In this document: in pieces, positions 1 through 64,000 of the stretch
Numbering within the stretch: position 1 is the stretch's first letter
Layout of the letters: each line of letters opens with the position of its first letter
Assembly: GCA_963719035.1 (NCBI GenBank)
Contig: CAVRAO010000002.1
Location: forward strand, 96,001-160,000
Length of the DNA stretch: 64,000 nt
Origin: Methanobacteriota archaeon
GTDB lineage: Archaea > Halobacteriota > Bog-38 > Methanoflorentales > Methanoflorentaceae
Reading direction: 5' to 3'
Translations under genes and position numbers: made by a program
The notes under the pieces: generated by a model
The model's input: the letters and a program-made list of their open reading frames with translations, nothing else
Told to the model about the DNA's origin: nothing
Database searches by the model: none

Positions 1-10
1 ACGAAACAAA

Positions 11-111
11 CGCCGAGGAAGGGATTTGAACCCCTGCGAGGCAAAAGCCTCACCAGCTGTCTGATTGCGAGACCTCCAGGCTGGCGCCGTAGTCCACTTG
101 GCTACCTCGGC
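11..111 (-). tRNA. tRNA-Ser(GGA) with short intron at the canonical position
   Basis: Reverse complement GCCGAGGTAGCCAAGTGG...CCAGC-CT-GGA-G[intron]..GCTGG, long variable arm, GGTTCAAATCC T-loop. Confidence 0.93.
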
Positions 112-119
112 ACATTAGA

Positions 120-192
120 TGCGCTAGCCGGGATTCGAACCCGGGTTTGAGGCTTGGCAAGCCTCAGTGATAACCAACTACACTACCAGCGC
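120..192 (-). tRNA. tRNA-Gly(GCC)
   Basis: Cloverleaf; anticodon arm GAGGC-TT-GCC-AA-GCCTC; GGTTCGAATCC. Confidence 0.96.
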
Positions 193-452
193 AAAAATCG
201 AGCATGCGATAATGCAAGCGTATCTATATAAAAGTTCACACGCAACGGCAGAGATTTTGCGGCAGTTTGGCGAAGGAGAGCTCGCTGTCGCCTGCTTATC
301 TAACTAGATGAGGTCACTTGTAACCTTCAAGCTTAACTTCAACTTGTATGCAAAGCCGGAGTGAAAGGACTTCGTTGATCGGTTAGCGCCGCTGTTGCCA
401 GAACAACAGAAGAAGTGAGAGTCACTTTTCTATGTCGACTACTTGTTGAAAA

Positions 453-526
453 TGCCCCAGCCCGGATTTGAACCGGGGACAACCAGATCTTCAGTCTGGC
501 GCTCTCCCAGGCTGAGCTACTGGAGC
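453..526 (-). tRNA. tRNA-Phe(GAA)
   Basis: Anticodon arm CCAGA-CT-GAA-GA-TCTGG; GGTTCAAATCC. Confidence 0.96.
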
Positions 527-541
527 GTCTTGTCGTATGAG

Positions 542-615
542 TCCCGCCTCCCCGATTTGAACGGGGGACAAATCGGTCTACAGCCGACCACTCTGCCAGA
601 CTGAGTTAAGGCGGG
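542..615 (-). tRNA. tRNA-Tyr(GTA)
   Basis: C1-G72 acceptor typical of archaeal Tyr; anticodon loop CT-GTA-GA. Confidence 0.95.
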
Positions 616-809
616 TAACGACAGTATTACTGCCGTTATTACTTATTCTTTACTGTGTTCAGCTGACGACCTTAAAATTGCTATATCTTTCTATTTTCAG
701 GTAGTTTGATGAGCCATTTTTGTGATTAAAGAATATGCTGGAATTTTTATCGTTCGATCATATAAAAAAGTGATAACGGAAGTTTAATAAGGTAATAGGG
801 TGAATCGAA

Positions 810-893
810 GTCAGACAAGTAACTGACGTGCGTCTGACAAATGGCAGCTTTTTGTGGTCTCTTAGGCAGACAGAAGTCAGCTTTCCGTCTGAC
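810..893. promoter_or_regulatory. 11-bp-phased array of GTCWGAC-like boxes upstream of cdrS-ftsZ2
   Basis: GTCAGAC 810, AACTGAC 821, GTCTGAC 832, GGCAGCT 843, GGCAGAC 865, GTCAGCT 876, GTCTGAC 887; all starts differ by multiples of 11. Confidence 0.7.
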
Positions 894-917
894 GCGCCAT
901 ACTTCCAGATAATTGCC

Positions 918-1094
918 ATGGAGCGAATTACCCTAAGATTGCCCAAACAACAGCTTGAACTAATAGATTTGCTAGTGACAGCGGGAGAATTTCCCTCAAA
1001 GAGCGAAGCTATACGAGCAGCGGTTCGGGACTTAGTTGATACCCATTACGAGAAGATTCTGAGTAGAAAAGAACGAAGTTCAGTCTTGATTTAG
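918..1094 (+). CDS. cdrS: Ribbon-helix-helix cell-division regulator, CdrS-like
   Basis: [37 protein letters not shown]; directly upstream of ftsZ2. Confidence 0.85.
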
Positions 1095-1111
1095 AAGAGG
1101 TGACGGTGTAT

Positions 1112-2260
1112 ATGCAAAGTATTGTAGAAGAGGCTTTGCGGCGATGCGAGATGGAAAAGCAACGACCCCAGATGCCCCAAGGTGACAAAGAAGAGGAATT
1201 TGGAGCGCCTCGAATACTCATTGTTGGCTGCGGAGGAGCTGGCAACAACACAATCAACCGACTCTATAATATCGGAGTCGAAGGAGCAGAAACAATTGCG
1301 CTCAACACTGACAAGCAACATCTCGACATGATCGAGTCGGACGTGAAGGTCTTAGTTGGCCTATCGATAACCAACGGTTTAGGCGCGGGAGGTGATCCAG
1401 AGGTCGGACGATGTGCGACCGAGTTAGGTCGCCGAACGTTAGAAACGCTCCTCAAAGACGCCGATCTCGTGTTTATAACGGCAGGGATGGGCGGTGGTAC
1501 AGGCACTGGCGCGGCCCCTATTGTCGCACAGATCGCAAACGCTCAAGGTGCTATTGTCGTAGCAATGGTTTCAACCCCATTCAACGTCGAAAGAGCGCGG
1601 TTGATCAAGGCCGAAGAAGGGCTTGAACTCTTGCGGAAAGATGCCGATACGGTGATTGTTCTTGATAATAATCGTCTTCTTGATTACGTGCCTAACTTGC
1701 CGATTGACCAGGCATTTTCAGTGATGGATCAGATTATCGCCGAGACCGTAAAGGGGATCTCTGAAACAATCACACAACCTTCTCTGATAAATCTTGACTA
1801 CGCGGACGTCCGAACAATAATGAACAGCGGTGGCGTTGCTGCTATGCTTGTCGGTGAGTCGGGAAGCAAAGATAAGGCACGAGACGTAGTCCGTGAAGCA
1901 TTTAACCACCCGTTACTTGAAGTCGACTTCCGCGGTGCAAAAGGAGCGTTGATCCATATCACGGGCGGGCCTGATTTAACGCTAAAGGAGGCCGAGGAGA
2001 TCTCTAAGGCCCTCACCTCGCAGTTAGATCCTAACGCAAACGTAATTTGGGGCGCGCGTATTCTGGAGGGTTATGAGGGGCGTGTGCGAGTAATGTCTAT
2101 TGTGACTGGGGTACAATCTGCTCAAGTCTTAGGGCCGACCAATGGTGAGCTTTTCAAGTTTCAAAGCGCGAAACACAGTGCAGGTAGCGTTAAGAAGGGA
2201 ACAAGCATCAGAGATTATAATCGTGAGCTTGAATACAGCGAAATTGACAATATCTTTTAG
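1112..2260 (+). CDS. ftsZ: Cell division protein FtsZ (FtsZ2 type)
   Basis: GCGGAGNN, GGGTGTG tubulin signature, INLDYADVR; SD GAGGTGA. Confidence 0.97.
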
Positions 2261-2301
2261 GCGAACGTAATTCGAGAGCGGTCAACTTTAAAAAATCTCT
2301 T

Positions 2302-3195
2302 TCAGTTGGCCGTGTCTAGATTCGTCGACCGTAACTTCTCAAGGACTTCGCAGCTTTGGCAGAACGTCCGCACTGCGGGTTCGTTGCATCTTGCACATTG
2401 ACCGAGCTTAAAAGGCACGCGTGTCGTCAACTGTAAAATCCTTTCAAGACCTCTTACGAGCGCGTATTTAGTTCCTGGGTGCTTAAGCTCGTGATCGTTT
2501 AACATATCGCGAACTTCGGCTCTAAAAACTCCAGCCGAAAACCTGCACTCATCGAGATTAATTGGAATACCCTTAAGAATAGCATAGAGCGCCACCTCTT
2601 TTTCAGGGACGTATTTGAGCGGTTTTACGCGCCGAACGAGTCCTTCTTTGGCTGGATGGTCAAGCCTGAGTAGCCGATCGATATCTCCTCTTAGGTAGTT
2701 CATTTGTACGGTTTGTGCTTCATCATCAAGATTGTGCCCCGTGGCTAGCGTGGAAGCGCCGACCGCCTTCGCTAGACGGTTGAGAAGTGATCGCCGGAGG
2801 ATGCCACAAACCGTACATGGGCGTTCGTTCACTCCATCGATTCTGACGCCAAAATACTGCTCGAACGATGTCACCTCCCATCCAACGCCGAGCTCTGCAA
2901 CAAGCGTTGCTGCTGATTCGAGTGCTCTCTCGCGATATCCAGTGATGCCCTCATCGATGCTAATTGCTATAATGTCAATGCCACGGCGTGAAAGAAGATC
3001 ATTCAATACGCTCAACGTGACGGCGCTATCCTTTCCGCCGCTCAGTGCAATTGCAAGCGTTCCTTCAATCTTCTCCTTTCGCACCTCTCTCTTGATCTTC
3101 TTTTCTACATCGGCGAAAAAGTGTGACTTACATAAGTGAAGTCCAGAATATCTCTGAAAAAGAATAGCGCTCGCGCTACATTTATCGCACTTCAT
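2302..3195 (-). CDS. tRNA 2-thiolation protein, NcsA/TtuA/Ctu1 (TIGR00269) family
   Basis: N-terminal CxxC, SGGKDS PP-loop, CTVCG, GHNLDD, C-terminal zinc finger. Confidence 0.9.
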   Translation of the reverse strand: MKCDKCSASAILFQRYSGLHLCKSHFFADVEKKIKREVRKEKIEGTLAIALSGGKDSAVTLSVLNDLLSRRGIDIIAISIDEGITGYRERALESAATLVAELGVGWEVTSFEQYFGVRIDGVNERPCTVCGILRRSLLNRLAKAVGASTLATGHNLDDEAQTVQMNYLRGDIDRLLRLDHPAKEGLVRRVKPLKYVPEKEVALYAILKGIPINLDECRFSAGVFRAEVRDMLNDHELKHPGTKYALVRGLERILQLTTRVPFKLGQCARCNEPAVRTFCQSCEVLEKLRSTNLDTAN

Positions 3196-3273
3196 TTCCA
3201 ACTTAATCTCTGGACAAATACTAATAAAGTGTTCTGTCACGCGTGACGCAAAACTCAAAGTGGGAGGGCTGCT

Positions 3274-4173
3274 ATGGTACTGCAGGATATTGCGCGCGAA
3301 TTTAGGAATCTGGAACGGTATGATTTTAGGGTATTGCACGGGGTCGAGAGCGCTATGCGTTTTTTTGACTGGGTTCCGGTTGACAATCTGCCCTACTATG
3401 CCCGACTGCCTCCCGAAGAGGTGGGGTACCGAATAGGACGACTTTCAAAATATAAGCTCGTTCAGCGGAAAACGGCCCACTATGTCGGCTATAAACTGAC
3501 CTTTGCAGGGTACGATGCCCTTGGCATTTATACACTCGTTCAGCGCAATGTAATAGAATCCTTCGGATCGAAAGTGGGTGTTGGAAAGGAGTCTGATATT
3601 TATGACGCAGAGCGAGAAAATGGTCAGATCGTTATTGTGAAATTCCACAGAGAGGGCACGACGTTTCGACGTGTAAAACGATCGCGGGGGTATTTTGGTA
3701 AGACTGAACGATGCTCATGGATGCTCACTTCAAGCCTCGCAGCTCAAAGTGAATTTGAGGCTTTAACTAGCCTCTACGATAGTGTCGTTGTTCCGAAGCC
3801 CATTGCCCACAATCGACATGTTGTCGTTATGAGCCTCCTTAACGGACGTGAATTGGGCAACACTACCCTTGAGAATCCAGCCACCGTGCTTCAAAATATT
3901 ATAGTGCAGATCAAATCTGCTTTTGGCTGCGGTGTCGTCCACGCCGATTTAAGTGAGTACAACGTGATTGTGTGTACCACCGAAAAAGTTGCGCTAATTG
4001 ATTGGCCGCAATGGGTACCGGCGTCGCATCCAAATGCAGATGAGCTGCTGTGTAGAGATATAGGCAATATATTGTCTTATTTTGCCAGAAAATATCAAAT
4101 AAAGAAACGAACAGATGATGTTGTTGCATACGTAAAACAGCGCGATGAGGGCGCTGCCAACCACCTCGAATGA
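3274..4173 (+). CDS. rio2: RIO2-type Ser/Thr kinase
   Basis: N-terminal wHTH, GVGKESDIY, HADLSEYN, IDWPQ. Confidence 0.92.
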   Translation: MVLQDIAREFRNLERYDFRVLHGVESAMRFFDWVPVDNLPYYARLPPEEVGYRIGRLSKYKLVQRKTAHYVGYKLTFAGYDALGIYTLVQRNVIESFGSKVGVGKESDIYDAERENGQIVIVKFHREGTTFRRVKRSRGYFGKTERCSWMLTSSLAAQSEFEALTSLYDSVVVPKPIAHNRHVVVMSLLNGRELGNTTLENPATVLQNIIVQIKSAFGCGVVHADLSEYNVIVCTTEKVALIDWPQWVPASHPNADELLCRDIGNILSYFARKYQIKKRTDDVVAYVKQRDEGAANHLE

Positions 4174-5521
4174 TAGGTAAGGTTTTATTTGGACGCGTTG
4201 GAGGTGCGGCACAATTTCAAAAACTCGGCAGAACAGTGGACCTCAGGCCGCGGCGAAAAGGACGTACACGATCGTTGGTATAGACCCAGGGACAACCACT
4301 GCGTTTGCTGTTTTGGATTTGAAAGGCCAGGTCATTAGTATTGCGAGCTCACGATCCTGGGGCTTTCCTGAACTCGTTGGGTTGCTCATCGAGTTAGGGC
4401 ATCCAATCATCATCGCTACGGACAAAAATCCCACACCTGGAACTGTTGATCGAATAAAACGTGCATTCAACGCCATTTTGCATACGCCCGTTTCATCGCT
4501 TTCAGTCGAACAGAAGCTGCGAGATACGAAGCCTTATTCATATGCGAACGAACACGAAAGAGATGCACTCGCTGCGGCAATCGACGCGGTTAGAAGCGTA
4601 AAAAATAAGCTCGAAAGCGTTGAGAAAAAAGCGCCACCCGAGGTCGTGCTCGATGAGCTCCAGATGCTCGTTTTGCGGGGACATACGGTCGATTCTGCCA
4701 TCAATCTGCTTAAAAAGCCCCTAGCTAAGGTAGATAGTAAAGTAGATGGCAAGCAAGAGGGGATCCCTGCCTCTGAGAAAGATCTGCTTGGTCCTGATAT
4801 CCATTATCTCAAAGCGCTGATAAAACGGCAAGACGAGCAAATCAATCGGCTTCTGAGCTATGTCGTTGATTTGAAGCGATCCTTACTGTTAAGCCAAGAG
4901 AAAGTACTCAAACTGCAGAACAAGATTGATATCGTCCGGTCCGAAAATGCGAAGAACGTCAAGTTAAATAAGGAAATCAGTTTCCGGCAGAAGGAAATTG
5001 ACCGTCTTGCAGCGGAACTTGCGCATAGCAAGAGGGTCAATAAGGGCCTACAAAAACGCGCGCAGAAGCTCAAGCAGATCAGAGCAGCTGAGCTCAACAA
5101 GGCGCTTAAGGCCATTAAAATTGTCAAGTTTTTTAATCGAGAAGCGATTCAGGCGGCTGATGAACAGGTAGGGCTTGCAGAAAGCATCATCTTGTTGGAA
5201 GATGCAAGCGGCGGGGGCATAGCGGCTGCAGAGCTGTTGGTCAGCAAAGGAATACGTGCTATCGTTTCGAAAAACGAGATGTCTGATGCAGCCCGGAAAA
5301 TCTTGTTTAGCGCAAACGTTCCGATTTTCTCAACGCGAGAGGTCCCGATACACCGATCTGGCAACCTAATAACGATCGACAAGAATACTCTCGAGTTTAT
5401 GATCGAAAAAGGTCATACGGAAATAGCCAACGCAAAACAACTGGAACGACTTGACCGGCTCGAAACGCTCGTTGAAGTGTACAAGCACGATCGAATGAAA
5501 AACAGTCAGGACAACGACTGA
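4170..5521 (+). CDS. DUF460 family protein (RNase H-like domain plus coiled coil); 5' end probably frameshifted
   Basis: IVGIDPGTTTA motif lies in frame upstream of the called TTG at 4313; HERDALAAA; long coiled coil. Confidence 0.8.
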
Positions 5522-5557
5522 CACCGTTTTGATATCGTTGTGTGCTGCATACGGTGA

Positions 5558-6115
5558 CTATTGACTGAGTTTCGCGCGCGAACTGACCCGGATGTTTTCA
5601 TAGATGCTCTCGCCGTGAGAGTCTATTGCTACCAACAGTGGGCCGAAGTTTCGCACCTGAAGCTTCCAAACCGCTTCCGTAAAGCCGAGCTCGGCGTAAT
5701 AAACGTCTAAGACCTTTTCGATTCTTTCTTTGGCCAGTATCCCGCAGCCTCCTGGGAAAGCAAGATAGAAGCATCGATCAACGAGGGAGCGGACGACTTC
5801 TGACGACATGCCTCCTTTGCCGATTATTGCAGTTACGCCCTTCTTCACAATTGTGGGCGTCTGTTTGTTCATTCGTGCACTCGTCGTCGGCCCAGCGGCT
5901 ATGATGCGATAAGCGTGCCCCTCTTTTACGATAAGAGGGCCACTATGGTAGATGCATGCATTACGCAAACTGAAGGGCCGCTGGGGATCAGAAAGCATCT
6001 TAGCGTGTGCCTTGTCCCTCGCCGTGAAGATTACGCCGCTGATATAGACTACGTCTCCCACATTAAAAGGGCGTACATCGTCGAGACGTATCGGGGTTTT
6101 TAGTACAGACGACAT
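5558..6115 (-). CDS. Fe-S fumarate/tartrate hydro-lyase beta subunit
   Basis: TARDKAH, GPTTSARM, IGKGG, GPLLVAIDSHG. Confidence 0.92.
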   Translation of the reverse strand: MSSVLKTPIRLDDVRPFNVGDVVYISGVIFTARDKAHAKMLSDPQRPFSLRNACIYHSGPLIVKEGHAYRIIAAGPTTSARMNKQTPTIVKKGVTAIIGKGGMSSEVVRSLVDRCFYLAFPGGCGILAKERIEKVLDVYYAELGFTEAVWKLQVRNFGPLLVAIDSHGESIYENIRVSSRAKLSQ

Positions 6116-6145
6116 AGCATGACGATTCCCCACAAACTGCTTGTA

Positions 6146-6964
6146 TTACAACTTCATCCGGAAACCAGCTTTTCGGTCTGCCCAGCACTGGATAGCCACT
6201 GCGACAGGGAGCATCGCTGTATGACAGGGGGCCTTTTCGACAAAAACGCGCAACGCCGTGGTGCGGCCTCCGAGGCCCATTGGTCCGATGCCGAGATTGT
6301 TGATTTGCTCCAACATTTGTGCTTCAAATGCGTTTTCTTTTTCGTCTAGGGATCGAAAAAGGGTCTTCCTAGCCAACCGCGCAGAACCGTCAAATGTGCT
6401 GCCGATGCCAAGTCCAACGATAATTGGCGGACATGGCTTACCTCCGCTTTCACACACCGTGTTGAGGACGAACGAATTAACATCTTGCGTCGGTTCGAGC
6501 ATTGCTAAGGCGCTTACGTTTTCTGAACCAGCTCCTTTGACGAGCACTGTCACTGACAGTTCGTCCCCATCGCAGATATTATATAAGGTGTCGAAGAGCG
6601 GTTCGTCAGAGCTGACTCTTGTTATCGGATCAACTGCGTGTTCCCTTAAGGGAATTAAATTGGTCGCTCGCTGAATGGCTATCGCGAGCGCCTCTTTGAG
6701 GTTGAAATCGATGCTTGTCTCTCGTCCTATCTCCAAAGAGAAGATTGGAATGCCCGTATCCTGACACATAGGAAGGCCTGCTGCAGCTGCAAGCTTGATA
6801 TTTTCAAGAATTGCGCACAGCAGTTCTTTTGCCCGCTCACTCGTCTCAGCCGTGGCCGCTCTGGCGAGGGCTTCCCTCACATCGCTAGGCAGCTGTGTCT
6901 CGGCTTCTCGAAGTGCGTCTATTGCATGACTTATGAACGTCTCTCTTGCTGACGTACGCTTCAT
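6146..6964 (-). CDS. Fe-S fumarate/tartrate hydro-lyase alpha subunit
   Basis: PMCQDTG, KGAGSEN, CPP, GIGPMGLGG, QCWADR. Confidence 0.92.
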   Translation of the reverse strand: MKRTSARETFISHAIDALREAETQLPSDVREALARAATAETSERAKELLCAILENIKLAAAAGLPMCQDTGIPIFSLEIGRETSIDFNLKEALAIAIQRATNLIPLREHAVDPITRVSSDEPLFDTLYNICDGDELSVTVLVKGAGSENVSALAMLEPTQDVNSFVLNTVCESGGKPCPPIIVGLGIGSTFDGSARLARKTLFRSLDEKENAFEAQMLEQINNLGIGPMGLGGRTTALRVFVEKAPCHTAMLPVAVAIQCWADRKAGFRMKL

Positions 6965-7497
6965 TCGAGATAGTCCATTTGGGAACGTTTGAGTTCTTGT
7001 CTTCTTCTTTCAAGGAAGCTGTAAACAGAAGCGTGTGGGGCTCCCTCTGTAAGCATCTCTATCGCCTTCCTCACGGTCTGAATCTGATCGACGTACCCAA
7101 TGGTGCTCACTGTTTTGCCGTAGATTGACACATTCGCGCCAGTCAGATTTTCGAGCGCCTCTCGAGTCCTACCATCCTTTCCGATCACACGCCCCATAAT
7201 ACGTTTGAGTTCTTTAGGCGTATCGGCAACCTTAGAGACGTCTATAATGTCGAGGGTTATTTGTTCATCCTCGAAAATCCTGAACGCCTTTTCAGGGCTA
7301 AAACCGCGAGCAATGGCTTGAATGACATCTGTTGCGCTCAAGATACTGAGCGAATCGCTTTCGATCGAAACAGTCCCTTCGACGCTATCGATATCAAGCA
7401 CCACTTCACCCTTTTCTTCAATCTCAGCTTTCGTGCTCCCGTGCGTGCCAATGATGACTCCTATACGGTCCTTGGGAATCTTGAGATATTCTTTCAT
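6961..7497 (-). CDS. KH-domain RNA-processing protein (Dim2/Pno1)
   Basis: IPKDRIGVIIG, ARGFSPEKA, GRVIGKDG; follows rio1. Confidence 0.92.
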   Translation of the reverse strand: MKEYLKIPKDRIGVIIGTHGSTKAEIEEKGEVVLDIDSVEGTVSIESDSLSILSATDVIQAIARGFSPEKAFRIFEDEQITLDIIDVSKVADTPKELKRIMGRVIGKDGRTREALENLTGANVSIYGKTVSTIGYVDQIQTVRKAIEMLTEGAPHASVYSFLERRRQELKRSQMDYLE

Positions 7498-8282
7498 CCT
7501 GTGATCTCTCTTAAAAGCCCGTTCTCTGAAGCCGTTAATCCATGTTCGTTAAAGAACTTGATCACGTTGCTGACGTCCCGGCGTAAAAACTCCTGCGCAC
7601 GAGGGTGCTCTAAAAGCACGGACTGTCCCATATCGATAAATACAGGGTTGCATTGTTCATCGACTAGAATATTGTATTCGCTTAGGTCAGCATGTACTAA
7701 GCGAGCGTCGCTGTAGAGTCTCTTCATAAATTCGATCGTCGTTTGGAAAAATTGTTCGATGTTCGCTACGTTGTTTATCGCCTGCTTCAGAAGCGGAAAG
7801 GCAATCCCATCTTTTCCCATAAATTCCATGACGAGGACATTATCTCTATACTTCACCGGTTCAGGGACGCAAACGCGCGCGTTTAACGCACGCGTCAAGT
7901 TACGAAACTCTTTTTTTGTCCACGCAAAAACTACGTCCTTTTTGGTTTTTTTGACGTGCGCGAATCTATGATCTCCTAAAATATAATCTTGCATAGCCTT
8001 AAAGTCGCTCGTTTTGATTCGATATACTTTAATCGCAAGCTCTCGTTTATCGGGTCCCAAGGCGTGGAAAACGTTTGCCTCTTTGCCAGTCGATATAACC
8101 CCTCCGAGCGCTTGGATCAGCCCGCTGCTTGCGAGGCGATAAAGAACTTTGAGGGTAAGCTCGTCAAATACCTCCTCCCGGACCTTGAAATCGTCTGCCT
8201 CCTTGTTTCGGACGCGGAGTTTGTCAATGTCTCGGTCGATACGCTCTATTTTTTTGTCAATCAGGTCAAACACGTCAGTCAT
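7494..8282 (-). CDS. rio1: RIO1 Ser/Thr kinase
   Basis: ISTGKEANVF, HADLSEYN, IDMGQSV. Confidence 0.93.
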   Translation of the reverse strand: MTDVFDLIDKKIERIDRDIDKLRVRNKEADDFKVREEVFDELTLKVLYRLASSGLIQALGGVISTGKEANVFHALGPDKRELAIKVYRIKTSDFKAMQDYILGDHRFAHVKKTKKDVVFAWTKKEFRNLTRALNARVCVPEPVKYRDNVLVMEFMGKDGIAFPLLKQAINNVANIEQFFQTTIEFMKRLYSDARLVHADLSEYNILVDEQCNPVFIDMGQSVLLEHPRAQEFLRRDVSNVIKFFNEHGLTASENGLLREITG

Positions 8283-8326
8283 TCACCATTTTATAGACTA
8301 GGGCAGCTCGGCACTTCTTGTGGTTA

Positions 8327-8618
8327 CTACAAGTACCCATTCTTCTTTAGCCATTCAACTTGCGTACCTTGGTACCTCCATAAGATGTCCGCTTTGTTGT
8401 CTTGAAAAGCCCAAGGTACTATAACAAGGACATCTCCTATCCGCAGCCAAACTCGCTTTTTCATTTTGCCCCGAATCCTTCCCATGAGTTTTGCCATCCA
8501 CGGACCGGACTTTCACTCTATTAGCGCCAAGCACGTGTTCAACTATCCCGAAGACCTCAACTAGTTCCTCTCGGGGTAGCCTCACCTTTGCTTGAGGTTC
8601 TTCTCCCAGAAAAAACAC
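8327..8618 (-). CDS. eif1a: Translation initiation factor aIF-1A (apparent frameshift)
   Basis: KVRLPREE..VFGIVEHVLGANRVKVRSVDGKT, then another frame gives the GKMKKRVWLRIGDV..WLKKNGYL end. Confidence 0.85.
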
Positions 8619-8666
8619 CTCATTTGTACAATCGCAGTAGTACTCTTCTTGTCTCCGGAAACGGGC

Positions 8667-9639
8667 TTAGCCGTTACACAACACGTCGCGAATAGGGCCA
8701 ACGATTCGCTCAGCTATACAGTGCTGCGCCATTTTTAAGATCCAATGGATGAAGTTTGCCAGCAGCATAGTCCATTTCGAGTTTGGAGAACTCTTCGTAC
8801 TCGATCTGACCGCCAAATCGTTTCGGTCGCTCAAGGCTCACTTGTTTGAATTGAGGGAAGATAAAATATCGGTACAATTGGAGTATAGGGTTGCCTTCGG
8901 TGGTTCGTGCCGGGCAATACGCGGAGTCAATCTTCTTTTTTATAGATTCAGATGAGTCTTCGACAGCAATCAGGTTGTCTTTAGACGAGGACATTTTGTT
9001 TGCGTCGAGGCCGAGTAGAATTGGCATGTGTATGCAAACGGGAGATTGAAATCCCATCGAATGCAGCCCTTCGCGTGCTAACATGTGTATCTTTCGCTGG
9101 TCTATGCCACCGACTGCGATGTCTATCTTCAAGTACCCGATATCCGCCGTTTGCATAAGCGGATAGATCATTTGTGACACAACTGGGTCATCTGCGTTTC
9201 TTGACACCTCATCCATGCTGCGCCGAGCTCGGTTTAGAGTAGTGTGCCTCGCTAGTCTTAGAATTAGTTTAGTGTAGTCAGGTTCGAGCTGATAGTCACT
9301 CCCCAGCACGAACCTTGTCTCTTTAGCAAGACCTAAAGCGGTAAAGCACTTCTCGTAGTGGTGCGCCCATTTACCGATTTGGTCCATTGTCCCCTTTTCG
9401 TTCAGATATGCGTGAAGGTCTGCTAGCAGTACTATGACGTCGACGCCACTCGATTGTAGATCTATAAGCTTGTAAGCCGTAAGGAGGTGCCCAAGATGGA
9501 GTTGTCCACTAGGTTCGTAACCCGCATAAGCGGTAATTTGCGTCTCACTGTCAAGCAGGGCAGCTAGCTCATTTTCGGTTACGGCCTCTTCCACATTGTT
9601 CATGACTTGTTCGAACTTCACGCAGATCACGCTTCTCAA
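8667..9639 (-). CDS. tyrS: Tyrosine--tRNA ligase (frameshift near the C-terminus)
   Basis: AYAGYEPSG, HLGH, GGIDQRKIHM, KMSSS; tail ERIVGPIRDVL in another frame. Confidence 0.93.
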
Positions 9640-9910
9640 TTTAAGGGCTCAAAAACGCCTGCTAAATGTGACGGCCACTAGCCGCGCAGTACGCCTCATG
9701 ACTCGTCTAATATTTATCTAGCTCGGTGCCGTTTGATTTGTATGAGCCAGAAATCCAATCGCAGCGCAATAACGGGCGATAAATCAATGCTCCTTGAAGT
9801 TTCTTATTATTTCGACTAATAGTGAAATTGTTGTAAGACAGCAAGGACCGCAACACCGCTACCGTTCAATCGCCTCGGTGAAAGGGGCAATTTGCAGTTA
9901 AAAATCGTAG

Positions 9911-9988
9911 TGGTGGGCCTGACCGGATTTGAACCGGTGACCGCCCGGTTATGAGCCGGGCGCTCTGACCTGGCTAAGCTACAGGCCC
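9911..9988 (-). tRNA. tRNA with CAT anticodon, probably tRNA-Ile2; encoded CCA
   Basis: GGGCCTG acceptor (Ile-like), anticodon loop CT-CAT-AA. Confidence 0.88.
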
Positions 9989-9994
9989 CTCAGA

Positions 9995-10067
9995 CGCCGC
10001 CAACAGGGCTCGAACCTGTGACATCGTGGTTAACAGCCACGCACTCTACCAACTGAGTTATGGCGGC
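9995..10067 (-). tRNA. tRNA-Asn(GTT)
   Basis: GCCGCCA acceptor; anticodon loop CT-GTT-AA. Confidence 0.95.
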
Positions 10068-10159
10068 TTCACATCACTCTAGTGTGTTTAGTTTACTTAA
10101 ACTTTGAGGTCATAGCACCGTTTACGCGACGAGTAACGCTCGTTGCGGGCCTCTTTACC

Positions 10160-10463
10160 TCAGTCTTTTTGAATCTTGATGTTGGTTTTGACTTCGCTAA
10201 GTTTTTTCAGAAACTGATCTAAAATTTGCTCGTAGCTCTGAACAAACTCGGAAATCCTTGAGCTGGTAATTGCGCCGTAAGGTGATGGCTTGATCAGGCC
10301 TTCCTGTTCCAGTATTCGGAGTGAGTAGCGTAACTTTGTACTTGGAATGCCCGGTCATTTCTGACAACTTCGAAATCCCTATGGGTTCGCCAACAACGAC
10401 TGCGTTTAAAACTTCGAGGTGCCTTTCAAGCATTTCTATCTCGTTTTCCAGTCGATCTAACAT
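10160..10463 (-). CDS. Conserved archaeal winged-helix protein (frameshifted)
   Basis: MLDRLENEIEMLERHL..PIGISKLS..KV, continuing as YSLRILEQEGLIKPSPYGA in another frame. Confidence 0.75.
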
Positions 10464-10508
10464 TACTACCACACGTTTAAATAAATTGATTCTAATCATT
10501 CATATATT

Positions 10509-11786
10509 ATGAACGTGAGGATCTTGCAGTCCACGATTAACGGCAAGTTAGAGGCCCCTCCGTCCAAAAGCTACACGCACCGCGCCATAGTCATGGCCAG
10601 CTTGTCGAAGACCTCACGGGTCATTAAGCCTCTTATCTCTGAAGACACGTGCGCGACGGTGAAAGCGTGCGAGGCGATTGGTGCTAACATAAATCCTGTA
10701 GGTGATGTGTTTTTTGTCGATGGGGTGCAAGGAAAGCCCATAACGCCGGATAACGTTATCGACTGCCAGAACTCAGGGACGACGTTGAGATTCATGTTAG
10801 GGGTCTGTTCCTTGATTGATGGCACGACGGTTTTGACGGGTGACGCATCGTTAAGGGGCCGACCGAGCTCTCAACTCATCGACGCCCTTAATGAGCTCGG
10901 GGCAAATGTTACAGCGACGAAGGAAAACGGGATGGCGCCCGTGATCGTGCACGGCGTGCTTTCAGGGGGGAGATCAGCGCTTACGAATCCGATGAGCTCG
11001 CAGTTTTTGTCTACGCTTCTGATCGCTTGTCCTCTCTGTCAAGCTGACACGACCCTAAATGTACGCAATCTAAAGTCGCGGCCGTACGTCGATATGACGC
11101 TCGAACTACTGAACCAAGCACAGATCAACGTAAGCACCGACTACTACGAGTTTATGGTGCCATGTTGTCAGAACTATGCGGACACCGATTTTCTCATTCC
11201 CGGCGATTTTTCGTCCGCAGCATTCCATCTCAGTGCGGCTGCCATTACGAACTCACGGGTAAGTATACACAATCTCTTAGAATCGAAACAAGGGGATAAG
11301 CGAATTGTGTCTATCCTCAAAGAGATGGGGGCAAACATCTCGTGGGAACGTGATGTAGTTACTATTGACGGCGCTGAGCTTCGTGGCGTTACCATAGATG
11401 CGAGTGACATCCCAGATCTTGTTCCGATACTCGCGGTTCTAGGCGCTTACGCAGAAGGGACTACTGACATTTTCAACGTCGCAAATTTGCGCTACAAAGA
11501 AACAGATAGACTACTCGCTATTATTACTGAGCTCCGCAAGATGCAGGTGGACATCAAGCAAGCGGATGATATCCTAAGAATCAAGGGCGGGACGCCCAAA
11601 GGAGCTTCTTTAAGCGGATACGGGGACCATCGCATTGTTATGTCTCTCGCTGTTGCGGCGTTAGCGGCGGAAGGACAAACTCAGATTGACACCGCGGAAT
11701 CGGTTAAGGTATCTTATCCGGACTTTTTTGATGATATTTTTGCGCTAGGAGCTAATCTCGAGCCGATTAGCGCTGAATCCGTCTGA
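10509..11786 (+). CDS. aroA: 3-phosphoshikimate 1-carboxyvinyltransferase
   Basis: PPSKSYTHR, NSGTTLRF, KETDR, DHRIVM. Confidence 0.97.
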   Translation: MNVRILQSTINGKLEAPPSKSYTHRAIVMASLSKTSRVIKPLISEDTCATVKACEAIGANINPVGDVFFVDGVQGKPITPDNVIDCQNSGTTLRFMLGVCSLIDGTTVLTGDASLRGRPSSQLIDALNELGANVTATKENGMAPVIVHGVLSGGRSALTNPMSSQFLSTLLIACPLCQADTTLNVRNLKSRPYVDMTLELLNQAQINVSTDYYEFMVPCCQNYADTDFLIPGDFSSAAFHLSAAAITNSRVSIHNLLESKQGDKRIVSILKEMGANISWERDVVTIDGAELRGVTIDASDIPDLVPILAVLGAYAEGTTDIFNVANLRYKETDRLLAIITELRKMQVDIKQADDILRIKGGTPKGASLSGYGDHRIVMSLAVAALAAEGQTQIDTAESVKVSYPDFFDDIFALGANLEPISAESV

Positions 11787-11810
11787 AGCTTATTGAGGGG
11801 GCTATCGTTT

Positions 11811-12899
11811 ATGAACACCTGGGGACGTATGTTTAGGGTAACCACTTGGGGTGAAAGTCATGGTCCTGCTACGGGGGTGGTCATCGACGGCTGCCCGGCA
11901 GGGTTGCCCTTAACTCACGAAGTTATCCAAAAGGAACTAGATCGCCGACGTCCGGGTCAAAGTACTGTGACCACGCAGCGATCTGAAAGTGATACGGCGC
12001 AGATATTTTCAGGCATTTTCGAAGACAAGACGCTTGGCACGCCGATCTCCGTTATGATACAAAACGAAGACGTCGACTCGCGTGCATATGATGAACTGCG
12101 TAACGTGCCGCGCCCAGGACACGCCGACTACACCTTTCACGCCAAGTATGGATGGCGAGATCACCGTGGCGGTGGGAGGGCGTCAGCACGTGAGACGGCG
12201 GCGCGTGTTGCTGCAGGAGCTGTGGCGAAGCAGTTACTCGCGCATCACGATATCCGAGTGCTTGGGCACGTGGTCGAAATTTACGGGATACAATCGAAGT
12301 TCGTTTTTGAGAGTCCGGAAGATTTGATGCTAGCCGAGAGGAGCATCGTGCGATGCTGCGACGCAGCTGCTTCTGATGAGATGGTCGCGTGTGTTGAACG
12401 TATGAAAAAGGCGGGCGACAGTGTCGGCGGAATTGCAGAAATCGTCGCCTTCAACGTTCCGACGGGAGTCGGTGAGCCTGTTTTTGGTAAATTAGACGCA
12501 GAACTGGCCAGGGCACTAATGAGTATTGGTGCCGTAAAGGCGGTTGAGATCGGTGCTGGCTCCAGCTCAGCACGACTTAAAGGAACAGAAATGAACGATC
12601 CGTTCACTGTAAAGGGCGGGCGGATTCTAACTAAAACGAACAAGGCTGGCGGAATTCTTGGCGGTATCTCTACAGGAGCTCCAATCATCTGTAGAATTAC
12701 GGTTAAACCGACGCCCTCAGTTGGAGGGCAGCAAACCTCAGTTGATTTAGAAACGTTACAGGAAGTCGATCTGTCTATTTCAGGCAGACACGATCCTTGC
12801 ATTTTGCCGAGAATAGTGCCAGTCGCCGAGGCTATGGTTGCGCTCGTGCTTGCCGACTTAATGATACAGGGTGGCTTTATCAATCCGGCGCGTGTCTGA
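11811..12899 (+). CDS. aroC: Chorismate synthase
   Basis: [28 protein letters not shown]. Confidence 0.97.
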
Positions 12900-13099
12900 A
12901 CGTTGCGCACTCAAGGTGCCCTCTACCGGGGGTTTCGTATTCAGGTTTTGGATCGCTTCACAAAACATAGCCAAGCGCCAAACTCGTTTTCTTGATCTCC
13001 AACAACTATTTATCACGCTCTGTGATAAGAAGTGTGAACTCACACTCGCACATGCTGTGAAACGGAAATTGCAAGAAGCAGCGTTAGGTATCCTTGAAT

Positions 13100-14602
13100 A
13101 TGGCACGGTTTTTAATGATTAGTGGGACCGCTTCTCACGTTGGCAAGAGCGTTTTAACTGCTGCGCTGTGCAGGTTGTTGGTGAATAGCGGGTTCAAAGT
13201 GGCGCCTTTTAAGTCACAAAACATGAGCTTGAATTCGTGGGTGACGCAGCGCGGCGATGAGATTGGAATCGCCCAGGCAGTACAAGCGTGGGCTGCCAAA
13301 ATTGAGCCATCCGCTGACATGAATCCGATTTTGTTGAAGCCCAAGGGTGACTCGATATCACAAGTCATCTTACATGGAAAACCCTTAGGAGACCGGAGAG
13401 TTGGCGAGTACTACGATTCAGTCAATGTCATCTTTAAGCATGTTTGTTATTCGCTTGAAGCGCTTGCTCGTTCATACGAGATTGTTATAATCGAAGGTGC
13501 TGGCAGTCCCGCAGAGATCAACCTCTACGATCGGGATATAGCAAACATGCGAGTTGCTCAAAGTGTCGACGCTCCCGTGATCCTCATAGGCGATATCGAG
13601 CGAGGTGGTGTCTTTGCGAGCCTTTATGGGACTGTTCAATTGCTCCCCGTGGACGATCGGCGTCGGATTAAAGGCTTCATAATAAACAAATTCAGAGGTG
13701 ACGAAAAACTGCTTGAGTCGGGAGTGACGCAGCTCGAGACGCTCACAGGCATCCCCGTTCTCGGCATAATTCCTTATGTGAACGTACGGCTGCCTTCTGA
13801 AGATTCCGTTTCGCTTGGGGACAAGTTGCCCCCCTCAAACAGCGTTCTAGACATTGCAGTAATCAGGCTTCCACATATCTCGAATTTCACTGACTTTGAA
13901 CCCCTTCAGAACTTCGCCCGAATCCGGTATGTTTCGCTAGACGGCGATCTCGGTTCACCAGACGCGGTGATTATTCCTGGCACGAAAAACACCATCGACG
14001 ATTTGGCCGCAATGCGCCGGTCGGGGATGGATAAGCAGATCCTAGCGAATGCAGGTACGATTCCGATTATTGGCATCTGCGGTGGTTTTCAGATGCTCGG
14101 TGAATCGATAATTGATGAGGGCTTTGAGGGCACGCAAAACGAAAGGAAAGCAGCAGAAGGGTTACAACTGCTGCACGCCCATACCGTTTTTAACTCGCGT
14201 AGCAAAGAGACGAGACAGGTGGAAAAACACGTTACAGGATGCGGGCCACTGCTCGACAGCTTGAGAGGAAAAACAGTACGTGGATATGAAATTCATATGG
14301 GGGCTACTACATCTAATGTCACGATATTTGGAGACGATGGGGCGCAGGATGATACCGGTCTTGTCTTGGGCACCTACTTGCACGGATTGTTCCACAACGA
14401 CAACTTTCGCTCCATTTTGTTGGAGTACCTAAACTCAAGACATTCGCAGCTGGGGAAAGGAATGTACCGCAACACCCTCTTGCGAACTGATCAGGAGCGC
14501 ACTCTTCACTCAGATAACGCTGGAGATCTCTATGATGAGTTGGCTCGCGTAATGCAGCAACACGTAGATATGGAAGTGTTGTACTCAATCATTGGATTAT
14601 GA
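13100..14602 (+). CDS. cobQ: Cobyric acid synthase
   Basis: GTASHVGKS, PFKSQNMSLNS, EGAGSPAEIN, GICGGFQMLG, GTYLHG. Confidence 0.96.
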   Translation: MARFLMISGTASHVGKSVLTAALCRLLVNSGFKVAPFKSQNMSLNSWVTQRGDEIGIAQAVQAWAAKIEPSADMNPILLKPKGDSISQVILHGKPLGDRRVGEYYDSVNVIFKHVCYSLEALARSYEIVIIEGAGSPAEINLYDRDIANMRVAQSVDAPVILIGDIERGGVFASLYGTVQLLPVDDRRRIKGFIINKFRGDEKLLESGVTQLETLTGIPVLGIIPYVNVRLPSEDSVSLGDKLPPSNSVLDIAVIRLPHISNFTDFEPLQNFARIRYVSLDGDLGSPDAVIIPGTKNTIDDLAAMRRSGMDKQILANAGTIPIIGICGGFQMLGESIIDEGFEGTQNERKAAEGLQLLHAHTVFNSRSKETRQVEKHVTGCGPLLDSLRGKTVRGYEIHMGATTSNVTIFGDDGAQDDTGLVLGTYLHGLFHNDNFRSILLEYLNSRHSQLGKGMYRNTLLRTDQERTLHSDNAGDLYDELARVMQQHVDMEVLYSIIGL

Positions 14603-14605
14603 GAA

Positions 14606-15568
14606 ATGCCTTCTTGGCTCCTCCTCCAGATCTATATTCTTTCCCTTGCGTTGATATTTGACGCTTTTGTCGGCGAACCTCCTGCTCAGGTTCACCCTGT
14701 CGTTTGGATGGGGCGAATCATCGCGGCACTGGAGACGCGACTGTACAAGGGAGATAAGCGCGCTCAAAGACTCAAGGGCACGGCTGCAGCAACAATCGTG
14801 ATTGCAGGCTTTACTGTGCCTGTCGCGCTTTTTCAATTGCTCGGCTATCGCGTAGCAAGCGTGAACGAACTATTAGTGCCACTCTATGTTGTGCTGAGTG
14901 CTTACTTGCTCAAGTCATCCTTCACCGTATTCACGCTGCAGAAAGAAGCCCTTCGCGTGACTGATCTAGCCTACACAGAAATAGAGGCGGCTCGGTTCCA
15001 GTTGCGAGCACTCGTTAGCAGGGACAGGGCGGGGCTCAATCGTGAGTGCATCCTTTCGAGCGTATGTGAATCGGTAGCGGAGAACACCGTCGACAGTGTT
15101 GTTTCTCCTCTTTTGTTCTTTGCCGTTTTTGGCGTCGCCGGTGCCATATTTTATCGTGCTGTGAACACGCTCGATTCGATGCTAGGCTATAGAGATCACC
15201 GAGAACATGTAGGACTATTTTCAGCTAGATTGGACGATATTCTCAACTACCTGCCGACGCGCCTTGCAATCGTCCCTATGATGCTAGGGTTCTTCGTGAT
15301 GTCAGGAAAAGCGGCATGTGTTAAAGCGTGGACTGTTTTAAAACGGGATCGACGTAAGAAGCGAGCAGTCAACTCTGGCATCCCTGTCGCCTTGTTCGCG
15401 GGAGGTTTGGGCGTGACGCTAATAAAGCCTTTAAGCTATGAAATAGGCGAAGGAAAAGGCGACATCACACGAACAACCGTTACTCGCGCGTTAGACGTCA
15501 TGCTCTTCACGTCGATGTTTGCGGTCGCACTCACGGTCGTTTTGTTGGTCGGACGAACGGTGACGTAG
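14606..15568 (+). CDS. cobD: Adenosylcobinamide-phosphate synthase CobD/CbiB
   Basis: GEPP..HPVVWMG, ESVAEN, YRAVNTLDSMLGY. Confidence 0.93.
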   Translation: MPSWLLLQIYILSLALIFDAFVGEPPAQVHPVVWMGRIIAALETRLYKGDKRAQRLKGTAAATIVIAGFTVPVALFQLLGYRVASVNELLVPLYVVLSAYLLKSSFTVFTLQKEALRVTDLAYTEIEAARFQLRALVSRDRAGLNRECILSSVCESVAENTVDSVVSPLLFFAVFGVAGAIFYRAVNTLDSMLGYRDHREHVGLFSARLDDILNYLPTRLAIVPMMLGFFVMSGKAACVKAWTVLKRDRRKKRAVNSGIPVALFAGGLGVTLIKPLSYEIGEGKGDITRTTVTRALDVMLFTSMFAVALTVVLLVGRTVT

Positions 15569-15642
15569 CGGCCCACGATTGAAGATACGTGGCGCAATAA
15601 CGCAAACAAGTTAAACTAGAAACGCAAAGTTGTATCCCATAC

Positions 15643-16137
15643 ATGCTTCAAGGGGTTGAGATGAGACCGCTCACCAAACGCGCAGATGAGCGAGGATTCT
15701 TCACAGAATTAGTTAGAAAAGACTGGATAGCTAATGATTCACTCCAGCAATGCAATTTCTCAATCACTTATCCCGGCGTCGTTAGGGCGTGGCATCGACA
15801 CACTCGGGGACAGACTGACCTCTTCGTCGTTCTGAGCGGTGCCGTCAAGCTTTGTGCATTTGACGATGAGACGGCAGAACTCAATGAGATTATTCTTACA
15901 AGCGACGTCTTACAGTTAGCTCGTATTCCCGGACAATATTGGCACGGGTTTAAAACCCTCGGTGAACAACGTGCCTTTCTTGTGTATTTCGTTAACAGGC
16001 TCTACGACTACGTGGCACCTGACGAAGAGCGACGCCCTTGGGACGATCCAACCGTACGTCCCGCACTCATAAATGGAAGTGCACAGGATCAGCGTTGTGG
16101 TAAGTCGTGGGACTGGATGGATACTCGCTTCAAATAG
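15643..16137 (+). CDS. dTDP-4-dehydrorhamnose 3,5-epimerase family cupin
   Basis: DERGFFTE, GVVRAWHRH, WHGFK. Confidence 0.85.
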   Translation: MLQGVEMRPLTKRADERGFFTELVRKDWIANDSLQQCNFSITYPGVVRAWHRHTRGQTDLFVVLSGAVKLCAFDDETAELNEIILTSDVLQLARIPGQYWHGFKTLGEQRAFLVYFVNRLYDYVAPDEERRPWDDPTVRPALINGSAQDQRCGKSWDWMDTRFK

Positions 16138-16206
16138 CAAAAAGGAGCACAATGACGCTCGCTTGTCAAACTCGAAATATGCGATTAAAAAAGTTAGGAG
16201 GCGCAA

Positions 16207-16413
16207 ATGACTGAATTACCCATAGCTCCCGTTGATAGAATTCTTCGAAAGGCGGGCGCGGAACGCGTGAGCCAAGAGGCAGCTGAAGCACTTGCCAATG
16301 TCATGGAAAACTACGTGATCGATCTCACTGAACGAGCTTTGATATTGGCACAGCACGCGGGAAGGAAGACGATTCGCGTCGATGACGTCCGCTTAGCCGC
16401 ATCGCGAAGTTAA
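16207..16413 (+). CDS. Archaeal histone
   Basis: ELPIAPVDRILRKAGAERVS..HAGRKTI..DDV. Confidence 0.95.
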   Translation: MTELPIAPVDRILRKAGAERVSQEAAEALANVMENYVIDLTERALILAQHAGRKTIRVDDVRLAASRS

Positions 16414-16414
16414 G

Positions 16415-16702
16415 ATGGATCTTGCAGAAATACAAAAGCAAATCGAAGTCAGGTATGGCACGATTGATAAGGCCTCTGGCTCACTCTTTCTTCTATCGGT
16501 CCTCTTAGAGGAATGCGGAGAGCTTGCCACTGCTGTTCGACACAAAGAAGCGACAGCCAAGGATGAGGTTGTAGACGTAATCTTTTGCGCGCTTTCGATC
16601 GCAAATTTGCTTGCGGCGGATGTCGATCACTTGCTACAAGAAAAGTACCTGCAAAAGCGGCTCGACGAAGTAACGAAAACTTGGACCGACATTCCGAAAT
16701 AA
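16415..16702 (+). CDS. MazG-like nucleotide pyrophosphohydrolase
   Basis: EECGELA..DEVVDV..SIANL. Confidence 0.8.
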   Translation: MDLAEIQKQIEVRYGTIDKASGSLFLLSVLLEECGELATAVRHKEATAKDEVVDVIFCALSIANLLAADVDHLLQEKYLQKRLDEVTKTWTDIPK

Positions 16703-16795
16703 TGACGCATCGCGCAGAAGCCTACGTTAGTTCGCTAAAACATATTAGTCCGGCAGAAAAAGCAACTTAGGCGAAGCAAATGCGTAGGGTTTTAG

Positions 16796-17998
16796 CTACT
16801 TGCGCTCAGGACACAAAACCCTTCGATATGACTTTTCGGGAAAGATTCGTTGCCAAACGAGGCTTTTTGCTGCTGCCGCGGTTAGTTCATTGAGCGGCAG
16901 TTGTGTTTCCAATGCTTTCATTTCGAAAAGATCTGCATTAGTAGTCGGGTGTCGGTGCGCAGCCCTGCAGACTGTGGAGTGACCAGCCGTCGACAAATGG
17001 TAAGTTCCGATATGTCGCGCTTTCTTTATGCTTTCTGTCTTATCAAGACCTACCAACGGACGGTACACAGGAACATCAGAAGCTTCGTCGATGGCCAAGA
17101 GGTTTTTGGTCGTTTGGCTTGCGACTTGGCCAATGCTCTCACCAGTTACGATACCATGCGCGTGCTCTTCTTTAGCGATCGATGCTGCGATCCTATACAT
17201 CATTCTCTTACAAAGCACGCAGCTTGTTCGTGGGGCTAAACTCTTAAACTGATTTAAATTAGCTCCATGGTGAACTATTCCGAGATTTAAAGGACGTCCC
17301 GCCCACACTGCGAGTGCTTTGACAACAGCCAGTGCCCGCTCGCGTTCGGCGTTGCCTGTGTAGGGCTCACAGTCGAAAAACAGTGGGATGATGGTGCAAC
17401 CGCGCTTCATCATAAGCCACGCTGCCACCGGCGAATCTATCCCTCCAGAAAGGAGGACTATCACTTTTCCTTGAGTTCCTAGTGGAAGACCTCCAACTCC
17501 GTCGATGAACTCTGTGTAGATGTAAGCGCGTTCCGCCCTCACTTCGATGAACAGTTCGACATCAGGTTTTGTCAACCGCACCGGCGCGGTTGTTGCTTGT
17601 TCGATTACCCCCCCGACAACAACACCAATATCTTTGCTTGAGTAGTCATGCGTTCCTGTTCGACGTGCTCGAATTGCAAATGATTTGCCCTGAGTAAGCA
17701 GCGGCGATATTATTTGTAAAGCAGCGTCTTTCATCGCGTCCAGTGTCGCTGTGCTCGTTTGGACAGGGCTTACTGAGACCACTCCAAAAACACGTGCTAT
17801 GGTCAGAGCTGCCGCTACGTCTTGCGTTTGAACGAAAATACGGCCAAAATCTCTGACAACAGCATCAAACGGGATTTCGCAAAAGCTGAGCGCTTTTTCT
17901 ATATTTTTAACAAGCGCGCTTTCATACCGACTTCTAACTCTATCGCTTTTGATCCCAATTTCACCATATCGGACTAAGATAGAATCGATTTTCTGCAT
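16796..17998 (-). CDS. thiI: tRNA 4-thiouridine synthase ThiI
   Basis: RYGEIGIKS, THUMP domain, SGGIDSPVA, GESIGQVASQT. Confidence 0.95.
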   Translation of the reverse strand: MQKIDSILVRYGEIGIKSDRVRSRYESALVKNIEKALSFCEIPFDAVVRDFGRIFVQTQDVAAALTIARVFGVVSVSPVQTSTATLDAMKDAALQIISPLLTQGKSFAIRARRTGTHDYSSKDIGVVVGGVIEQATTAPVRLTKPDVELFIEVRAERAYIYTEFIDGVGGLPLGTQGKVIVLLSGGIDSPVAAWLMMKRGCTIIPLFFDCEPYTGNAERERALAVVKALAVWAGRPLNLGIVHHGANLNQFKSLAPRTSCVLCKRMMYRIAASIAKEEHAHGIVTGESIGQVASQTTKNLLAIDEASDVPVYRPLVGLDKTESIKKARHIGTYHLSTAGHSTVCRAAHRHPTTNADLFEMKALETQLPLNELTAAAAKSLVWQRIFPEKSYRRVLCPERK

Positions 17999-18385
17999 CG
18001 CTTTGTTTACTATCTCTCAGTCATTCAAATCAGGTATCGTGTTAAGAGTTATCACATCTGTTTACGAGTTACTGCGCAGTGAAATAGTTCGTTGTGATAA
18101 TAGTGGCCCAGTCACATCTATAGTCAGCTATTTTAAATGATAAGCATAGGGCATTCAGATATTGAGGAATATTAACGTCTTGCGACTACATTTATCTACA
18201 ACTGAAACAAGGAGACTCAGTGAACGGAATGCTGCTTGTGATTTTTTTTAAAATGAGCCTAGCCTTGGTGTAGGAGTAATACCGCTTTAAGTTTTTTTTT
18301 GGGCTCCGTTCGAAGCCAATTGTTACTAAGTCGTTGTCCAAGTGAACGTGTAAAGCATTTATATGTGTTTAACATAGTATGCGTG

Positions 18386-18481
18386 GCCGCCGTGGCTAAG
18401 CTCGGCATAGCGGCTGATTCGTATTTGAGCGCTGCTCAAAGAATTATCAGCAGATCGAGGGTTCAAATCCCTCCGGCGGCT
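18386..18481 (+). tRNA. tRNA-Thr(CGT) with intron
   Basis: GCTGA-TT-CGT-A[TTTGAGCGCTGCTCAAAGAATT]A-TCAGC; GGTTCAAATCC; TATA-like TTTATA upstream. Confidence 0.92.
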
Positions 18482-18614
18482 TATTCAAAGTACTCATTAC
18501 CTTAAGACGCGTGCAATGCCGCGTCAATGTCTATGAAAGCATGAAGCAAAGAATCAATATAATGCGTGTGAAAATACATAAAGTTTATCATCCATAAAGG
18601 CAATCCGCAAAACG

Positions 18615-18755
18615 ATGGCAGACGAGGGGAAGCGTCAGAGTATGAAGGAGGACATAATCGAGCAAATTGAGAAACTCGATGTGTTACGTGAGAAAGGCTT
18701 TATCACTAGCGATGCCTACGAAAAGCGAAAAACCGAGTTACTCGAACTTCTCTGA
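18615..18755 (+). CDS. Stand-alone SHOCT-like micro-protein (46 aa)
   Basis: MADEGKRQSMKEDIIEQIEKLDVLREKGFITSDAYEKRKTELLELL fits the SHOCT pattern; below the ORF-track cutoff. Confidence 0.7.
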   Translation: MADEGKRQSMKEDIIEQIEKLDVLREKGFITSDAYEKRKTELLELL

Positions 18756-18777
18756 AGGTGCGTATCGACCCCTTTTT

Positions 18778-20098
18778 TCACTTGAGCCCTTGTTTCCTCA
18801 AGAACTTTTGCATATCTTTTTGCGAGCGAACGCCTTTCAACGTTCGTTGCATCACCTTATGGTATTTCAGGAGCTCGCGTACGTTATCAGAAGGGACGCC
18901 CGAGCCGCGAGCGATCCGCTTGATGCGTGAACTGCGAATTATGCGTGGATGTTCGAGCTCTTCGTCAGTCATTGAATCCATGACAACTCTGAAACGCTCT
19001 AGGCTCTCTTTAGTCGATTGAAGCGCAGCATCGGGGATATCGACGCCGAGCGACCCAAGCGGGAGCATTTGGACGATTTTGGCAAGAGGCCCCATCTTGC
19101 CTATCGCTTCCATCTGTTTGTACATATCTTTCAGCGTAAAATCGCCTTTAAGCATCGCTTCTGCTTCTTCCATCTCGATGGGTGGCTCTTCTTCGATCAT
19201 TTCAACCAAAGTCTTGATATCTCCCATGCCAAGCAGCCGCGATATGAATCGGTCCGGTTCGAACTTTTCGAAGTCGTCAACCGTTTCACCAGTCCCGATA
19301 AACGCTATGCCAGTCCCAACCTCAGCAACTGCTGAAAGGGCACCACCCCCTTTCGCGGTCCCGTCGAGCTTTGTCACTATAACTCCCGTTAAGCCAATCG
19401 CTTCGTTGAATGCTCGCGCTTGCTCGCTCGCTTGCTGACCAATGCCAGAATCGAGCACTAGGAGGCGCTCGTCAGCGTTCGCTATCTCGTTGATGGCCTT
19501 CATTTCGAGAACGAGATCTGATTCGAGCGCATGCCGCCCTGCTGTATCGACGAGAATAACATCATAGCGCTTGAGCTCAGCGATGCCGTGGGCTGTTATT
19601 TCGACTGCGTTCTTGTTCTCTAATTCACCGTAAAAAGGTACGCCGATCCTCGCACACAGCTGCGAGAGCTGGTCAAAAGCTCCGGGGCGGAAGGTGTCAG
19701 CGCAGATAACAGCAACTTTCAAGCCCTTTTTTTGAAAAAATCGGGCGAGCTTAACCGTAGTCGTCGTCTTGCCGCTACCCTGAAGTCCGACTAGGATTAC
19801 GGGCATGATGGGTGAGCCGAACTGATATTGGTTCACCAAGGAGCGCAACAAGCTCTTGGTAAACTATGTTTATGACGTGTTGACGAGGATTCAGTTTCCC
19901 TGAGAGCTCTTCTTTCAACGCCCGTTCCTTAATTCGTTTCGACAGCTGCTGTACGAGAGCGACATTCACGTCAGCGCTAAGGAGCGCTCTTTGAATGTCC
20001 CTCACGACTTCATTGAGCGTTTTTTCGTCGATGCGGTTAGCTCGAGCTAGTTTTTTGAGCGTATCGCGGAGCGAGCTGCTTAGACCCTCCATTACCAT
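18778..20098 (-). CDS. srp54: Signal recognition particle protein SRP54 (frameshift near 19.8 kb)
   Basis: [13 protein letters not shown] in the first ORF; [27 protein letters not shown] and M domain in the second. Confidence 0.95.
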
Positions 20099-21219
20099 TT
20101 AAGCATCCGCCTCGTCAAATAATCTGGTCATAAGCCACTGGGGGTCAAACTTGATGATATCTTCGTAGTTCTGTCCCACACCCAAAAAGAGAATTGGCTT
20201 GTTCGTTGCGTGTGCTATTGAGATAGCGGTGCCTCCTTTTGAATCGGCATCAACCTTGGTGAGAATCGATCCGTCGATTGCCATTGTTGTGTTGAACTGA
20301 AGAGCGCGCTCAACTGCGTCGTTTCCCGCGAGGGCTTCGTCGACAAAAACCACTAAATCGGCGTCTATGACCCTCTCAATTTTTTTAAGTTGGTTCATCA
20401 GGTTGACGTTAGTGTGGATTCTCCCGGCAGTATCTGCCAGGACGACGTCCTTGTGTTTCGCTCGTGCATATTGTACCGCATCGTAGATTACCGCTGCAGG
20501 GTCAGCTCCTTGTTTGTGTTTAACGAGTTTTACCCCTAAGTTCTCGGCGTGGCGCGCAATTTGCTCAAGAGCACCGGCTCGGTACGTGTCACCTGCAGCA
20601 AGTACGACGCTATAACCTTGATTTTTAAGGCGGTAAGCCACTTTTGCAATCGTTGTGGTTTTACCCGTTCCATTTATCCCGGTAAAAACGATGGTGACGG
20701 GTTTCGGAGTGTTTTTGATGATTTCATCGAAATCAAGGCCATTGACATCGAGGACTTTTAAAATTCCATCGCGGAGCGCTTGTTCGACGAGAGCCCCTAC
20801 GTCTTGGCGCCATTTTCTCTTAGTGCCAACAAGCTCTTTCTTTACGGTCTCAACGATTTCTTCAGAGACCGATACGGCAACGTCGCTTTCAAGGAGTGCA
20901 ATCTCAAGGTCCCAAAGGGCCTCTTCAAGGTCCTTACCTTTAATTTTTCGTTCAAAAAGGGACTTGTCGCTCGCGGATTTCTGCCGTTGCTCGGTTCAAC
21001 GCGCTGTTGAGGTTGCTCGACAGATTTAGAAGCAAGTCCTACTATCTCAGCGTTAACGATCTGTGGTGTCGTCGGTTCACACGATATCTCTTCTGTCGCC
21101 TTACCAGATGGGGTTTCTTCACTCTCTGCGGCTTCGATAGCCTCGTTGTTCAGCTCGCTTTCCGTGGCGCTAACGCTCTCTTTAAATATATTGAGCTTTT
21201 TTCTTAAGCTCTCAAACAT
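20099..21219 (-). CDS. ftsY: SRP receptor FtsY (frameshifted)
   Basis: MFESLRKKL N-terminus, GINGTGKTTT in an intermediate frame, DTYRAGA, DTAGR, TKVDADSKGG. Confidence 0.92.
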
Positions 21220-21645
21220 TTAAGGTTCCGCCTGTAACTGCGATTGAACTGCTTGCAACTGCGATTGTAGTGAGTAGATTTGGGAACCGATCTGGTTTAG
21301 CCTAGCGGCGAATTGTCCTTGCATCTCAGTCAGTTTTTTCTTCCGCTCAGTGAGATATGACACGGCATCAGCAACGTCTACTTCAGCGGAGACGTTTGCT
21401 CCAAGCCCTATTATAACTCTGTCTGTTTGAGGAATGGTGCCATAGACGAATGAGTTCGCTCCAATTGTTATGAGTGTCTCTTTGCCTACATCAGGTTTCG
21501 AAAGTGCTTCAACGGTGGCAACTGCATTATCTATCTCGCTTATGGTGAAACTGACGAGCTCCATCTGTTGTTCATAGGCACGGGCTTCTGCCTCAGATTG
21601 TTGCAGTTGGCCGAGCAACACGCGTATTTCTTGTTCGCTTGCCAT
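21220..21645 (-). CDS. pfdA: Prefoldin alpha subunit
   Basis: Coiled coil / beta hairpin / coiled coil; conserved context. Confidence 0.9.
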   Translation of the reverse strand: MASEQEIRVLLGQLQQSEAEARAYEQQMELVSFTISEIDNAVATVEALSKPDVGKETLITIGANSFVYGTIPQTDRVIIGLGANVSAEVDVADAVSYLTERKKKLTEMQGQFAARLNQIGSQIYSLQSQLQAVQSQLQAEP

Positions 21646-21649
21646 GATA

Positions 21650-21838
21650 TCACGCGTCTTCCATTAAAATAGATTCAATGCGAATTAGGTTCCGCTTCAA
21701 GCCGTGTTCGCTGCCAATGAGGGAGTAGAGCTTTTCGGCGGCATTTTTCTCGTTATTGCTCGAGACTCTTTTTGTAAAACGTTCCCACGAACGCCCTGCT
21801 TTAAAGGAACCCGTTATTTGAAAGTTTTTTGTTTCCAT
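21650..21838 (-). CDS. rpl18a: 50S ribosomal protein LX (L18Ae/eL20)
   Basis: EKLYSLIGSEHGLKRNLIRI. Confidence 0.9.
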   Translation of the reverse strand: METKNFQITGSFKAGRSWERFTKRVSSNNEKNAAEKLYSLIGSEHGLKRNLIRIESILMEDA

Positions 21839-22001
21839 GTCTTACCATCCACAATGAAATGCAACGAACGCCTTTTAACGTCGATTATGATTTTAACGTG
21901 CTCGTGTTGAGCGCCTGTCGATCATTGGAATACTCGCGGGTTATTAGTTAAATAGCTATCCAAACCCCGTCGCCTAGTGAATGCTAGGCTCTTTCTGAGG
22001 G

Positions 22002-22670
22002 CTAAAAAAACCCTAGGGAGTCTTCTATCCGCCCGAGCTCGATTCCTGTGCTCTCCCTACCGACAACGTAGCCTTTCGTGTTAGCAAGAAGCGCAGAACC
22101 TACGAGTGGGGACCCGTAGTTCACTGTGCCGATGTTGACGGGTACACCAAATGTTTCGTCTAGTTTAGAAAGCTCAGCCTCTGTCGCCTTTGGGTGCGCC
22201 AAAACCCCTTTGTTGGTGGCGCACGCGGCCATCCCAATTGTTTTTAAGCCGGCTACCGTACCACGTTGCACGTCTACACACAATGTCTCGGAAATGACTC
22301 GCTCAGCTCGAGCGATCAAGCCGGGGTGTATCAGTGCTACGGTGTCGTTTGCGAGAATGACGTTTCCTGCCGCATTGATCCTCCCCGGAAGTTTTCGCAC
22401 CTTCATACCTTCAGCAAGCTTTTTAAGTTGTGAAAGTTCGTGTCTTAGCGCATTGCCGGAAACGACAAATCCGTTCGAGTTACCAGCTACGAGCGAACCG
22501 ACAATCGAACTTGAGCCGACGAGAATTGGGACAGTGGTCACTTCGAGTTCCTGTGAGAAGTTCAGCAGCGCTTCTTCAGTCGTCGGTGGCGCCGCGAGCA
22601 AGAAATCTTCAGTGCAGGTAGCAAAGACTCCGAGCACGGCACTACCGCCTATCGTAATGCGCTTGACCAA
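22002..22670 (-). CDS. eif6: Translation initiation factor aIF-6
   Basis: GSLVAGNSNG, GNVILAND, GTVNYGSPLVGS. Confidence 0.95.
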   Translation of the reverse strand: MVKRITIGGSAVLGVFATCTEDFLLAAPPTTEEALLNFSQELEVTTVPILVGSSSIVGSLVAGNSNGFVVSGNALRHELSQLKKLAEGMKVRKLPGRINAAGNVILANDTVALIHPGLIARAERVISETLCVDVQRGTVAGLKTIGMAACATNKGVLAHPKATEAELSKLDETFGVPVNIGTVNYGSPLVGSALLANTKGYVVGRESTGIELGRIEDSLGFF

Positions 22671-22712
22671 GTTGTCGCCTCGAGACCTAGGTTTTTTGCT
22701 CGGTACTCTTAT

Positions 22713-22994
22713 TCACGATTCGGTCGCGAGTTCGGCCTCGACGACACCGTCATCGAATTTCATTGCTCTGACAGTAATCTTGTTTGGCGGATGGCTCGAG
22801 CCTCTCTCCCAGACCTTCTCATTTATGGATCGATCAAGTTTGACTTTGTCTTGCTCTGCGCTTAAATGATGGGCGAGATACTTGCGAATTTCTGACATCG
22901 CCTTCTTGCTGCGTCTCCATCGTGGCGTGTGTTTTACCGCTCTTAGTGGTATGGTGTACACACGCTCCTCCTCAATTTTCGTGTCCTTTGCCAT
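22713..22994 (-). CDS. rpl31e: 50S ribosomal protein L31e
   Basis: ERVYTIPLR..INEKVWERG..PP. Confidence 0.96.
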   Translation of the reverse strand: MAKDTKIEEERVYTIPLRAVKHTPRWRRSKKAMSEIRKYLAHHLSAEQDKVKLDRSINEKVWERGSSHPPNKITVRAMKFDDGVVEAELATES

Positions 22995-23000
22995 GTACGA

Positions 23001-23153
23001 TCACACCTTAAGGCGACCTCGTCTCCAGTGCCTTCTCTTCGGATGGGTATTTACAGTGCGGTTTGTTCGCACTATCACCCACGCGGGCACACGCCTGTTT
23101 TGCTTTGTCGCTTTCGCGAGCCGTTTCTTTTTTCCCAGTGTTACTTTGCTCAT
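23001..23153 (-). CDS. rpl39e: 50S ribosomal protein L39e
   Basis: [50 protein letters not shown], translated by hand. Confidence 0.96.
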
Positions 23154-23248
23154 TGCAGTCCCTCTGTGGATGAAGTCGCCGGGTTGCTCGGCGGTTTAAA
23201 TACCCTTACGATCAGAGTAGCCTATTGCTATTCATCGTTAATAATTGT

Positions 23249-23851
23249 TTACGCGCTTGCCGCTCGGAAATTTGTGATTTTTCGTCCTGTGACCTTCGAT
23301 TGAAGATGCCGTTTTGGAAAAACGCGGTTTACGGTTTCGTAGCCGAACGAACTCCCCATAAGTTGACGTAGTTCGACTTCATAGTCAAACGAGATACACT
23401 CGCCATAGATGACCTCGAGTAACTCTGTGGCTAGCCTGTCAATCGTCCGTCGTCCGTAGCCAAGAAGCGGACGGATATAGTCGACGTGCATACGATCCTC
23501 AAAACTTCGCGCTTCCTGTAAGGTCAATAGCGGCGCCTTGTCGTCGCGGCGCGTGCCATCTGCCACAAAGCGGTAACATTCTGCTGCACGCTCAAGCGCT
23601 GTTTTATGCACCTGATTGAGGCCCCTGTTGGGATATCCATCTTTGATCATTGTAGTTATAGAAGTCATTGCGAGCTCTTTTTCTAAGCTAATCATTACGT
23701 GGCGGAAACCGAGTATCTGCGCCAACGTGGCTGCATCGTTCGGCATGACTCCGAAGGACACTGTAACCAGTTCAATTTGTGCAAAAGGGCTCAGAAGAAG
23801 GGCTGCTAGCGCGCTATCTTTGCCCCCGCTAAATAAAACGCCAGCTTTCAT
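23249..23851 (-). CDS. PP-loop ATPase superfamily protein
   Basis: LFSGGKDS, ADGTRRDD; conserved in the rps19e-rpl39e operon. Confidence 0.85.
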   Translation of the reverse strand: MKAGVLFSGGKDSALAALLLSPFAQIELVTVSFGVMPNDAATLAQILGFRHVMISLEKELAMTSITTMIKDGYPNRGLNQVHKTALERAAECYRFVADGTRRDDKAPLLTLQEARSFEDRMHVDYIRPLLGYGRRTIDRLATELLEVIYGECISFDYEVELRQLMGSSFGYETVNRVFPKRHLQSKVTGRKITNFRAASA

Positions 23852-24177
23852 CTGCGCGTTATGTGTATGTTCTGTTTCTTGGGGGCGAGTTTTTTTAGTA
23901 GTTGCTTAAGCTGTTCGTCGTTTATCTGTCCAGTGAGTCTTCCGCTTTGATATAGCGCGAGAAGTTGTGATTCAACGGAGTCCGCAAAGTCGGGTCGAGT
24001 TAATCTGACGCTATTGAGTCGTTCGCGCGCTTCGGGTGTTAGCACCTGTCGTAGGAGCGCGCTTTTTAGGGCCTGGGCTTGTTCGATCTCCTCGGTGGAT
24101 GGCCCTTGCATTCCACTCTGCTGCGCCTGGAGTTGTTCGAGGCGCCGCTTCCGTATTTGTTCCAGGTCATCGTCCAT
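23848..24177 (-). CDS. PDCD5-like DNA-binding protein
   Basis: LTPEARERLNSVRLTRPDFA. Confidence 0.92.
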   Translation of the reverse strand: MDDDLEQIRKRRLEQLQAQQSGMQGPSTEEIEQAQALKSALLRQVLTPEARERLNSVRLTRPDFADSVESQLLALYQSGRLTGQINDEQLKQLLKKLAPKKQNIHITRR

Positions 24178-24196
24178 AATTCACTCTCTGCGTCAG

Positions 24197-24616
24197 CTAT
24201 GCGCTTTTTGACAGCTCATATGCGCCGTTGTCCAAGAGCGACCTGCCCTCTGGCGAGATCTCCCGGCCTTTCGGTGTCGTTCTCACAAACCCTGCGTTTT
24301 CGAGCTGCTGTATTGCTTTACGAATTATGGAACCGCTGCCCTTAACGAAACGTTCGGGTCTTGACGAGTTGTCAGTCTTACCTCCATAGACGGAGCGCAA
24401 GCGCTGGGTTCCGACGGGACCATCAATGGCGATCCGCCTCAGAAGTGCGGCGCAGCGGACATACCACCAGTCATCGTTTTGCGGCGGGTGCTCCTTATGC
24501 ACTCCTGTCTTTACCCACGCTGCCCATTCAGGAGGCGCAAATCGTTCATCATCCTTCAGCTTCATGGCGGTCAATTCGATAAGCTTGGTTGCGGAAACAT
24601 CGTACAGTGTGGTCAT
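24197..24616 (-). CDS. rps19e: 30S ribosomal protein S19e
   Basis: [35 protein letters not shown]. Confidence 0.97.
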
Positions 24617-24677
24617 TTAATCTCCCAATTTGGACTTCTTGCTGGAATCAAGCGTGTTTAAGTCTTTTTTACTTATA

Positions 24678-24992
24678 TCATTTTCTCTGATGCGTAACGC
24701 TGTTTTTTGGCGGCTTTTTGATGCGGTATGGCGAACGATACACAGCAGTTGCGCCTTTCAAATCGACCAACTGCGCATCCGATGCCTGACCGAGTTCATA
24801 CGCGACCTTATCACGACTTGATTCGAGCAAAGCGCTCTTGAGAATTCTCACTTTGACCATTTTTCGCAACTTGAGTTGCTCCTGCAGCTCAAGCACGATA
24901 GCCGCGTTCGCGCCATTCTTACCGACCCAGAGCGTCGGGACGAGTTCCGCAGCAAGCGCCTTAAGTTTTTGAGTCTCGGTTCTTCTCGCCAT
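24678..24992 (-). CDS. YhbY/CRM RNA-binding protein
   Basis: PTLWVGKNG..LKLRKMVKVRIL. Confidence 0.88.
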   Translation of the reverse strand: MARRTETQKLKALAAELVPTLWVGKNGANAAIVLELQEQLKLRKMVKVRILKSALLESSRDKVAYELGQASDAQLVDLKGATAVYRSPYRIKKPPKNSVTHQRK

Positions 24993-25010
24993 ATTGTTGT
25001 GAACGTTAAT

Positions 25011-25310
25011 TCAATAGCGTCTTACATCGTCACATCTTAAGCACGTTATGACTGTTCGCTTGTCTTTAATACGCACACGCGCATTCGTGCCGTATACGAA
25101 ATATGCCCCGCAGCTTCTGCAAAAACGCATTTTGTAAGTCTTTCCCAAAGGAACCCTATATTTTGTTGCCAACTTCTGCACTAGCTCAACGTAGCGATCA
25201 CTTCTTTGCGCGTGAGTGGGAAACTCTACGAAGGCCGCGTCAAAGAGTCGGTCTATGCGTTGTAAAACGATGCCTTTAACAAATTCCTTTTTCTTCCGTC
25301 GTTGGGACAT
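25011..25310 (-). CDS. rnp4: RNase P component 4 (Rpp21)
   Basis: RIDRLF..RYVEL..FCRSC..ITCLRC..RRY. Confidence 0.92.
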   Translation of the reverse strand: MSQRRKKKEFVKGIVLQRIDRLFDAAFVEFPTHAQRSDRYVELVQKLATKYRVPLGKTYKMRFCRSCGAYFVYGTNARVRIKDKRTVITCLRCDDVRRY

Positions 25311-25369
25311 TTTCCACGCGCGTTGTGCAAAGCATTAATATACGTTCTGTTAAAGTAGTTTTGCGTCGC

Positions 25370-25453
25370 GCACCGATGGTCTAGTGGCTATGACTTGGGC
25401 CTTCCAACCCGTGAAGAAAGCCCACAACCCGGGTTCGAATCCCGGTCGGTGCA
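25370..25453 (+). tRNA. tRNA-Gly(TCC) with ~12-nt intron
   Basis: TGGGC-CT-TCC-A[ACCCGTGAAGAA]A-GCCCA; GGTTCGAATCC. Confidence 0.9.
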
Positions 25454-25481
25454 TTGCTTCAAGCGTCCTGGGCCACGCGCT

Positions 25482-25751
25482 TCAGAGCATTCTGGTAGCG
25501 GCAACCACTTGAACGCTTTCTACTTTGTCAATTTTCGATAAAGAGGCTTCTACAGCTTCAGTTCCGCCCTCTTTGTCTTCAATGATAACCGTGAGCATCA
25601 ACGCCTTGAGCCCAAACGCAATGAGTTGCACCTCACAGCTGTATATCCGCCCGTATGGCGCGACCTGAGATGTAATTCGATTGCTTAGGCCTTTCAGATC
25701 AACGTCAGGGCTGTTTGGCATTATCTTCAGCTGTACTGCTACTTCCCCCAT
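25482..25751 (-). CDS. ef1b: Elongation factor 1-beta
   Basis: KIMPNSPDVDL..IAFGLKAL. Confidence 0.95.
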   Translation of the reverse strand: MGEVAVQLKIMPNSPDVDLKGLSNRITSQVAPYGRIYSCEVQLIAFGLKALMLTVIIEDKEGGTEAVEASLSKIDKVESVQVVAATRML

Positions 25752-25907
25752 CTAAGGGCCTCCGAAACCACACGCGCATCGATACGGATTGCTCAGCTTC
25801 TTGCATTTCTTACATCGCGTGATGGTCTCTCCGCACGAGGGGCACGGGTAGGATATGCCGCTGTCCTTGGCCATCCGTGCACCGCACGATATACACGTCT
25901 TCTCCAT
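25752..25907 (-). CDS. Small zinc-ribbon protein (DUF1610/HVO_2753-like)
   Basis: CISCG..CPSCG..RCKKCKKLSNPYRC..GFGGP upstream of ef1b. Confidence 0.9.
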   Translation of the reverse strand: MEKTCISCGARMAKDSGISYPCPSCGETITRCKKCKKLSNPYRCACGFGGP

Positions 25908-25996
25908 ATTTTCATCTTCTCCGTCGCATTTCAATTGGTAAGTGAGAATCACCCGAATTTGCTGTTTCTACTCTATAGAGCGATGACCTTTATATA

Positions 25997-26617
25997 CTAT
26001 TTTCGTCCGATAATCTTCGTGCCTATAGTATCACGTCCTTGGATTGCGTCACGGACGCGCTGAAAATGCTGACCGTTCACAATCGTACAATCCAAGTCGT
26101 GCATGTCCAACAGGCGTGGAAGGAATGCATCGACGCACGTTTCCTCCCTGAGTTCGGGCGCTTCGATACGTGACACTACCTGGTTATTTATGACAATTCC
26201 ATCGACGTCTGTTGCTATGACGAGATTAGCATTGAGCTGGTGCGCTACCCAGCCGGCGATAGAGTCGGAGGTAGCCATCCAGGAGTGGGGAACTGGGTCT
26301 TTTTCATAAAGTATCTTGAACGGCAAAAGGATGCTTACTCCTTTTTTTAGCGTGCTAATATCCTCTATCATCGCCAGTTCGGGAGTTGTCAGATAGAAGC
26401 CGTATTGGTTCATCGCGAGAACGGCCATCCAATGGGCGGCGGTCTCATCGAGATGAGCTGTATACCGTCGGACGGTATCTGCAAATGGCCCTCCGCCAGG
26501 TACCACGAGCACGTCTACTTGGGCTTCAATTAGATAGTTAATCAGATCTTTGGAGACTGATATCAGACTGCCTCCAATCTTAAGAACTGTGTGCATCATC
26601 TGGCTCTCTATCATCAT
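25997..26617 (-). CDS. mfnE: Amino-acid-kinase family protein, MfnE-like (methanofuran biosynthesis)
   Basis: KIGGS, VPGGGPFAD, AHWMAV.AMNQ, PHSW..TSDSI. Confidence 0.82.
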   Translation of the reverse strand: MMIESQMMHTVLKIGGSLISVSKDLINYLIEAQVDVLVVPGGGPFADTVRRYTAHLDETAAHWMAVLAMNQYGFYLTTPELAMIEDISTLKKGVSILLPFKILYEKDPVPHSWMATSDSIAGWVAHQLNANLVIATDVDGIVINNQVVSRIEAPELREETCVDAFLPRLLDMHDLDCTIVNGQHFQRVRDAIQGRDTIGTKIIGRK

Positions 26618-27150
26618 ACTTCTATGTCAAGCTTCTAGGAAATATTGCTTTTTTATGAATGGGCAGTTTTGTCCAGCGATTACGACGACCAAAGCGTGTT
26701 CAGAATTTCTTACAAGCGCCCCTTAATACATTTCGCGACTGTCCGGCAATCGGCAAGCCTCTAGGCGTCGGCTTTTGTATGTCTTTAATGCTTCAGCTTA
26801 TTTCTAAGAATCGGATGTATCTGCGGATGCGCCTCTGCGGAAAAAGTTGTTGCTTATGCTTTGTTGCTGGGGGCTTCCGAAAGTAGCTCACTACAATGTG
26901 AGCAAAAACGATACGGCGTGTCACTGACTAGTTAAAGCGCTAGCGTTCGACGACCGCGCGGCCTATGTCGCAAGGTTTGATTGCGTTAGGCGTGGGATAT
27001 ACATCTTCCGTGTTAATCATGGTTACTAGACTCGGACACTAGTGCTGCACTTACCAACCGCCCTATTTGTGAAATTGAGCGTATCATCACGCTGTGTATA
27101 TGTTTAAGGGGCTGTCGATCAACCTTCGTTGCGTCGTGACTAGTTCGATT

Positions 27151-27285
27151 TCACTTGCTGTTTTGAAACATCGCCTGATTGACGGCGTGAGTTAAGCGTT
27201 CTGCGCACACTCGACAGTCAGGATTCGTTACGCTAGGGCACCCGACATGAACCCCATAAAAGCACACGCTGTTTTCTGGGGTCAT
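27151..27285 (-). CDS. Cys/His micro-protein, 44 aa (family copy 1)
   Basis: MTPENSVCFYGVHVGCPSVTNPDCRVCAERLTHAVNQAMFQNSK; clear paralog at 35851..36030. Confidence 0.8.
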   Translation of the reverse strand: MTPENSVCFYGVHVGCPSVTNPDCRVCAERLTHAVNQAMFQNSK

Positions 27286-27290
27286 GGTAA

Positions 27291-27428
27291 TTATGTGACA
27301 TGCTCCTCGTGCTGGTAGCGATTAATATGCAACTGTGCTACCGTAGCATCAATTTGGATCATTGCGAGCAGCGTTTGTTCAATTAAAACAATGTCGCGTT
27401 CGAGTCTTGTTAGTTTCTCGTTTGCCAT
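27291..27428 (-). CDS. Hypothetical helical micro-protein, 45 aa
   Basis: MANEKLTRLERDIVLIEQTLLAMIQIDATVAQLHINRYQHEEHVT; SD GAGGTGA; TATA-like TTAAG upstream. Confidence 0.65.
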   Translation of the reverse strand: MANEKLTRLERDIVLIEQTLLAMIQIDATVAQLHINRYQHEEHVT

Positions 27429-27464
27429 CTCGGTCACCTCCGAATTAGACTGCGCAAAAAAGTC

Positions 27465-27524
27465 ACTTAAGACCGCGTGAGACACTACTTGTGTGCGAAA
27501 GTGTGACAACATTTTCGTGCCACG
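27465..27524. promoter_or_regulatory. Tandem candidate operator sites plus TATA box in a divergent promoter region
   Basis: GTGACA-ACATTTTCG-TGCCAC at 27503-27523; a second site ends TCAC-GCGGTC-TTAAG on the minus strand. Confidence 0.6.
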
Positions 27525-27628
27525 TAGTTAGCGTCCTAGAGCCGTGCAGCCGACAATCTATTGCTACCATAGCGAGTGCGAGATGAGAACTTACTTATAG
27601 GCGATATTTCCAGATGCATCTGAGATAG

Positions 27629-28507
27629 ATGCAAATGAGCCAGAAAGCGCGAGCGTACCTCACCCTTATGCGGCTGCCTTATATGCTCGTGCTCAGCTTT
27701 TTGTGCGTTCTCTTTATCGTTACTTTCCAAAAAGGGTTATACAACCCCGCGCTGATCGGTTTAGCCATTATCACCGTCGCGTTCACAAGTGCAGGAGGCG
27801 CGGCTATAAACGATTATTGCGACCGCGATTCAGACGCGCTTACGCATCCAGAAAGACCCCTCTCTGCAAATCACATATCTCCAGCACGCGCTGTGCAGTT
27901 TTCTGCGCTGACTTTTCTCGTAGCGCTTGGCGTCTCGCTGTTAATTAACCCCGTCGCTTTTGGCATTGTTGGACTAAATGTCGTGCTTTTCATTCTCTAT
28001 GCGCGTGTCATCAAGCGACTTTCCGGGTTCGTGAGCAACTTGGTTATGGGGTACCTGGGAGCAACGATTCCCATTTTTTCAGGAGCTGTTGTTTTTCAGA
28101 CAATCAACGCGGCGTCGCTATCGTTCGTTGGTTTGATTGCCGGAGGCGCGATTGGTTTGAATGTTCTCAAAGACATTTTGACTTTGGAGGGGGATCTTAA
28201 GGTGGGGTACCCTACCCTTGCGGCAAAACGGGGGATACGCGTTGCAGCGATCGTCGGCGCACTTTTTCTCCTTCTTTCTGCAATAACGTCGCCGTTGCCG
28301 TTTTTTGTGGGGGTTGTCAGCGTCGCCTACTTGGCCCCTATCGCCGTTTGGGGGGGCGTCGCTGTCGTTGTGTCGCTGACCCTCCTGAAAACATCAAACA
28401 CCGAAAAGATAGTAGAGCGGCTCGGGATATTCACGACATACTGGCCGCATGTTGTAGGGGTCGCCTGCGTTGCTTACGCCATTTTTTTTGCCGTTTTGGG
28501 GGTTTAA
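27629..28507 (+). CDS. UbiA-family prenyltransferase (DGGGP-synthase-like paralog)
   Basis: GGAAINDYCDRDSD..HPERPL, KDILTLEGD..GYPTL; multiple transmembrane helices. Confidence 0.9.
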   Translation: MQMSQKARAYLTLMRLPYMLVLSFLCVLFIVTFQKGLYNPALIGLAIITVAFTSAGGAAINDYCDRDSDALTHPERPLSANHISPARAVQFSALTFLVALGVSLLINPVAFGIVGLNVVLFILYARVIKRLSGFVSNLVMGYLGATIPIFSGAVVFQTINAASLSFVGLIAGGAIGLNVLKDILTLEGDLKVGYPTLAAKRGIRVAAIVGALFLLLSAITSPLPFFVGVVSVAYLAPIAVWGGVAVVVSLTLLKTSNTEKIVERLGIFTTYWPHVVGVACVAYAIFFAVLGV

Positions 28508-28578
28508 TTATATTAAAAGAGGCATCTAACCACGTAGGACCGGTTGCACAAAACCACACCGTTAAACACGATGATAAT

Positions 28579-29469
28579 TTGGAGCTTTATCTCAAACAGA
28601 TTACGAACATTTTTGATATATCGCGCATCATCGATGCGCCGTTAGACAAGGAGCAAATCATCAACTACTATTTAGCGAACAAACTTTCTTATCGATTAGG
28701 CCTCAACTGGGAAGGATTTTTGCATTGCGGGATTAGCTACGACGGAAAACACAAAAGCGGGGATTTCAGAGAACAAGCACGAATTATTGAGAAATATATC
28801 AAAAACAAGGGCGCCAAACAGGTATTAGAGCTTGCATATGGATTAGGTCCGAATTGTGCATTCCTCGCGAACCGCAACCCCCATGTGTTATTCGACGCAG
28901 TTGATATATCTAACAAGCCTTTACGGCGTTTTAAAAAGATACCAAATTTGAACTTTTATTTTGGCGATTACCACGATTTAAGCCAATTTGAAGATAATTC
29001 GTACGATGTTGTGTTCGTTATTGAGGCGTTTTGTTACTCAATGCAGAAATTAGAGGTCCTGCGCGAGGTCAAGAAAAAATTAAAAGAGAACGGTATTTTC
29101 ATTGTTTTTGATGCATACAAAAGAAATCGTGCGAACTTGCTGAGTCCGTCAGAGAAAACGATGTGGGATTTAGTTGTCAGAGGCAGTGCGCTTAACACGT
29201 TCGAACACGTTGACGACGTCGAGAGCGATATGGAAAAGGAATACTCAATCGTTCTATCGAAGGATCTTACGCAGTGTGTCCTACCCTCTCTAGAGGGACA
29301 AGAAGCCAAAGTGCGCTACTATTTTAATCATCCTGCGGTCGCCAAAGCCATCAACAAAGTCGTCCCGTTTGACGTTGTGAAACATCTTCCAATGGTATTA
29401 TTGATACCGACAAGCGTGCGAAGGCAGATTGGGTGCTATTACTTGCACGTGTTGCAAAAAAATCACTAA
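28579..29469 (+). CDS. Class I SAM methyltransferase, sterol/tocopherol-MT-like (start uncertain)
   Basis: VLELAYGLG motif I, GDYHDL..FEDNSYDVVFVIEAFCY, LKENGIF. Confidence 0.85.
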   Translation: MELYLKQITNIFDISRIIDAPLDKEQIINYYLANKLSYRLGLNWEGFLHCGISYDGKHKSGDFREQARIIEKYIKNKGAKQVLELAYGLGPNCAFLANRNPHVLFDAVDISNKPLRRFKKIPNLNFYFGDYHDLSQFEDNSYDVVFVIEAFCYSMQKLEVLREVKKKLKENGIFIVFDAYKRNRANLLSPSEKTMWDLVVRGSALNTFEHVDDVESDMEKEYSIVLSKDLTQCVLPSLEGQEAKVRYYFNHPAVAKAINKVVPFDVVKHLPMVLLIPTSVRRQIGCYYLHVLQKNH

Positions 29470-29825
29470 GCAGCTAGCCCCGTGTCGGCGCCCATCGAAG
29501 AACGGGCGCGTGTTTTTTTATTCGATCTTGCGCTTTCCAAACGTGTGCGGGTTATATTTACCGTTGTCGCAACTCGCCAGAGCAGAAGTTCAAGATTCGC
29601 TCGTTCCATTGGAATAAGATGTTAAACGAAGCAAAGGTGCACCCCCGCAAGAACTTCCACGCGACTGCAATCGCTGCTGCAAGGAGAGCGTTTGTAGGCC
29701 TCGGCAGAGCAGCAGACGCAAAATAAACGCGACAGAGACTTCAAATTGTTGCGTTAAGCTTGAACAGCTCGAGCGCGTTTATACCTTGCAATCCAAAATA
29801 AGAACTTGCTATATCAATGTGGGGA

Positions 29826-30662
29826 TCAAGCCCGCGGTGGGCCTTGCTTCAGCAATTCTTGGATTCGCTCTTCAGCCGGAACACCTTGCTCCCACAATAT
29901 TTCGAAAGTTGAGATAAGATAATCAGCGAATACAGGATCATCAGTGTAGAGCATGCTGAGCGGTTCATCGAGTTTTATGTGATTAATATCAATATTGATC
30001 GCACTGATGCACGTCTTTTTGTCAAAGACCCCAAAATACGCCCCACGGTAGTTTTCAATGTGACGCACGTCGGCGCCGATATCCAAGTGATAACGAATTA
30101 TGTCGACGATGCGATACGTCACGTCGGCAATACCTCGACACCGTCCTCCGCGCTCGATGAACTCTCTTTCAGCCTCAAGGATGCCAAATACTTGGCTCAT
30201 CTCAACTCCTTCACGATTTGATAGCCATAAGAACTCTTCTTCCGCGGAGACGAAGACGGGTAAGGCTGTGCTAATTACTTCTTTAAGGCTTTTCAGCATC
30301 TTGAACGTTGAAACTTCCTCTGAAGGTCGAAAGCGCTGCTCCTGTGCTAGGTCATGAAGCTCTCGCTTTCGTATCTCCATCTCGCGGAGCTCGCTCTCGT
30401 GTTTCTTCACTGCGGCGTCGAGTGCGGCATCAAGTTCTACCGCGGCGTAAATTGTTGGTGAATCGAGCGATGGGCGTACCATACCCTTTTCAATCAAGCT
30501 TGTAAGAGTGCGGTGCACGTCTTCTCGATATGTTTTCAAGGATTTCGCAAGCGGCGATGGGGTCTTTGGTCCATACTTAAGCAGGTGGAGATAGGCCTGC
30601 GCCTCCTTCTCGCTGAGCCCGAACCCTATGAGGCGCGTAACAAAGTCTGCCTCTTTGTCCAT
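29826..30662 (-). CDS. TrmB-like regulator (wHTH plus C-terminal sensor domain)
   Basis: FGLSEKEA.AYLHLLKYGP..TYREDVHRTL..KGMV, coiled coil, C-terminal domain ending TDDP..YL..FEILW. Confidence 0.9.
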   Translation of the reverse strand: MDKEADFVTRLIGFGLSEKEAQAYLHLLKYGPKTPSPLAKSLKTYREDVHRTLTSLIEKGMVRPSLDSPTIYAAVELDAALDAAVKKHESELREMEIRKRELHDLAQEQRFRPSEEVSTFKMLKSLKEVISTALPVFVSAEEEFLWLSNREGVEMSQVFGILEAEREFIERGGRCRGIADVTYRIVDIIRYHLDIGADVRHIENYRGAYFGVFDKKTCISAINIDINHIKLDEPLSMLYTDDPVFADYLISTFEILWEQGVPAEERIQELLKQGPPRA

Positions 30663-30771
30663 CAGACCAAAAGTGTAAGAGGGGGTAAATAAGCGTTGTG
30701 TGTAGCTTTCTAACTGTTCGTATACTGCACTCGCAACTCTTATATTAAGCCCTTTCACCACCAACTTTCAG

Positions 30772-31605
30772 TTAAGCCTCTGGCGGTCCCTCTTTCAGCA
30801 GCTGCTGAATCCGTTCCTCCGGGTCGATCGCTTGGTTCCACAACATCTCAAAGGTGGAAGTGAGGTATTGGGCATACGTCGGGTCATCGGTCCAGAGTCC
30901 GGAGACAGGCGCGTTGAGTGATATACGCTTGATTTCTGCATTGATCGCGCTTATAGAGATTTTTTTGTCAAATATGACGAACATGATCCCGTGCTGATCT
31001 ATATGGCGCACTTCTTCACCAATGGATATCATTTCTCGCACCGGCTCAATGACTTGATACGAAATGTCGATGATGGCCCGCACCTTTCCCCCGCGCTTGA
31101 TAAATTCAGATGCAGCTTCGTTAACTCCAAAGAGGGAGGCGAAAACAGTTAGGATCGCAGGAGCGGCTATCAGCCATTCCTCTTGCAACGCGTCAAGTAA
31201 GGGCATAGAGACGGCGATGAGCTCTTTCATACTCTTTATGATCTTGAACGTGCTCACTTGATCGGAGGGCTGGAATCGTTGTTTTTGCGAAAGCTCTTGT
31301 AACTCCTGCTTTCGTGCCTCCATCTCACGCAATTCGCTCTCTTGCTTATTGAGCGCTGCTCCAAGCGCTGTGTCGAGGTCTACAGCTGTGTAGATTGTCG
31401 GTGCCTCTAGCGAAGGACGCACCATACCCTTATCGATGAGACCTGTGAGCGTCCGATGCACGTCTTCACGATATGTCTTCAGCGATTTGGCGAGAGGAGA
31501 GGGGGTTTTAGGGCCGTACTTGAGCAGATGAAGATAAGTTCGTGCCTCTTTCTCGCTGAGCCCGAAGCCAATGAGGCGGGTGACAAAATCGAATTCGTCG
31601 TCCAT
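30772..31605 (-). CDS. TrmB-like regulator
   Basis: Same HTH (TYREDVHRTL) and WTDDPTYAQYL..FEMLW. Confidence 0.9.
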   Translation of the reverse strand: MDDEFDFVTRLIGFGLSEKEARTYLHLLKYGPKTPSPLAKSLKTYREDVHRTLTGLIDKGMVRPSLEAPTIYTAVDLDTALGAALNKQESELREMEARKQELQELSQKQRFQPSDQVSTFKIIKSMKELIAVSMPLLDALQEEWLIAAPAILTVFASLFGVNEAASEFIKRGGKVRAIIDISYQVIEPVREMISIGEEVRHIDQHGIMFVIFDKKISISAINAEIKRISLNAPVSGLWTDDPTYAQYLTSTFEMLWNQAIDPEERIQQLLKEGPPEA

Positions 31606-31633
31606 GGTCGCACCACTTGTCCCGTAAACGTTT

Positions 31634-32104
31634 CTATAGCTCTAGCAATATCTTTTTCGCGTCAAGTGCTCCATTCCATTCAAAATCAAAGGTTGACATC
31701 AGATAATCGGTGTATGATTGGTTATCGGTCCAAAACGCTCTTAACGCATCATCGAGCGAAAGCCCCTCCAAGTCCAGATAGATCGAACTGATACTTTCTT
31801 TCCTATCCCCGACTACCATAAACGCGCCTTGGTAACGATCAACGTGGCGGATTTCCTCACCGATGTCCACGAGCCGTTGTATGACTTTACTGTAAACGCC
31901 TGTTATTTTCGTGATACCCCTGACCCGTCCGCCGTTTTCTATCAACGTCTGGCATTTATTCGTTAAACCGAATTGTTCGGAGAAGATTAACATTTCCGGT
32001 GGGAGAAGCCACACTATCTCGTTCTTTGCAGATTCTATAATGTTTGAACCGACAGCTAACGCGTCTGTGACGCTTTCAATAATAATCTTCTCAGCCATAA
32101 TCAT
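31634..32104 (-). CDS. Stand-alone TrmB-type sensor domain (no HTH)
   Basis: Aligns with the C-terminal half of its neighbours: GGRVRGI, GEEIRH, GDRK, FWTD..Y..YL..F..EW. Confidence 0.85.
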   Translation of the reverse strand: MIMAEKIIIESVTDALAVGSNIIESAKNEIVWLLPPEMLIFSEQFGLTNKCQTLIENGGRVRGITKITGVYSKVIQRLVDIGEEIRHVDRYQGAFMVVGDRKESISSIYLDLEGLSLDDALRAFWTDNQSYTDYLMSTFDFEWNGALDAKKILLEL

Positions 32105-32234
32105 CGAATTTGTTCTAAACTTATAAAAATTATGACCCTAACAGTCCAAGTAGTAGTCGCCGATTCTTACACCTTAGGAGTACCCAAAAAAATCCCATTT
32201 GAGCGTTGTTCTCTCGCGAGCTTCTTTATATGTC

Positions 32235-32714
32235 TTACGGGCCTTGTTCCAATAATTCGCGTATCCGCTCTTGTGCATCAACGCCTTGTGCCCACGCCTG
32301 ATCGAAATGTGACAGAAGATACTCGGCGTAAGTAGGGGCCTCGCTCCAGAATGCAACAACCTGATCATCAAGCGAGAGGGCTTCTACGTTTACGTGCATG
32401 GAGCTTATGCTTTGCTTCTTATCTCCAACGAGGAAAAACACCCCTTCGTAATGATCGACGTGGCGCAAGTCTTCGCCTATATCTAAGAGTGATTGCGCCA
32501 GCTCGGCATACAAAGGTGATATATGGAAAATGCTTCGTATATAGCCCCCATTTTCTATCAGAATTTTTGACTTTTTGGTTATGCCGTATTGGGCAGCGAA
32601 GACCACCATCGCGGGGGGGAGAAGCCACACTATTTCGTTCTTTGCAGATTCAATAATGCTTGAACCGACAGCTAACGCGTCCTTAACACTGTTAATAATT
32701 GTCCCCTTAGCCAT
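32235..32714 (-). CDS. Stand-alone TrmB-type sensor domain (no HTH)
   Basis: DALAVGSSIIESAKNEIVWLLPP nearly identical to 31634..32104; GEDLRH, FWSE.PTYAEYL. Confidence 0.85.
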   Translation of the reverse strand: MAKGTIINSVKDALAVGSSIIESAKNEIVWLLPPAMVVFAAQYGITKKSKILIENGGYIRSIFHISPLYAELAQSLLDIGEDLRHVDHYEGVFFLVGDKKQSISSMHVNVEALSLDDQVVAFWSEAPTYAEYLLSHFDQAWAQGVDAQERIRELLEQGP

Positions 32715-32872
32715 TACTCACACTAGCGTTCTCGAGTTTATAAAGCTGTGTGACACCGTGTGCTTCGCGTATCAGAATGAGGTTAAAAAAGTATAACATA
32801 ATCGTCAGAACGGTCTACCTCGTCGATATTTACGGTGATGTGACCACTACTAAACAATTGCAGTCTTACAAA

Positions 32873-33341
32873 TCATCCTAGCGAAGGAAATGTTCGATCA
32901 GCAACTGGAACTGACTTTGTCCACGCTGCTCTAAAGGAGGAAAAGAGATACGCAGCGTAAATAGGGTCATCAGTCCAATATGCAACGAGTTGGTCATTGA
33001 GCACGAGATCCTCTGTGACAGGGTTTATCGAACTGACGCTCTCTGTCTTATCGCGCATAAAAAAAGCACTTCTTGTGGGTTATTGACAAGGCGTACGTCT
33101 TCACCGACGTCCAAGAGCTCGCGCACTGTGTCAATGTAATAGAATGAGAGACTCGTACTGCCCCCTACGTGACCTCCGCGCTGCACGAGGTGCTGCCTCT
33201 CTTCCTAAGCTATATTGTGAGGCAAAGCTTAAAACGCAAGGTGGGGCGACGTACGCGATTTCAGTCTCTGCAGCTTATAAATATCTGTCCTGCTATCACT
33301 AAAAAGTCATTGACGCTGTCAACAGTCTTCCCAAAAACCAT
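32873..33341 (-). pseudogene. Third stand-alone sensor-domain gene, frameshifted (pseudogene or sequencing error)
   Basis: MVFGKTVDSVNDFL.. start, VRELLDVGEDVRL in another frame, then YWTDDPIYAAYL..F..AW. Confidence 0.7.
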
Positions 33342-33452
33342 GGCTTCTAGATTCTCAATCTTTGACGCCTATAAATAAAGATATGCCACAGACGCTTGTT
33401 ATAAGGTACAAATTGACCAGGAAAAAAGCAATGATGCTTATAAACGCCGCCC

Positions 33453-34289
33453 TCAAGCCAGCGAAGGTGGGTGTTGCTGAAGTTCTTTTATTCGTTGTGC
33501 AGCAGGGATTGCCTGTCTCCATAAGACATCGAACGTAGCGCCGAGATATTCCGCATAGGTCGGATCATCACTCCAGAGCACCGCAATGTGTTCATTGAGT
33601 GACATACGCCGTATATCGATGTTAATCGCTGTAAGACAAGTTTTTCGATCAACAACGCCAAACGTGATGCCCCGGTAATGATCGAAATGGCGGAATTCTT
33701 CGCTAATGTCTAGCATTTCTTGCATCAATTCGATTCCTGAATATGAGATGTCTGTTATAGCTCGAGTGCTCCCACCACGCTCAACAAATTTCCTGACTTC
33801 TTCAGTGATGCCGAATAGCGACGCAAAGGTAACGATCTCTTGCGGCACGATCAATAGAAATTCATTTTGCGCCAAGTTTATGAGGGGCAGTGTGACACTA
33901 ACGAGTTCTCCGAGACTTTTGATCAGCTTGAACGTCGTAACCTCATTAGACGGACTAAACCGTTGGTGCGTTGAGAGTTCAGCAAGCTCTTGCTTTCGCG
34001 TTTCCATCTCGCGTAGCTCGGTCTCCTGCTTCTTCAGCACGCTTTCGAGAGCCTGTTCAAGGTCAACCGCTACATAGGACGTGGGAACGCCAAGCGAGGG
34101 ATGTACCATACCTCTCTCTATTAGACTGCTCAGCGTGCGGTGAACGTCCTCGCGATATGTCTTCAGTGATTTCGTGAGCGGTGCGGTCGTCTTTGGGCCG
34201 TATTTAAGCAGGTGGAAATAGAGACGTGCCTCTTTCTCGCTAAGTCCAAACCCCATGAGGCGAGTGATAAACGTCTCCTCAGAATACAT
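33453..34289 (-). CDS. TrmB-like regulator
   Basis: TYREDVHRTL; WSDDPTYAEYL. Confidence 0.9.
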   Translation of the reverse strand: MYSEETFITRLMGFGLSEKEARLYFHLLKYGPKTTAPLTKSLKTYREDVHRTLSSLIERGMVHPSLGVPTSYVAVDLEQALESVLKKQETELREMETRKQELAELSTHQRFSPSNEVTTFKLIKSLGELVSVTLPLINLAQNEFLLIVPQEIVTFASLFGITEEVRKFVERGGSTRAITDISYSGIELMQEMLDISEEFRHFDHYRGITFGVVDRKTCLTAINIDIRRMSLNEHIAVLWSDDPTYAEYLGATFDVLWRQAIPAAQRIKELQQHPPSLA

Positions 34290-34462
34290 AATCGTTCAGC
34301 TTAGCGGCCAGGATATATTTAAATTTCGAGCTTGGTTAACGTCCTTACAGATTTGAGTTGTACTGTTATAACGTTTTGCCTTGCGTTTGGTGAGACCGGC
34401 GGTTTCACTTAAACTACTAGTTAATTATAGCCCTGTCAAGGGTCGCTTGCATCGCCTCCTAG

Positions 34463-35821
34463 CTAGATCCTCGTCAAAGAGGGCTGCAGCGCAGCCGTGT
34501 ATCCTGTTGTAGAAAGCGTCTTATCCGCAGGTTCTAGAGAGGCTTCGTGACGGGGGTCCTGTTGCAGTTGCTGATTTATGTAATCTTCTGCGTTGATTGC
34601 TTTCGTCCAAGTCATTTCAAATGCGCTCGTAAGAAATTCTGCTTGCGCTATGCTGTCGCTCCACAACGCCGCGACATTTTCATCCAGTGAAAGTGCGGTT
34701 TTCTGATCGGCGTAAATGAGGCTTATGCTTCGTTTGCCGTCAGCGATAACCATCGTCATTCCACAGTAGTGGTCTTTGTGTCGCAGTTTTACTCCACAAC
34801 TGGGGTACTCACGGGCCACTAAAGCGTTCATTGGGTAGATATCGAGTACGCCGCGGACGCTTACACCTCGTGCAACAGCACATCGCAATTGATTCTGAAA
34901 GCCGCCCATTGAAATGAGGTTGAATCGAGGATGGGCGATTAGAATAATGGAAGCCTCTGCCGAGTTAATTAGCTGTGATATGGTAGTTACGAGTTCCCCA
35001 ACGGTTTTTACCAGCTTGAACGAGCTATTTGCGTTCTCTCTTCGCCAGAGCGTAACGCTAGCGTCTTCGACAACCTTTTGCTTGACCCTTTGCAAAAAAC
35101 GAAGTTCGTGCTTGTGGGCACGGAGCACGTTGTTGAGCGCCCCGTCAAGTTCGACTGGTATATAACGTGATGAATCTTCTGATGTTTTTGTTGCTACGCC
35201 GATATCAATTAAGCGTGCGCACCTCCGATAAACGTCCTCGCGATACGTTTTCAGAGATCGCGCAAGTTCGCCTGCCCGCTTCGGTCCGTACCTCAGCAAG
35301 TGCACGTACAACTGCGCTTCTTTCTCATTAAGCCCAAACGCGGTCAATAATTGTATGAGGGCCCGATCGTCGTCAATCGCAAGCGTTTCAGGTGGTAGGG
35401 CATCATCTTTGAGACTTAGCGGTATGCCATTCACACGCTCAAGGAGCTCCACCCTTATCTTCTCCATCTCACGAATCTCGCGCTGGCGGGCGAGGAGCAC
35501 GTAGTTGAGCGCTTTGTCTAGATTCACCGCCGAGTAAACGGTGGGGCTCTCTTTCTTCTCGCTCACTATGTTCTTGTTAATAAGGGTTGTAAGCTTTCGA
35601 TAGACGTCCAAACGATACGTTTTCAGAGATCGCGCAAGTTCGCCTGCCCGCTTCGGTCCGTACCTCAGCAAGTGCACGTACAACTGCGCCTCCTTCTCAT
35701 TGAGCCCGAAGTCGTTGAGCGTTTTTATGATCGATTCTGTGCCGTTTGCACGTGGTATTCCGCGGTGAGCGCTCGGAGTGGAAAACACGTTAGGCACAAA
35801 ACCATCTCGTTCACCGTTCAT
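34463..35821 (-). CDS. TrmB-like regulator with two tandem wHTH modules
   Basis: FGLNEKEAQLYVHLLRYGPKRAGELARSLKTYR occurs twice, then one sensor domain. Confidence 0.88.
   Translation of the reverse strand: MNGERDGFVPNVFSTPSAHRGIPRANGTESIIKTLNDFGLNEKEAQLYVHLLRYGPKRAGELARSLKTYRLDVYRKLTTLINKNIVSEKKESPTVYSAVNLDKALNYVLLARQREIREMEKIRVELLERVNGIPLSLKDDALPPETLAIDDDRALIQLLTAFGLNEKEAQLYVHLLRYGPKRAGELARSLKTYREDVYRRCARLIDIGVATKTSEDSSRYIPVELDGALNNVLRAHKHELRFLQRVKQKVVEDASVTLWRRENANSSFKLVKTVGELVTTISQLINSAEASIILIAHPRFNLISMGGFQNQLRCAVARGVSVRGVLDIYPMNALVAREYPSCGVKLRHKDHYCGMTMVIADGKRSISLIYADQKTALSLDENVAALWSDSIAQAEFLTSAFEMTWTKAINAEDYINQQLQQDPRHEASLEPADKTLSTTGYTAALQPSLTRI
35241..35689. repeat. 77-bp exact direct repeat (35241-35317 and 35613-35689) encoding the duplicated HTH
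   Basis: CGATACGTTTTCAGAGATCGCGCAAG...GTACAACTGCGC identical in both copies. Confidence 0.9.
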
Positions 35822-35850
35822 CTCTTTCTTACCTACCTTCCGTAGCAGCG

Positions 35851-36030
35851 TCAAGATGACGCATTTTCTGTGCGCGGTGCTTCAATTGTGCTCACTGCTG
35901 TATCGTGTGCGTAGTTTACTGCGTTTGTGAGCCTCTCTGCGCAGCGCCGACAGTTAGGATCACGTCCGGCGCACAGGCATCCGAAGTGAACGCCATAGTA
36001 GCATCCCGCATCACTAGCTAAAACGGTCAT
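35851..36030 (-). CDS. Cys/His micro-protein, 59 aa (family copy 2)
   Basis: MTVLASDAGCYYGVHFGCLCAGRDPNCRRCAERLTNAVNYAHDTAVSTIEAPRTENASS; SD GAGGGG; paralog of 27151..27285. Confidence 0.8.
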   Translation of the reverse strand: MTVLASDAGCYYGVHFGCLCAGRDPNCRRCAERLTNAVNYAHDTAVSTIEAPRTENASS

Positions 36031-36060
36031 AACCCCTCAATTCAAAAAGGGAAAAAGAGG

Positions 36061-36098
36061 GTATAAGGTCGCGTGAGTACAATTATTTGTCACACATA
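36061..36098 (-). promoter_or_regulatory. Candidate operator plus TATA box
   Basis: Minus strand GTGACA-AATAATTGT-ACTCAC-GCGACC-TTATAC. Confidence 0.6.
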
Positions 36099-36191
36099 TG
36101 GACGCGTAAAAAGAATTCCGATAGGGAATTACGAATTCAAAGACCTAGGACGCTAATGCTAGGGCTTTTCGACTCGATTCGACTGCAGTAC

Positions 36192-37163
36192 CTACTCGTT
36201 TTGAACCAGCTGCGCAACTGCAAATGCTGGGAATACGTTCGAAAGCGCACGTCCGTATTGCTGTGAGAGTAGTCGAAATTCAAGTCCTGCGTTCACGGCG
36301 GCCTTGGCAATGAGAAACTCTCCGAGGCCTGCTCCGATGACCGTGTGTAACTCGTACTCCCGTGCCTGAAACGCCAGTGCTTCTGCAAGCTCGTTGATCT
36401 GCGCGCGTTCCACCTGCCTGGCAACCTCGTGCGTATTTTCCCTGCCAAGTTCGCTTACATCGCAAAGCAGGACTCGCGCAATTCTTTTATAACACGCCTT
36501 AAGATCGCGTGATTGAGAATCAGGTGAGTCGCAGGCGTAATCTGCTTCGTCTATGTTGCCTAGCACGCGGTGCACGTCTGCGGTGATCGAAAACAGTTCC
36601 GTGGAGAGCTTATACTTCTTGCCGCTAAGGTTTACAACGCGTAAAATGGTCGCGATGTTGGTTCTGAGTACGCCCGTATAGATGAGTTCGTACTGTCCCA
36701 ATCGGTCAAAGTCCATAGTTCGGGCGATCGACTTGCCATTCTTTATAGGAATGATGTCGGACGTCGTGCTTCCAACGTCTGTGAATATGCAGTCTTTGAC
36801 GCTCGTTGCGAGAAAGGCGGCAGAGGCCGCCCAATTTGACGCAGCGTATAAATGGGCGTCTTCTTCTGCGATACCTTGGGTTAGCTCTCCGTAAACATTC
36901 AGATAGCACGGCTTAGCAAAGACTGAGTTGACAGCAGCAGCTATAGAACAAATCCCTTCTTTCTTGCTCGTAAAAGCGTCGGCTAACTCTCCTGTAATAA
37001 CGATTCCTACGCGCTCTGGCCGAAACTCATCTTTTACGCGCCGTAACAAGCCTGCGAGGTTGTTCTTCCTCCACAGCGGCAAGTAAAAGCTACTCGCGGT
37101 TCCGCTCGCAGAAGCAACTTTCGTATTCGCTCCACCGATGTCGATTCCGATTGTTTGGGCCAT
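36192..37163 (-). CDS. mfnF: Hydantoinase/oxoprolinase family protein, MfnF-like
   Basis: GIDIGGANTK, TGELADAF..K.EG, AASNW, DVGSTTSDIIP. Confidence 0.85.
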   Translation of the reverse strand: MAQTIGIDIGGANTKVASASGTASSFYLPLWRKNNLAGLLRRVKDEFRPERVGIVITGELADAFTSKKEGICSIAAAVNSVFAKPCYLNVYGELTQGIAEEDAHLYAASNWAASAAFLATSVKDCIFTDVGSTTSDIIPIKNGKSIARTMDFDRLGQYELIYTGVLRTNIATILRVVNLSGKKYKLSTELFSITADVHRVLGNIDEADYACDSPDSQSRDLKACYKRIARVLLCDVSELGRENTHEVARQVERAQINELAEALAFQAREYELHTVIGAGLGEFLIAKAAVNAGLEFRLLSQQYGRALSNVFPAFAVAQLVQNE

Positions 37164-37169
37164 AGGGTT

Positions 37170-38057
37170 TCAAAGATAGTGATTGCTGCCGCAATTTGTT
37201 CTTAAGAACGTATGTATACCATGTGGTTTTAGGAGAGTTGGCAGTTTCTTTCCTAATCGCGCTTTAAGAATTAGATCTGCCACGTTGCCGATCACCTTGT
37301 CGATGCTTACTATCGCCGTTGTAGGACGCGGATTCACATCGACTATGTTCACGATGCCGTCAGGCTGTAACACGATGTCAACGCCAACGTACCCTTTGCA
37401 TCCTAGCAACTGTGCGGCTCTCGAGGCTTGATCGATAACTCCGCTCCCGTTCGGAACGGAATAAGGAGATGTATTACCCAAATAATGGATAGTCGAATCG
37501 ATGCGAACGTGCTGTTTGTTGATCGATAGAGGCAGTATCGTTCTTCCAACAATGAGGCTCACGCTTATGTGCTCCCCAGAGACAAATTTGGAGACAAGCG
37601 TGTTCTCGTTGATGTCATCTGGTTCGAACGTTTCGACGATGTGAATTCCCTCTGCGCCACAGCCGTCCCGAGGCTTTAAGATGTACGGGCCAGTTGGGGG
37701 ATTTATTTCAGGAACGGTCAGTGATCCACGCAAAAGCACCATAGAGGCGGTGAGTTTGTCTGCCGCTTTCTTAACCGCTTCTGCAGGACACCCGAGATTC
37801 GTTGTGTGTTGTTCAACGAGTGCCGTGAAATCATAAAGGACGTTGTCAGGAGTTATGACGAGTCCTGCATCGCACACTTGTGCAAGACGCTCCACCTGCG
37901 TATAAAACGCGCTTGCATCGCCCTTTTTCGGTAGTGGCATGAGCACTGAATGTCCGCCTTTTTGGAAGCCTGCTTCGAGGGTGCGCAACATCGCGCCCCC
38001 CTCTTCGGCGAGGTGGGGGGTCATTACGCTTGCGTACTCGGCTAGTAGTATGTCCAT
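37170..38057 (-). CDS. mfnD: ATP-grasp tyramine--glutamate ligase, MfnD-like
   Basis: EGGAML, KPRDGCG, GYVGVD, DVNPRPTT. Confidence 0.83.
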   Translation of the reverse strand: MDILLAEYASVMTPHLAEEGGAMLRTLEAGFQKGGHSVLMPLPKKGDASAFYTQVERLAQVCDAGLVITPDNVLYDFTALVEQHTTNLGCPAEAVKKAADKLTASMVLLRGSLTVPEINPPTGPYILKPRDGCGAEGIHIVETFEPDDINENTLVSKFVSGEHISVSLIVGRTILPLSINKQHVRIDSTIHYLGNTSPYSVPNGSGVIDQASRAAQLLGCKGYVGVDIVLQPDGIVNIVDVNPRPTTAIVSIDKVIGNVADLILKARLGKKLPTLLKPHGIHTFLRTNCGSNHYL

Positions 38058-38076
38058 AGAGAATTCTTCAGGTGCG

Positions 38077-38850
38077 CTATAATGCGCGATTCTTCAGTGT
38101 TGAATGGGCTACTGAGACTAGCTCGCTGAATGTGGCGTCTTTTGGTATCGCGTCGACTTTCACATTGCACGCACGAAGCGCATCGGCTGTGGGAATTCCT
38201 ATCGCGCCGATGAGTTGATACGCTAGTCGTGCGATGAGCCGTTCACGTGTTCCCATTCGGTCAGCGCAGTCAAAGAAAGCCCTTACTGTCATGGCGCTCG
38301 TAAATAATACGCCAGCCACGTCACCCTCGGTCACCTCCTGTATGAAGTCTCGCTGAGGGGGCCCACAGCGCTTTTTAAGCGTGTACAACACGACTTCTTT
38401 AACGACTGCGCCGCCGTTCTGGAGCCCCTCGATCAGTTCAGAGCTGCCATACGCGCTGCGCAAGACCCAGATTTTTTTTCCTGCTACGTTGCTGAGCATA
38501 TGAACGATGCCGCGCGAGCTGTACTCTGACGGCATAAGATCAACGCGAAGCTGCTCTTTAAGCAATGCAGCTCTGGTTGCGGGTCCTATGGCCACGACGC
38601 ATGTCGATTTAGGGATACTCTCAGCCTTGAGTCCAAGCTGCGCGCAACTCAGGGCACCGTTTGCGCTAGTGAGTATAAGGTAGTCCACGTTGCCTTTCGT
38701 TAATTCATCCAGGAAAGTAAACCAAAGTGAGTCGCGTTTAGGCATGATATCGACCATTGTGGCTGCTAAAGCTCTATACCCGAAGGATTCGACGACTTTT
38801 TTTGAATCCTCAAGCTGTTTCTCAGGTCTAATGATCGCTAGCGTTTGCAT
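38077..38850 (-). CDS. hemD: Uroporphyrinogen-III synthase
   Basis: TSANG, AIGPAT, FTSAMTV, AIGIPTA. Confidence 0.9.
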   Translation of the reverse strand: MQTLAIIRPEKQLEDSKKVVESFGYRALAATMVDIMPKRDSLWFTFLDELTKGNVDYLILTSANGALSCAQLGLKAESIPKSTCVVAIGPATRAALLKEQLRVDLMPSEYSSRGIVHMLSNVAGKKIWVLRSAYGSSELIEGLQNGGAVVKEVVLYTLKKRCGPPQRDFIQEVTEGDVAGVLFTSAMTVRAFFDCADRMGTRERLIARLAYQLIGAIGIPTADALRACNVKVDAIPKDATFSELVSVAHSTLKNRAL

Positions 38851-39598
38851 CTTGCGGTTTTAGTATGTGTGCGAGTTTTACAACGTCACCGACAACTAGC
38901 ACCGCTGGAGCTTCTACGTTGGCTGCTTCAGCTTTGAGTGCTATGTCATCTAAGGTGCTTACAACGACTTTTTGGCGGCTGGTAGTTCCTCGTGCAATGA
39001 TTGCCGCTGGTGTTTGCGCAGGCTTGCCAAAAGCGATTAGTTTCGCCACGTTCTCTGCGAGAGTGCCTACGCCCATCAGAATTACGAGGGTGCCATCAAG
39101 TTGGGCGAGAACGTCCCATTTAAGCTCGTTGCCCGCGGCTTCGTGGCCCGTAATGACGGTAAATGTGGAAGCGTACTTGCGGTGCGTTACCGGGATACCT
39201 GCATACGCAGGAACCGCCACGGCTGATGAAATACCGGGCACAATTTCCACAACGATTCCTTGAGCGACTAACTCTTCGGCCTCCTCCCCACCGCGACCGA
39301 ATACGTAGGGGTCGCCGCCCTTAAGCCGCACTACCCTCTTGCCCTTTTTCGCATATTGAACAAGCAGATCGTTAATCTTCTGTTGCGGAACCTTATGGTG
39401 GTTCGGATCCTTGCCGACATCCATGAGCTGTATTTTTTTGGGAACGAGAGCGATTATTCGCTCATCGACAAGCTTGTCATAGAGCACAATATCCGCGCTT
39501 TTTATAACGTGTTCGGCTTTTCGAGTCAATAGCTCTGGGTCACCGGGCCCTGCCCCAACTAAGAACACCTTCCCTTTTGACGTGTTTTTTGGTTTCAT
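38828..39598 (-). CDS. cobA: Uroporphyrinogen-III C-methyltransferase
   Basis: VGAGPGDPELLT, RLKGGDPYVFGRGGEE. Confidence 0.95.
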   Translation of the reverse strand: MKPKNTSKGKVFLVGAGPGDPELLTRKAEHVIKSADIVLYDKLVDERIIALVPKKIQLMDVGKDPNHHKVPQQKINDLLVQYAKKGKRVVRLKGGDPYVFGRGGEEAEELVAQGIVVEIVPGISSAVAVPAYAGIPVTHRKYASTFTVITGHEAAGNELKWDVLAQLDGTLVILMGVGTLAENVAKLIAFGKPAQTPAAIIARGTTSRQKVVVSTLDDIALKAEAANVEAPAVLVVGDVVKLAHILKPQDANASDH

Positions 39599-39601
39599 TT
39601 T

Positions 39602-40504
39602 TCAATCAAGCGCTAAAATCGATGTGATAGCTTCGGCAATCAACGAGTCAGCTCCGTTTTCCTTCACTCGTTGGGCAAATGCTTTTGAGTCTTGTTCGTA
39701 ACTTTCAATAGGCATGCGATCGGTGAGGCGCACTACACGTTGGCCATCGAGGGAGAGCACCTCGGCAACGACGTTAACAAACTTACCTGCAAGGCGCGCT
39801 AAAATGCCAAGGGGGACTAAGCACCCACCCCCTAAAGTCTCCATAATGACTCGCTCAACCATGCCTTCAATGAGGGTTTGCTTGTCATTTATTTTGACGA
39901 CGGCATCGAACTTGTCGATTTCCTGATTCGCCATAACGGCGATGATCCCTTGGTTTGGCGATGGAACGAATGGCAGGCGCTTCTTATTGATCCTGATGCC
40001 AAGACGCTCGAGTCCCGCCTCGGCGAGAATCACCGCGTCAAACTCGCTTGCCCTTAGTTTTCTCATCCGCGTGTCGATATTGCCCCGAATCTGTCTGCGG
40101 TTGTAGAGTGGATAATATCGCGCTAATTGCGCCTGTCGTCGCAAGCTCGAAGTGCCGATAGTGGCTCCTTCACGCAACGGACGCTCGTAGATCAAAACGT
40201 CATACGGGGATGCGCGTGGCATAACGGCACAAATACCGATCTCCTTTGGCCTTTTTGTTGGCACGTCCTTCATGCTATGTACAGCGATGTCGATGTCGCC
40301 CGTAAGCATTCGTTCGTCGATATCTCTTACAAAGGCGCCAATACCAGCCTCTCGGAAGGGCTTGTCGGTAAAATTATCGCCGCTCGTTTGGACGACAACG
40401 AGCTTGCTTTCCACGCCGTTCTTAGCGAGCAAGCTCTTGACCGTCTCAGCTTGAATCAATGCGAGTTTGCTGCCTCTGGTGCCAATACGCAGTATTTTGA
40501 TCAC
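39602..40504 (-). CDS. hemC: Hydroxymethylbilane synthase
   Basis: GTRGSKLAL, AVHSMKDVP, GTSSLRR, GGGC. Confidence 0.95.
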   Translation of the reverse strand: MIKILRIGTRGSKLALIQAETVKSLLAKNGVESKLVVVQTSGDNFTDKPFREAGIGAFVRDIDERMLTGDIDIAVHSMKDVPTKRPKEIGICAVMPRASPYDVLIYERPLREGATIGTSSLRRQAQLARYYPLYNRRQIRGNIDTRMRKLRASEFDAVILAEAGLERLGIRINKKRLPFVPSPNQGIIAVMANQEIDKFDAVVKINDKQTLIEGMVERVIMETLGGGCLVPLGILARLAGKFVNVVAEVLSLDGQRVVRLTDRMPIESYEQDSKAFAQRVKENGADSLIAEAITSILALD

Positions 40505-40536
40505 GCTCTATTTGTTGTTCGCTGTCGTTGTTGGGG

Positions 40537-41826
40537 CTAGTAGCCAGGGGTGTCGACGTCTAGGTTATAAAGCCGTTCAAACGCGTTAGCATACGCACGA
40601 ATGGTATACTCCAAATCCTCGTTTGAGTGTGCAAGTGAGATGAAGTTCGTCTCATATTGCGAAGGAGCCAAGAAAATGCCTTCTTCGCGCATAAAAGCAG
40701 CCAATTTCTTGTACGCGTCAACGTCGGTGGTGAGCGCGTCTTGATAGTTTCTAACCGGTTTGTCGGTAAAAAAGACCTGGAACATCGTGCCGATTCCTTG
40801 CACCGTAAAATGAATGTCGAGTTCGTCGAGGAGGTCTACTAACATCCTCCTAAGGAGGTCACCTAGGCCATTGACGCGTTTGTAGCCTTCTTCGTTGAGA
40901 ACGTTAAGCGTCGCAAGTCCTGCTGTCAGTGAAACAGGATGCCCGCTGAATGTGCCTGCGTTAAAAACCCCTCCTGATGGCGCAACGCATTCCATAATCT
41001 CCTTTTTGCCTCCGAACACCCCAATCGGAAATCCGCCGCCGACAATTTTCCCTAACGTAGTGAGATCAGGAGTGACACCGTAAAGACACTGAGCACCTCC
41101 GATGCACAGTCGGAATCCGGTAATCACCTCGTCAAATATCAGGAGCGTATCGTTCTCTTCAGTGACTCTTCTGACTTCCGTGAGGTAGTTCTTCTCTGGC
41201 AGTACGGGGCCGATGTTCCCCATCACCGGTTCTATGATAAGGCACGCGGCGCCAGCTTTTTCTAAGACGTGTGACAGGGCCTCAATGTTGTTGAACGGGA
41301 CTTGAATGGTGTTTTTTATAGCGTCGGCCGGTACCCCGAGTGAGCTCGCAGTGGAGATTGCAGCCGATCCTGGCTTGACGAGCACTGCGTCGTGGGCGCC
41401 GTGGTAGCCCCCTTCGATTTTTACGATAGTGTCTTTCCCTGTAAACCCGCGAGCAGCGCGAAGAGCGCTCATCGTGGCCTCGGTTCCTGTTGATACGAAC
41501 CGAAGCATCTCTATTGAGGAGAAATCCTTTTGAATGCGCTCTGCGAGAGTAATCTCAGCCTCAATGGGAGTTCCATAGTCCCACCCTAGTTTTAGACGCT
41601 GTGTCACCGCTTCCTGCACAGCAGGATGAGTATGGCCAAGAATGAGTGGACCGTAACCCATACAGTAATCAACGTAAAGGTTTCCGTCCACGTCCCATAT
41701 TCGCGAATCGCTTGCTCTCTGGACGTAAAACGGATAGGGCTCTATCGCGCGCACCGGGCTTGAAACTCCACCCGGCATAAGCTTCAAAGCTTTTTTATAT
41801 AGTCTCTCAGACTCGTCTGTTTGCAT
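40537..41826 (-). CDS. hemL: Glutamate-1-semialdehyde 2,1-aminomutase
   Basis: PGGVSSPVRA, FDEVITGFR, LGKIVGGG. Confidence 0.96.
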   Translation of the reverse strand: MQTDESERLYKKALKLMPGGVSSPVRAIEPYPFYVQRASDSRIWDVDGNLYVDYCMGYGPLILGHTHPAVQEAVTQRLKLGWDYGTPIEAEITLAERIQKDFSSIEMLRFVSTGTEATMSALRAARGFTGKDTIVKIEGGYHGAHDAVLVKPGSAAISTASSLGVPADAIKNTIQVPFNNIEALSHVLEKAGAACLIIEPVMGNIGPVLPEKNYLTEVRRVTEENDTLLIFDEVITGFRLCIGGAQCLYGVTPDLTTLGKIVGGGFPIGVFGGKKEIMECVAPSGGVFNAGTFSGHPVSLTAGLATLNVLNEEGYKRVNGLGDLLRRMLVDLLDELDIHFTVQGIGTMFQVFFTDKPVRNYQDALTTDVDAYKKLAAFMREEGIFLAPSQYETNFISLAHSNEDLEYTIRAYANAFERLYNLDVDTPGY

Positions 41827-41837
41827 CGCAATTTCTC

Positions 41838-42793
<956 letters not shown>

Positions 42794-44047
42794 CTAAACC
42801 TCCTGACGTTTGAATAGTTTGTGTGCTGAGCTCATTAGGTCATAATCGTCGTTAGCGGCTGCATCTCGAAGTGATGCAGTAAGCTCAAAAAGGAGTTTAT
42901 TCACGATTGAACCCGTAAGGTCATCTAAGATCTGCTCGTTCTTATTTAGATTCTCCTCACTTCGTAGACGGTTGTGCGCTTTTTCGAGCTCGCGCACCCG
43001 AAGCTCCTCTGCGTTCTGATATAAGCTCGCTATCAAGCCCATTCACGCGATCTTTCTTGTATTGCCCTTCGAGTAGGTTGAGCTCTTGGTTGATGATCGC
43101 GACCACCTTTCCGATCTCGGAACGTCGCTTCTTAAGGTTATGTTCGGTGATCTTGCGTAAATCGTCGATGTTGTGTAGGTCGACGTTATCGAGCGTGGCT
43201 ACACTCTCTTCAACGTCACGCGGATTGGCGATGTCGATGATGACTAGCGACTGGCCTTTCGCTGTTGCATTGCGTGACTTACTCGGTCACGGGTGAGTAT
43301 GTAGTGCGGCGCTGCTGGTTGCGCTTATTACTAGGTCTGCTTCACACAGGTAATCGTCTATCTTGTCAAATCTGAATCGCAGATGCCCCCAAGCCTTTTA
43401 GCTAGGGTTTGCGCGCGTCGAAAGGTCCGGTTTGAGACAAACATCGCCTTTAGCTCTCGTTCGGCGAGTGCCACCGCTACTAGCGTTCCCAGCTCGCCGG
43501 CTCCGATGCTCAGAATCGCCTTGTCCTCGAGGGAACCCATTACTCGTTCGGCGAGGTCAACTGCTGCTGAGCCAACTGACACTGAGCCGCGATTTATTTG
43601 CGTCTCCGTTCGTACACGCTTTCCGAGCTTTAATCGCCTTGGAATAATGCTAAGCCCAAGTCGGGCCCTAATGTGCCCTCTTTGCTCGCCATTTCGACCG
43701 CCTGCTTTAAGCTGGCCAAGTATCTGGTCCTCGCCTACAATCATAGAATCGAGGCCTGACGCCAGTCGCATCAAGTGCCGGAGTGATTCCCGTGACTCAT
43801 ATCGGCCAATGAGCTCTTGCGGCACAGCGGGGAAGAAGCGCCCTATAAACGAGCTAACGTCGAATTCGTTCGTTACGTTGAGGTAGAGCTCAATCCGATT
43901 GCACGTTTGCACGATGACACATTCACTAACGTCGGCGGCTGCGTGCATTGCCTTCAATGCGTCCTCCACGTTGTCAATGCGGGCGCACTCTAAGTCGTTC
44001 AGGCTTGCCCACTTGTGCGATATCGAAAGGTTGCAGATCCCATTCAC
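42794..44047 (-). CDS. hemA: Glutamyl-tRNA reductase (several frameshifts)
   Basis: QTCNRIE, SGLDSMIVGEDQILGQ, GAGELG, IDIANPRDVE in an intermediate frame, IVNKLL. Confidence 0.9.
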
Positions 44048-44709
44048 GTATGAACCCCTTGTGTCGTCGCCTGCTGCATCAATCGTTCGTTTTCCACGAT
44101 CTCAAGTGCCGCTTGTAGTCCCGCGTCGTAGCTACGCGCGAGTTCAGCCCACACACCTTGGTCGTTTATGATTATTTCAAGGATGCGCCTTCGCTCGAGT
44201 TGGCTGCCAATCTTCTTTTTTAAAATGGTGCGCAGTTTATCCTGGAGCGTTACCATAAGAGCAACGTTTTCTATGAGCTCCTCGATACGCAGTCTGAGAA
44301 ATCTAGCTGATGTGGGACTTTTGCCCATCGTCGAAATCCCGACTTGGATATCGTCTTTGTTGATAATCGACGGCACGATAACCTCGCCGATGCCGTCCAC
44401 TTGGTTAACGAGGACGTTCATCGCCTTAGCTTGATCGGCGATAAACGTGTTGAGCGTGCGATTGTTGGTTGCCGGAACGACGATAAAAGCGCCTGTAAGG
44501 TACTTCTTTACATCTTTCAAGTCGTCTACAATCGCGTCGATAAGGCCACTGTCTGCCATTTTCAATAATTCAGCTGTAAAGCTCGTGCTTACAACTGTCG
44601 TTAGCCCGTAGGTGCAAAACATCTTGGCCTTTCTCTCGCCAACGTGTCCACCGCCGAATATGACTATGTTCCTGTTTTTTAGGTCGATAAAAAGGGGTAC
44701 GTGAGCCAT
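44044..44709 (-). CDS. Precorrin-2 dehydrogenase / sirohydrochlorin ferrochelatase (SirC/CysG-N)
   Basis: PLFIDL..GGGHVGERK, VNQVD, ISTMGKSP. Confidence 0.9.
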   Translation of the reverse strand: MAHVPLFIDLKNRNIVIFGGGHVGERKAKMFCTYGLTTVVSTSFTAELLKMADSGLIDAIVDDLKDVKKYLTGAFIVVPATNNRTLNTFIADQAKAMNVLVNQVDGIGEVIVPSIINKDDIQVGISTMGKSPTSARFLRLRIEELIENVALMVTLQDKLRTILKKKIGSQLERRRILEIIINDQGVWAELARSYDAGLQAALEIVENERLMQQATTQGVHT

Positions 44710-45044
44710 AATAACGCTAATTCTAAACTAATGCTTTGCTGAATAATCGCCTCAGGGAGATGATGCAGACCTCATTACGATAGCTTGGCTGATTCAAATT
44801 GCTACGACGTCATCTTGGTATAAATGCTTACCTCCGCCGCTGAGGCGCTAATATCGTCGTTGCTTCTCTTATTGAAGCCAAAAAAGGCAAAATACGCACG
44901 ACGGCCATGTTTGACCGTCTATCCGTTCAAGCTCCTCATGCCTTTTTGCACTGCCGCAGGCAACGGCGAACCTATTTACTAGCATAAGAGGCAAAGGCGC
45001 TCTTCGATGCTTAAGCTGTCTAATTCTGTGTTTCTGCGAACGGG

Positions 45045-45743
45045 TCACAAGTCAATATCGACTTCTTTAAGCGTCCCGTCTTCAGTTTTTAAGATAGCGA
45101 TCAGCTTTATTACGTGTCCGGGTTGAAGGCCAGCTTTGCGCGCCGATTCTGCTGGGAGTACTTTGCTGATGGACTTTTTTGCGAGCCGTTTTACCATCTC
45201 GCTTGGATCAAGAAGCAGTTGCGCTAGTGGATTGAAAGCTCTGCTATCACCAATGGCGCCGAGTGCCTTCACAGCGCCATATCGTATAATTACGTCCTTA
45301 TCGGCGAGGAGCGCAATGAGGGGTTCCACGGCTCGCGTATCACCCATCTCGCCTAGGGCCTCAATCGACCAGTATCTAGCGTTTGAGTCTGGGCCTTCTA
45401 TCACCTGAAGCAACGGCATTACTGTGGGTCGACCGATTTTTACGAGCGCTTCCGCGCAATAGACGTCGATGCCCTCCGACGTTTTGCTAAAAGCTCTGAT
45501 GAGATATGGAATAGCGCGCGTTGATCCGATCTCTCCAAGCGCCCACGCGGCGTTGCGTCTTACCGACCAGTGGTCGTCGTTGAGCGCATCTATAAGGGCA
45601 TCAGTTGCGACTTCGTCTTTGAGCTCGCCGAGCATTTCAGCGACCTGCGAGCGAACATCCTCGTCAGCATCTTTGAGCGCGTTAATTAGCCCGTATGGGC
45701 TTCTCTCTGCCTTGAGCTTTACAATATCGGGTTTCGTTCGCAT
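45045..45743 (-). CDS. HEAT / PBS-lyase repeat protein
   Basis: Repeated VR..AA.ALGEIG..RA..PLI units. Confidence 0.9.
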   Translation of the reverse strand: MRTKPDIVKLKAERSPYGLINALKDADEDVRSQVAEMLGELKDEVATDALIDALNDDHWSVRRNAAWALGEIGSTRAIPYLIRAFSKTSEGIDVYCAEALVKIGRPTVMPLLQVIEGPDSNARYWSIEALGEMGDTRAVEPLIALLADKDVIIRYGAVKALGAIGDSRAFNPLAQLLLDPSEMVKRLAKKSISKVLPAESARKAGLQPGHVIKLIAILKTEDGTLKEVDIDL

Positions 45744-45775
45744 CAGTATTCACTAGCTGCGATGTGCATGCAAAG

Positions 45776-46723
45776 TTACACACTGTGAATTTTTTCAGTT
45801 GATCCACTTTGGGACAGCACCACGACGCGACTGATGGGAGATCCGGCAGCGACTGTGTACCCCGTTCGTTCGCCAACGTCTCGTGCAAATGACATTACGC
45901 CTTCGTATGACATCATTGCGGCCCGTGACAGTCGTTTTCTGGAAAAACCGAGGTGCATATACGACTTGACTTCAACATAGTCAGGTTCAGCCAGTTCGAT
46001 GAGCTTTGCGTAGCTCGCCTCTCCAAAAGCGTTCACCTCGTTTACAAGCGTAATGCGCAGGGCGGTGCGTGAGGGATGATCGGCGAGTACGTGCAACGAT
46101 TCGAGCAGCTGTCCAAACTTATGCGTTCGTGGCTTGCATATCGAGTAGAAGTGCTCTTCATCAGGGCTGTTCAGCGAGACGTACAGCTGGGTCGGACGGA
46201 CCTGTTCGAGCACTTCGGGATGACTCCCGTTTGACACGACGAAGGTCGTCATATGTTTGTGATGGTAGCGTTCGATGAGCTCGTCGAGGTATGGGTAGAG
46301 CGTTGGTTCGCCGCTGAGCGAAATGGCTACTTGGCTTGGATCGTAAGCCTCCTGTAGCTTTTGCATGTTGGTAGTCGAGGCGCCCTTATAGCCGGAAATA
46401 AGCATTCTCTGCGCCGCTATCGAGCCATCGACGAGTTCCTGCGGCTCGTCAAACCCGAACCTCTCTGTCGTGTCCAGATCTGTAGCTCTCCAGCAGTGCA
46501 GGCACTGTTGATTACAGTGCAGTGTGGGGGTCATTTGGATACAGCGGTGAGCGTGAATGCCGTAAAATTGCTCCTTGTAGCACACGCCCTCATTACGCAA
46601 GGACTTCTTGAGCCACAGACACGGCTTGACAGCCCCCCCGCAGCCTATAGCGTGATAGCCTTGTTTAGTTAGGGTCTCGCGGTATGACAAGGGAACTGAC
46701 GTCTTGGGATTTCTTCGTCGCAT
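45776..46723 (-). CDS. taw1: 4-demethylwyosine synthase (radical SAM)
   Basis: VKPCLW, CYKEQFYGI..HRCIQMTP..CNQQCLHCWR, SLSGEPTLYP. Confidence 0.95.
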   Translation of the reverse strand: MRRRNPKTSVPLSYRETLTKQGYHAIGCGGAVKPCLWLKKSLRNEGVCYKEQFYGIHAHRCIQMTPTLHCNQQCLHCWRATDLDTTERFGFDEPQELVDGSIAAQRMLISGYKGASTTNMQKLQEAYDPSQVAISLSGEPTLYPYLDELIERYHHKHMTTFVVSNGSHPEVLEQVRPTQLYVSLNSPDEEHFYSICKPRTHKFGQLLESLHVLADHPSRTALRITLVNEVNAFGEASYAKLIELAEPDYVEVKSYMHLGFSRKRLSRAAMMSYEGVMSFARDVGERTGYTVAAGSPISRVVVLSQSGSTEKIHSV

Positions 46724-46743
46724 GAATGGGTCTCTTTATACCT

Positions 46744-48414
46744 TCACATCGAATCGACTGGTTCAATCCCGAGACAGTTTAGCACGTTTCGCAAAACAAT
46801 CCGTGCGCTCGTCACGAGGGCTAATCGAGCGCGGCTCATCTCGGGTTCAGCAGAGAGCACGGGCATAAATCGATAAAATTGGTTAAATGCCTCTGCAAGC
46901 TCGCGTGCATATGAAGTAAGCATGCTCACACTCAAATTCCTCGTGATATCTTCGATTACTGCGGGAAACTGCGCACACAGTTTAATGACCTTGATCTCGG
47001 ATTCGTCTGTGAGCAGACTCGGGTCGTACTTGTGATCAAACGTAGTCTTTACGAGAATATTACTTGCGCGGGCGTGCGCGTATTGCAAAAATGGCCCCCC
47101 TTGTCGCTCGAAATCAAGGGCTTCGGACCAGTTAAAGACCATAGGTTTATCAGCGGATACCCTGAGCAAGTCATAGCGCGTCGCGCCGATGCCTACGGCT
47201 TGCGCGATCGCGCGTTTCTCTTCTTCGGATAACGTTGGGCGCCGCTTATCGACCTCTTCATACGCTTTCTCTGTTACCTTCTCTAGTACCTCATCTGCGC
47301 TCACGAAGTGACCTCGGCGCGTGCTCATTGAGCCCTCTGGAAGGGAGACAAACTCAAAAAACACAACTTCAGGAGCGCTAATGTTGAGAAGCTCGAGCGC
47401 TTTTCCCACTTGGAGCGCGGTTAGCTTGTGGTCCGCCCCGAGCACGTCGATCATGCGGTTGCATCGTCCTGCCTTCCAGACGTGGTAGGCGATGTCGCGA
47501 GTCGCGTACACCGACGTGCCATCCGAGCGCCGAACGACGAGATCTTTGCCGATGCCAAACGACGAAAGATCGATGTGCATTGATCCGTCACTCTCGGTTA
47601 CACCATAGCTTCGGAGTTCTTCGATGATGCCGTGCAAGTCGTCAAGGAATTCACTCTCCCAGACGAAACGGTCGTGCGAGACGTGAAGGTTTGCAAGTGT
47701 CTGGTTGATGCCTCGCAGACAGAATTCGACTGCGTCTTCGAACAGACAAGCAACATCTTGATCGCCGCCTTCAAAGCGCTGCATGAGCTCCCTTATGTCG
47801 TTGAGCTTCGTAGGGTGGAGTTCTATGTCAGCGTTCGCCTTGATGTAGACATCGGCCGTAGCGTGATCCGATTTTCTCTTGCCATTGAGCTCAAAGTGCA
47901 TAAGGCCCCAGACGACAAGCGCGATCTGTCGGCCCATGTTATTGACATAATACTGAGTCTCGACGCGGTATCCGGCCTGCTTTAGACAACGCGTGAGCGC
48001 ATCGCCGATGACCGAGTTTCGCACGTGGCCGATGTGAAGGGGCCCGTTTGGATTCGCAGAGGTGTGTTCGAGAATCACGATGCTGTCACTGTTGATTCGC
48101 CCGTAGTTCTGATCCTCCTCCAATACGGTGCTGAGCGCGCGATGCAGGTAGTCGGTACTCACAAAGAAATTCACATAGGGTCCTGCAGCCTCAGCTCGCG
48201 CAACCAGAACGTCAGAACTGATGCGTTGTACGATGTTGTGTGCGATCTCGTGAGGCGGGAGCTTAAGGATGGGTGCGAGTTTAAACGTGACGATACTTGT
48301 AAGGTCGGCATAGCCGGGCTTAACGACCAATGCCAGGTCACCGCTTGGGTACTCGCACTTTTCGAGCGCTTCTGTCAGCAGCTTTTCGACGTGCTTGCGA
48401 AAGTTGAGAAACAT
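46744..48414 (-). CDS. argS: Arginine--tRNA ligase
   Basis: EHTSANPNGPLHIGH, MSTRRG, LQYAHAR. Confidence 0.96.
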   Translation of the reverse strand: MFLNFRKHVEKLLTEALEKCEYPSGDLALVVKPGYADLTSIVTFKLAPILKLPPHEIAHNIVQRISSDVLVARAEAAGPYVNFFVSTDYLHRALSTVLEEDQNYGRINSDSIVILEHTSANPNGPLHIGHVRNSVIGDALTRCLKQAGYRVETQYYVNNMGRQIALVVWGLMHFELNGKRKSDHATADVYIKANADIELHPTKLNDIRELMQRFEGGDQDVACLFEDAVEFCLRGINQTLANLHVSHDRFVWESEFLDDLHGIIEELRSYGVTESDGSMHIDLSSFGIGKDLVVRRSDGTSVYATRDIAYHVWKAGRCNRMIDVLGADHKLTALQVGKALELLNISAPEVVFFEFVSLPEGSMSTRRGHFVSADEVLEKVTEKAYEEVDKRRPTLSEEEKRAIAQAVGIGATRYDLLRVSADKPMVFNWSEALDFERQGGPFLQYAHARASNILVKTTFDHKYDPSLLTDESEIKVIKLCAQFPAVIEDITRNLSVSMLTSYARELAEAFNQFYRFMPVLSAEPEMSRARLALVTSARIVLRNVLNCLGIEPVDSM

Positions 48415-48424
48415 TACGGCTCCG

Positions 48425-49657
48425 TCAGCGCTCGTCGATCGCAAAACGCAGGATGGCTGCAATGCCGCCAAATGCTCGCATGAGCTGCTCCCCCTCGTTG
48501 AAGTCTGTTGAGATAAACTCTACCGAGGCTCCCGTGTCTCCTGCCCTGCGGATAAGCTCGTCGACAACATCTTCCTCGTGGGCGCGTTCCATTGCACCCT
48601 CACATTTAGGACACACGCCCGCCCCTTTTATCCCACGGATCGTCTCTTCGAGCGTGAACCCGCACAGCGGGCAACTGTTGGTCACACGCTTGATGCGAAG
48701 CGCCTCTGAGAGGAGTAGCGTATCGACGGCTCCTAGCTGAAGTGCTTTTCGTGCCTGTTTCTCGCCGTAGGTCGCCTTATTTGAATCGTGCACAAGCTCT
48801 TGGAGGAAGCGCCCTACTACGTTCTTTTCGCGTATCAAATCGAGTTCTTGGAGCACCTCGGCGCCGTTTTCCACGAGCTCTGAAAGGCCGAACTCGTCGG
48901 TATAGGACGCGTCAAAAGCCCCGAGAATCTTTTGCTGTAGCTCGTGATGGAGGTACTCGCCGTCGACGAACTCCTCTTTAGTTGGACTTGGACCGCCTAT
49001 GAGCACCCCTTTGAGCTCTGGATGTTGAAGAAACTCGTTGTTGGCGGCCTCACCGATACGCTTGTAGAACTCGTGGATGGCTATGAGGCGCAGCCGTTCA
49101 AAACGACGCTGCGATTGGCCGCCTTTCGTGTGTTTGCCAGGCACTCCGGACGTGAGGTGCTTGACTGGTTCGATGCGTTTGCCGTTAAGGACGCCGACCG
49201 TCGCCTCATTTCGGTCGACAACGACCAGTCCGAACACCTGTTTTTCCTTAAGCATTTCCTTGAGCGGATCAAGGTTGAATGTCGAATCACAGCGGTATTG
49301 GTAAGACTTTATCGGTTCAATGGGCTCTACGACGAGCGTTTCCATCGTTGACTTGTCACCGCCGAGTGCGATCGTTCCCGTAAAAATCACAAGCCCGTTT
49401 GACGGCGGAAAGCGATAGTACTTGAGGCGCGACGTGATCGATGAGAGCGCGCTTTGCACGTTGGTCCGTGTGCTCTTTGATTTGATGTTTGACGCCTGTC
49501 CGTACTCGTCCTTGAGCTGGCTCACTACGTCTGAGATTTGTTTGTCAGGCGGAATATATATTGTGATAAGTTCGGTCGCTTGCCCCTTCTTGCCCTCTAA
49601 GTTCTCGATGACGCGTTTAAACTCGTAGCGCTTCAATGATTCGATTGGGTTGCTCAT
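48425..49657 (-). CDS. prf1: Peptide chain release factor aRF1
   Basis: ASNIKS, YRCDS, GGQSQRRF. Confidence 0.97.
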   Translation of the reverse strand: MSNPIESLKRYEFKRVIENLEGKKGQATELITIYIPPDKQISDVVSQLKDEYGQASNIKSKSTRTNVQSALSSITSRLKYYRFPPSNGLVIFTGTIALGGDKSTMETLVVEPIEPIKSYQYRCDSTFNLDPLKEMLKEKQVFGLVVVDRNEATVGVLNGKRIEPVKHLTSGVPGKHTKGGQSQRRFERLRLIAIHEFYKRIGEAANNEFLQHPELKGVLIGGPSPTKEEFVDGEYLHHELQQKILGAFDASYTDEFGLSELVENGAEVLQELDLIREKNVVGRFLQELVHDSNKATYGEKQARKALQLGAVDTLLLSEALRIKRVTNSCPLCGFTLEETIRGIKGAGVCPKCEGAMERAHEEDVVDELIRRAGDTGASVEFISTDFNEGEQLMRAFGGIAAILRFAIDER

Positions 49658-49910
49658 ATTAGTATATCTCCGCCTTGCGACGGACAAAAAGCCAAAAAGG
49701 ACCACGGCCTTGCGGCCAGTCGCTTGACAATGAATATAGTAAGCGCTTCATTAAAAAACTTTTTAGCGCGTTTGTGGGCGAGCGGGGCGAGGTAAGCTAT
49801 ATATGGCTCGCGGGAAAGAAGTATATAATGAATACGAAGCTTTCGTGGCGTTCTTGTAAGTGGGTTTCGCGGCGGCTTCCCATCGTTGCTTGTTATAGGA
49901 GTCAATCTAT

Positions 49911-50141
49911 ATGTGTCTGGCAATTCCTGCCGAAATTGTTAAGGTCGAAGGGAACAAGGGCGTCGTCGATTACGGCGGCTTAGAACAGGAGATAAGCTTG
50001 GATCTCGTCGAGGATGTCCGTCCCGGGGACTATGTACTAATCCACGTCGGTTTCGCCATTGAGAAGCTCAGCAAAGAAGCTGCCCTCCAAACGCTAGCGA
50101 TTTTTAAGGAGTTGGAAGAGCTCGAGCAGGAAAATGCATGA
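49911..50141 (+). CDS. hypC: Hydrogenase maturation chaperone HypC
   Basis: MCLAIP..GDYVLIHVGFA. Confidence 0.96.
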   Translation: MCLAIPAEIVKVEGNKGVVDYGGLEQEISLDLVEDVRPGDYVLIHVGFAIEKLSKEAALQTLAIFKELEELEQENA

Positions 50142-50484
50142 GTTTAGTATTGCGTCCGGCATCGTCGACGTTGTGAAGGAAACGGTCGAAAGCCGGCCGG
50201 TGAAACGGCTTATCTCGGTTACCGTCGAAGTGGGGCAGCTCGCGATGGTTAACCCTGAGCAGCTCAAGTTCTCCTTTGAAGTGATCACTGAAGGCGGCCC
50301 CTTTGAGGGCGCCGAGATGAAAGTCGAAACGCTTCCAGCGGTTGCCAAGTGCAAATGCGGCTTTGAGGGCGCGTTGGGCGATGAGGATTACGTCTGTCCC
50401 AAGTGTGGCGGCTTTTACGAGCTGCTTTCTGGCAGGGACATTTGTATCAAGAATCTTGAGGTCGAACTCGAAGACGAGGGCTAG
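50134..50484 (+). CDS. hypA: Hydrogenase nickel metallochaperone HypA
   Basis: MHEFSIA, CKCG..CPKCG. Confidence 0.95.
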   Translation: MHEFSIASGIVDVVKETVESRPVKRLISVTVEVGQLAMVNPEQLKFSFEVITEGGPFEGAEMKVETLPAVAKCKCGFEGALGDEDYVCPKCGGFYELLSGRDICIKNLEVELEDEG

Positions 50485-50503
50485 ACGGTGAGGTGCCTGA
50501 ATC

Positions 50504-51541
50504 ATGCGAACTGAACGTACAACTGTCGATAAGAACGTCAGCCTGCTCCACGGCGCGGGCGGCGAAATGATGAACGCTCTGATCGCCGACGTCTTGACGA
50601 AGATCAAAAACAAGAACGCCGGCGGTATTGGCTTGGAATCGTTAGATGACGGAGCTGCCATTCCGTTAGCGCAAGGTGGATTCCTCATTCTTACTACAGA
50701 CACGCATGTCGTCAAGCCCATCTTCTTTCCCGGAGGGGACATTGGACGGCTCTCTGTTTCCGGAACGGTCAACGATCTTGCGATGATGGGCGCAGCGCCT
50801 CTTGCGCTGACGAGTGCGATCGTTATGGAGGATGGGTTCGCAATCAGTGATTTACGCAAGATCGTGGCGTCAATGGACGAGGCGACCCAGGAGGTCGACA
50901 CGGCGATCGTGACGGGTGACACGAAGGTGGTGGAAAAGGGAGCACTCGATGGGATCATTATTAACACTGCAGGGATCGGCTTTGTTGAAAGTCCGGTGCG
51001 AGATTGTGGACTTGTGCCAGGTAACAAACTCATCGTCACCGGCACGATTGGTGATAATGGGATTGCTGTGCTCGCCAAGCGGGAGGACTTTCACTTTCGG
51101 ACAGAACTCCGCTCAGACGTAGCACCGATCTGGCACACTGTAAAAGCCGCTCTTGACGCGGCTGATTCGACTGCAATAACGGCTATGAAAGACCCCACGC
51201 GAGGTGGCGTCGCGAGTGCGCTTAACGACATGGCACATAAAAGCGGCGTAGAGATCCTCATTGAAGAGGAGCAGTTACCAATCAATCCTTCGATAAGGGC
51301 AGCTGCTGAGATGCTTGGCATCGATGTGCTCGAAGTGGCTAACGAGGGCAAGGCGATCATCGGCGTTGACGCAGGGAGTGCAGAAGCGGTGCTCGCTGCA
51401 CTTAAAAAGACAAAGTATGGGAAGAAAGCCGCGATTATCGGCGAAGTAAATGAAGGTCAAAGAGTTCTGATGAAGACGCAGATCGGCGGAACTCGCTTTG
51501 TTGATGCACCGCTTGGCGATCCAGTGCCCCGCGTGTGTTAA
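50504..51541 (+). CDS. hypE: Hydrogenase maturation protein HypE
   Basis: HGAGG, GTVNDL, GDTKVV, KDPTRGG, C-terminal PRVC. Confidence 0.96.
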   Translation: MRTERTTVDKNVSLLHGAGGEMMNALIADVLTKIKNKNAGGIGLESLDDGAAIPLAQGGFLILTTDTHVVKPIFFPGGDIGRLSVSGTVNDLAMMGAAPLALTSAIVMEDGFAISDLRKIVASMDEATQEVDTAIVTGDTKVVEKGALDGIIINTAGIGFVESPVRDCGLVPGNKLIVTGTIGDNGIAVLAKREDFHFRTELRSDVAPIWHTVKAALDAADSTAITAMKDPTRGGVASALNDMAHKSGVEILIEEEQLPINPSIRAAAEMLGIDVLEVANEGKAIIGVDAGSAEAVLAALKKTKYGKKAAIIGEVNEGQRVLMKTQIGGTRFVDAPLGDPVPRVC

Positions 51542-51587
51542 CTACTAACGTCTTTAAAATAGCTTCTGACGGCTTGCGCACACGCGC

Positions 51588-51696
51588 AGAAAGCTTTAAT
51601 ATCAATCCCCAGCGTAGTAAGCTGTGCTGCGTCAAGCGGCCTTTACGCTTGTGCATGCCCGGGTAGTGTAGCGGCCAATCATGGAGCCCTGTCGAG
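51588..51696 (+). repeat. attL-like copy: tRNA-Asp promoter, leader and 5' half (direct repeat of 57233-57340)
   Basis: AGAAAGCTTTAATATCAAT...GCCCGGGTAGTGTAGCGGCC.ATCATGGAGCCCTGTCGAG with few mismatches; similarity to the tRNA stops just after the anticodon loop. Confidence 0.92.
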
Positions 51697-51721
51697 AGCC
51701 CCTCCTAATTTTGAGCCCCTT

Positions 51722-52840
51722 TTGACTACACCAGGCATTTGCGGAACTCTTAGTCCTTTTCACTTCGATTTCGTGAGTGATAAGATACGCACCATATATA
51801 CTACCGATTCAGGGAACGGTCACAGTCTTGATTCACTTCAATTGACGTTTTCGCGGGATCAACTTATCAATTACAAGAAATGGCGTATAGAAGGTCTTGA
51901 TCGGAAAAGCAGCAATTGGATGAACAAGGCCGCTGAGATTGTTTGGCACGGCACGCATGGCGTAATCTGTAAGCTAACAATGGACGCGGTGCGTGACGTT
52001 GCTTTAACCAAATACACGTGCGTTTATTCAAAACGTAAAGTGCTATGTTTTGCTAAAGGTCTCCTCAAGTATCTTGCCAAAACCACCTTCGACACTCGCT
52101 TTCAGGCATTTGAACTCTTCTTGGAGATGCCTAAGGTCCTCAAAATTCGTAAGCATGTTACAAGCCGCATTGTGACTAAGGAAGACATTGAAAATGTGCT
52201 AAAAGCGATTGAACAGGCGTTTAGCATCGGGCGTATTGATAACGCTCACTATCTAAACTACAAAGCGATAGTGTTCTTTGGCGCGTTTACGGGTCAGCGA
52301 CCTTTAGCGACAATAGCAAGATTAACTGCGCGACAATTTGAGGAAGCGGTGAAAATGAAGAAACCGGTTGTTGATGTTCTCCCGTGGCAAGATAAGATTC
52401 GCATGCAGCATTATTGCCCTCTCCACCCGCAAGTCGTTGAGGCTGTAGAACCTGCGCTGGAAGTTAGATTCGATGACGAGCGTGTTTTTGAGCAACTGTC
52501 CTTTCAAGAGTGGCTTAAGTACACAGACATCCGGCTATTGCAAGGAGGCGCTCGCATTGTCAATGGAGACCTGAGGAAATTTGCAGAGCAGCAATCCGAC
52601 GTACTGCAGTGGGATCAATCAAATAAGAACTACATACTAACCCACGGTGTCAGCGGGGTCGATTGGCGTTTTTACAAGCATCCGTTGCCTAAGATCGTGT
52701 ATGACGTATATATGCAGTATTGGAAAGAAGTCGAGCTTTCGTGTTTAAAGTGGCCATGCTTGTTCCCGCACAACCGGCAAAAATACCATACATACCGTCA
52801 TCGGCAAAAGCAAACGTTAGCCTGTGGGCTTCTTTCCTAA
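51722..52840 (+). CDS. Tyrosine recombinase / integrase (start uncertain)
   Basis: Catalytic-like pattern GAFTGQR..DK..DLRK..LTHG..WRFY; adjacent to att. Confidence 0.82.
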   Translation: MTTPGICGTLSPFHFDFVSDKIRTIYTTDSGNGHSLDSLQLTFSRDQLINYKKWRIEGLDRKSSNWMNKAAEIVWHGTHGVICKLTMDAVRDVALTKYTCVYSKRKVLCFAKGLLKYLAKTTFDTRFQAFELFLEMPKVLKIRKHVTSRIVTKEDIENVLKAIEQAFSIGRIDNAHYLNYKAIVFFGAFTGQRPLATIARLTARQFEEAVKMKKPVVDVLPWQDKIRMQHYCPLHPQVVEAVEPALEVRFDDERVFEQLSFQEWLKYTDIRLLQGGARIVNGDLRKFAEQQSDVLQWDQSNKNYILTHGVSGVDWRFYKHPLPKIVYDVYMQYWKEVELSCLKWPCLFPHNRQKYHTYRHRQKQTLACGLLS

Positions 52841-53087
52841 AAATAAAAAGCCCACGGCCTTATCAAAAACGTATGTTGACGACGATATTGCCCCATGAAC
52901 CCACCTGCCTGCTGAGACGATGGTAGTACTTTAAACTTAAAATTTGTGATAGCTTTTAGCAGGCGCCTATTAGCGGTCAATTCTGACCTCCGCCTCGCTG
53001 AGGCAATCGTAAATTCATCGTTACTTTTTGCTCTACTTTTTTTGTTCTGCGAGAATGTGGAGCACAGGCTATCCCTCACTAAGCGCA

Positions 53088-53798
53088 TCAAGAGACGTGT
53101 CCAATCGGGATAATGTAAAGCGGCTGCTGGTCTGGAGGGGTCTCTAACACTTCGCGCACCATCGAGTCATCAAAGGCGCCGATCGGAACCGCTCCCAATC
53201 CCAACGATGTACACTCGAGCAACACGTTTTGCGCTGCGTGACCAGCCTCGAGGTGGACGTAGCGCTCAGCACGTTCACCGTACTTCGTTGCGGCCCGCTC
53301 GTAGACCCCCATAATCACAAGTTTTAACGGTGCTTGTCGTACGGCGTCCTGATTCAAAGCGGCTTTTGTCAGGTTCTCCTGCACATCCGCTGATCTGATT
53401 TTCCCGAGGCTGTGATTTAGGGGGTTGTAATGGTACACTCCTGTTACGTTCACGACATAGACTTCGAGCGGATACAGCGCGCCCGCAGACGGCACCGTTC
53501 TGAATCCTTGAGTGCTCGTGATTCCTTGAGCGGCCCAAACGAGCTGTGAGAGCTCGCTTAGTGAGATGTCAGCGTCAGTGTACTCGCGTACCGACCGCCG
53601 CTGTTGGAACGTTTCCTCTAATGACATGTTTCCTTTCAGGACTGGGTCGGGAAGCTTGATGACGTCGATGACAGCGAGGTCATGTGATACAGGCACAACT
53701 GCATCGTCGCTCTTTTGCGAGCTCAACGCCATCCACCCTATAAGAGCGGAAGCGATCACCGCAATGACCAGCGCAACGGCCAAGATTTTTTTTCGCAT
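53088..53798 (-). CDS. SagB/ThcOx-type nitroreductase with N-terminal membrane anchor
   Basis: RRSVR, RTVPSAGALYPLE, LEAGHAAQN, IGAFDD. Confidence 0.88.
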   Translation of the reverse strand: MRKKILAVALVIAVIASALIGWMALSSQKSDDAVVPVSHDLAVIDVIKLPDPVLKGNMSLEETFQQRRSVREYTDADISLSELSQLVWAAQGITSTQGFRTVPSAGALYPLEVYVVNVTGVYHYNPLNHSLGKIRSADVQENLTKAALNQDAVRQAPLKLVIMGVYERAATKYGERAERYVHLEAGHAAQNVLLECTSLGLGAVPIGAFDDSMVREVLETPPDQQPLYIIPIGHVS

Positions 53799-54009
53799 CG
53801 ACGTACTCTCACGCTACACGCTTCACTTGAGAATAAGGACCTCCGCATAGTATAGAATTTATGCTTTAGCACGGCTAAGAAGAGGTGCAAAATTAGCACA
53901 AGTTAGCCCGAGTTATCCTAAACAGGTATGCAAAGCTGATAGGCAAGAACATTCATCCTCACACATTCTGGCATAAGTTTGCCATCAATAGCGTAAGGCA
54001 CGGATTTGT

Positions 54010-54123
54010 AATACGCAGACCACCTTATGCCATTATGCTCTTCTTTCCTGGGAGCTAAGGATGTGCCTGACGACAGAACCAAATTGCCAATTAAGCCCTG
54101 GCACATCCTCCCCCTTTGTCTAA
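54010..54123 (-). ncRNA. Candidate structured RNA / dispersed repeat, copy A
   Basis: Homologous to 63347-63460; stem GGATGTGCC...GGCACATCC around GCTTAATTGGCAATTTGG. Confidence 0.45.
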
Positions 54124-54293
54124 GCAAAGACTGTGCTGACGAATTTGCGGCTGAATTTCATGAAAGAGCCAATATGTGACGGATAAGGTAGTAAGAGCAG
54201 ATAAAGCTTTTTAACGACGTAAAAAGGAAAAGGAGCGCGAAACGCTCCATATTAGGAACCATTGCCGGCTTCAGTGCAGCTAAGGGTTGTGAC

Positions 54294-54587
54294 TTAAGGA
54301 AGACCCTTAATTATTGCTATTCCTTCTGCTTCTGGAAGCGCCTTCAATGTCTCTAAACTTGCCATTCCGGCGCTCGTTATCGTGAGCACTGCTTTCGCCA
54401 TTGCCTCGTCGCTCGGAGCTTCAACAACTACCACCATATCATATTCCCCAAAGACAAAGTGGATTTGTTTAATCTCTCCGCCGACGGACTTGAATATCTC
54501 TTTAGCGCTTTCTATTCGTTGCGGCATGTCCTTCACTTTCTCAATTCCTGCTTGCGTAAATTTATGAAGCAAGATGTAGCTTGGCAT
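54294..54587 (-). CDS. GYD-domain protein
   Basis: KFTQAG..R..GG..FGEYDMVVVVEAP..ETLKA. Confidence 0.85.
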   Translation of the reverse strand: MPSYILLHKFTQAGIEKVKDMPQRIESAKEIFKSVGGEIKQIHFVFGEYDMVVVVEAPSDEAMAKAVLTITSAGMASLETLKALPEAEGIAIIKGLP

Positions 54588-54790
54588 TTTGATGTAGCCT
54601 CCATTTTTTTAGTAGTGAGCGTTTTGAGCGATCAGACCATTAGCGTTTGCGCTGTATTGCGCGAGAAATGTGTGCAAGAGCCGCCGTCGGAAGTGATAGA
54701 ACGAGATAAGAGCCAAGAGGTAATCGCTTCTAACTACTTCCACACCGCGCTTCCTAATCGTTTACACCCCATGTTTTACTACACTAATGC

Positions 54791-55048
54791 GTGCGCGACG
54801 ATTGTCTCCAGGTCGATGAGCTCCTATTGCAGCTGGCGGACTACAAGAACGACTACGCGGACGTAGCCGCAGCAAAACTTTTAAAGAAGTGCTCTACCAG
54901 TTGGAAAGCCTATCGATATCTACAGGACCGCGTTCACGATGCCTGGCTGCCTGATAACGCCCGGCAGCAGGTTCGACAGATTATCAAAAAGATACAGGTG
55001 CAGATACACCAGCAGCGCGAATACAGCTGGACGTATCAACAGCCGTGA
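54791..55048 (+). CDS. Hypothetical protein
   Basis: 85-aa ORF with protein-like composition; no recognised motif. Confidence 0.45.
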   Translation: MRDDCLQVDELLLQLADYKNDYADVAAAKLLKKCSTSWKAYRYLQDRVHDAWLPDNARQQVRQIIKKIQVQIHQQREYSWTYQQP

Positions 55049-55477
55049 GCGTGCAAAATAAAAGTTTTGCTAGTTTGTTAGCCATAAAACTACACGCAAC
55101 AAACTGAGAGGAAGGTTCTTCAAGCAAGTATCAGCGACGAAGGCTAGGGGCACACTAAAAATTTGAGGTAAATACCCTAGTTTGGCCAAGAGTATATAAA
55201 CGGCCCCTTGCCTTCGAACGTGGTTGTTATCATACGATATTTTAATACGCGTGACAAGTTTTTGTCACACATCAACGCCCGTGAAAAGTGGGCGCCCCTC
55301 TCGAAGGGTAAAGTCGACATGAAAAACTAAGGTGTAACGCTTTAAAAAATGTCTGGACCGTAGTCGCTTTTTGAAATAACGCCCAGTGTGACGTTATTAT
55401 CGTCGACAGAAAAAACCGATCACGATATTATGAGGCGTGATTCATGTACAAAGTACTGAAAACGTAGGAGGGAACAA

Positions 55478-55639
55478 ATGATTGAGAAGGGACTGATCTT
55501 AACCGGCAGCGATGCGGACGTATTGAGCAGTGCGCTTTCAGAAGTGAAAACGATAGTCTATAAAAAGGCAGGAACTCAATTAGATGATAGCCAAGCGCTC
55601 GATGCGCTCGTTTCGTATTTCCTTAATGCCGAAAGATAG
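55478..55639 (+). CDS. Hypothetical micro-protein, 53 aa
   Basis: SD GGAGGG; MIEKGLILTGSDADVLSSALSEVK..DALVSYFLNAER. Confidence 0.6.
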   Translation: MIEKGLILTGSDADVLSSALSEVKTIVYKKAGTQLDDSQALDALVSYFLNAER

Positions 55640-55820
55640 ACAAAAAGAGAAGTTTCACTTGTATTTTAGCCCCTTACGTAAGCGCCTGGTGCTCGGCACG
55701 ATTATTGAGGGGACAGTCGTAAAGCCTGATCGTGGCCAGGAACTGCTCGATCTAAGTTAGATAGCTGGGTCATCTATGGAGTGGCATTACCTAAAAGCAC
55801 GAAGTAAATGGTGACAAAAA

Positions 55821-55997
55821 ATGAACTGTGAAGAAAAACTAAAAATCCTGATGGATGCTTGTGAGAAGGCATTAATGTACGGGTGGGAAGATAACTTCAA
55901 TTGGAGCAAGGATAAACCAGAAGAATTTTGGGATGAAGAAGAAGCGTGGATTGCAATAAAAGAAGCGTTTGTTAAAGTAAAAGGTGACAAAAAATGA
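55821..55997 (+). CDS. Virus-like hypothetical micro-protein, 58 aa
   Basis: SD GGTGA; MNCEEKLKILMDACEKAL..KGDKK; stop overlaps the next ATG. Confidence 0.7.
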   Translation: MNCEEKLKILMDACEKALMYGWEDNFNWSKDKPEEFWDEEEAWIAIKEAFVKVKGDKK

Positions 55998-56263
55998 GTG
56001 ACACAGATAAAGAAGTCCTTAAAAAAGTATTAGAACTTTGTGAGAAAGGAATCGATCAGGCGAGAAAAGATGCAACAAATTCTGTTGGTACTGCCGAATC
56101 TTATGCGAATGGTCAAGCCGTTGCATATATGACAGTCGTTGAACTAATCATGCGTATGAAGCAAGAAGTCACTCTAGATTATAAAGAGGCGTGGGATTCT
56201 CTAGTAAACACGAAGAGCATCAAATCGATAAAAGAAGAATGGAGTGAAGGCGACAAAAAATAA
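55994..56263 (+). CDS. Virus-like hypothetical protein, 89 aa
   Basis: SD GGTGA, ATGA coupling, SYANGQ..AY motif, ends EGDKK. Confidence 0.72.
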   Translation: MSDTDKEVLKKVLELCEKGIDQARKDATNSVGTAESYANGQAVAYMTVVELIMRMKQEVTLDYKEAWDSLVNTKSIKSIKEEWSEGDKK

Positions 56264-56620
56264 TAAGTGCAGCAATAACGAAAACAACGATAGCAATTAC
56301 CACAACGAAGGCGGCGGCATTCGTTTTTATAGTCAATCCTATCCTGCGTACCAGCCTCCCTGCCGATTTATGGTATTTGGACTTAAGCAGAGAGCTGGCC
56401 CCGCATTGTTGTACAGCTAGCGCCTAGAGCAATAACGCCGTGTAGCCGCTTATTCTTCATAAATCCGTTATTCGTTTGCTGCTTGGCCACACGTGCTGAC
56501 CGGGGCCTAATACAGGCTCTGACTAACTCTTTAATAAACCAGCTGCCTCCACTAGTTAAAAAACGAGTTCGGCGTCCCTGCCAAAACGAATTAATAGCAG
56601 GTCAATTCTGGATACTGACT

Positions 56621-57013
56621 ATGGATAGTGAGGGGTCAAGAAGGAAATTCGAAAATATCGGCGATTACATCGCTACGTTTCCTAAGAATGTTCAGCACAC
56701 GCTCAGGGAGCTGAGGAGTGCAATCAAAGAATCGGCGCCTGAAGCTGAAGAAACCATTAGTTATGGAATGCCCACCTTCAAGCTCAATGGTAACTTAGTA
56801 CATTTTGCCGCCTATGAGAAGCATATCGGGTTCTATCCAACCCCTTCCGCCATTCTTGCTTTCAAGGAGAAATTATCCATTTATAAGCAATCAAAAGGAG
56901 CGGTTCAATTTCCAATCGATGGGCCGATTCCGTTAGATATTGTAAGGGAGATGGTCAGGTTCAGAGTAAAAGAAAATCTGACAAAAGGTGCAAGAAGGAG
57001 AAAAAAGGACTGA
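56621..57013 (+). CDS. DUF1801 / YdhG family protein
   Basis: APEAEETISYGMPTF..HFAAYEKHIGFYP..KGAVQFP. Confidence 0.9.
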   Translation: MDSEGSRRKFENIGDYIATFPKNVQHTLRELRSAIKESAPEAEETISYGMPTFKLNGNLVHFAAYEKHIGFYPTPSAILAFKEKLSIYKQSKGAVQFPIDGPIPLDIVREMVRFRVKENLTKGARRRKKD

Positions 57014-57094
57014 GACTGAGCTGACTTGTTCAAAAACGCTACTTTTATCCTCCGCTGCACTTTAACTAGAACTAACTAAACAAGAGGTGGAATA

Positions 57095-57232
57095 ATGACA
57101 GAAGACGATAAGAACGAAATCATAAAGTGCACTGTCTCGTGCCCCGAGTGTGGTGCTGAGATGGTCTGCACGCACGAAGACCCAAAACACGAAGAGAAGC
57201 ACAGGTGTGAAAAAGGCCACGTGTGGACCTGA
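57095..57232 (+). CDS. CPxCG zinc-finger micro-protein, 45 aa
   Basis: SD GAGGTGG; MTEDDKNEIIKCTVSCPECGAEMVCTHEDPKHEEKHRCEKGHVWT. Confidence 0.72.
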   Translation: MTEDDKNEIIKCTVSCPECGAEMVCTHEDPKHEEKHRCEKGHVWT

Positions 57233-57300
57233 AGAAAGCTTTAATATCAATACACAGCTAGTAAGCTGTGCTGCGTCAAGCGGCCATTACGCTTGTGCAT

Positions 57301-57373
57301 GCCCGGGTAGTGTAGCGGCCTATCATGGAGCCCTGTCGAGGCTCCGACTCGGGTTCAAATCCCGACTCGGGCG
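57301..57373 (+). tRNA. tRNA-Asp(GTC), intact copy at the junction of two elements
   Basis: GGAGCC-CT-GTC-GA-GGCTCC; GGTTCAAATCC. Confidence 0.96.
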
Positions 57374-57754
57374 CTCCTTTTTTGTAATAGAGTAATCTGC
57401 AGTGTTATTTGCTGCTAGGAATTCTAAACTGCGCTTTTCTATGTCGCTATCCTTCTTATTGCCCTTTATTTCTCGTGGTTCGCCTTTAGCGTCGCGTATA
57501 TCCAAAGCTAACCTTAAAGCGCCTATCGTTTCGTCAGCACGCCTTATAATCTCGTCTTTACCCTCTAACACCGCACGCAGCCGTATTATTTCAGTATTAT
57601 CCTGCTTATCAAGTGCGACAATACGACCTTCGACATAAGCAGTTAAAGCTTCAATCGTTAGGGCCGAACGGGTTACGTTATTGCTGTTCGCTCGTTCAAT
57701 AACGGCTTTTAACAGCTCGGCAGGTAATGTAATAGACATACGGGATAGCGTCAT
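57323..57754 (-). CDS. RHH/CopG-like DNA-binding protein with coiled coil; tail runs antisense through the tRNA-Asp 3' half
   Basis: RMSITLPAELL..RA...VTRSAL..EAL..Y; C-terminus PSRDLNPSRSLDRAP is tRNA antisense. Confidence 0.75.
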   Translation of the reverse strand: MTLSRMSITLPAELLKAVIERANSNNVTRSALTIEALTAYVEGRIVALDKQDNTEIIRLRAVLEGKDEIIRRADETIGALRLALDIRDAKGEPREIKGNKKDSDIEKRSLEFLAANNTADYSITKKERPSRDLNPSRSLDRAP

Positions 57755-58297
57755 ACGTTCCGTATGATAATACCTTATTTAGTATTAAGCTGCCGATATC
57801 ATCGCACTCGTTCGTGTTTCTAGAAAATGTCACAAGAACTGATGGCATCAAAAAACCGGTTAAAAGTAGGTACCTGTATAGTTTTTTATAATCATAGCCG
57901 AACGGGCCGCGTGTGCGTGTTTAAACCTCGATATAACCGCCTGTTTGAAGCGATGGAATGGGCAACAGGTAACGCCGCGACTTAATCTTAATAATAGAAA
58001 AAAATCGATAAAATCCTTCTTAACTCGCGTATTGGTCCCGTCGCCTAAATATAAACCGATAGAATTCGGCGCGTGCCCTATCTGCTTAATCCTTACATTG
58101 CGGGCATACGTTACTCGTCGTTGATACAAACTCCCAGCAATATATGCACCTATAGATGCGCTTCCAGGGTACGCCGGACGTCGTGTCCATGCGTCCCCAT
58201 TTCGGACGCGTTTTATATGCCACCGCTGCTATATTATCGCCCGCTCTCGTCGAGTTCGTTCAATAATCGCGCGTGTAGCCGCATACTTAGATATCAG

Positions 58298-58414
58298 TTA
58301 TGTCGTTTGCATTATTCTGCGCGAGCGGCGGTAATACTGACAATAAGGGACTAAATCATTATCGCCACGCAGTTTACAATCAGCGTATTTCTCGCACTGT
58401 CGGCAGTCCATCAT
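58298..58414 (-). CDS. Cys-rich micro-protein, 38 aa
   Basis: MMDCRQCEKYADCKLRGDNDLVPYCQYYRRSRRIMQTT; tandem with upstream small ORFs. Confidence 0.5.
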   Translation of the reverse strand: MMDCRQCEKYADCKLRGDNDLVPYCQYYRRSRRIMQTT

Positions 58415-58438
58415 TTTATTCACGCCTTTTCTAGCAGC

Positions 58439-58567
58439 TTACCTATGTAACCGGACACCCTTATGATAGCGCAGAATCGCTAGAATAATATCATCTGGAT
58501 TATCGGCGTTGATCGTGAGAGAACCGACCTTTATCGGAATTTTTTCCTTCGTCGTTTTATCGTTCAT
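58439..58567 (-). CDS. Hypothetical micro-protein, 42 aa
   Basis: MNDKTTKEKIPIKVGSLTINADNPDDIILAILRYHKGVRLHR; GGTG upstream. Confidence 0.45.
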   Translation of the reverse strand: MNDKTTKEKIPIKVGSLTINADNPDDIILAILRYHKGVRLHR

Positions 58568-58605
58568 ATCTATACACCATCTTAGCGCAATGCCCCCACC
58601 CTACC

Positions 58606-58752
58606 CTATAATTGTATTCTGACGATTTCTCCAAAAGCGTCAGCTGTACATTTGACACATGTGGCGGCGTCCGCCTCTCCATAGGCGCATTCAGAATGGA
58701 GATCGCGTAGGCAGATGTTGCTCTTCACAGTTTCAGTTAATAGTTCTTTCAT
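58606..58752 (-). CDS. Cys/His micro-protein, 48 aa (divergent family copy 3)
   Basis: SD GGGGAG; MKELLTETVKSNICLRDLHSECAYGEADAATCVKCTADAFGEIVRIQL with C-x4-H-x2-C-x9-C-x2-C. Confidence 0.65.
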   Translation of the reverse strand: MKELLTETVKSNICLRDLHSECAYGEADAATCVKCTADAFGEIVRIQL

Positions 58753-58825
58753 TTTGTTTGACTCCCCTTTTGGTATTTTGATAGCAAGGACCTCCCTACT
58801 ACCAATAGCACCGACGACACGTCAC

Positions 58826-58860
58826 TATGTAACCCCGCGTGACAACAACTGAGTGTCACG
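58826..58860 (-). promoter_or_regulatory. Perfect CGTGACA-N9-TGTCACG palindrome plus weak TATA
   Basis: CGTGACAACAACTGAGTGTCACG at 58838-58860; minus strand continues GCGGGG-TTACAT. Confidence 0.62.
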
Positions 58861-59002
58861 GTATCGACATATGCTCGCAGCTTACGCAGTAGGTCATAGT
58901 CAATAATAGGAAAAGAAGAGTCAATTACCTACCCGGCGGGCGTATCGTGAAAGTACTAACCTGGCGGGTATCTTTCTGTACGAGAGCAATAGTAATGCAG
59001 CG

Positions 59003-59400
59003 TGATGATTACGTTACGTGTTTGCGTTCCTTTACCGCTTTCGGTAGGTCAAGATATAGCTCAAACGCTTGGTATCGCGCATCAAACCGCGTCTTTGATA
59101 AGTAGCGGAAAAACGCCTTTGCGAAGTTTATTACCTTTCGCTTCGCGTAAATGTCGCTATATTTATCCAGAACGTAATTACGAAGCTCGTTTGCGGTTAT
59201 CCTGCTAATTTCGCCCTTTGTATAGCGCCATAGAATATCTGCGGCCTTATTTAGCCAATTAATCGTTTTTCGCTAAGTCCTGCGATACGAAGGTTATATA
59301 ATCTTTTAACTCGCTTCTCGAAAATGTCAGGTTAAGCTTATCTAGTCTGTCGCTATCGCATACGCTAGAATTAGATTGCTTTATTGAATTTTAACCATTA
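59003..59400 (-). pseudogene. Truncated, frameshifted integrase homologous to 51722..52840
   Basis: LDKLNLTFSR..INWLNKAADILW..YAKRKVINFAK..KTRFDARYQAFELYLDLPK..RKHVT matches the N-terminal part of integrase 1; catalytic domain absent. Confidence 0.85.
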
Positions 59401-59470
59401 ATAGCGTTTAATCGCCTAAATAAGCCCTGTCGAGGCTTCTGATTTTGTTCAGAGCAGACTCTTAGGAAGC

Positions 59471-60307
59471 CTAAACCTGTGGAGGGCCTCGCTCAAGCAG
59501 CTCTTGTATCCGTTGTTCTGCAGGGATTGACTGCTGCCACAACAGTTCGAAGGTGGAGGCGAGGTATTGAGCATACGTTGGGTCATCACTCCAGAGCACG
59601 CTTACCAGTTCTCTAAGCGAGGCGCGTTTTAAGTCGGCGGCATTAATCACGCTCATACCAATTTTTCCATCAAAAACGCAGAACAATAGCCCTGAGTACG
59701 TGTTAAAATGACGTACTTCCATTCCAGCGTCTAAGTGCTCTCGGATTAGCTCAATAAACGGATAAGTGACGTCAGTTATAAATCGTATCCTCCCCCCCCG
59801 GTCTATAAACTTCTTATCGTCCTCAACAAAAAACAAGGATGAAAACACCGTCAGTATAGGGGGGACAACTGCGAACCAGTCCTTTTCAGCTGAGGCCAGG
59901 GCAGATAGCGTTACAGTCACCACTTCTTTCATGCTCTTGAGAATTTTGTACGAGGCAATCTCACCGGCGGGCCGAAACCGCTGTTGCTCTGAGAGCTCTT
60001 GTAGCTCCTGCTTTCGCACCTCCATCTCGCGTATTTCGCTTTCGTGCCTTTTGAGCGCAGCGTCAAGAGCGGTTTCGAGGTCTACTGCTGTGTAAACCGT
60101 TGGTGTATCGAGTGAGGGCCGCACCATACCTTTCTCGATGAGGCCGGTAAGCGTCCGGTGCACGTCCTCCCGATATGTTTTAAGAGACTTGGCGAGAGGG
60201 GAAGGGGTTTTTGGGCCGTACCTAAGCAGATGTAAGTAAAGCTGAGCCTCTTTTTCACTGAGCCCAAATTGAGTTAAACGACGGATGAACTCATCGTCCT
60301 CAGTCAT
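59471..60307 (-). CDS. TrmB-like regulator
   Basis: PKTPSPLAKSLKTYREDVHRTL; WSDDPTYAQYL. Confidence 0.9.
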   Translation of the reverse strand: MTEDDEFIRRLTQFGLSEKEAQLYLHLLRYGPKTPSPLAKSLKTYREDVHRTLTGLIEKGMVRPSLDTPTVYTAVDLETALDAALKRHESEIREMEVRKQELQELSEQQRFRPAGEIASYKILKSMKEVVTVTLSALASAEKDWFAVVPPILTVFSSLFFVEDDKKFIDRGGRIRFITDVTYPFIELIREHLDAGMEVRHFNTYSGLLFCVFDGKIGMSVINAADLKRASLRELVSVLWSDDPTYAQYLASTFELLWQQSIPAEQRIQELLERGPPQV

Positions 60308-60531
60308 GCGCTGCCCGGAAGGTACGTGAACTAAGCAGTAAATAAAGATTGGGTTCTGAGGTTCTGGTTAATAATAGGTGAAGTTAGGCGTTGAAAATGT
60401 GGTTTGTGAAATGGTTGGCGCGTGCCCTTCACGTTAGCTATTCATAAAAGTTGCAAAAGGGGAACCCTTAAGCCGCTAAGGTATATACACCTTTACTACA
60501 TAGGTGCTCGCAGAGCACGCACTCATCTGTT

Positions 60532-61017
60532 ATGCCCCACGGATTCATAATTAACGGCGTAAAAGACGCACTTGCAGCCGCCTTAGGGATACTTGAGTCA
60601 CAACAAAAAGAGGTCGCGTGGCTTGTGCCACCTTCGGTTCATTCCCTCGCAACGACCCTTGGCTTCCTTGAAGCAATGAGGGCATTTGTCAAGCGCGGCG
60701 GAGTGTCACGAGGAATAGTTGCCGTGTCGCGCGAGAACGTTGACGAGATACGAATGAGCGTAGAGAGTGGCGAGGACATTCGCCATAGTGACGCGGTGCA
60801 CGAAGTCTTCATGTATGTAGGAGACAAGCAGAAGAGCGTTAGCGCGCTAAACATTGGAGTTGTGGAATTCAGGCTCGATACTCCGGTCGCTGCCTTTTGG
60901 AGTGAAGACCCCACATATATAGAGTACCTGCTCGCTGCCTTCGAGACTGTATGGGCACAGGCAATACCTGCTCAGGAGCGGATAGAGCAGTTAGAAAAAG
61001 AAAAAAAGCAGCGCTAA
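60532..61017 (+). CDS. Stand-alone TrmB-type sensor domain (no HTH)
   Basis: IINGVKDAL..EVAWLVPP..GEDIRH..GDKQKS..FWSEDPTYIEYL. Confidence 0.85.
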   Translation: MPHGFIINGVKDALAAALGILESQQKEVAWLVPPSVHSLATTLGFLEAMRAFVKRGGVSRGIVAVSRENVDEIRMSVESGEDIRHSDAVHEVFMYVGDKQKSVSALNIGVVEFRLDTPVAAFWSEDPTYIEYLLAAFETVWAQAIPAQERIEQLEKEKKQR

Positions 61018-61691
61018 ACGTCATGTGCCTTTAAAGGCTCAGCTTTGTTTTTAGTCGCCGGCTGTTCTCTTGGCTCATTTAACCACACACAGAAGGCAAC
61101 GTTGTCAAGCGCCTAGAACGAGTCGCTGCTTGAACTTGAGCTGCTCGAACTCGACGACAAGTTACTGCTGCTACTGCGATATGCAGAAATTACACTTCGC
61201 ATAGTTTTATGACTTAAACAGTCAATTATAGGGCATCAAAAACATAACCGAAGTTGGAATAGCTACGTAAAAGCAAAAAAGCCATTATTTACGAAATAAG
61301 GGGACATGAAGGGGATCCTGTTTTCATTATTCGATTCGACCCCGGAATACATCGTACGTCAGATGTAATCGCCGTTGGACAGATCAACCCGAGCAGCAGT
61401 TTCTACTTTTAGAATCGGAGCCTCGCAAAGGCTCTCGCTTCTGGTCTCTGTGAGAACGCGCAAGAAAGTTTTGTGTCACGTTTTGGAAGACTACCTAGCT
61501 AGCAGCAGCGAAGCTCGCGCATAGCGCGACTGCTCGCGCAAGCAAGCAAACGATGAGCTCAAAGTCTGAACTTCAGTGTCTTTTTTGCCGTGCTGCGCGG
61601 CATCTGAGCGCCATGAGTGTGCCGAACGGGTTCTTCAAAAGATTTCAGCAAAAACTTTTTCACTTCATCGTGAGCGTACTCCTAGTACGGT

Positions 61692-62555
61692 ATGACGAGC
61701 GATGATGAGTTTACCCTACGACTCACCGAGTTCGCATTGAGCCAGAAGGAAGCCCGGGTCTATTTTCAGTTGCTCAAATATGGGCCGCAGCCTGCAGCTG
61801 TCGTTGCAAAGCGTCTGGAGACGTATCGTGAGGACGTGCATCGAACATTGAGGCAGCTTGTTAAGAAGGGCATCGCGTGCCAATCACTGAGCAAACCAGC
61901 AGTACACGCGGCGATGCCCCTTGAAGACGCGCTTGATGCGGCCCTGAGACAAAAAACCAGAGAACTGCGGTACAAAGAGGATGTGAAGCAAGAGCTCATC
62001 AGGCTTGCGCCGCGCGTGAGTCCCTTGCCGCTGGAAGAGTATTGCAGTTATCGGGTGGTGACTGGCTGCAATGAGTGCATCGCGGCTAGCTTGGTGCAGG
62101 CCGAAGCGGCGGTGCACGATATTTTAACGATCGGTCACCCTGCTGCGCTGGCATACTCATACAAACAAGGATTTTTCAAGACGTTTCTAGACGCAGTGGA
62201 GCACGGGGTGGAGATGCGCTTCATCCTCGACGTATCCAGTCAAGCACTTGACGCGGTTCGCGCTGCTATCGAAGGAGGGATCGACGTGCGGCATTATGAG
62301 CAGTACCGAGGGATAATGTTCACGCTCGTTGACTCTAAGGAGAGTTTCACGGTTGTGGCGTTTGATCCGCGTTACAGTCCTAAGGACACTAAGCATACCG
62401 CATTTTTGTGCGACAACCCTAAGTACGCGCACAGACTTGCAACCCAGTTTGAGCTGGTCTGGAGACAATCGATCGACGGAACGCAGCGGGCACAAGATTT
62501 GAGGAGCGAAACTCCAGACCCCGCCTCTGACCGGTCCAGCGCGTCCACGTTGTAA
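61692..62555 (+). CDS. TrmB-like regulator (divergent)
   Basis: TYREDVHRTL; GIDVRH..YRG..DSK; CDNPKYA..FELVW. Confidence 0.88.
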   Translation: MTSDDEFTLRLTEFALSQKEARVYFQLLKYGPQPAAVVAKRLETYREDVHRTLRQLVKKGIACQSLSKPAVHAAMPLEDALDAALRQKTRELRYKEDVKQELIRLAPRVSPLPLEEYCSYRVVTGCNECIAASLVQAEAAVHDILTIGHPAALAYSYKQGFFKTFLDAVEHGVEMRFILDVSSQALDAVRAAIEGGIDVRHYEQYRGIMFTLVDSKESFTVVAFDPRYSPKDTKHTAFLCDNPKYAHRLATQFELVWRQSIDGTQRAQDLRSETPDPASDRSSASTL

Positions 62556-63045
62556 AAAGTGCTTGCACGCAGCAGCAAACGTCGGCTTTAAACCGTCCGC
62601 TTGAGAACAATAGGGTTATGTGGTGTAAGAAGTGGCAATCGCCTCACAGATTAGGTTTTCAACAGGACGTTTCCCTAATACCGCAAATAGACATTATACA
62701 CGTGCTCAGGCAGCGGATGCCAATAGTTGCCACATAGGTTCTTACGTCGGAGCCTGTGTTAGGCTCCGGCTATCGTACAGAAGAAATAAATGAAGCTCGG
62801 CTATGTGTAATTCGAGCGCTTTAAAGCACGGGCGCGGTTATATTCAGTCCCATGTTTGACAGGGCCGTCTGCAGGCTGAATCATACTATAAAATTAACTT
62901 AAAAAGAAGAGAAACAAGCGGCCTCATATGCTATTGTTCACCTTACCTTAGCATGCTTTGTTCGATTGCAGTGCTGCCGCGTAGGGTCGAACGCGAAAAA
63001 GAAGAGGAACGGTTAAGCTAACACGTGTGCTGCTTGCATAAGCGT

Positions 63046-63345
63046 ATGCAATTTCGACTGGTAGTTATCGGACTCATCGTGTTGGTTATAATCGGGTTCG
63101 TAGTTTTTGTTGCAGGTTCAGTTGTCATAGGCGTAGATATGGCTATATATCCGGCGTGGATGTGGATCATTTCCCTCGTTGTCATCATTTTCCTTACCGC
63201 CATTATCGCCGTGCTACTGGTAGGATGGCAGGATTCCCATTACGACGAGGACGCGCCTGACGAAGAACGCTACTATCGGGACCGCCGCCGCTGCGTTGCA
63301 TGTAACAGCTCTATATTAGGCAATATGCTATCCTACTTGTGCTAG
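63046..63345 (+). CDS. Small two-TM membrane protein
   Basis: Two hydrophobic segments, charged tail with CxxC. Confidence 0.55.
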   Translation: MQFRLVVIGLIVLVIIGFVVFVAGSVVIGVDMAIYPAWMWIISLVVIIFLTAIIAVLLVGWQDSHYDEDAPDEERYYRDRRRCVACNSSILGNMLSYLC

Positions 63346-63346
63346 T

Positions 63347-63460
63347 TTTTGGACAATCAGGGGATGTGCCTGAGCTTAATTGGCAATTTGGAGACTATTG
63401 TCAGGTATATCCTTAGCTTTCGGGAAGCAAAACATAGGGTCGTAATGCGCTGCAGTAATA
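63347..63460 (+). ncRNA. Candidate structured RNA / dispersed repeat, copy B
   Basis: GGATGTGCCTGA...TCAGGTATATCC stem with G-U pairs; homologous to 54010-54123. Confidence 0.45.
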
Positions 63461-63734
63461 TGAGGGTTGATCAAATGCCAATTGACATCAGTTGAGCCCA
63501 TCACGCGGAAACCCACACTTTTACCGCAGCCCCTTACGCCTGCTTTGTATCTCTCAATTCTTAAAATGTAAATTTAAGGAGCAAAGAGCTGACGCTATTT
63601 GATAAAATAACGCTTTAAAGGCAATGTTCTCTTATTAACTACAGGTGTGTGCTGGACGGTAGCTGGACAGTATAAACTACATACCATCCACACGTGCTTT
63701 TTGATAGAAAAAAGAAAAGGGGGCAAAGCCCCTA

Positions 63735-64000
63735 CTATGCCTTCACTACGACGGTGTGCGCTGCGCGGTCTCCAGTCCGCTGTCTCTTATCTGACGTCCA
63801 AATAAGAATTGCACCGAGCAAGAACGGAATAATGAACGGTATTGCGTCGATGATCAGCAGTAAGGAACGCACGAGTGCATCGACATAGCCAATCTTTGAA
63901 CCATCCTCTTTGACCACTTTAATCTTAAGGGCCATCATGCCTACCGTCTGTCCATACGCTCCCAAGAGGAGCGTGAAATAGATGAGCACGATGAGTGATG
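63735..64000 (-). CDS. RDD family membrane protein (5' end outside window)
   Basis: GQTVGM..LKIKVV..G..ALVR..RQRTGDRAAHTVVV. Confidence 0.88.
   Translation of the reverse strand, partial: SLIVLIYFTLLLGAYGQTVGMMALKIKVVKEDGSKIGYVDALVRSLLLIIDAIPFIIPFLLGAILIWTSDKRQRTGDRAAHTVVVKA

Follow-up and report, generated by a model that had tools for sequence, protein, structure and literature searches.

Gene content of the locus

The window, the whole 64,000-nucleotide stretch of DNA analysed here, belongs to a 2.19 Mb genome from a family of uncultured methanogens. An island at 27151-36030 contains two genes for four-Cys micro-proteins, a UbiA-family prenyltransferase gene next to a SAM-dependent methyltransferase (MT) gene, four genes for TrmB-family regulators, and copies of the regulator C-terminal domain without the helix-turn-helix (HTH-less copies), and is flanked by mfnE-like and mfnF-like genes that each score below the equivalog cut-off (Table 1). 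Open reading frames, Pfam matches and alignments largely upheld the inventory of the initial annotation, including its statements that sugar-transport genes are missing from the island and that three more family members lie at 59.5-62.6 kb, which we identified as TrmB5, CTD3 and TrmB6. It had counted three HTH-less copies within the island; CTD1 and CTD2 are indeed intact, while the third is a pseudogene because its reading frame is shifted. HTH-less genes adjoin full-length regulator genes, and CTD1 had no match in Pfam. The ATG of the small gene orf45 is preceded by the Shine-Dalgarno sequence GGAGGTGA, and a longer, 73-aa reading of this gene, from position 27512, runs into the promoter.

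Table 1 Features of the island and of related genes elsewhere in the window
Feature	Position	Strand	Basis or remark
micro1, 44-aa four-Cys micro-protein, second gene of a two-gene operon	27151-27285	-	ORF
orf45, 45-aa helical small ORF upstream of micro1	27291-27428	-	
orf45-micro1 promoter/operator	27468-27523	-	box CTCACGCGGTCTTA at 27468-27481; distal palindrome GTGACA-N9-TGCCAC at 27503-27523, 1 mismatch
UbiA promoter	27588-27621	+	TATA-like TTACTTATA, then palindrome AGATGCATCT (27612-27621) at transcription start region
UbiA-family prenyltransferase, divergent paralogue of DGGGP synthase	27629-28507	+	PF01040, E 3.7e-30
MT, class I SAM-dependent methyltransferase, lineage-specific family	~28522-29469	+	Methyltransf_31/11/25/12
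TrmB1, TrmBL2-type regulator, convergent with MT gene	29826-30764	-	PF01978, alignment; probable start 30662
TrmB2, TrmBL2-type regulator with wHTH, coiled coil and PLD-like domain	30772-31605	-	PF01978
CTD1, stand-alone PLD-like domain, HTH-less paralogue	31634-32104	-	aligns to regulator C-terminal domain
CTD2, stand-alone PLD-like domain, HTH-less paralogue	32235-32714	-	alignment
Operator-TATA composite TGTCACACAGCTTTATAA	32738-32755	-	23 nt ahead of CTD2 start codon
Third HTH-less copy, frameshifted remnant	32873-33186	-	two ORF pieces in different frames; tblastn to C-terminal domain
TrmB3, TrmBL2-type regulator	33453-34289	-	PF01978, alignment
TrmB4, two tandem wHTH plus PLD-like domain, directly 3' of micro2	34463-35854	-	two PF01978 stretches; probable start 35821
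micro2, 59-aa four-Cys micro-protein, first gene of operon running into regulator array	35851-36030	-	
micro2 promoter/operator	36064-36093	-	box CTCACGCGACCTTA at 36064-36077; overlapping degenerate palindrome at 36073-36093, 2 mismatches
Type-2 four-Cys micro-protein, 48 aa, same Cys spacing class	58606-58752	-	absent from the earlier list
Perfect palindrome GTGACA-N9-TGTCAC upstream of type-2 micro-protein gene	58839-58859	.	
TrmB5, TrmBL2-type regulator	59471-60307	-	alignment
CTD3, stand-alone PLD-like domain, divergent from TrmB5	60532-61017	+	
TrmB6, divergent TrmBL2-type regulator	61692-62555	+	long branch in tree

TrmBL2-type regulators and their C-terminal domain

All four island regulators carry the PF01978 wHTH. 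An AlphaFold model of TrmB2 (pLDDT 77.7 overall, above 90 in the C-terminal domain) had its best fold matches in the TrmBL2 structures 5bpi and 5bpd (E 4.6e-14 to 2.4e-13), followed by Zucchini, NucT and Nuc, with the non-catalytic PLD-like folds of MITD1 and FAM83 also among the matches, and a TrmB2 profile matched TrmBL2 from end to end (E 7.8e-8). With TrmBL2 of Pyrococcus and Thermococcus (5bpd, 5bpi, 5box), the island proteins share the wHTH, the coiled-coil helix, the single PLD-like C-terminal domain and the length class, and the sugar-binding subdomain is missing in both; the corresponding family, PF11495, gave a sub-threshold partial match in one protein (18.7 vs 22.2 bits). Unlike TrmBL2, to which they are ~19% identical, they form a family of at least 11 full-length paralogues in this genome, with stand-alone C-terminal-domain genes, a double-wHTH form and an associated specific palindrome. 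Orthologues of that form, TrmB4, with 455-463 aa, hold the equivalent position in G009, G010 and G017. The conserved recognition helix and diverged C-terminal domains proposed initially were borne out, the helix TYREDV being identical in 6/6 full-length paralogues and the mean identity among them being 63% in the wHTH vs 36% in the C-terminal domain.

The C-terminal domain and its stand-alone copies have the fold of the PLD/HKD nucleases (Nuc, NucT, Zucchini/MitoPLD), with a profile match to MitoPLD at E 5.8e-7. In the alignment, the Asp and the S-x-x-N part of the motif region correspond, but other residues stand in place of the catalytic His and Lys. Like its TrmB counterpart, the domain probably has no catalytic activity.

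A family of four-Cys micro-proteins

micro1 and micro2 are paralogous (tblastn E 2e-8) and have about seven other genomic copies, and the type-2 micro-protein has four further copies with the palindrome ahead of every one, the family amounting to ~14 copies of ~50 aa in two subtypes in this genome. The two island genes had been described as paralogous, small Cys/His micro-proteins bracketing the island, and only the His of that label did not stand: four Cys residues are invariant in the pattern C-x7-C-x8/9-C-x2-C (36 sequences), whereas the His is Arg in several copies, and the pattern is therefore Cys4. The nucleotide diversity at codon positions 1/2/3 was 0.157/0.140/0.446, a figure biased upward because the copies were selected by protein pattern; together with the invariant Cys residues, it makes the ORFs look coding. 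The fold was predicted with low confidence (pLDDT 57.7), and the Cys spacing suggests that the proteins probably bind zinc.

The zinc-finger micro-proteins of Haloferax volcanii with C(P)XCG motifs are very small, contain four Cys and occur in many copies per genome (PMC6562870, PMC11241148). The island micro-proteins are likewise tiny, four-Cys and multi-copy, but differ from those proteins in having the above Cys pattern in place of two C(P)XCG motifs, in a shared palindromic operator and TrmBL2-type linkage of their genes, and in that their zinc binding is predicted. No sequence relation between the two was found, the island micro-proteins, micro1 among them, having no match in Pfam or NCBIfam, and the four-Cys family is new.

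micro1 orthologues in relatives come after an orf45 homologue; by tblastn, such homologues adjoin micro1-type genes at L023, L024, L026, L061, L080, L081, L092 and L094, and an orf45 paralogue was found, reading the sequence by eye, upstream of the micro-protein copy at C2:592991-593167.

Prenylated and methylated peptides are known from fungal a-factor and ComX, and by analogy the micro-proteins could be peptide precursors tailored by UbiA and MT, with the regulators controlling production. The many scattered paralogous small genes, conserved over their N-terminal 45 residues but with tails that vary at the C-terminus, and one micro-protein operon of the window's own genus that diverges from UbiA-MT would suit such a role. 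We nevertheless regard it as very improbable, given that the conserved part contains the Cys residues and the predicted helix, much as a folded domain would, that many copies stop 6-10 residues past the conserved core and none has a C-terminal Cys motif, that no gene for a protease or transporter was found in the island, and that UbiA or MT genes are far from most micro-protein genes. UbiA-family enzymes are not known to prenylate peptides.

A palindromic operator shared by micro-protein and HTH-less genes

In the strongly conserved micro-protein promoter, the palindrome GTGACA-N9-TGTCAC is combined with a TCACGCG box, to which a TATA element is fused. The 2.19 Mb genome has 10 perfect copies of the palindrome, each of them preceding a micro-protein gene (7 type-1, 3 type-2), and spacers of 5-8 and 10-13 gave 0-1 perfect sites each. 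Exactly eight genomic copies of the box CTCACGCGRYCTTA are present, and all 8 precede the start of a micro-protein operon by ~35-40 nt. At 45 micro-protein loci of other species, the palindrome is kept at 31 and the box at 37, each with at most one mismatch. HTH-less genes have a TCAC-plus-TATA version, TGTCAC-N3-9-TATA, in 13/23 unique upstream regions, with 4/6 in this genome, where it lies 22-24 nt before the ATG; the looser pattern occurred just 37 times in 4.38 million positions. The same operator-TATA motif ahead of both island micro-protein genes, as originally reported, is thus real, and in its TCAC-plus-TATA form it also precedes HTH-less genes.

The binding sites of known TrmB-family proteins are palindromes that coincide with or precede BRE/TATA, for example TATCAC-N5-GTGATA or TACT-N3-AGTA (PMC4158304). 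The sugar-sensing regulators TrmB, TrmBL1 and Tgr resemble the island regulators in the PF01978 wHTH and use palindromic operators placed at or upstream of BRE/TATA; the island proteins differ in having neither the sugar-binding subdomain nor sugar-transport neighbours, and in the half-site and spacing of their putative operator. The TCAC-plus-TATA version precedes just 1/34 full-length regulator genes, and because those not behind a micro-protein gene are without the operator, general autoregulation is not supported. Some factor other than the TrmBL2-type paralogues could occupy the shared operator.

Distribution and gene order

The micro-protein was found in 20/23 genomes of the family vs one weak match in 377 others, the C-terminal domain in 23/23 vs 13 weak matches in the same 377, and MT in 18/23, with two weak matches in 17 others. 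Across the genomes searched, a single archaeal family accounts for the micro-protein, MT and UbiA-paralogue families and for the expansion of the regulators.

Co-occurrence in other genomes, proposed earlier as a check, was observed in adjacency counts that are not independent because many come from related genomes and overlapping loci (L075/L086, L077/L088, L073/L094, L082/L095, L074/L092): the whole island is syntenic at 5/45 micro-protein-anchored loci of other species, a same-strand regulator comes after the micro-protein gene at 13/45, while 32/45, i.e. most, have no regulator next to it, and a TrmB-family gene lies within 1.5 kb, convergent or divergent, at 23/30 MT-anchored loci, and a UbiA neighbour at 10/30. 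The UbiA-MT-TrmB triad is present in both genera of the family, at L069, L070, L071, L080, L091 and L094 in the window's own genus and at L089 (G021) in the sister genus, where UbiA, MT and regulator copies are each more numerous. At L022-L026, a micro2 orthologue comes immediately before the double-wHTH gene, and the C8 locus of the window's own genome has the order micro-protein, regulator, HTH-less gene. One cluster in the sister genus, next to genes for a DnaB-like helicase and a family A polymerase, may be a mobile element.

These data bear on whether the regulators are instead chromatin or silencing proteins like TrmBL2, lacking a specific operator, with an unrelated factor binding the palindrome and the clustering with micro-protein genes reflecting co-duplication in variable genome regions. 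TrmBL2, a single-copy protein, is the nearest relative by structure and sequence and is described as a chromatin protein that compacts DNA and binds coding and intergenic regions rather than one motif (PMC4158304). The near absence of the operator from full-length genes, a fast turnover of paralogues, which do not track their neighbours, and the helicase- and polymerase-linked cluster would also be consistent with this. More than 10 paralogues with an invariant recognition helix yet diverged, sensor-like domains would, however, be unusual for a bulk chromatin protein, and the recurring same-strand order of micro-protein, regulator and HTH-less genes, with operators at both flanking promoters, also argues against it; we judge this reading unlikely.

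The UbiA-methyltransferase pair

UbiA scored 139.7 bits against NF009521, whose equivalog cut-off is 296, and its nearest solved chain is DGGGP synthase (6m31, E 5.1e-21), with which it shares the Asp-rich NDxxDxxxD motif. Unlike that enzyme, it falls far below the cut-off and is partnered with a lineage-specific MT, which gave weak NCBIfam matches to lipid and small-molecule O-methyltransferases. The only other UbiA homologue in the genome (C2:579744-580445, 30% identity) is taken as the housekeeping copy. The UbiA promoter is kept in relatives of the genus, some with the alternative palindrome AGAAGCTTCT, and AGATGCATCT has just one other genomic copy, in an unrelated context. The UbiA-MT operator is distinct from that of the micro-proteins. 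A divergent arrangement of the pair from the micro-protein operator had been proposed and holds by position in this window, but in relatives that operator is 90-250 nt from the UbiA start or not found within 260 nt.

The initial annotation had proposed, with the ligand link as a hypothesis, a synthase-receptor circuit with logic like that of LuxI/LuxR, in which UbiA and MT make a methylated prenyl signal read by many TrmB-type sensors, here through their PLD-like domains, that converge on the shared operator. The conserved triad, the frequent MT-TrmB adjacency and the parallel copy-number increases in the sister genus are in line with such a circuit, as are the MITD1 and FAM83 fold matches, since these PLD-like folds bind membranes or partner proteins. 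UbiA-MT, however, has its own promoter and a unique palindrome, and the micro-protein operator is absent from, or variably distant to, UbiA. Sister-genus UbiA paralogues adjoin geranylgeranyl reductase and radical SAM enzyme genes, a membrane-lipid biosynthesis context, and in G018 and G022 the distance between them and MT or TrmB genes is 15-22 kb. Nor did any of 10 island proteins match Pfam autoinducer synthase or receptor families at E 0.01. The scarcity of operators at full-length regulator genes and the substituted catalytic His and Lys further undercut the proposal, and MT-adjacent regulators do not form one clade, being scattered over the regulator tree (9 changes vs a shuffled mean of 10.3, 115/500 shuffles as low) with no dedicated MT-linked lineage in it. 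The circuit is thus unsupported, and we consider a prenyl signal decidedly improbable. Most likely, the UbiA-MT pair carries out a prenyl/methyl modification of membrane-lipid type and is either a target of the regulation or connected to it through metabolism.

A proposed lineage-specific regulatory network

Plant microProteins and Id-type partners are single-domain, separately encoded paralogues that keep a pairing domain and have no DNA-binding domain. The likeness of the stand-alone PLD-like domains to these dominant-negative partners is an analogy only, their pairing being putative. They may pair with the equivalent domain of full-length regulators and thereby titrate or re-tune them. Dimers of the TrmBL2-type paralogues would bind the shared operator and so control micro-protein and HTH-less genes, and this control would reach regulator genes co-transcribed behind a micro-protein gene. 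Such local control fits because the order micro-protein, regulator, HTH-less gene repeats with operators at both flanking promoters. The micro-proteins, probably zinc-binding, may act as outputs or cofactors. On balance, and with some reserve, we favour the view that this locus forms the core of a transcription-factor network specific to the lineage, in which DNA binding by the regulators is inferred.

Gene content of the island and its surroundings

ORF listing and family scans upheld the gene inventory that the initial annotation had drawn up for the island at 27151–36030, with small corrections, the third HTH-less copy proving to be a frameshifted remnant. The three more family members that it had placed outside the island were found at 59471–62555, and, as it had stated, no sugar-transport genes were found in the island by ORF listing and Pfam. 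For the ORF at 27291–27512, a 73-aa reading was dropped in favor of a 45-aa form (orf45), since the longer form overlaps a conserved promoter and the shorter one has a Shine-Dalgarno sequence. The island is flanked by candidate methanofuran biosynthesis genes (MfnE-like and MfnF-like), with an ATP-grasp-like ORF following the latter within 36192–38057.

Positions of features in the window
Feature	Position	Strand	Remarks
MfnE-like kinase gene	25997–26617		left island border; NCBIfam match below equivalog cut-off
micro1	27151–27285	-	44 aa; ORF listing and family scans
45-aa ORF (orf45)	27291–27428	-	good Shine-Dalgarno sequence
divergent intergenic region	between 45-aa ORF and UbiA		200 nt
UbiA	27629–28507	+	ORF listing and family scans
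class I SAM methyltransferase (MT)	about 28522–29469	+	ORF listing and family scans
series convergent with MT		-	TrmB1, TrmB2, two HTH-less genes, HTH-less remnant, TrmB3, TrmB4 (double-wHTH), micro2
HTH-less gene	31634–32104	-	
HTH-less gene	32235–32714	-	
third HTH-less remnant	32873–33186	-	frameshifted
micro2	35851–36030	-	heads the minus-strand regulator series
MfnF-like gene	36192–37163		right island border; NCBIfam match below equivalog cut-off
tRNA-Asp	57301–57374		inside lower-G+C stretch
type-2 four-Cys micro-protein	58606–58752		48 aa

An Rfam scan of the window returned tRNAs only. Two tRNA genes, at 18385–18482 and 25370–25453, are given odd anticodons and extra length by ARAGORN and are both scored as tRNA by Rfam; they are probably intron-containing archaeal tRNAs. 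Directly before the second regulator cluster lies a stretch of lower G+C (0.44–0.46; 53900–58500) with many small ORFs, possibly an integrated element, and Pfam matches among the small ORFs at 54–57 kb were limited to GYD, DUF1801, and nitroreductase.

The regulators are TrmBL2-type proteins with a PLD-like domain

All four island regulators carry the PF01978 wHTH (50.7–89.6 bits, gathering cut-off 25.6). Among the six full-length paralogs in the window, TYREDV is identical in every one and mean pairwise identity is 63% in the wHTH and 36% in the C-terminal domain, in agreement with the earlier description of a conserved recognition helix joined to diverged C-terminal domains. The sugar-sensing TrmB and TrmBL1 signature PF11495 gave only an 18.7-bit partial match (cut-off 22.2) in one of the four proteins, and the island regulators score far below the cut-offs of the NCBIfam TrmB, TrmBL1, and TrmBL2 equivalogs.

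By structure model, Foldseek, and hmmsearch, these proteins have the TrmBL2-type arrangement of wHTH, coiled coil, and single PLD-like domain in about 264–280 aa, without a sugar-binding subdomain. A model of the 30772–31605 product, built from a 25-row alignment, reached a pLDDT of 77.7, with the C-terminal domain mostly above 90. Foldseek placed TrmBL2 chains at the top (E 4.6e-14), followed by Zucchini, NucT, and Nuc, and the PLD fold is matched by the single-domain members Zucchini, NucT, Nuc, and PLD3 at a TM-score (target) of 0.62–0.75. Positions 13–260 of the regulator profile align to TrmBL2 residues 13–261 in hmmsearch (E 7.8e-8), and MitoPLD is matched by the C-terminal part of the profile. 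When a profile of the C-terminal domain is aligned to MitoPLD, the catalytic H-x-K-x4-D motif is not conserved: MHHKFAIVDK of the enzyme stands opposite yrgilfvvvDk, with variable residues at the His and Lys positions, and of this region the profile retains the Asp and the S-x-x-N stretch after it. Because of the model, the Foldseek hits, the profile alignments, and the lost His and Lys, the island regulators are assigned as TrmBL2-type proteins with a predicted non-catalytic PLD-like domain. A nuclease or defense role for the PLD-like domains was rejected, since the profile does not match the catalytic His and Lys.

The product of the HTH-less genes is precisely the PLD-like domain, with the gene start at the domain boundary. 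Nuc and similar PLD-family single-domain proteins act as dimers, and the stand-alone PLD-like domains may pair with the full-length proteins. A complex prediction for two copies of a regulator from contig C8 with the adjacent micro-protein, run without controls, scored 0.00 (mark 0.32), which is neutral on whether they associate.

A family of four-cysteine micro-proteins

The two micro-proteins that bracket the island are paralogs, and about nine loci of their type occur in the genome, two of which (on contigs C5 and C12) do not differ. The identity covers the whole ORF sets of C5:1–4844 and C12:42460–47277, including the micro-protein gene; these stretches are either a genuine repeat or the product of duplicated assembly, which shifts the copy counts by one. 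The type-2 micro-protein is found at five loci, those outside the window being C6:211832, C13:55309, C8:4787, and C8:180336.

Across 36 aligned micro-proteins from this and other genomes, the four Cys never vary (C-x7-C-x8/9-C-x2-C); the sequences also have in common a Tyr and an A-E-R-L-x-x-A-V helix, and their C-terminal tails are variable. The initial label of Cys/His protein does not hold, since several copies carry Arg in place of the His. The three codon positions show diversities of 0.157/0.140/0.446, and codon differences of a single base comprise 10470 synonymous and 2858 non-synonymous changes, a contrast that is inflated because the copies were gathered with a protein pattern. Neither Pfam nor NCBIfam returned a family match. 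The micro-protein profile found 162 database proteins at an E of 0.001 or better, and among the 120 of these that were listed, none has a Pfam domain and all are unnamed or called "hypothetical protein"; the best score in a protein-atlas search was 0.87 (guide 0.9), again to unnamed clusters. An AlphaFold model, of low confidence (pLDDT 57.7), gives a β-hairpin and then a helix. From the Cys pattern, the micro-proteins are predicted to bind zinc. They differ from the C(P)XCG micro-proteins, which have two C(P)XCG motifs in place of the C-x7-C-x8/9-C-x2-C spacing seen here.

An operator specific to micro-protein and HTH-less genes

The 14-mer CTCACGCGRYCTTA has eight copies in the 2.19-Mb genome, all at 35–40 nt before a micro-protein operon start, and the palindrome GTGACA-N9-TGTCAC sits upstream of it. 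There are 10 perfect copies of this palindrome in the genome, compared with zero or one for each spacer of 5–8 and 10–13, and they lie before type-1 (seven) and type-2 (three) micro-protein genes, making this a cis-element of high specificity within the genome, with all perfect sites at one gene family. The type-2 gene in the window has a perfect copy about 90 nt upstream (within 58606–58859), and the stretch of roughly 150 nt that separates the operator from the start codon is conserved among the window, C6, C13, and C8:180336 copies. At 45 loci of other species, the palindrome was present with at most one mismatch in 31 and the 14-mer box in 37. The same promoter elements (palindrome, TCACGCG box, and TATA), together with the first codons M-D-V-M-A-T, were also observed at a gene for a 145-aa protein outside the window (C12:214583–215106).

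Of 23 unique regions upstream of HTH-less genes, 13 contain a related design, TGTCAC-N3-9-TATA. It stands 22–24 nt from the ATG in four of the six copies in this genome, a spacing that suggests leaderless transcripts for these genes. Even a looser TGTCAC/TATA pattern occurs just 37 times in 4.38 million positions, and the design was found before full-length regulator genes in one of 34 unique upstream regions. YCACRTAC, considered as a promoter motif for the full-length regulators, is not general (2/34 upstream regions).

TrmB-family members described in PMC4158304 bind palindromes at or before the BRE/TATA. Given this precedent and the one recognition helix that the paralogs share, the palindrome would be bound by the TrmBL2-type paralogs themselves, and the TCAC-plus-TATA layout would lead to repression by promoter occlusion. 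The alternative, that the regulators are chromatin proteins and an unrelated factor binds the palindrome, would be compatible with the TrmBL2-type architecture and with the rarity of the design before the regulators' own genes, and we regard it as unlikely. TrmBL2 itself is described as an abundant chromatin protein that binds DNA broadly.

The module is confined to one family among the genomes searched

Both genera of the family have the micro-proteins, which were found in 20 of its 23 other genomes; a sample of 377 genomes from elsewhere in the phylum yielded one weak match. The C-terminal domain profile gave strong, multiple matches in all 23 family genomes and weak ones in 13 of the 377 others; regulator matches number 14–40 per genome in five family genomes. 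The MT family occurs in 18 of the 23, with two weak matches in 17 others, and UbiA homologs at an identity of at least 44% were found only within the family.

Searches of other genomes bore out the expectation that the components co-occur elsewhere, as whole-island synteny and both micro-protein–regulator and MT–TrmB adjacency recur. The whole island is syntenic at five loci extracted from other genomes (L022, L023, L024, L026, and L061) and, by coordinates, in genomes G009, G010, and G017. A same-strand regulator follows the micro-protein gene at 13 of 45 loci, the other 32 being without such a neighbor. Within 1.5-kb flanks of 30 MT-anchored loci, 23 have a TrmB-family gene, 10 have UbiA, and seven lack a TrmB-family gene; several adjacency loci overlap or are orthologous, so that these counts overstate the independent support. 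The order UbiA, MT, and convergent TrmB is also found in the sister genus (L089).

The UbiA–MT pair and the proposed signaling circuit

UbiA belongs to its superfamily by PF01040 (105.5 bits, cut-off 34.2) and has the Asp-rich NDYCDRDSD. Its closest solved relative is DGGGP synthase, yet its 139.7 bits for the DGGGP synthase equivalog NF009521 fall far short of the cut-off, 296. The only other UbiA homolog in the genome sits elsewhere and is taken as the housekeeping copy. The MT matches Methyltransf_11/25/31 above cut-offs (46.3, 45.8, and 40.7 bits), as expected of a Rossmann-type SAM-binding enzyme.

UbiA has a conserved promoter of its own, TTACTTATA followed by the palindrome AGATGCATCT, which is essentially unique in the genome. 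Lying between the UbiA TATA and start (27612–27621), AGATGCATCT is replaced by the perfect palindrome AGAAGCTTCT in some species (loci examined: the window, L080, L092, L094, and L023), and the symmetry kept through this change points to a separate site for a dimeric regulator at UbiA. Across species, the distance of the micro-protein operator from the UbiA start varies from 90 to 250 nt, or the operator is absent within 260 nt; it therefore belongs to the orf45–micro1 operon.

In the sister genus, expanded UbiA paralogs adjoin genes for a radical SAM protein and a geranylgeranyl reductase, and in genomes G018 and G022 the UbiA paralogs are mostly 15–22 kb from MT or regulator genes. With this context, the kinship to DGGGP synthase, and the separate housekeeping copy, the simplest reading of the UbiA–MT pair is a lipid-type modification pair; that the pair instead belongs to a modified-peptide system is extremely unlikely. 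In G018 (contig C1, about 1161–1165 kb), two regulators cluster with three MT genes in tandem, and this cluster is adjoined by DnaB-like helicase and family A DNA polymerase genes (L104:15137–17152 and L105:10–1059), which may be a mobile element context.

The initial annotation had proposed a circuit in which UbiA and MT form the signal synthase and the regulators its receptors. The recurrent adjacency of MT and TrmB-family genes is in keeping with this proposal, which we nevertheless consider quite unlikely given the promoter of UbiA itself, the tie of the operator to orf45–micro1, the lipid-gene context, and the finding that MT-adjacent regulators do not form one clade. No dedicated clade of such regulators appeared in the tree, in which locus truncation may mislabel some rows. 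Any likeness to LuxI/LuxR quorum sensing is one of logic only, as no autoinducer synthase or receptor Pfam family was found in 10 island proteins at an E of 0.01.

Implications for the Methanoflorentaceae

Taken as a package, binding of the palindrome by the TrmBL2-type paralogs, promoter occlusion, pairing of stand-alone with full-length domains, and micro-proteins acting as zinc-binding outputs or cofactors has, in our judgment, somewhat better than an even chance of being correct. The module offers a new micro-protein family and a natural case of transcription-factor paralogs side by side with copies that lack the DNA-binding part, and in vitro tests are possible without culturing the organism. 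To our knowledge, nothing is known of gene regulation in this uncultured methanogen group. A limited literature search found no paper on this module, nor one on TrmB among the Bog-38 titles listed, and such a paper may exist.

According to the account in one preprint (10.1101/2025.08.21.671631), the family Bog-38 corresponds to Ca. Methanoflorentaceae (Rice Cluster II), and its members are abundant hydrogenotrophic methanogens of northern peatlands. In its fullest form, which we hold to be very unlikely, the module would be a self-contained network of one major peatland-methanogen family among the genomes searched, in which a methylated prenyl lipid made by UbiA–MT is sensed by over ten TrmBL2-type regulators through their non-catalytic PLD-like domains, the stand-alone domains serve as decoys, and the palindrome switches zinc micro-protein effectors on and off. 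If the lipid link were true, a key methane producer would have its transcription coupled to membrane chemistry.
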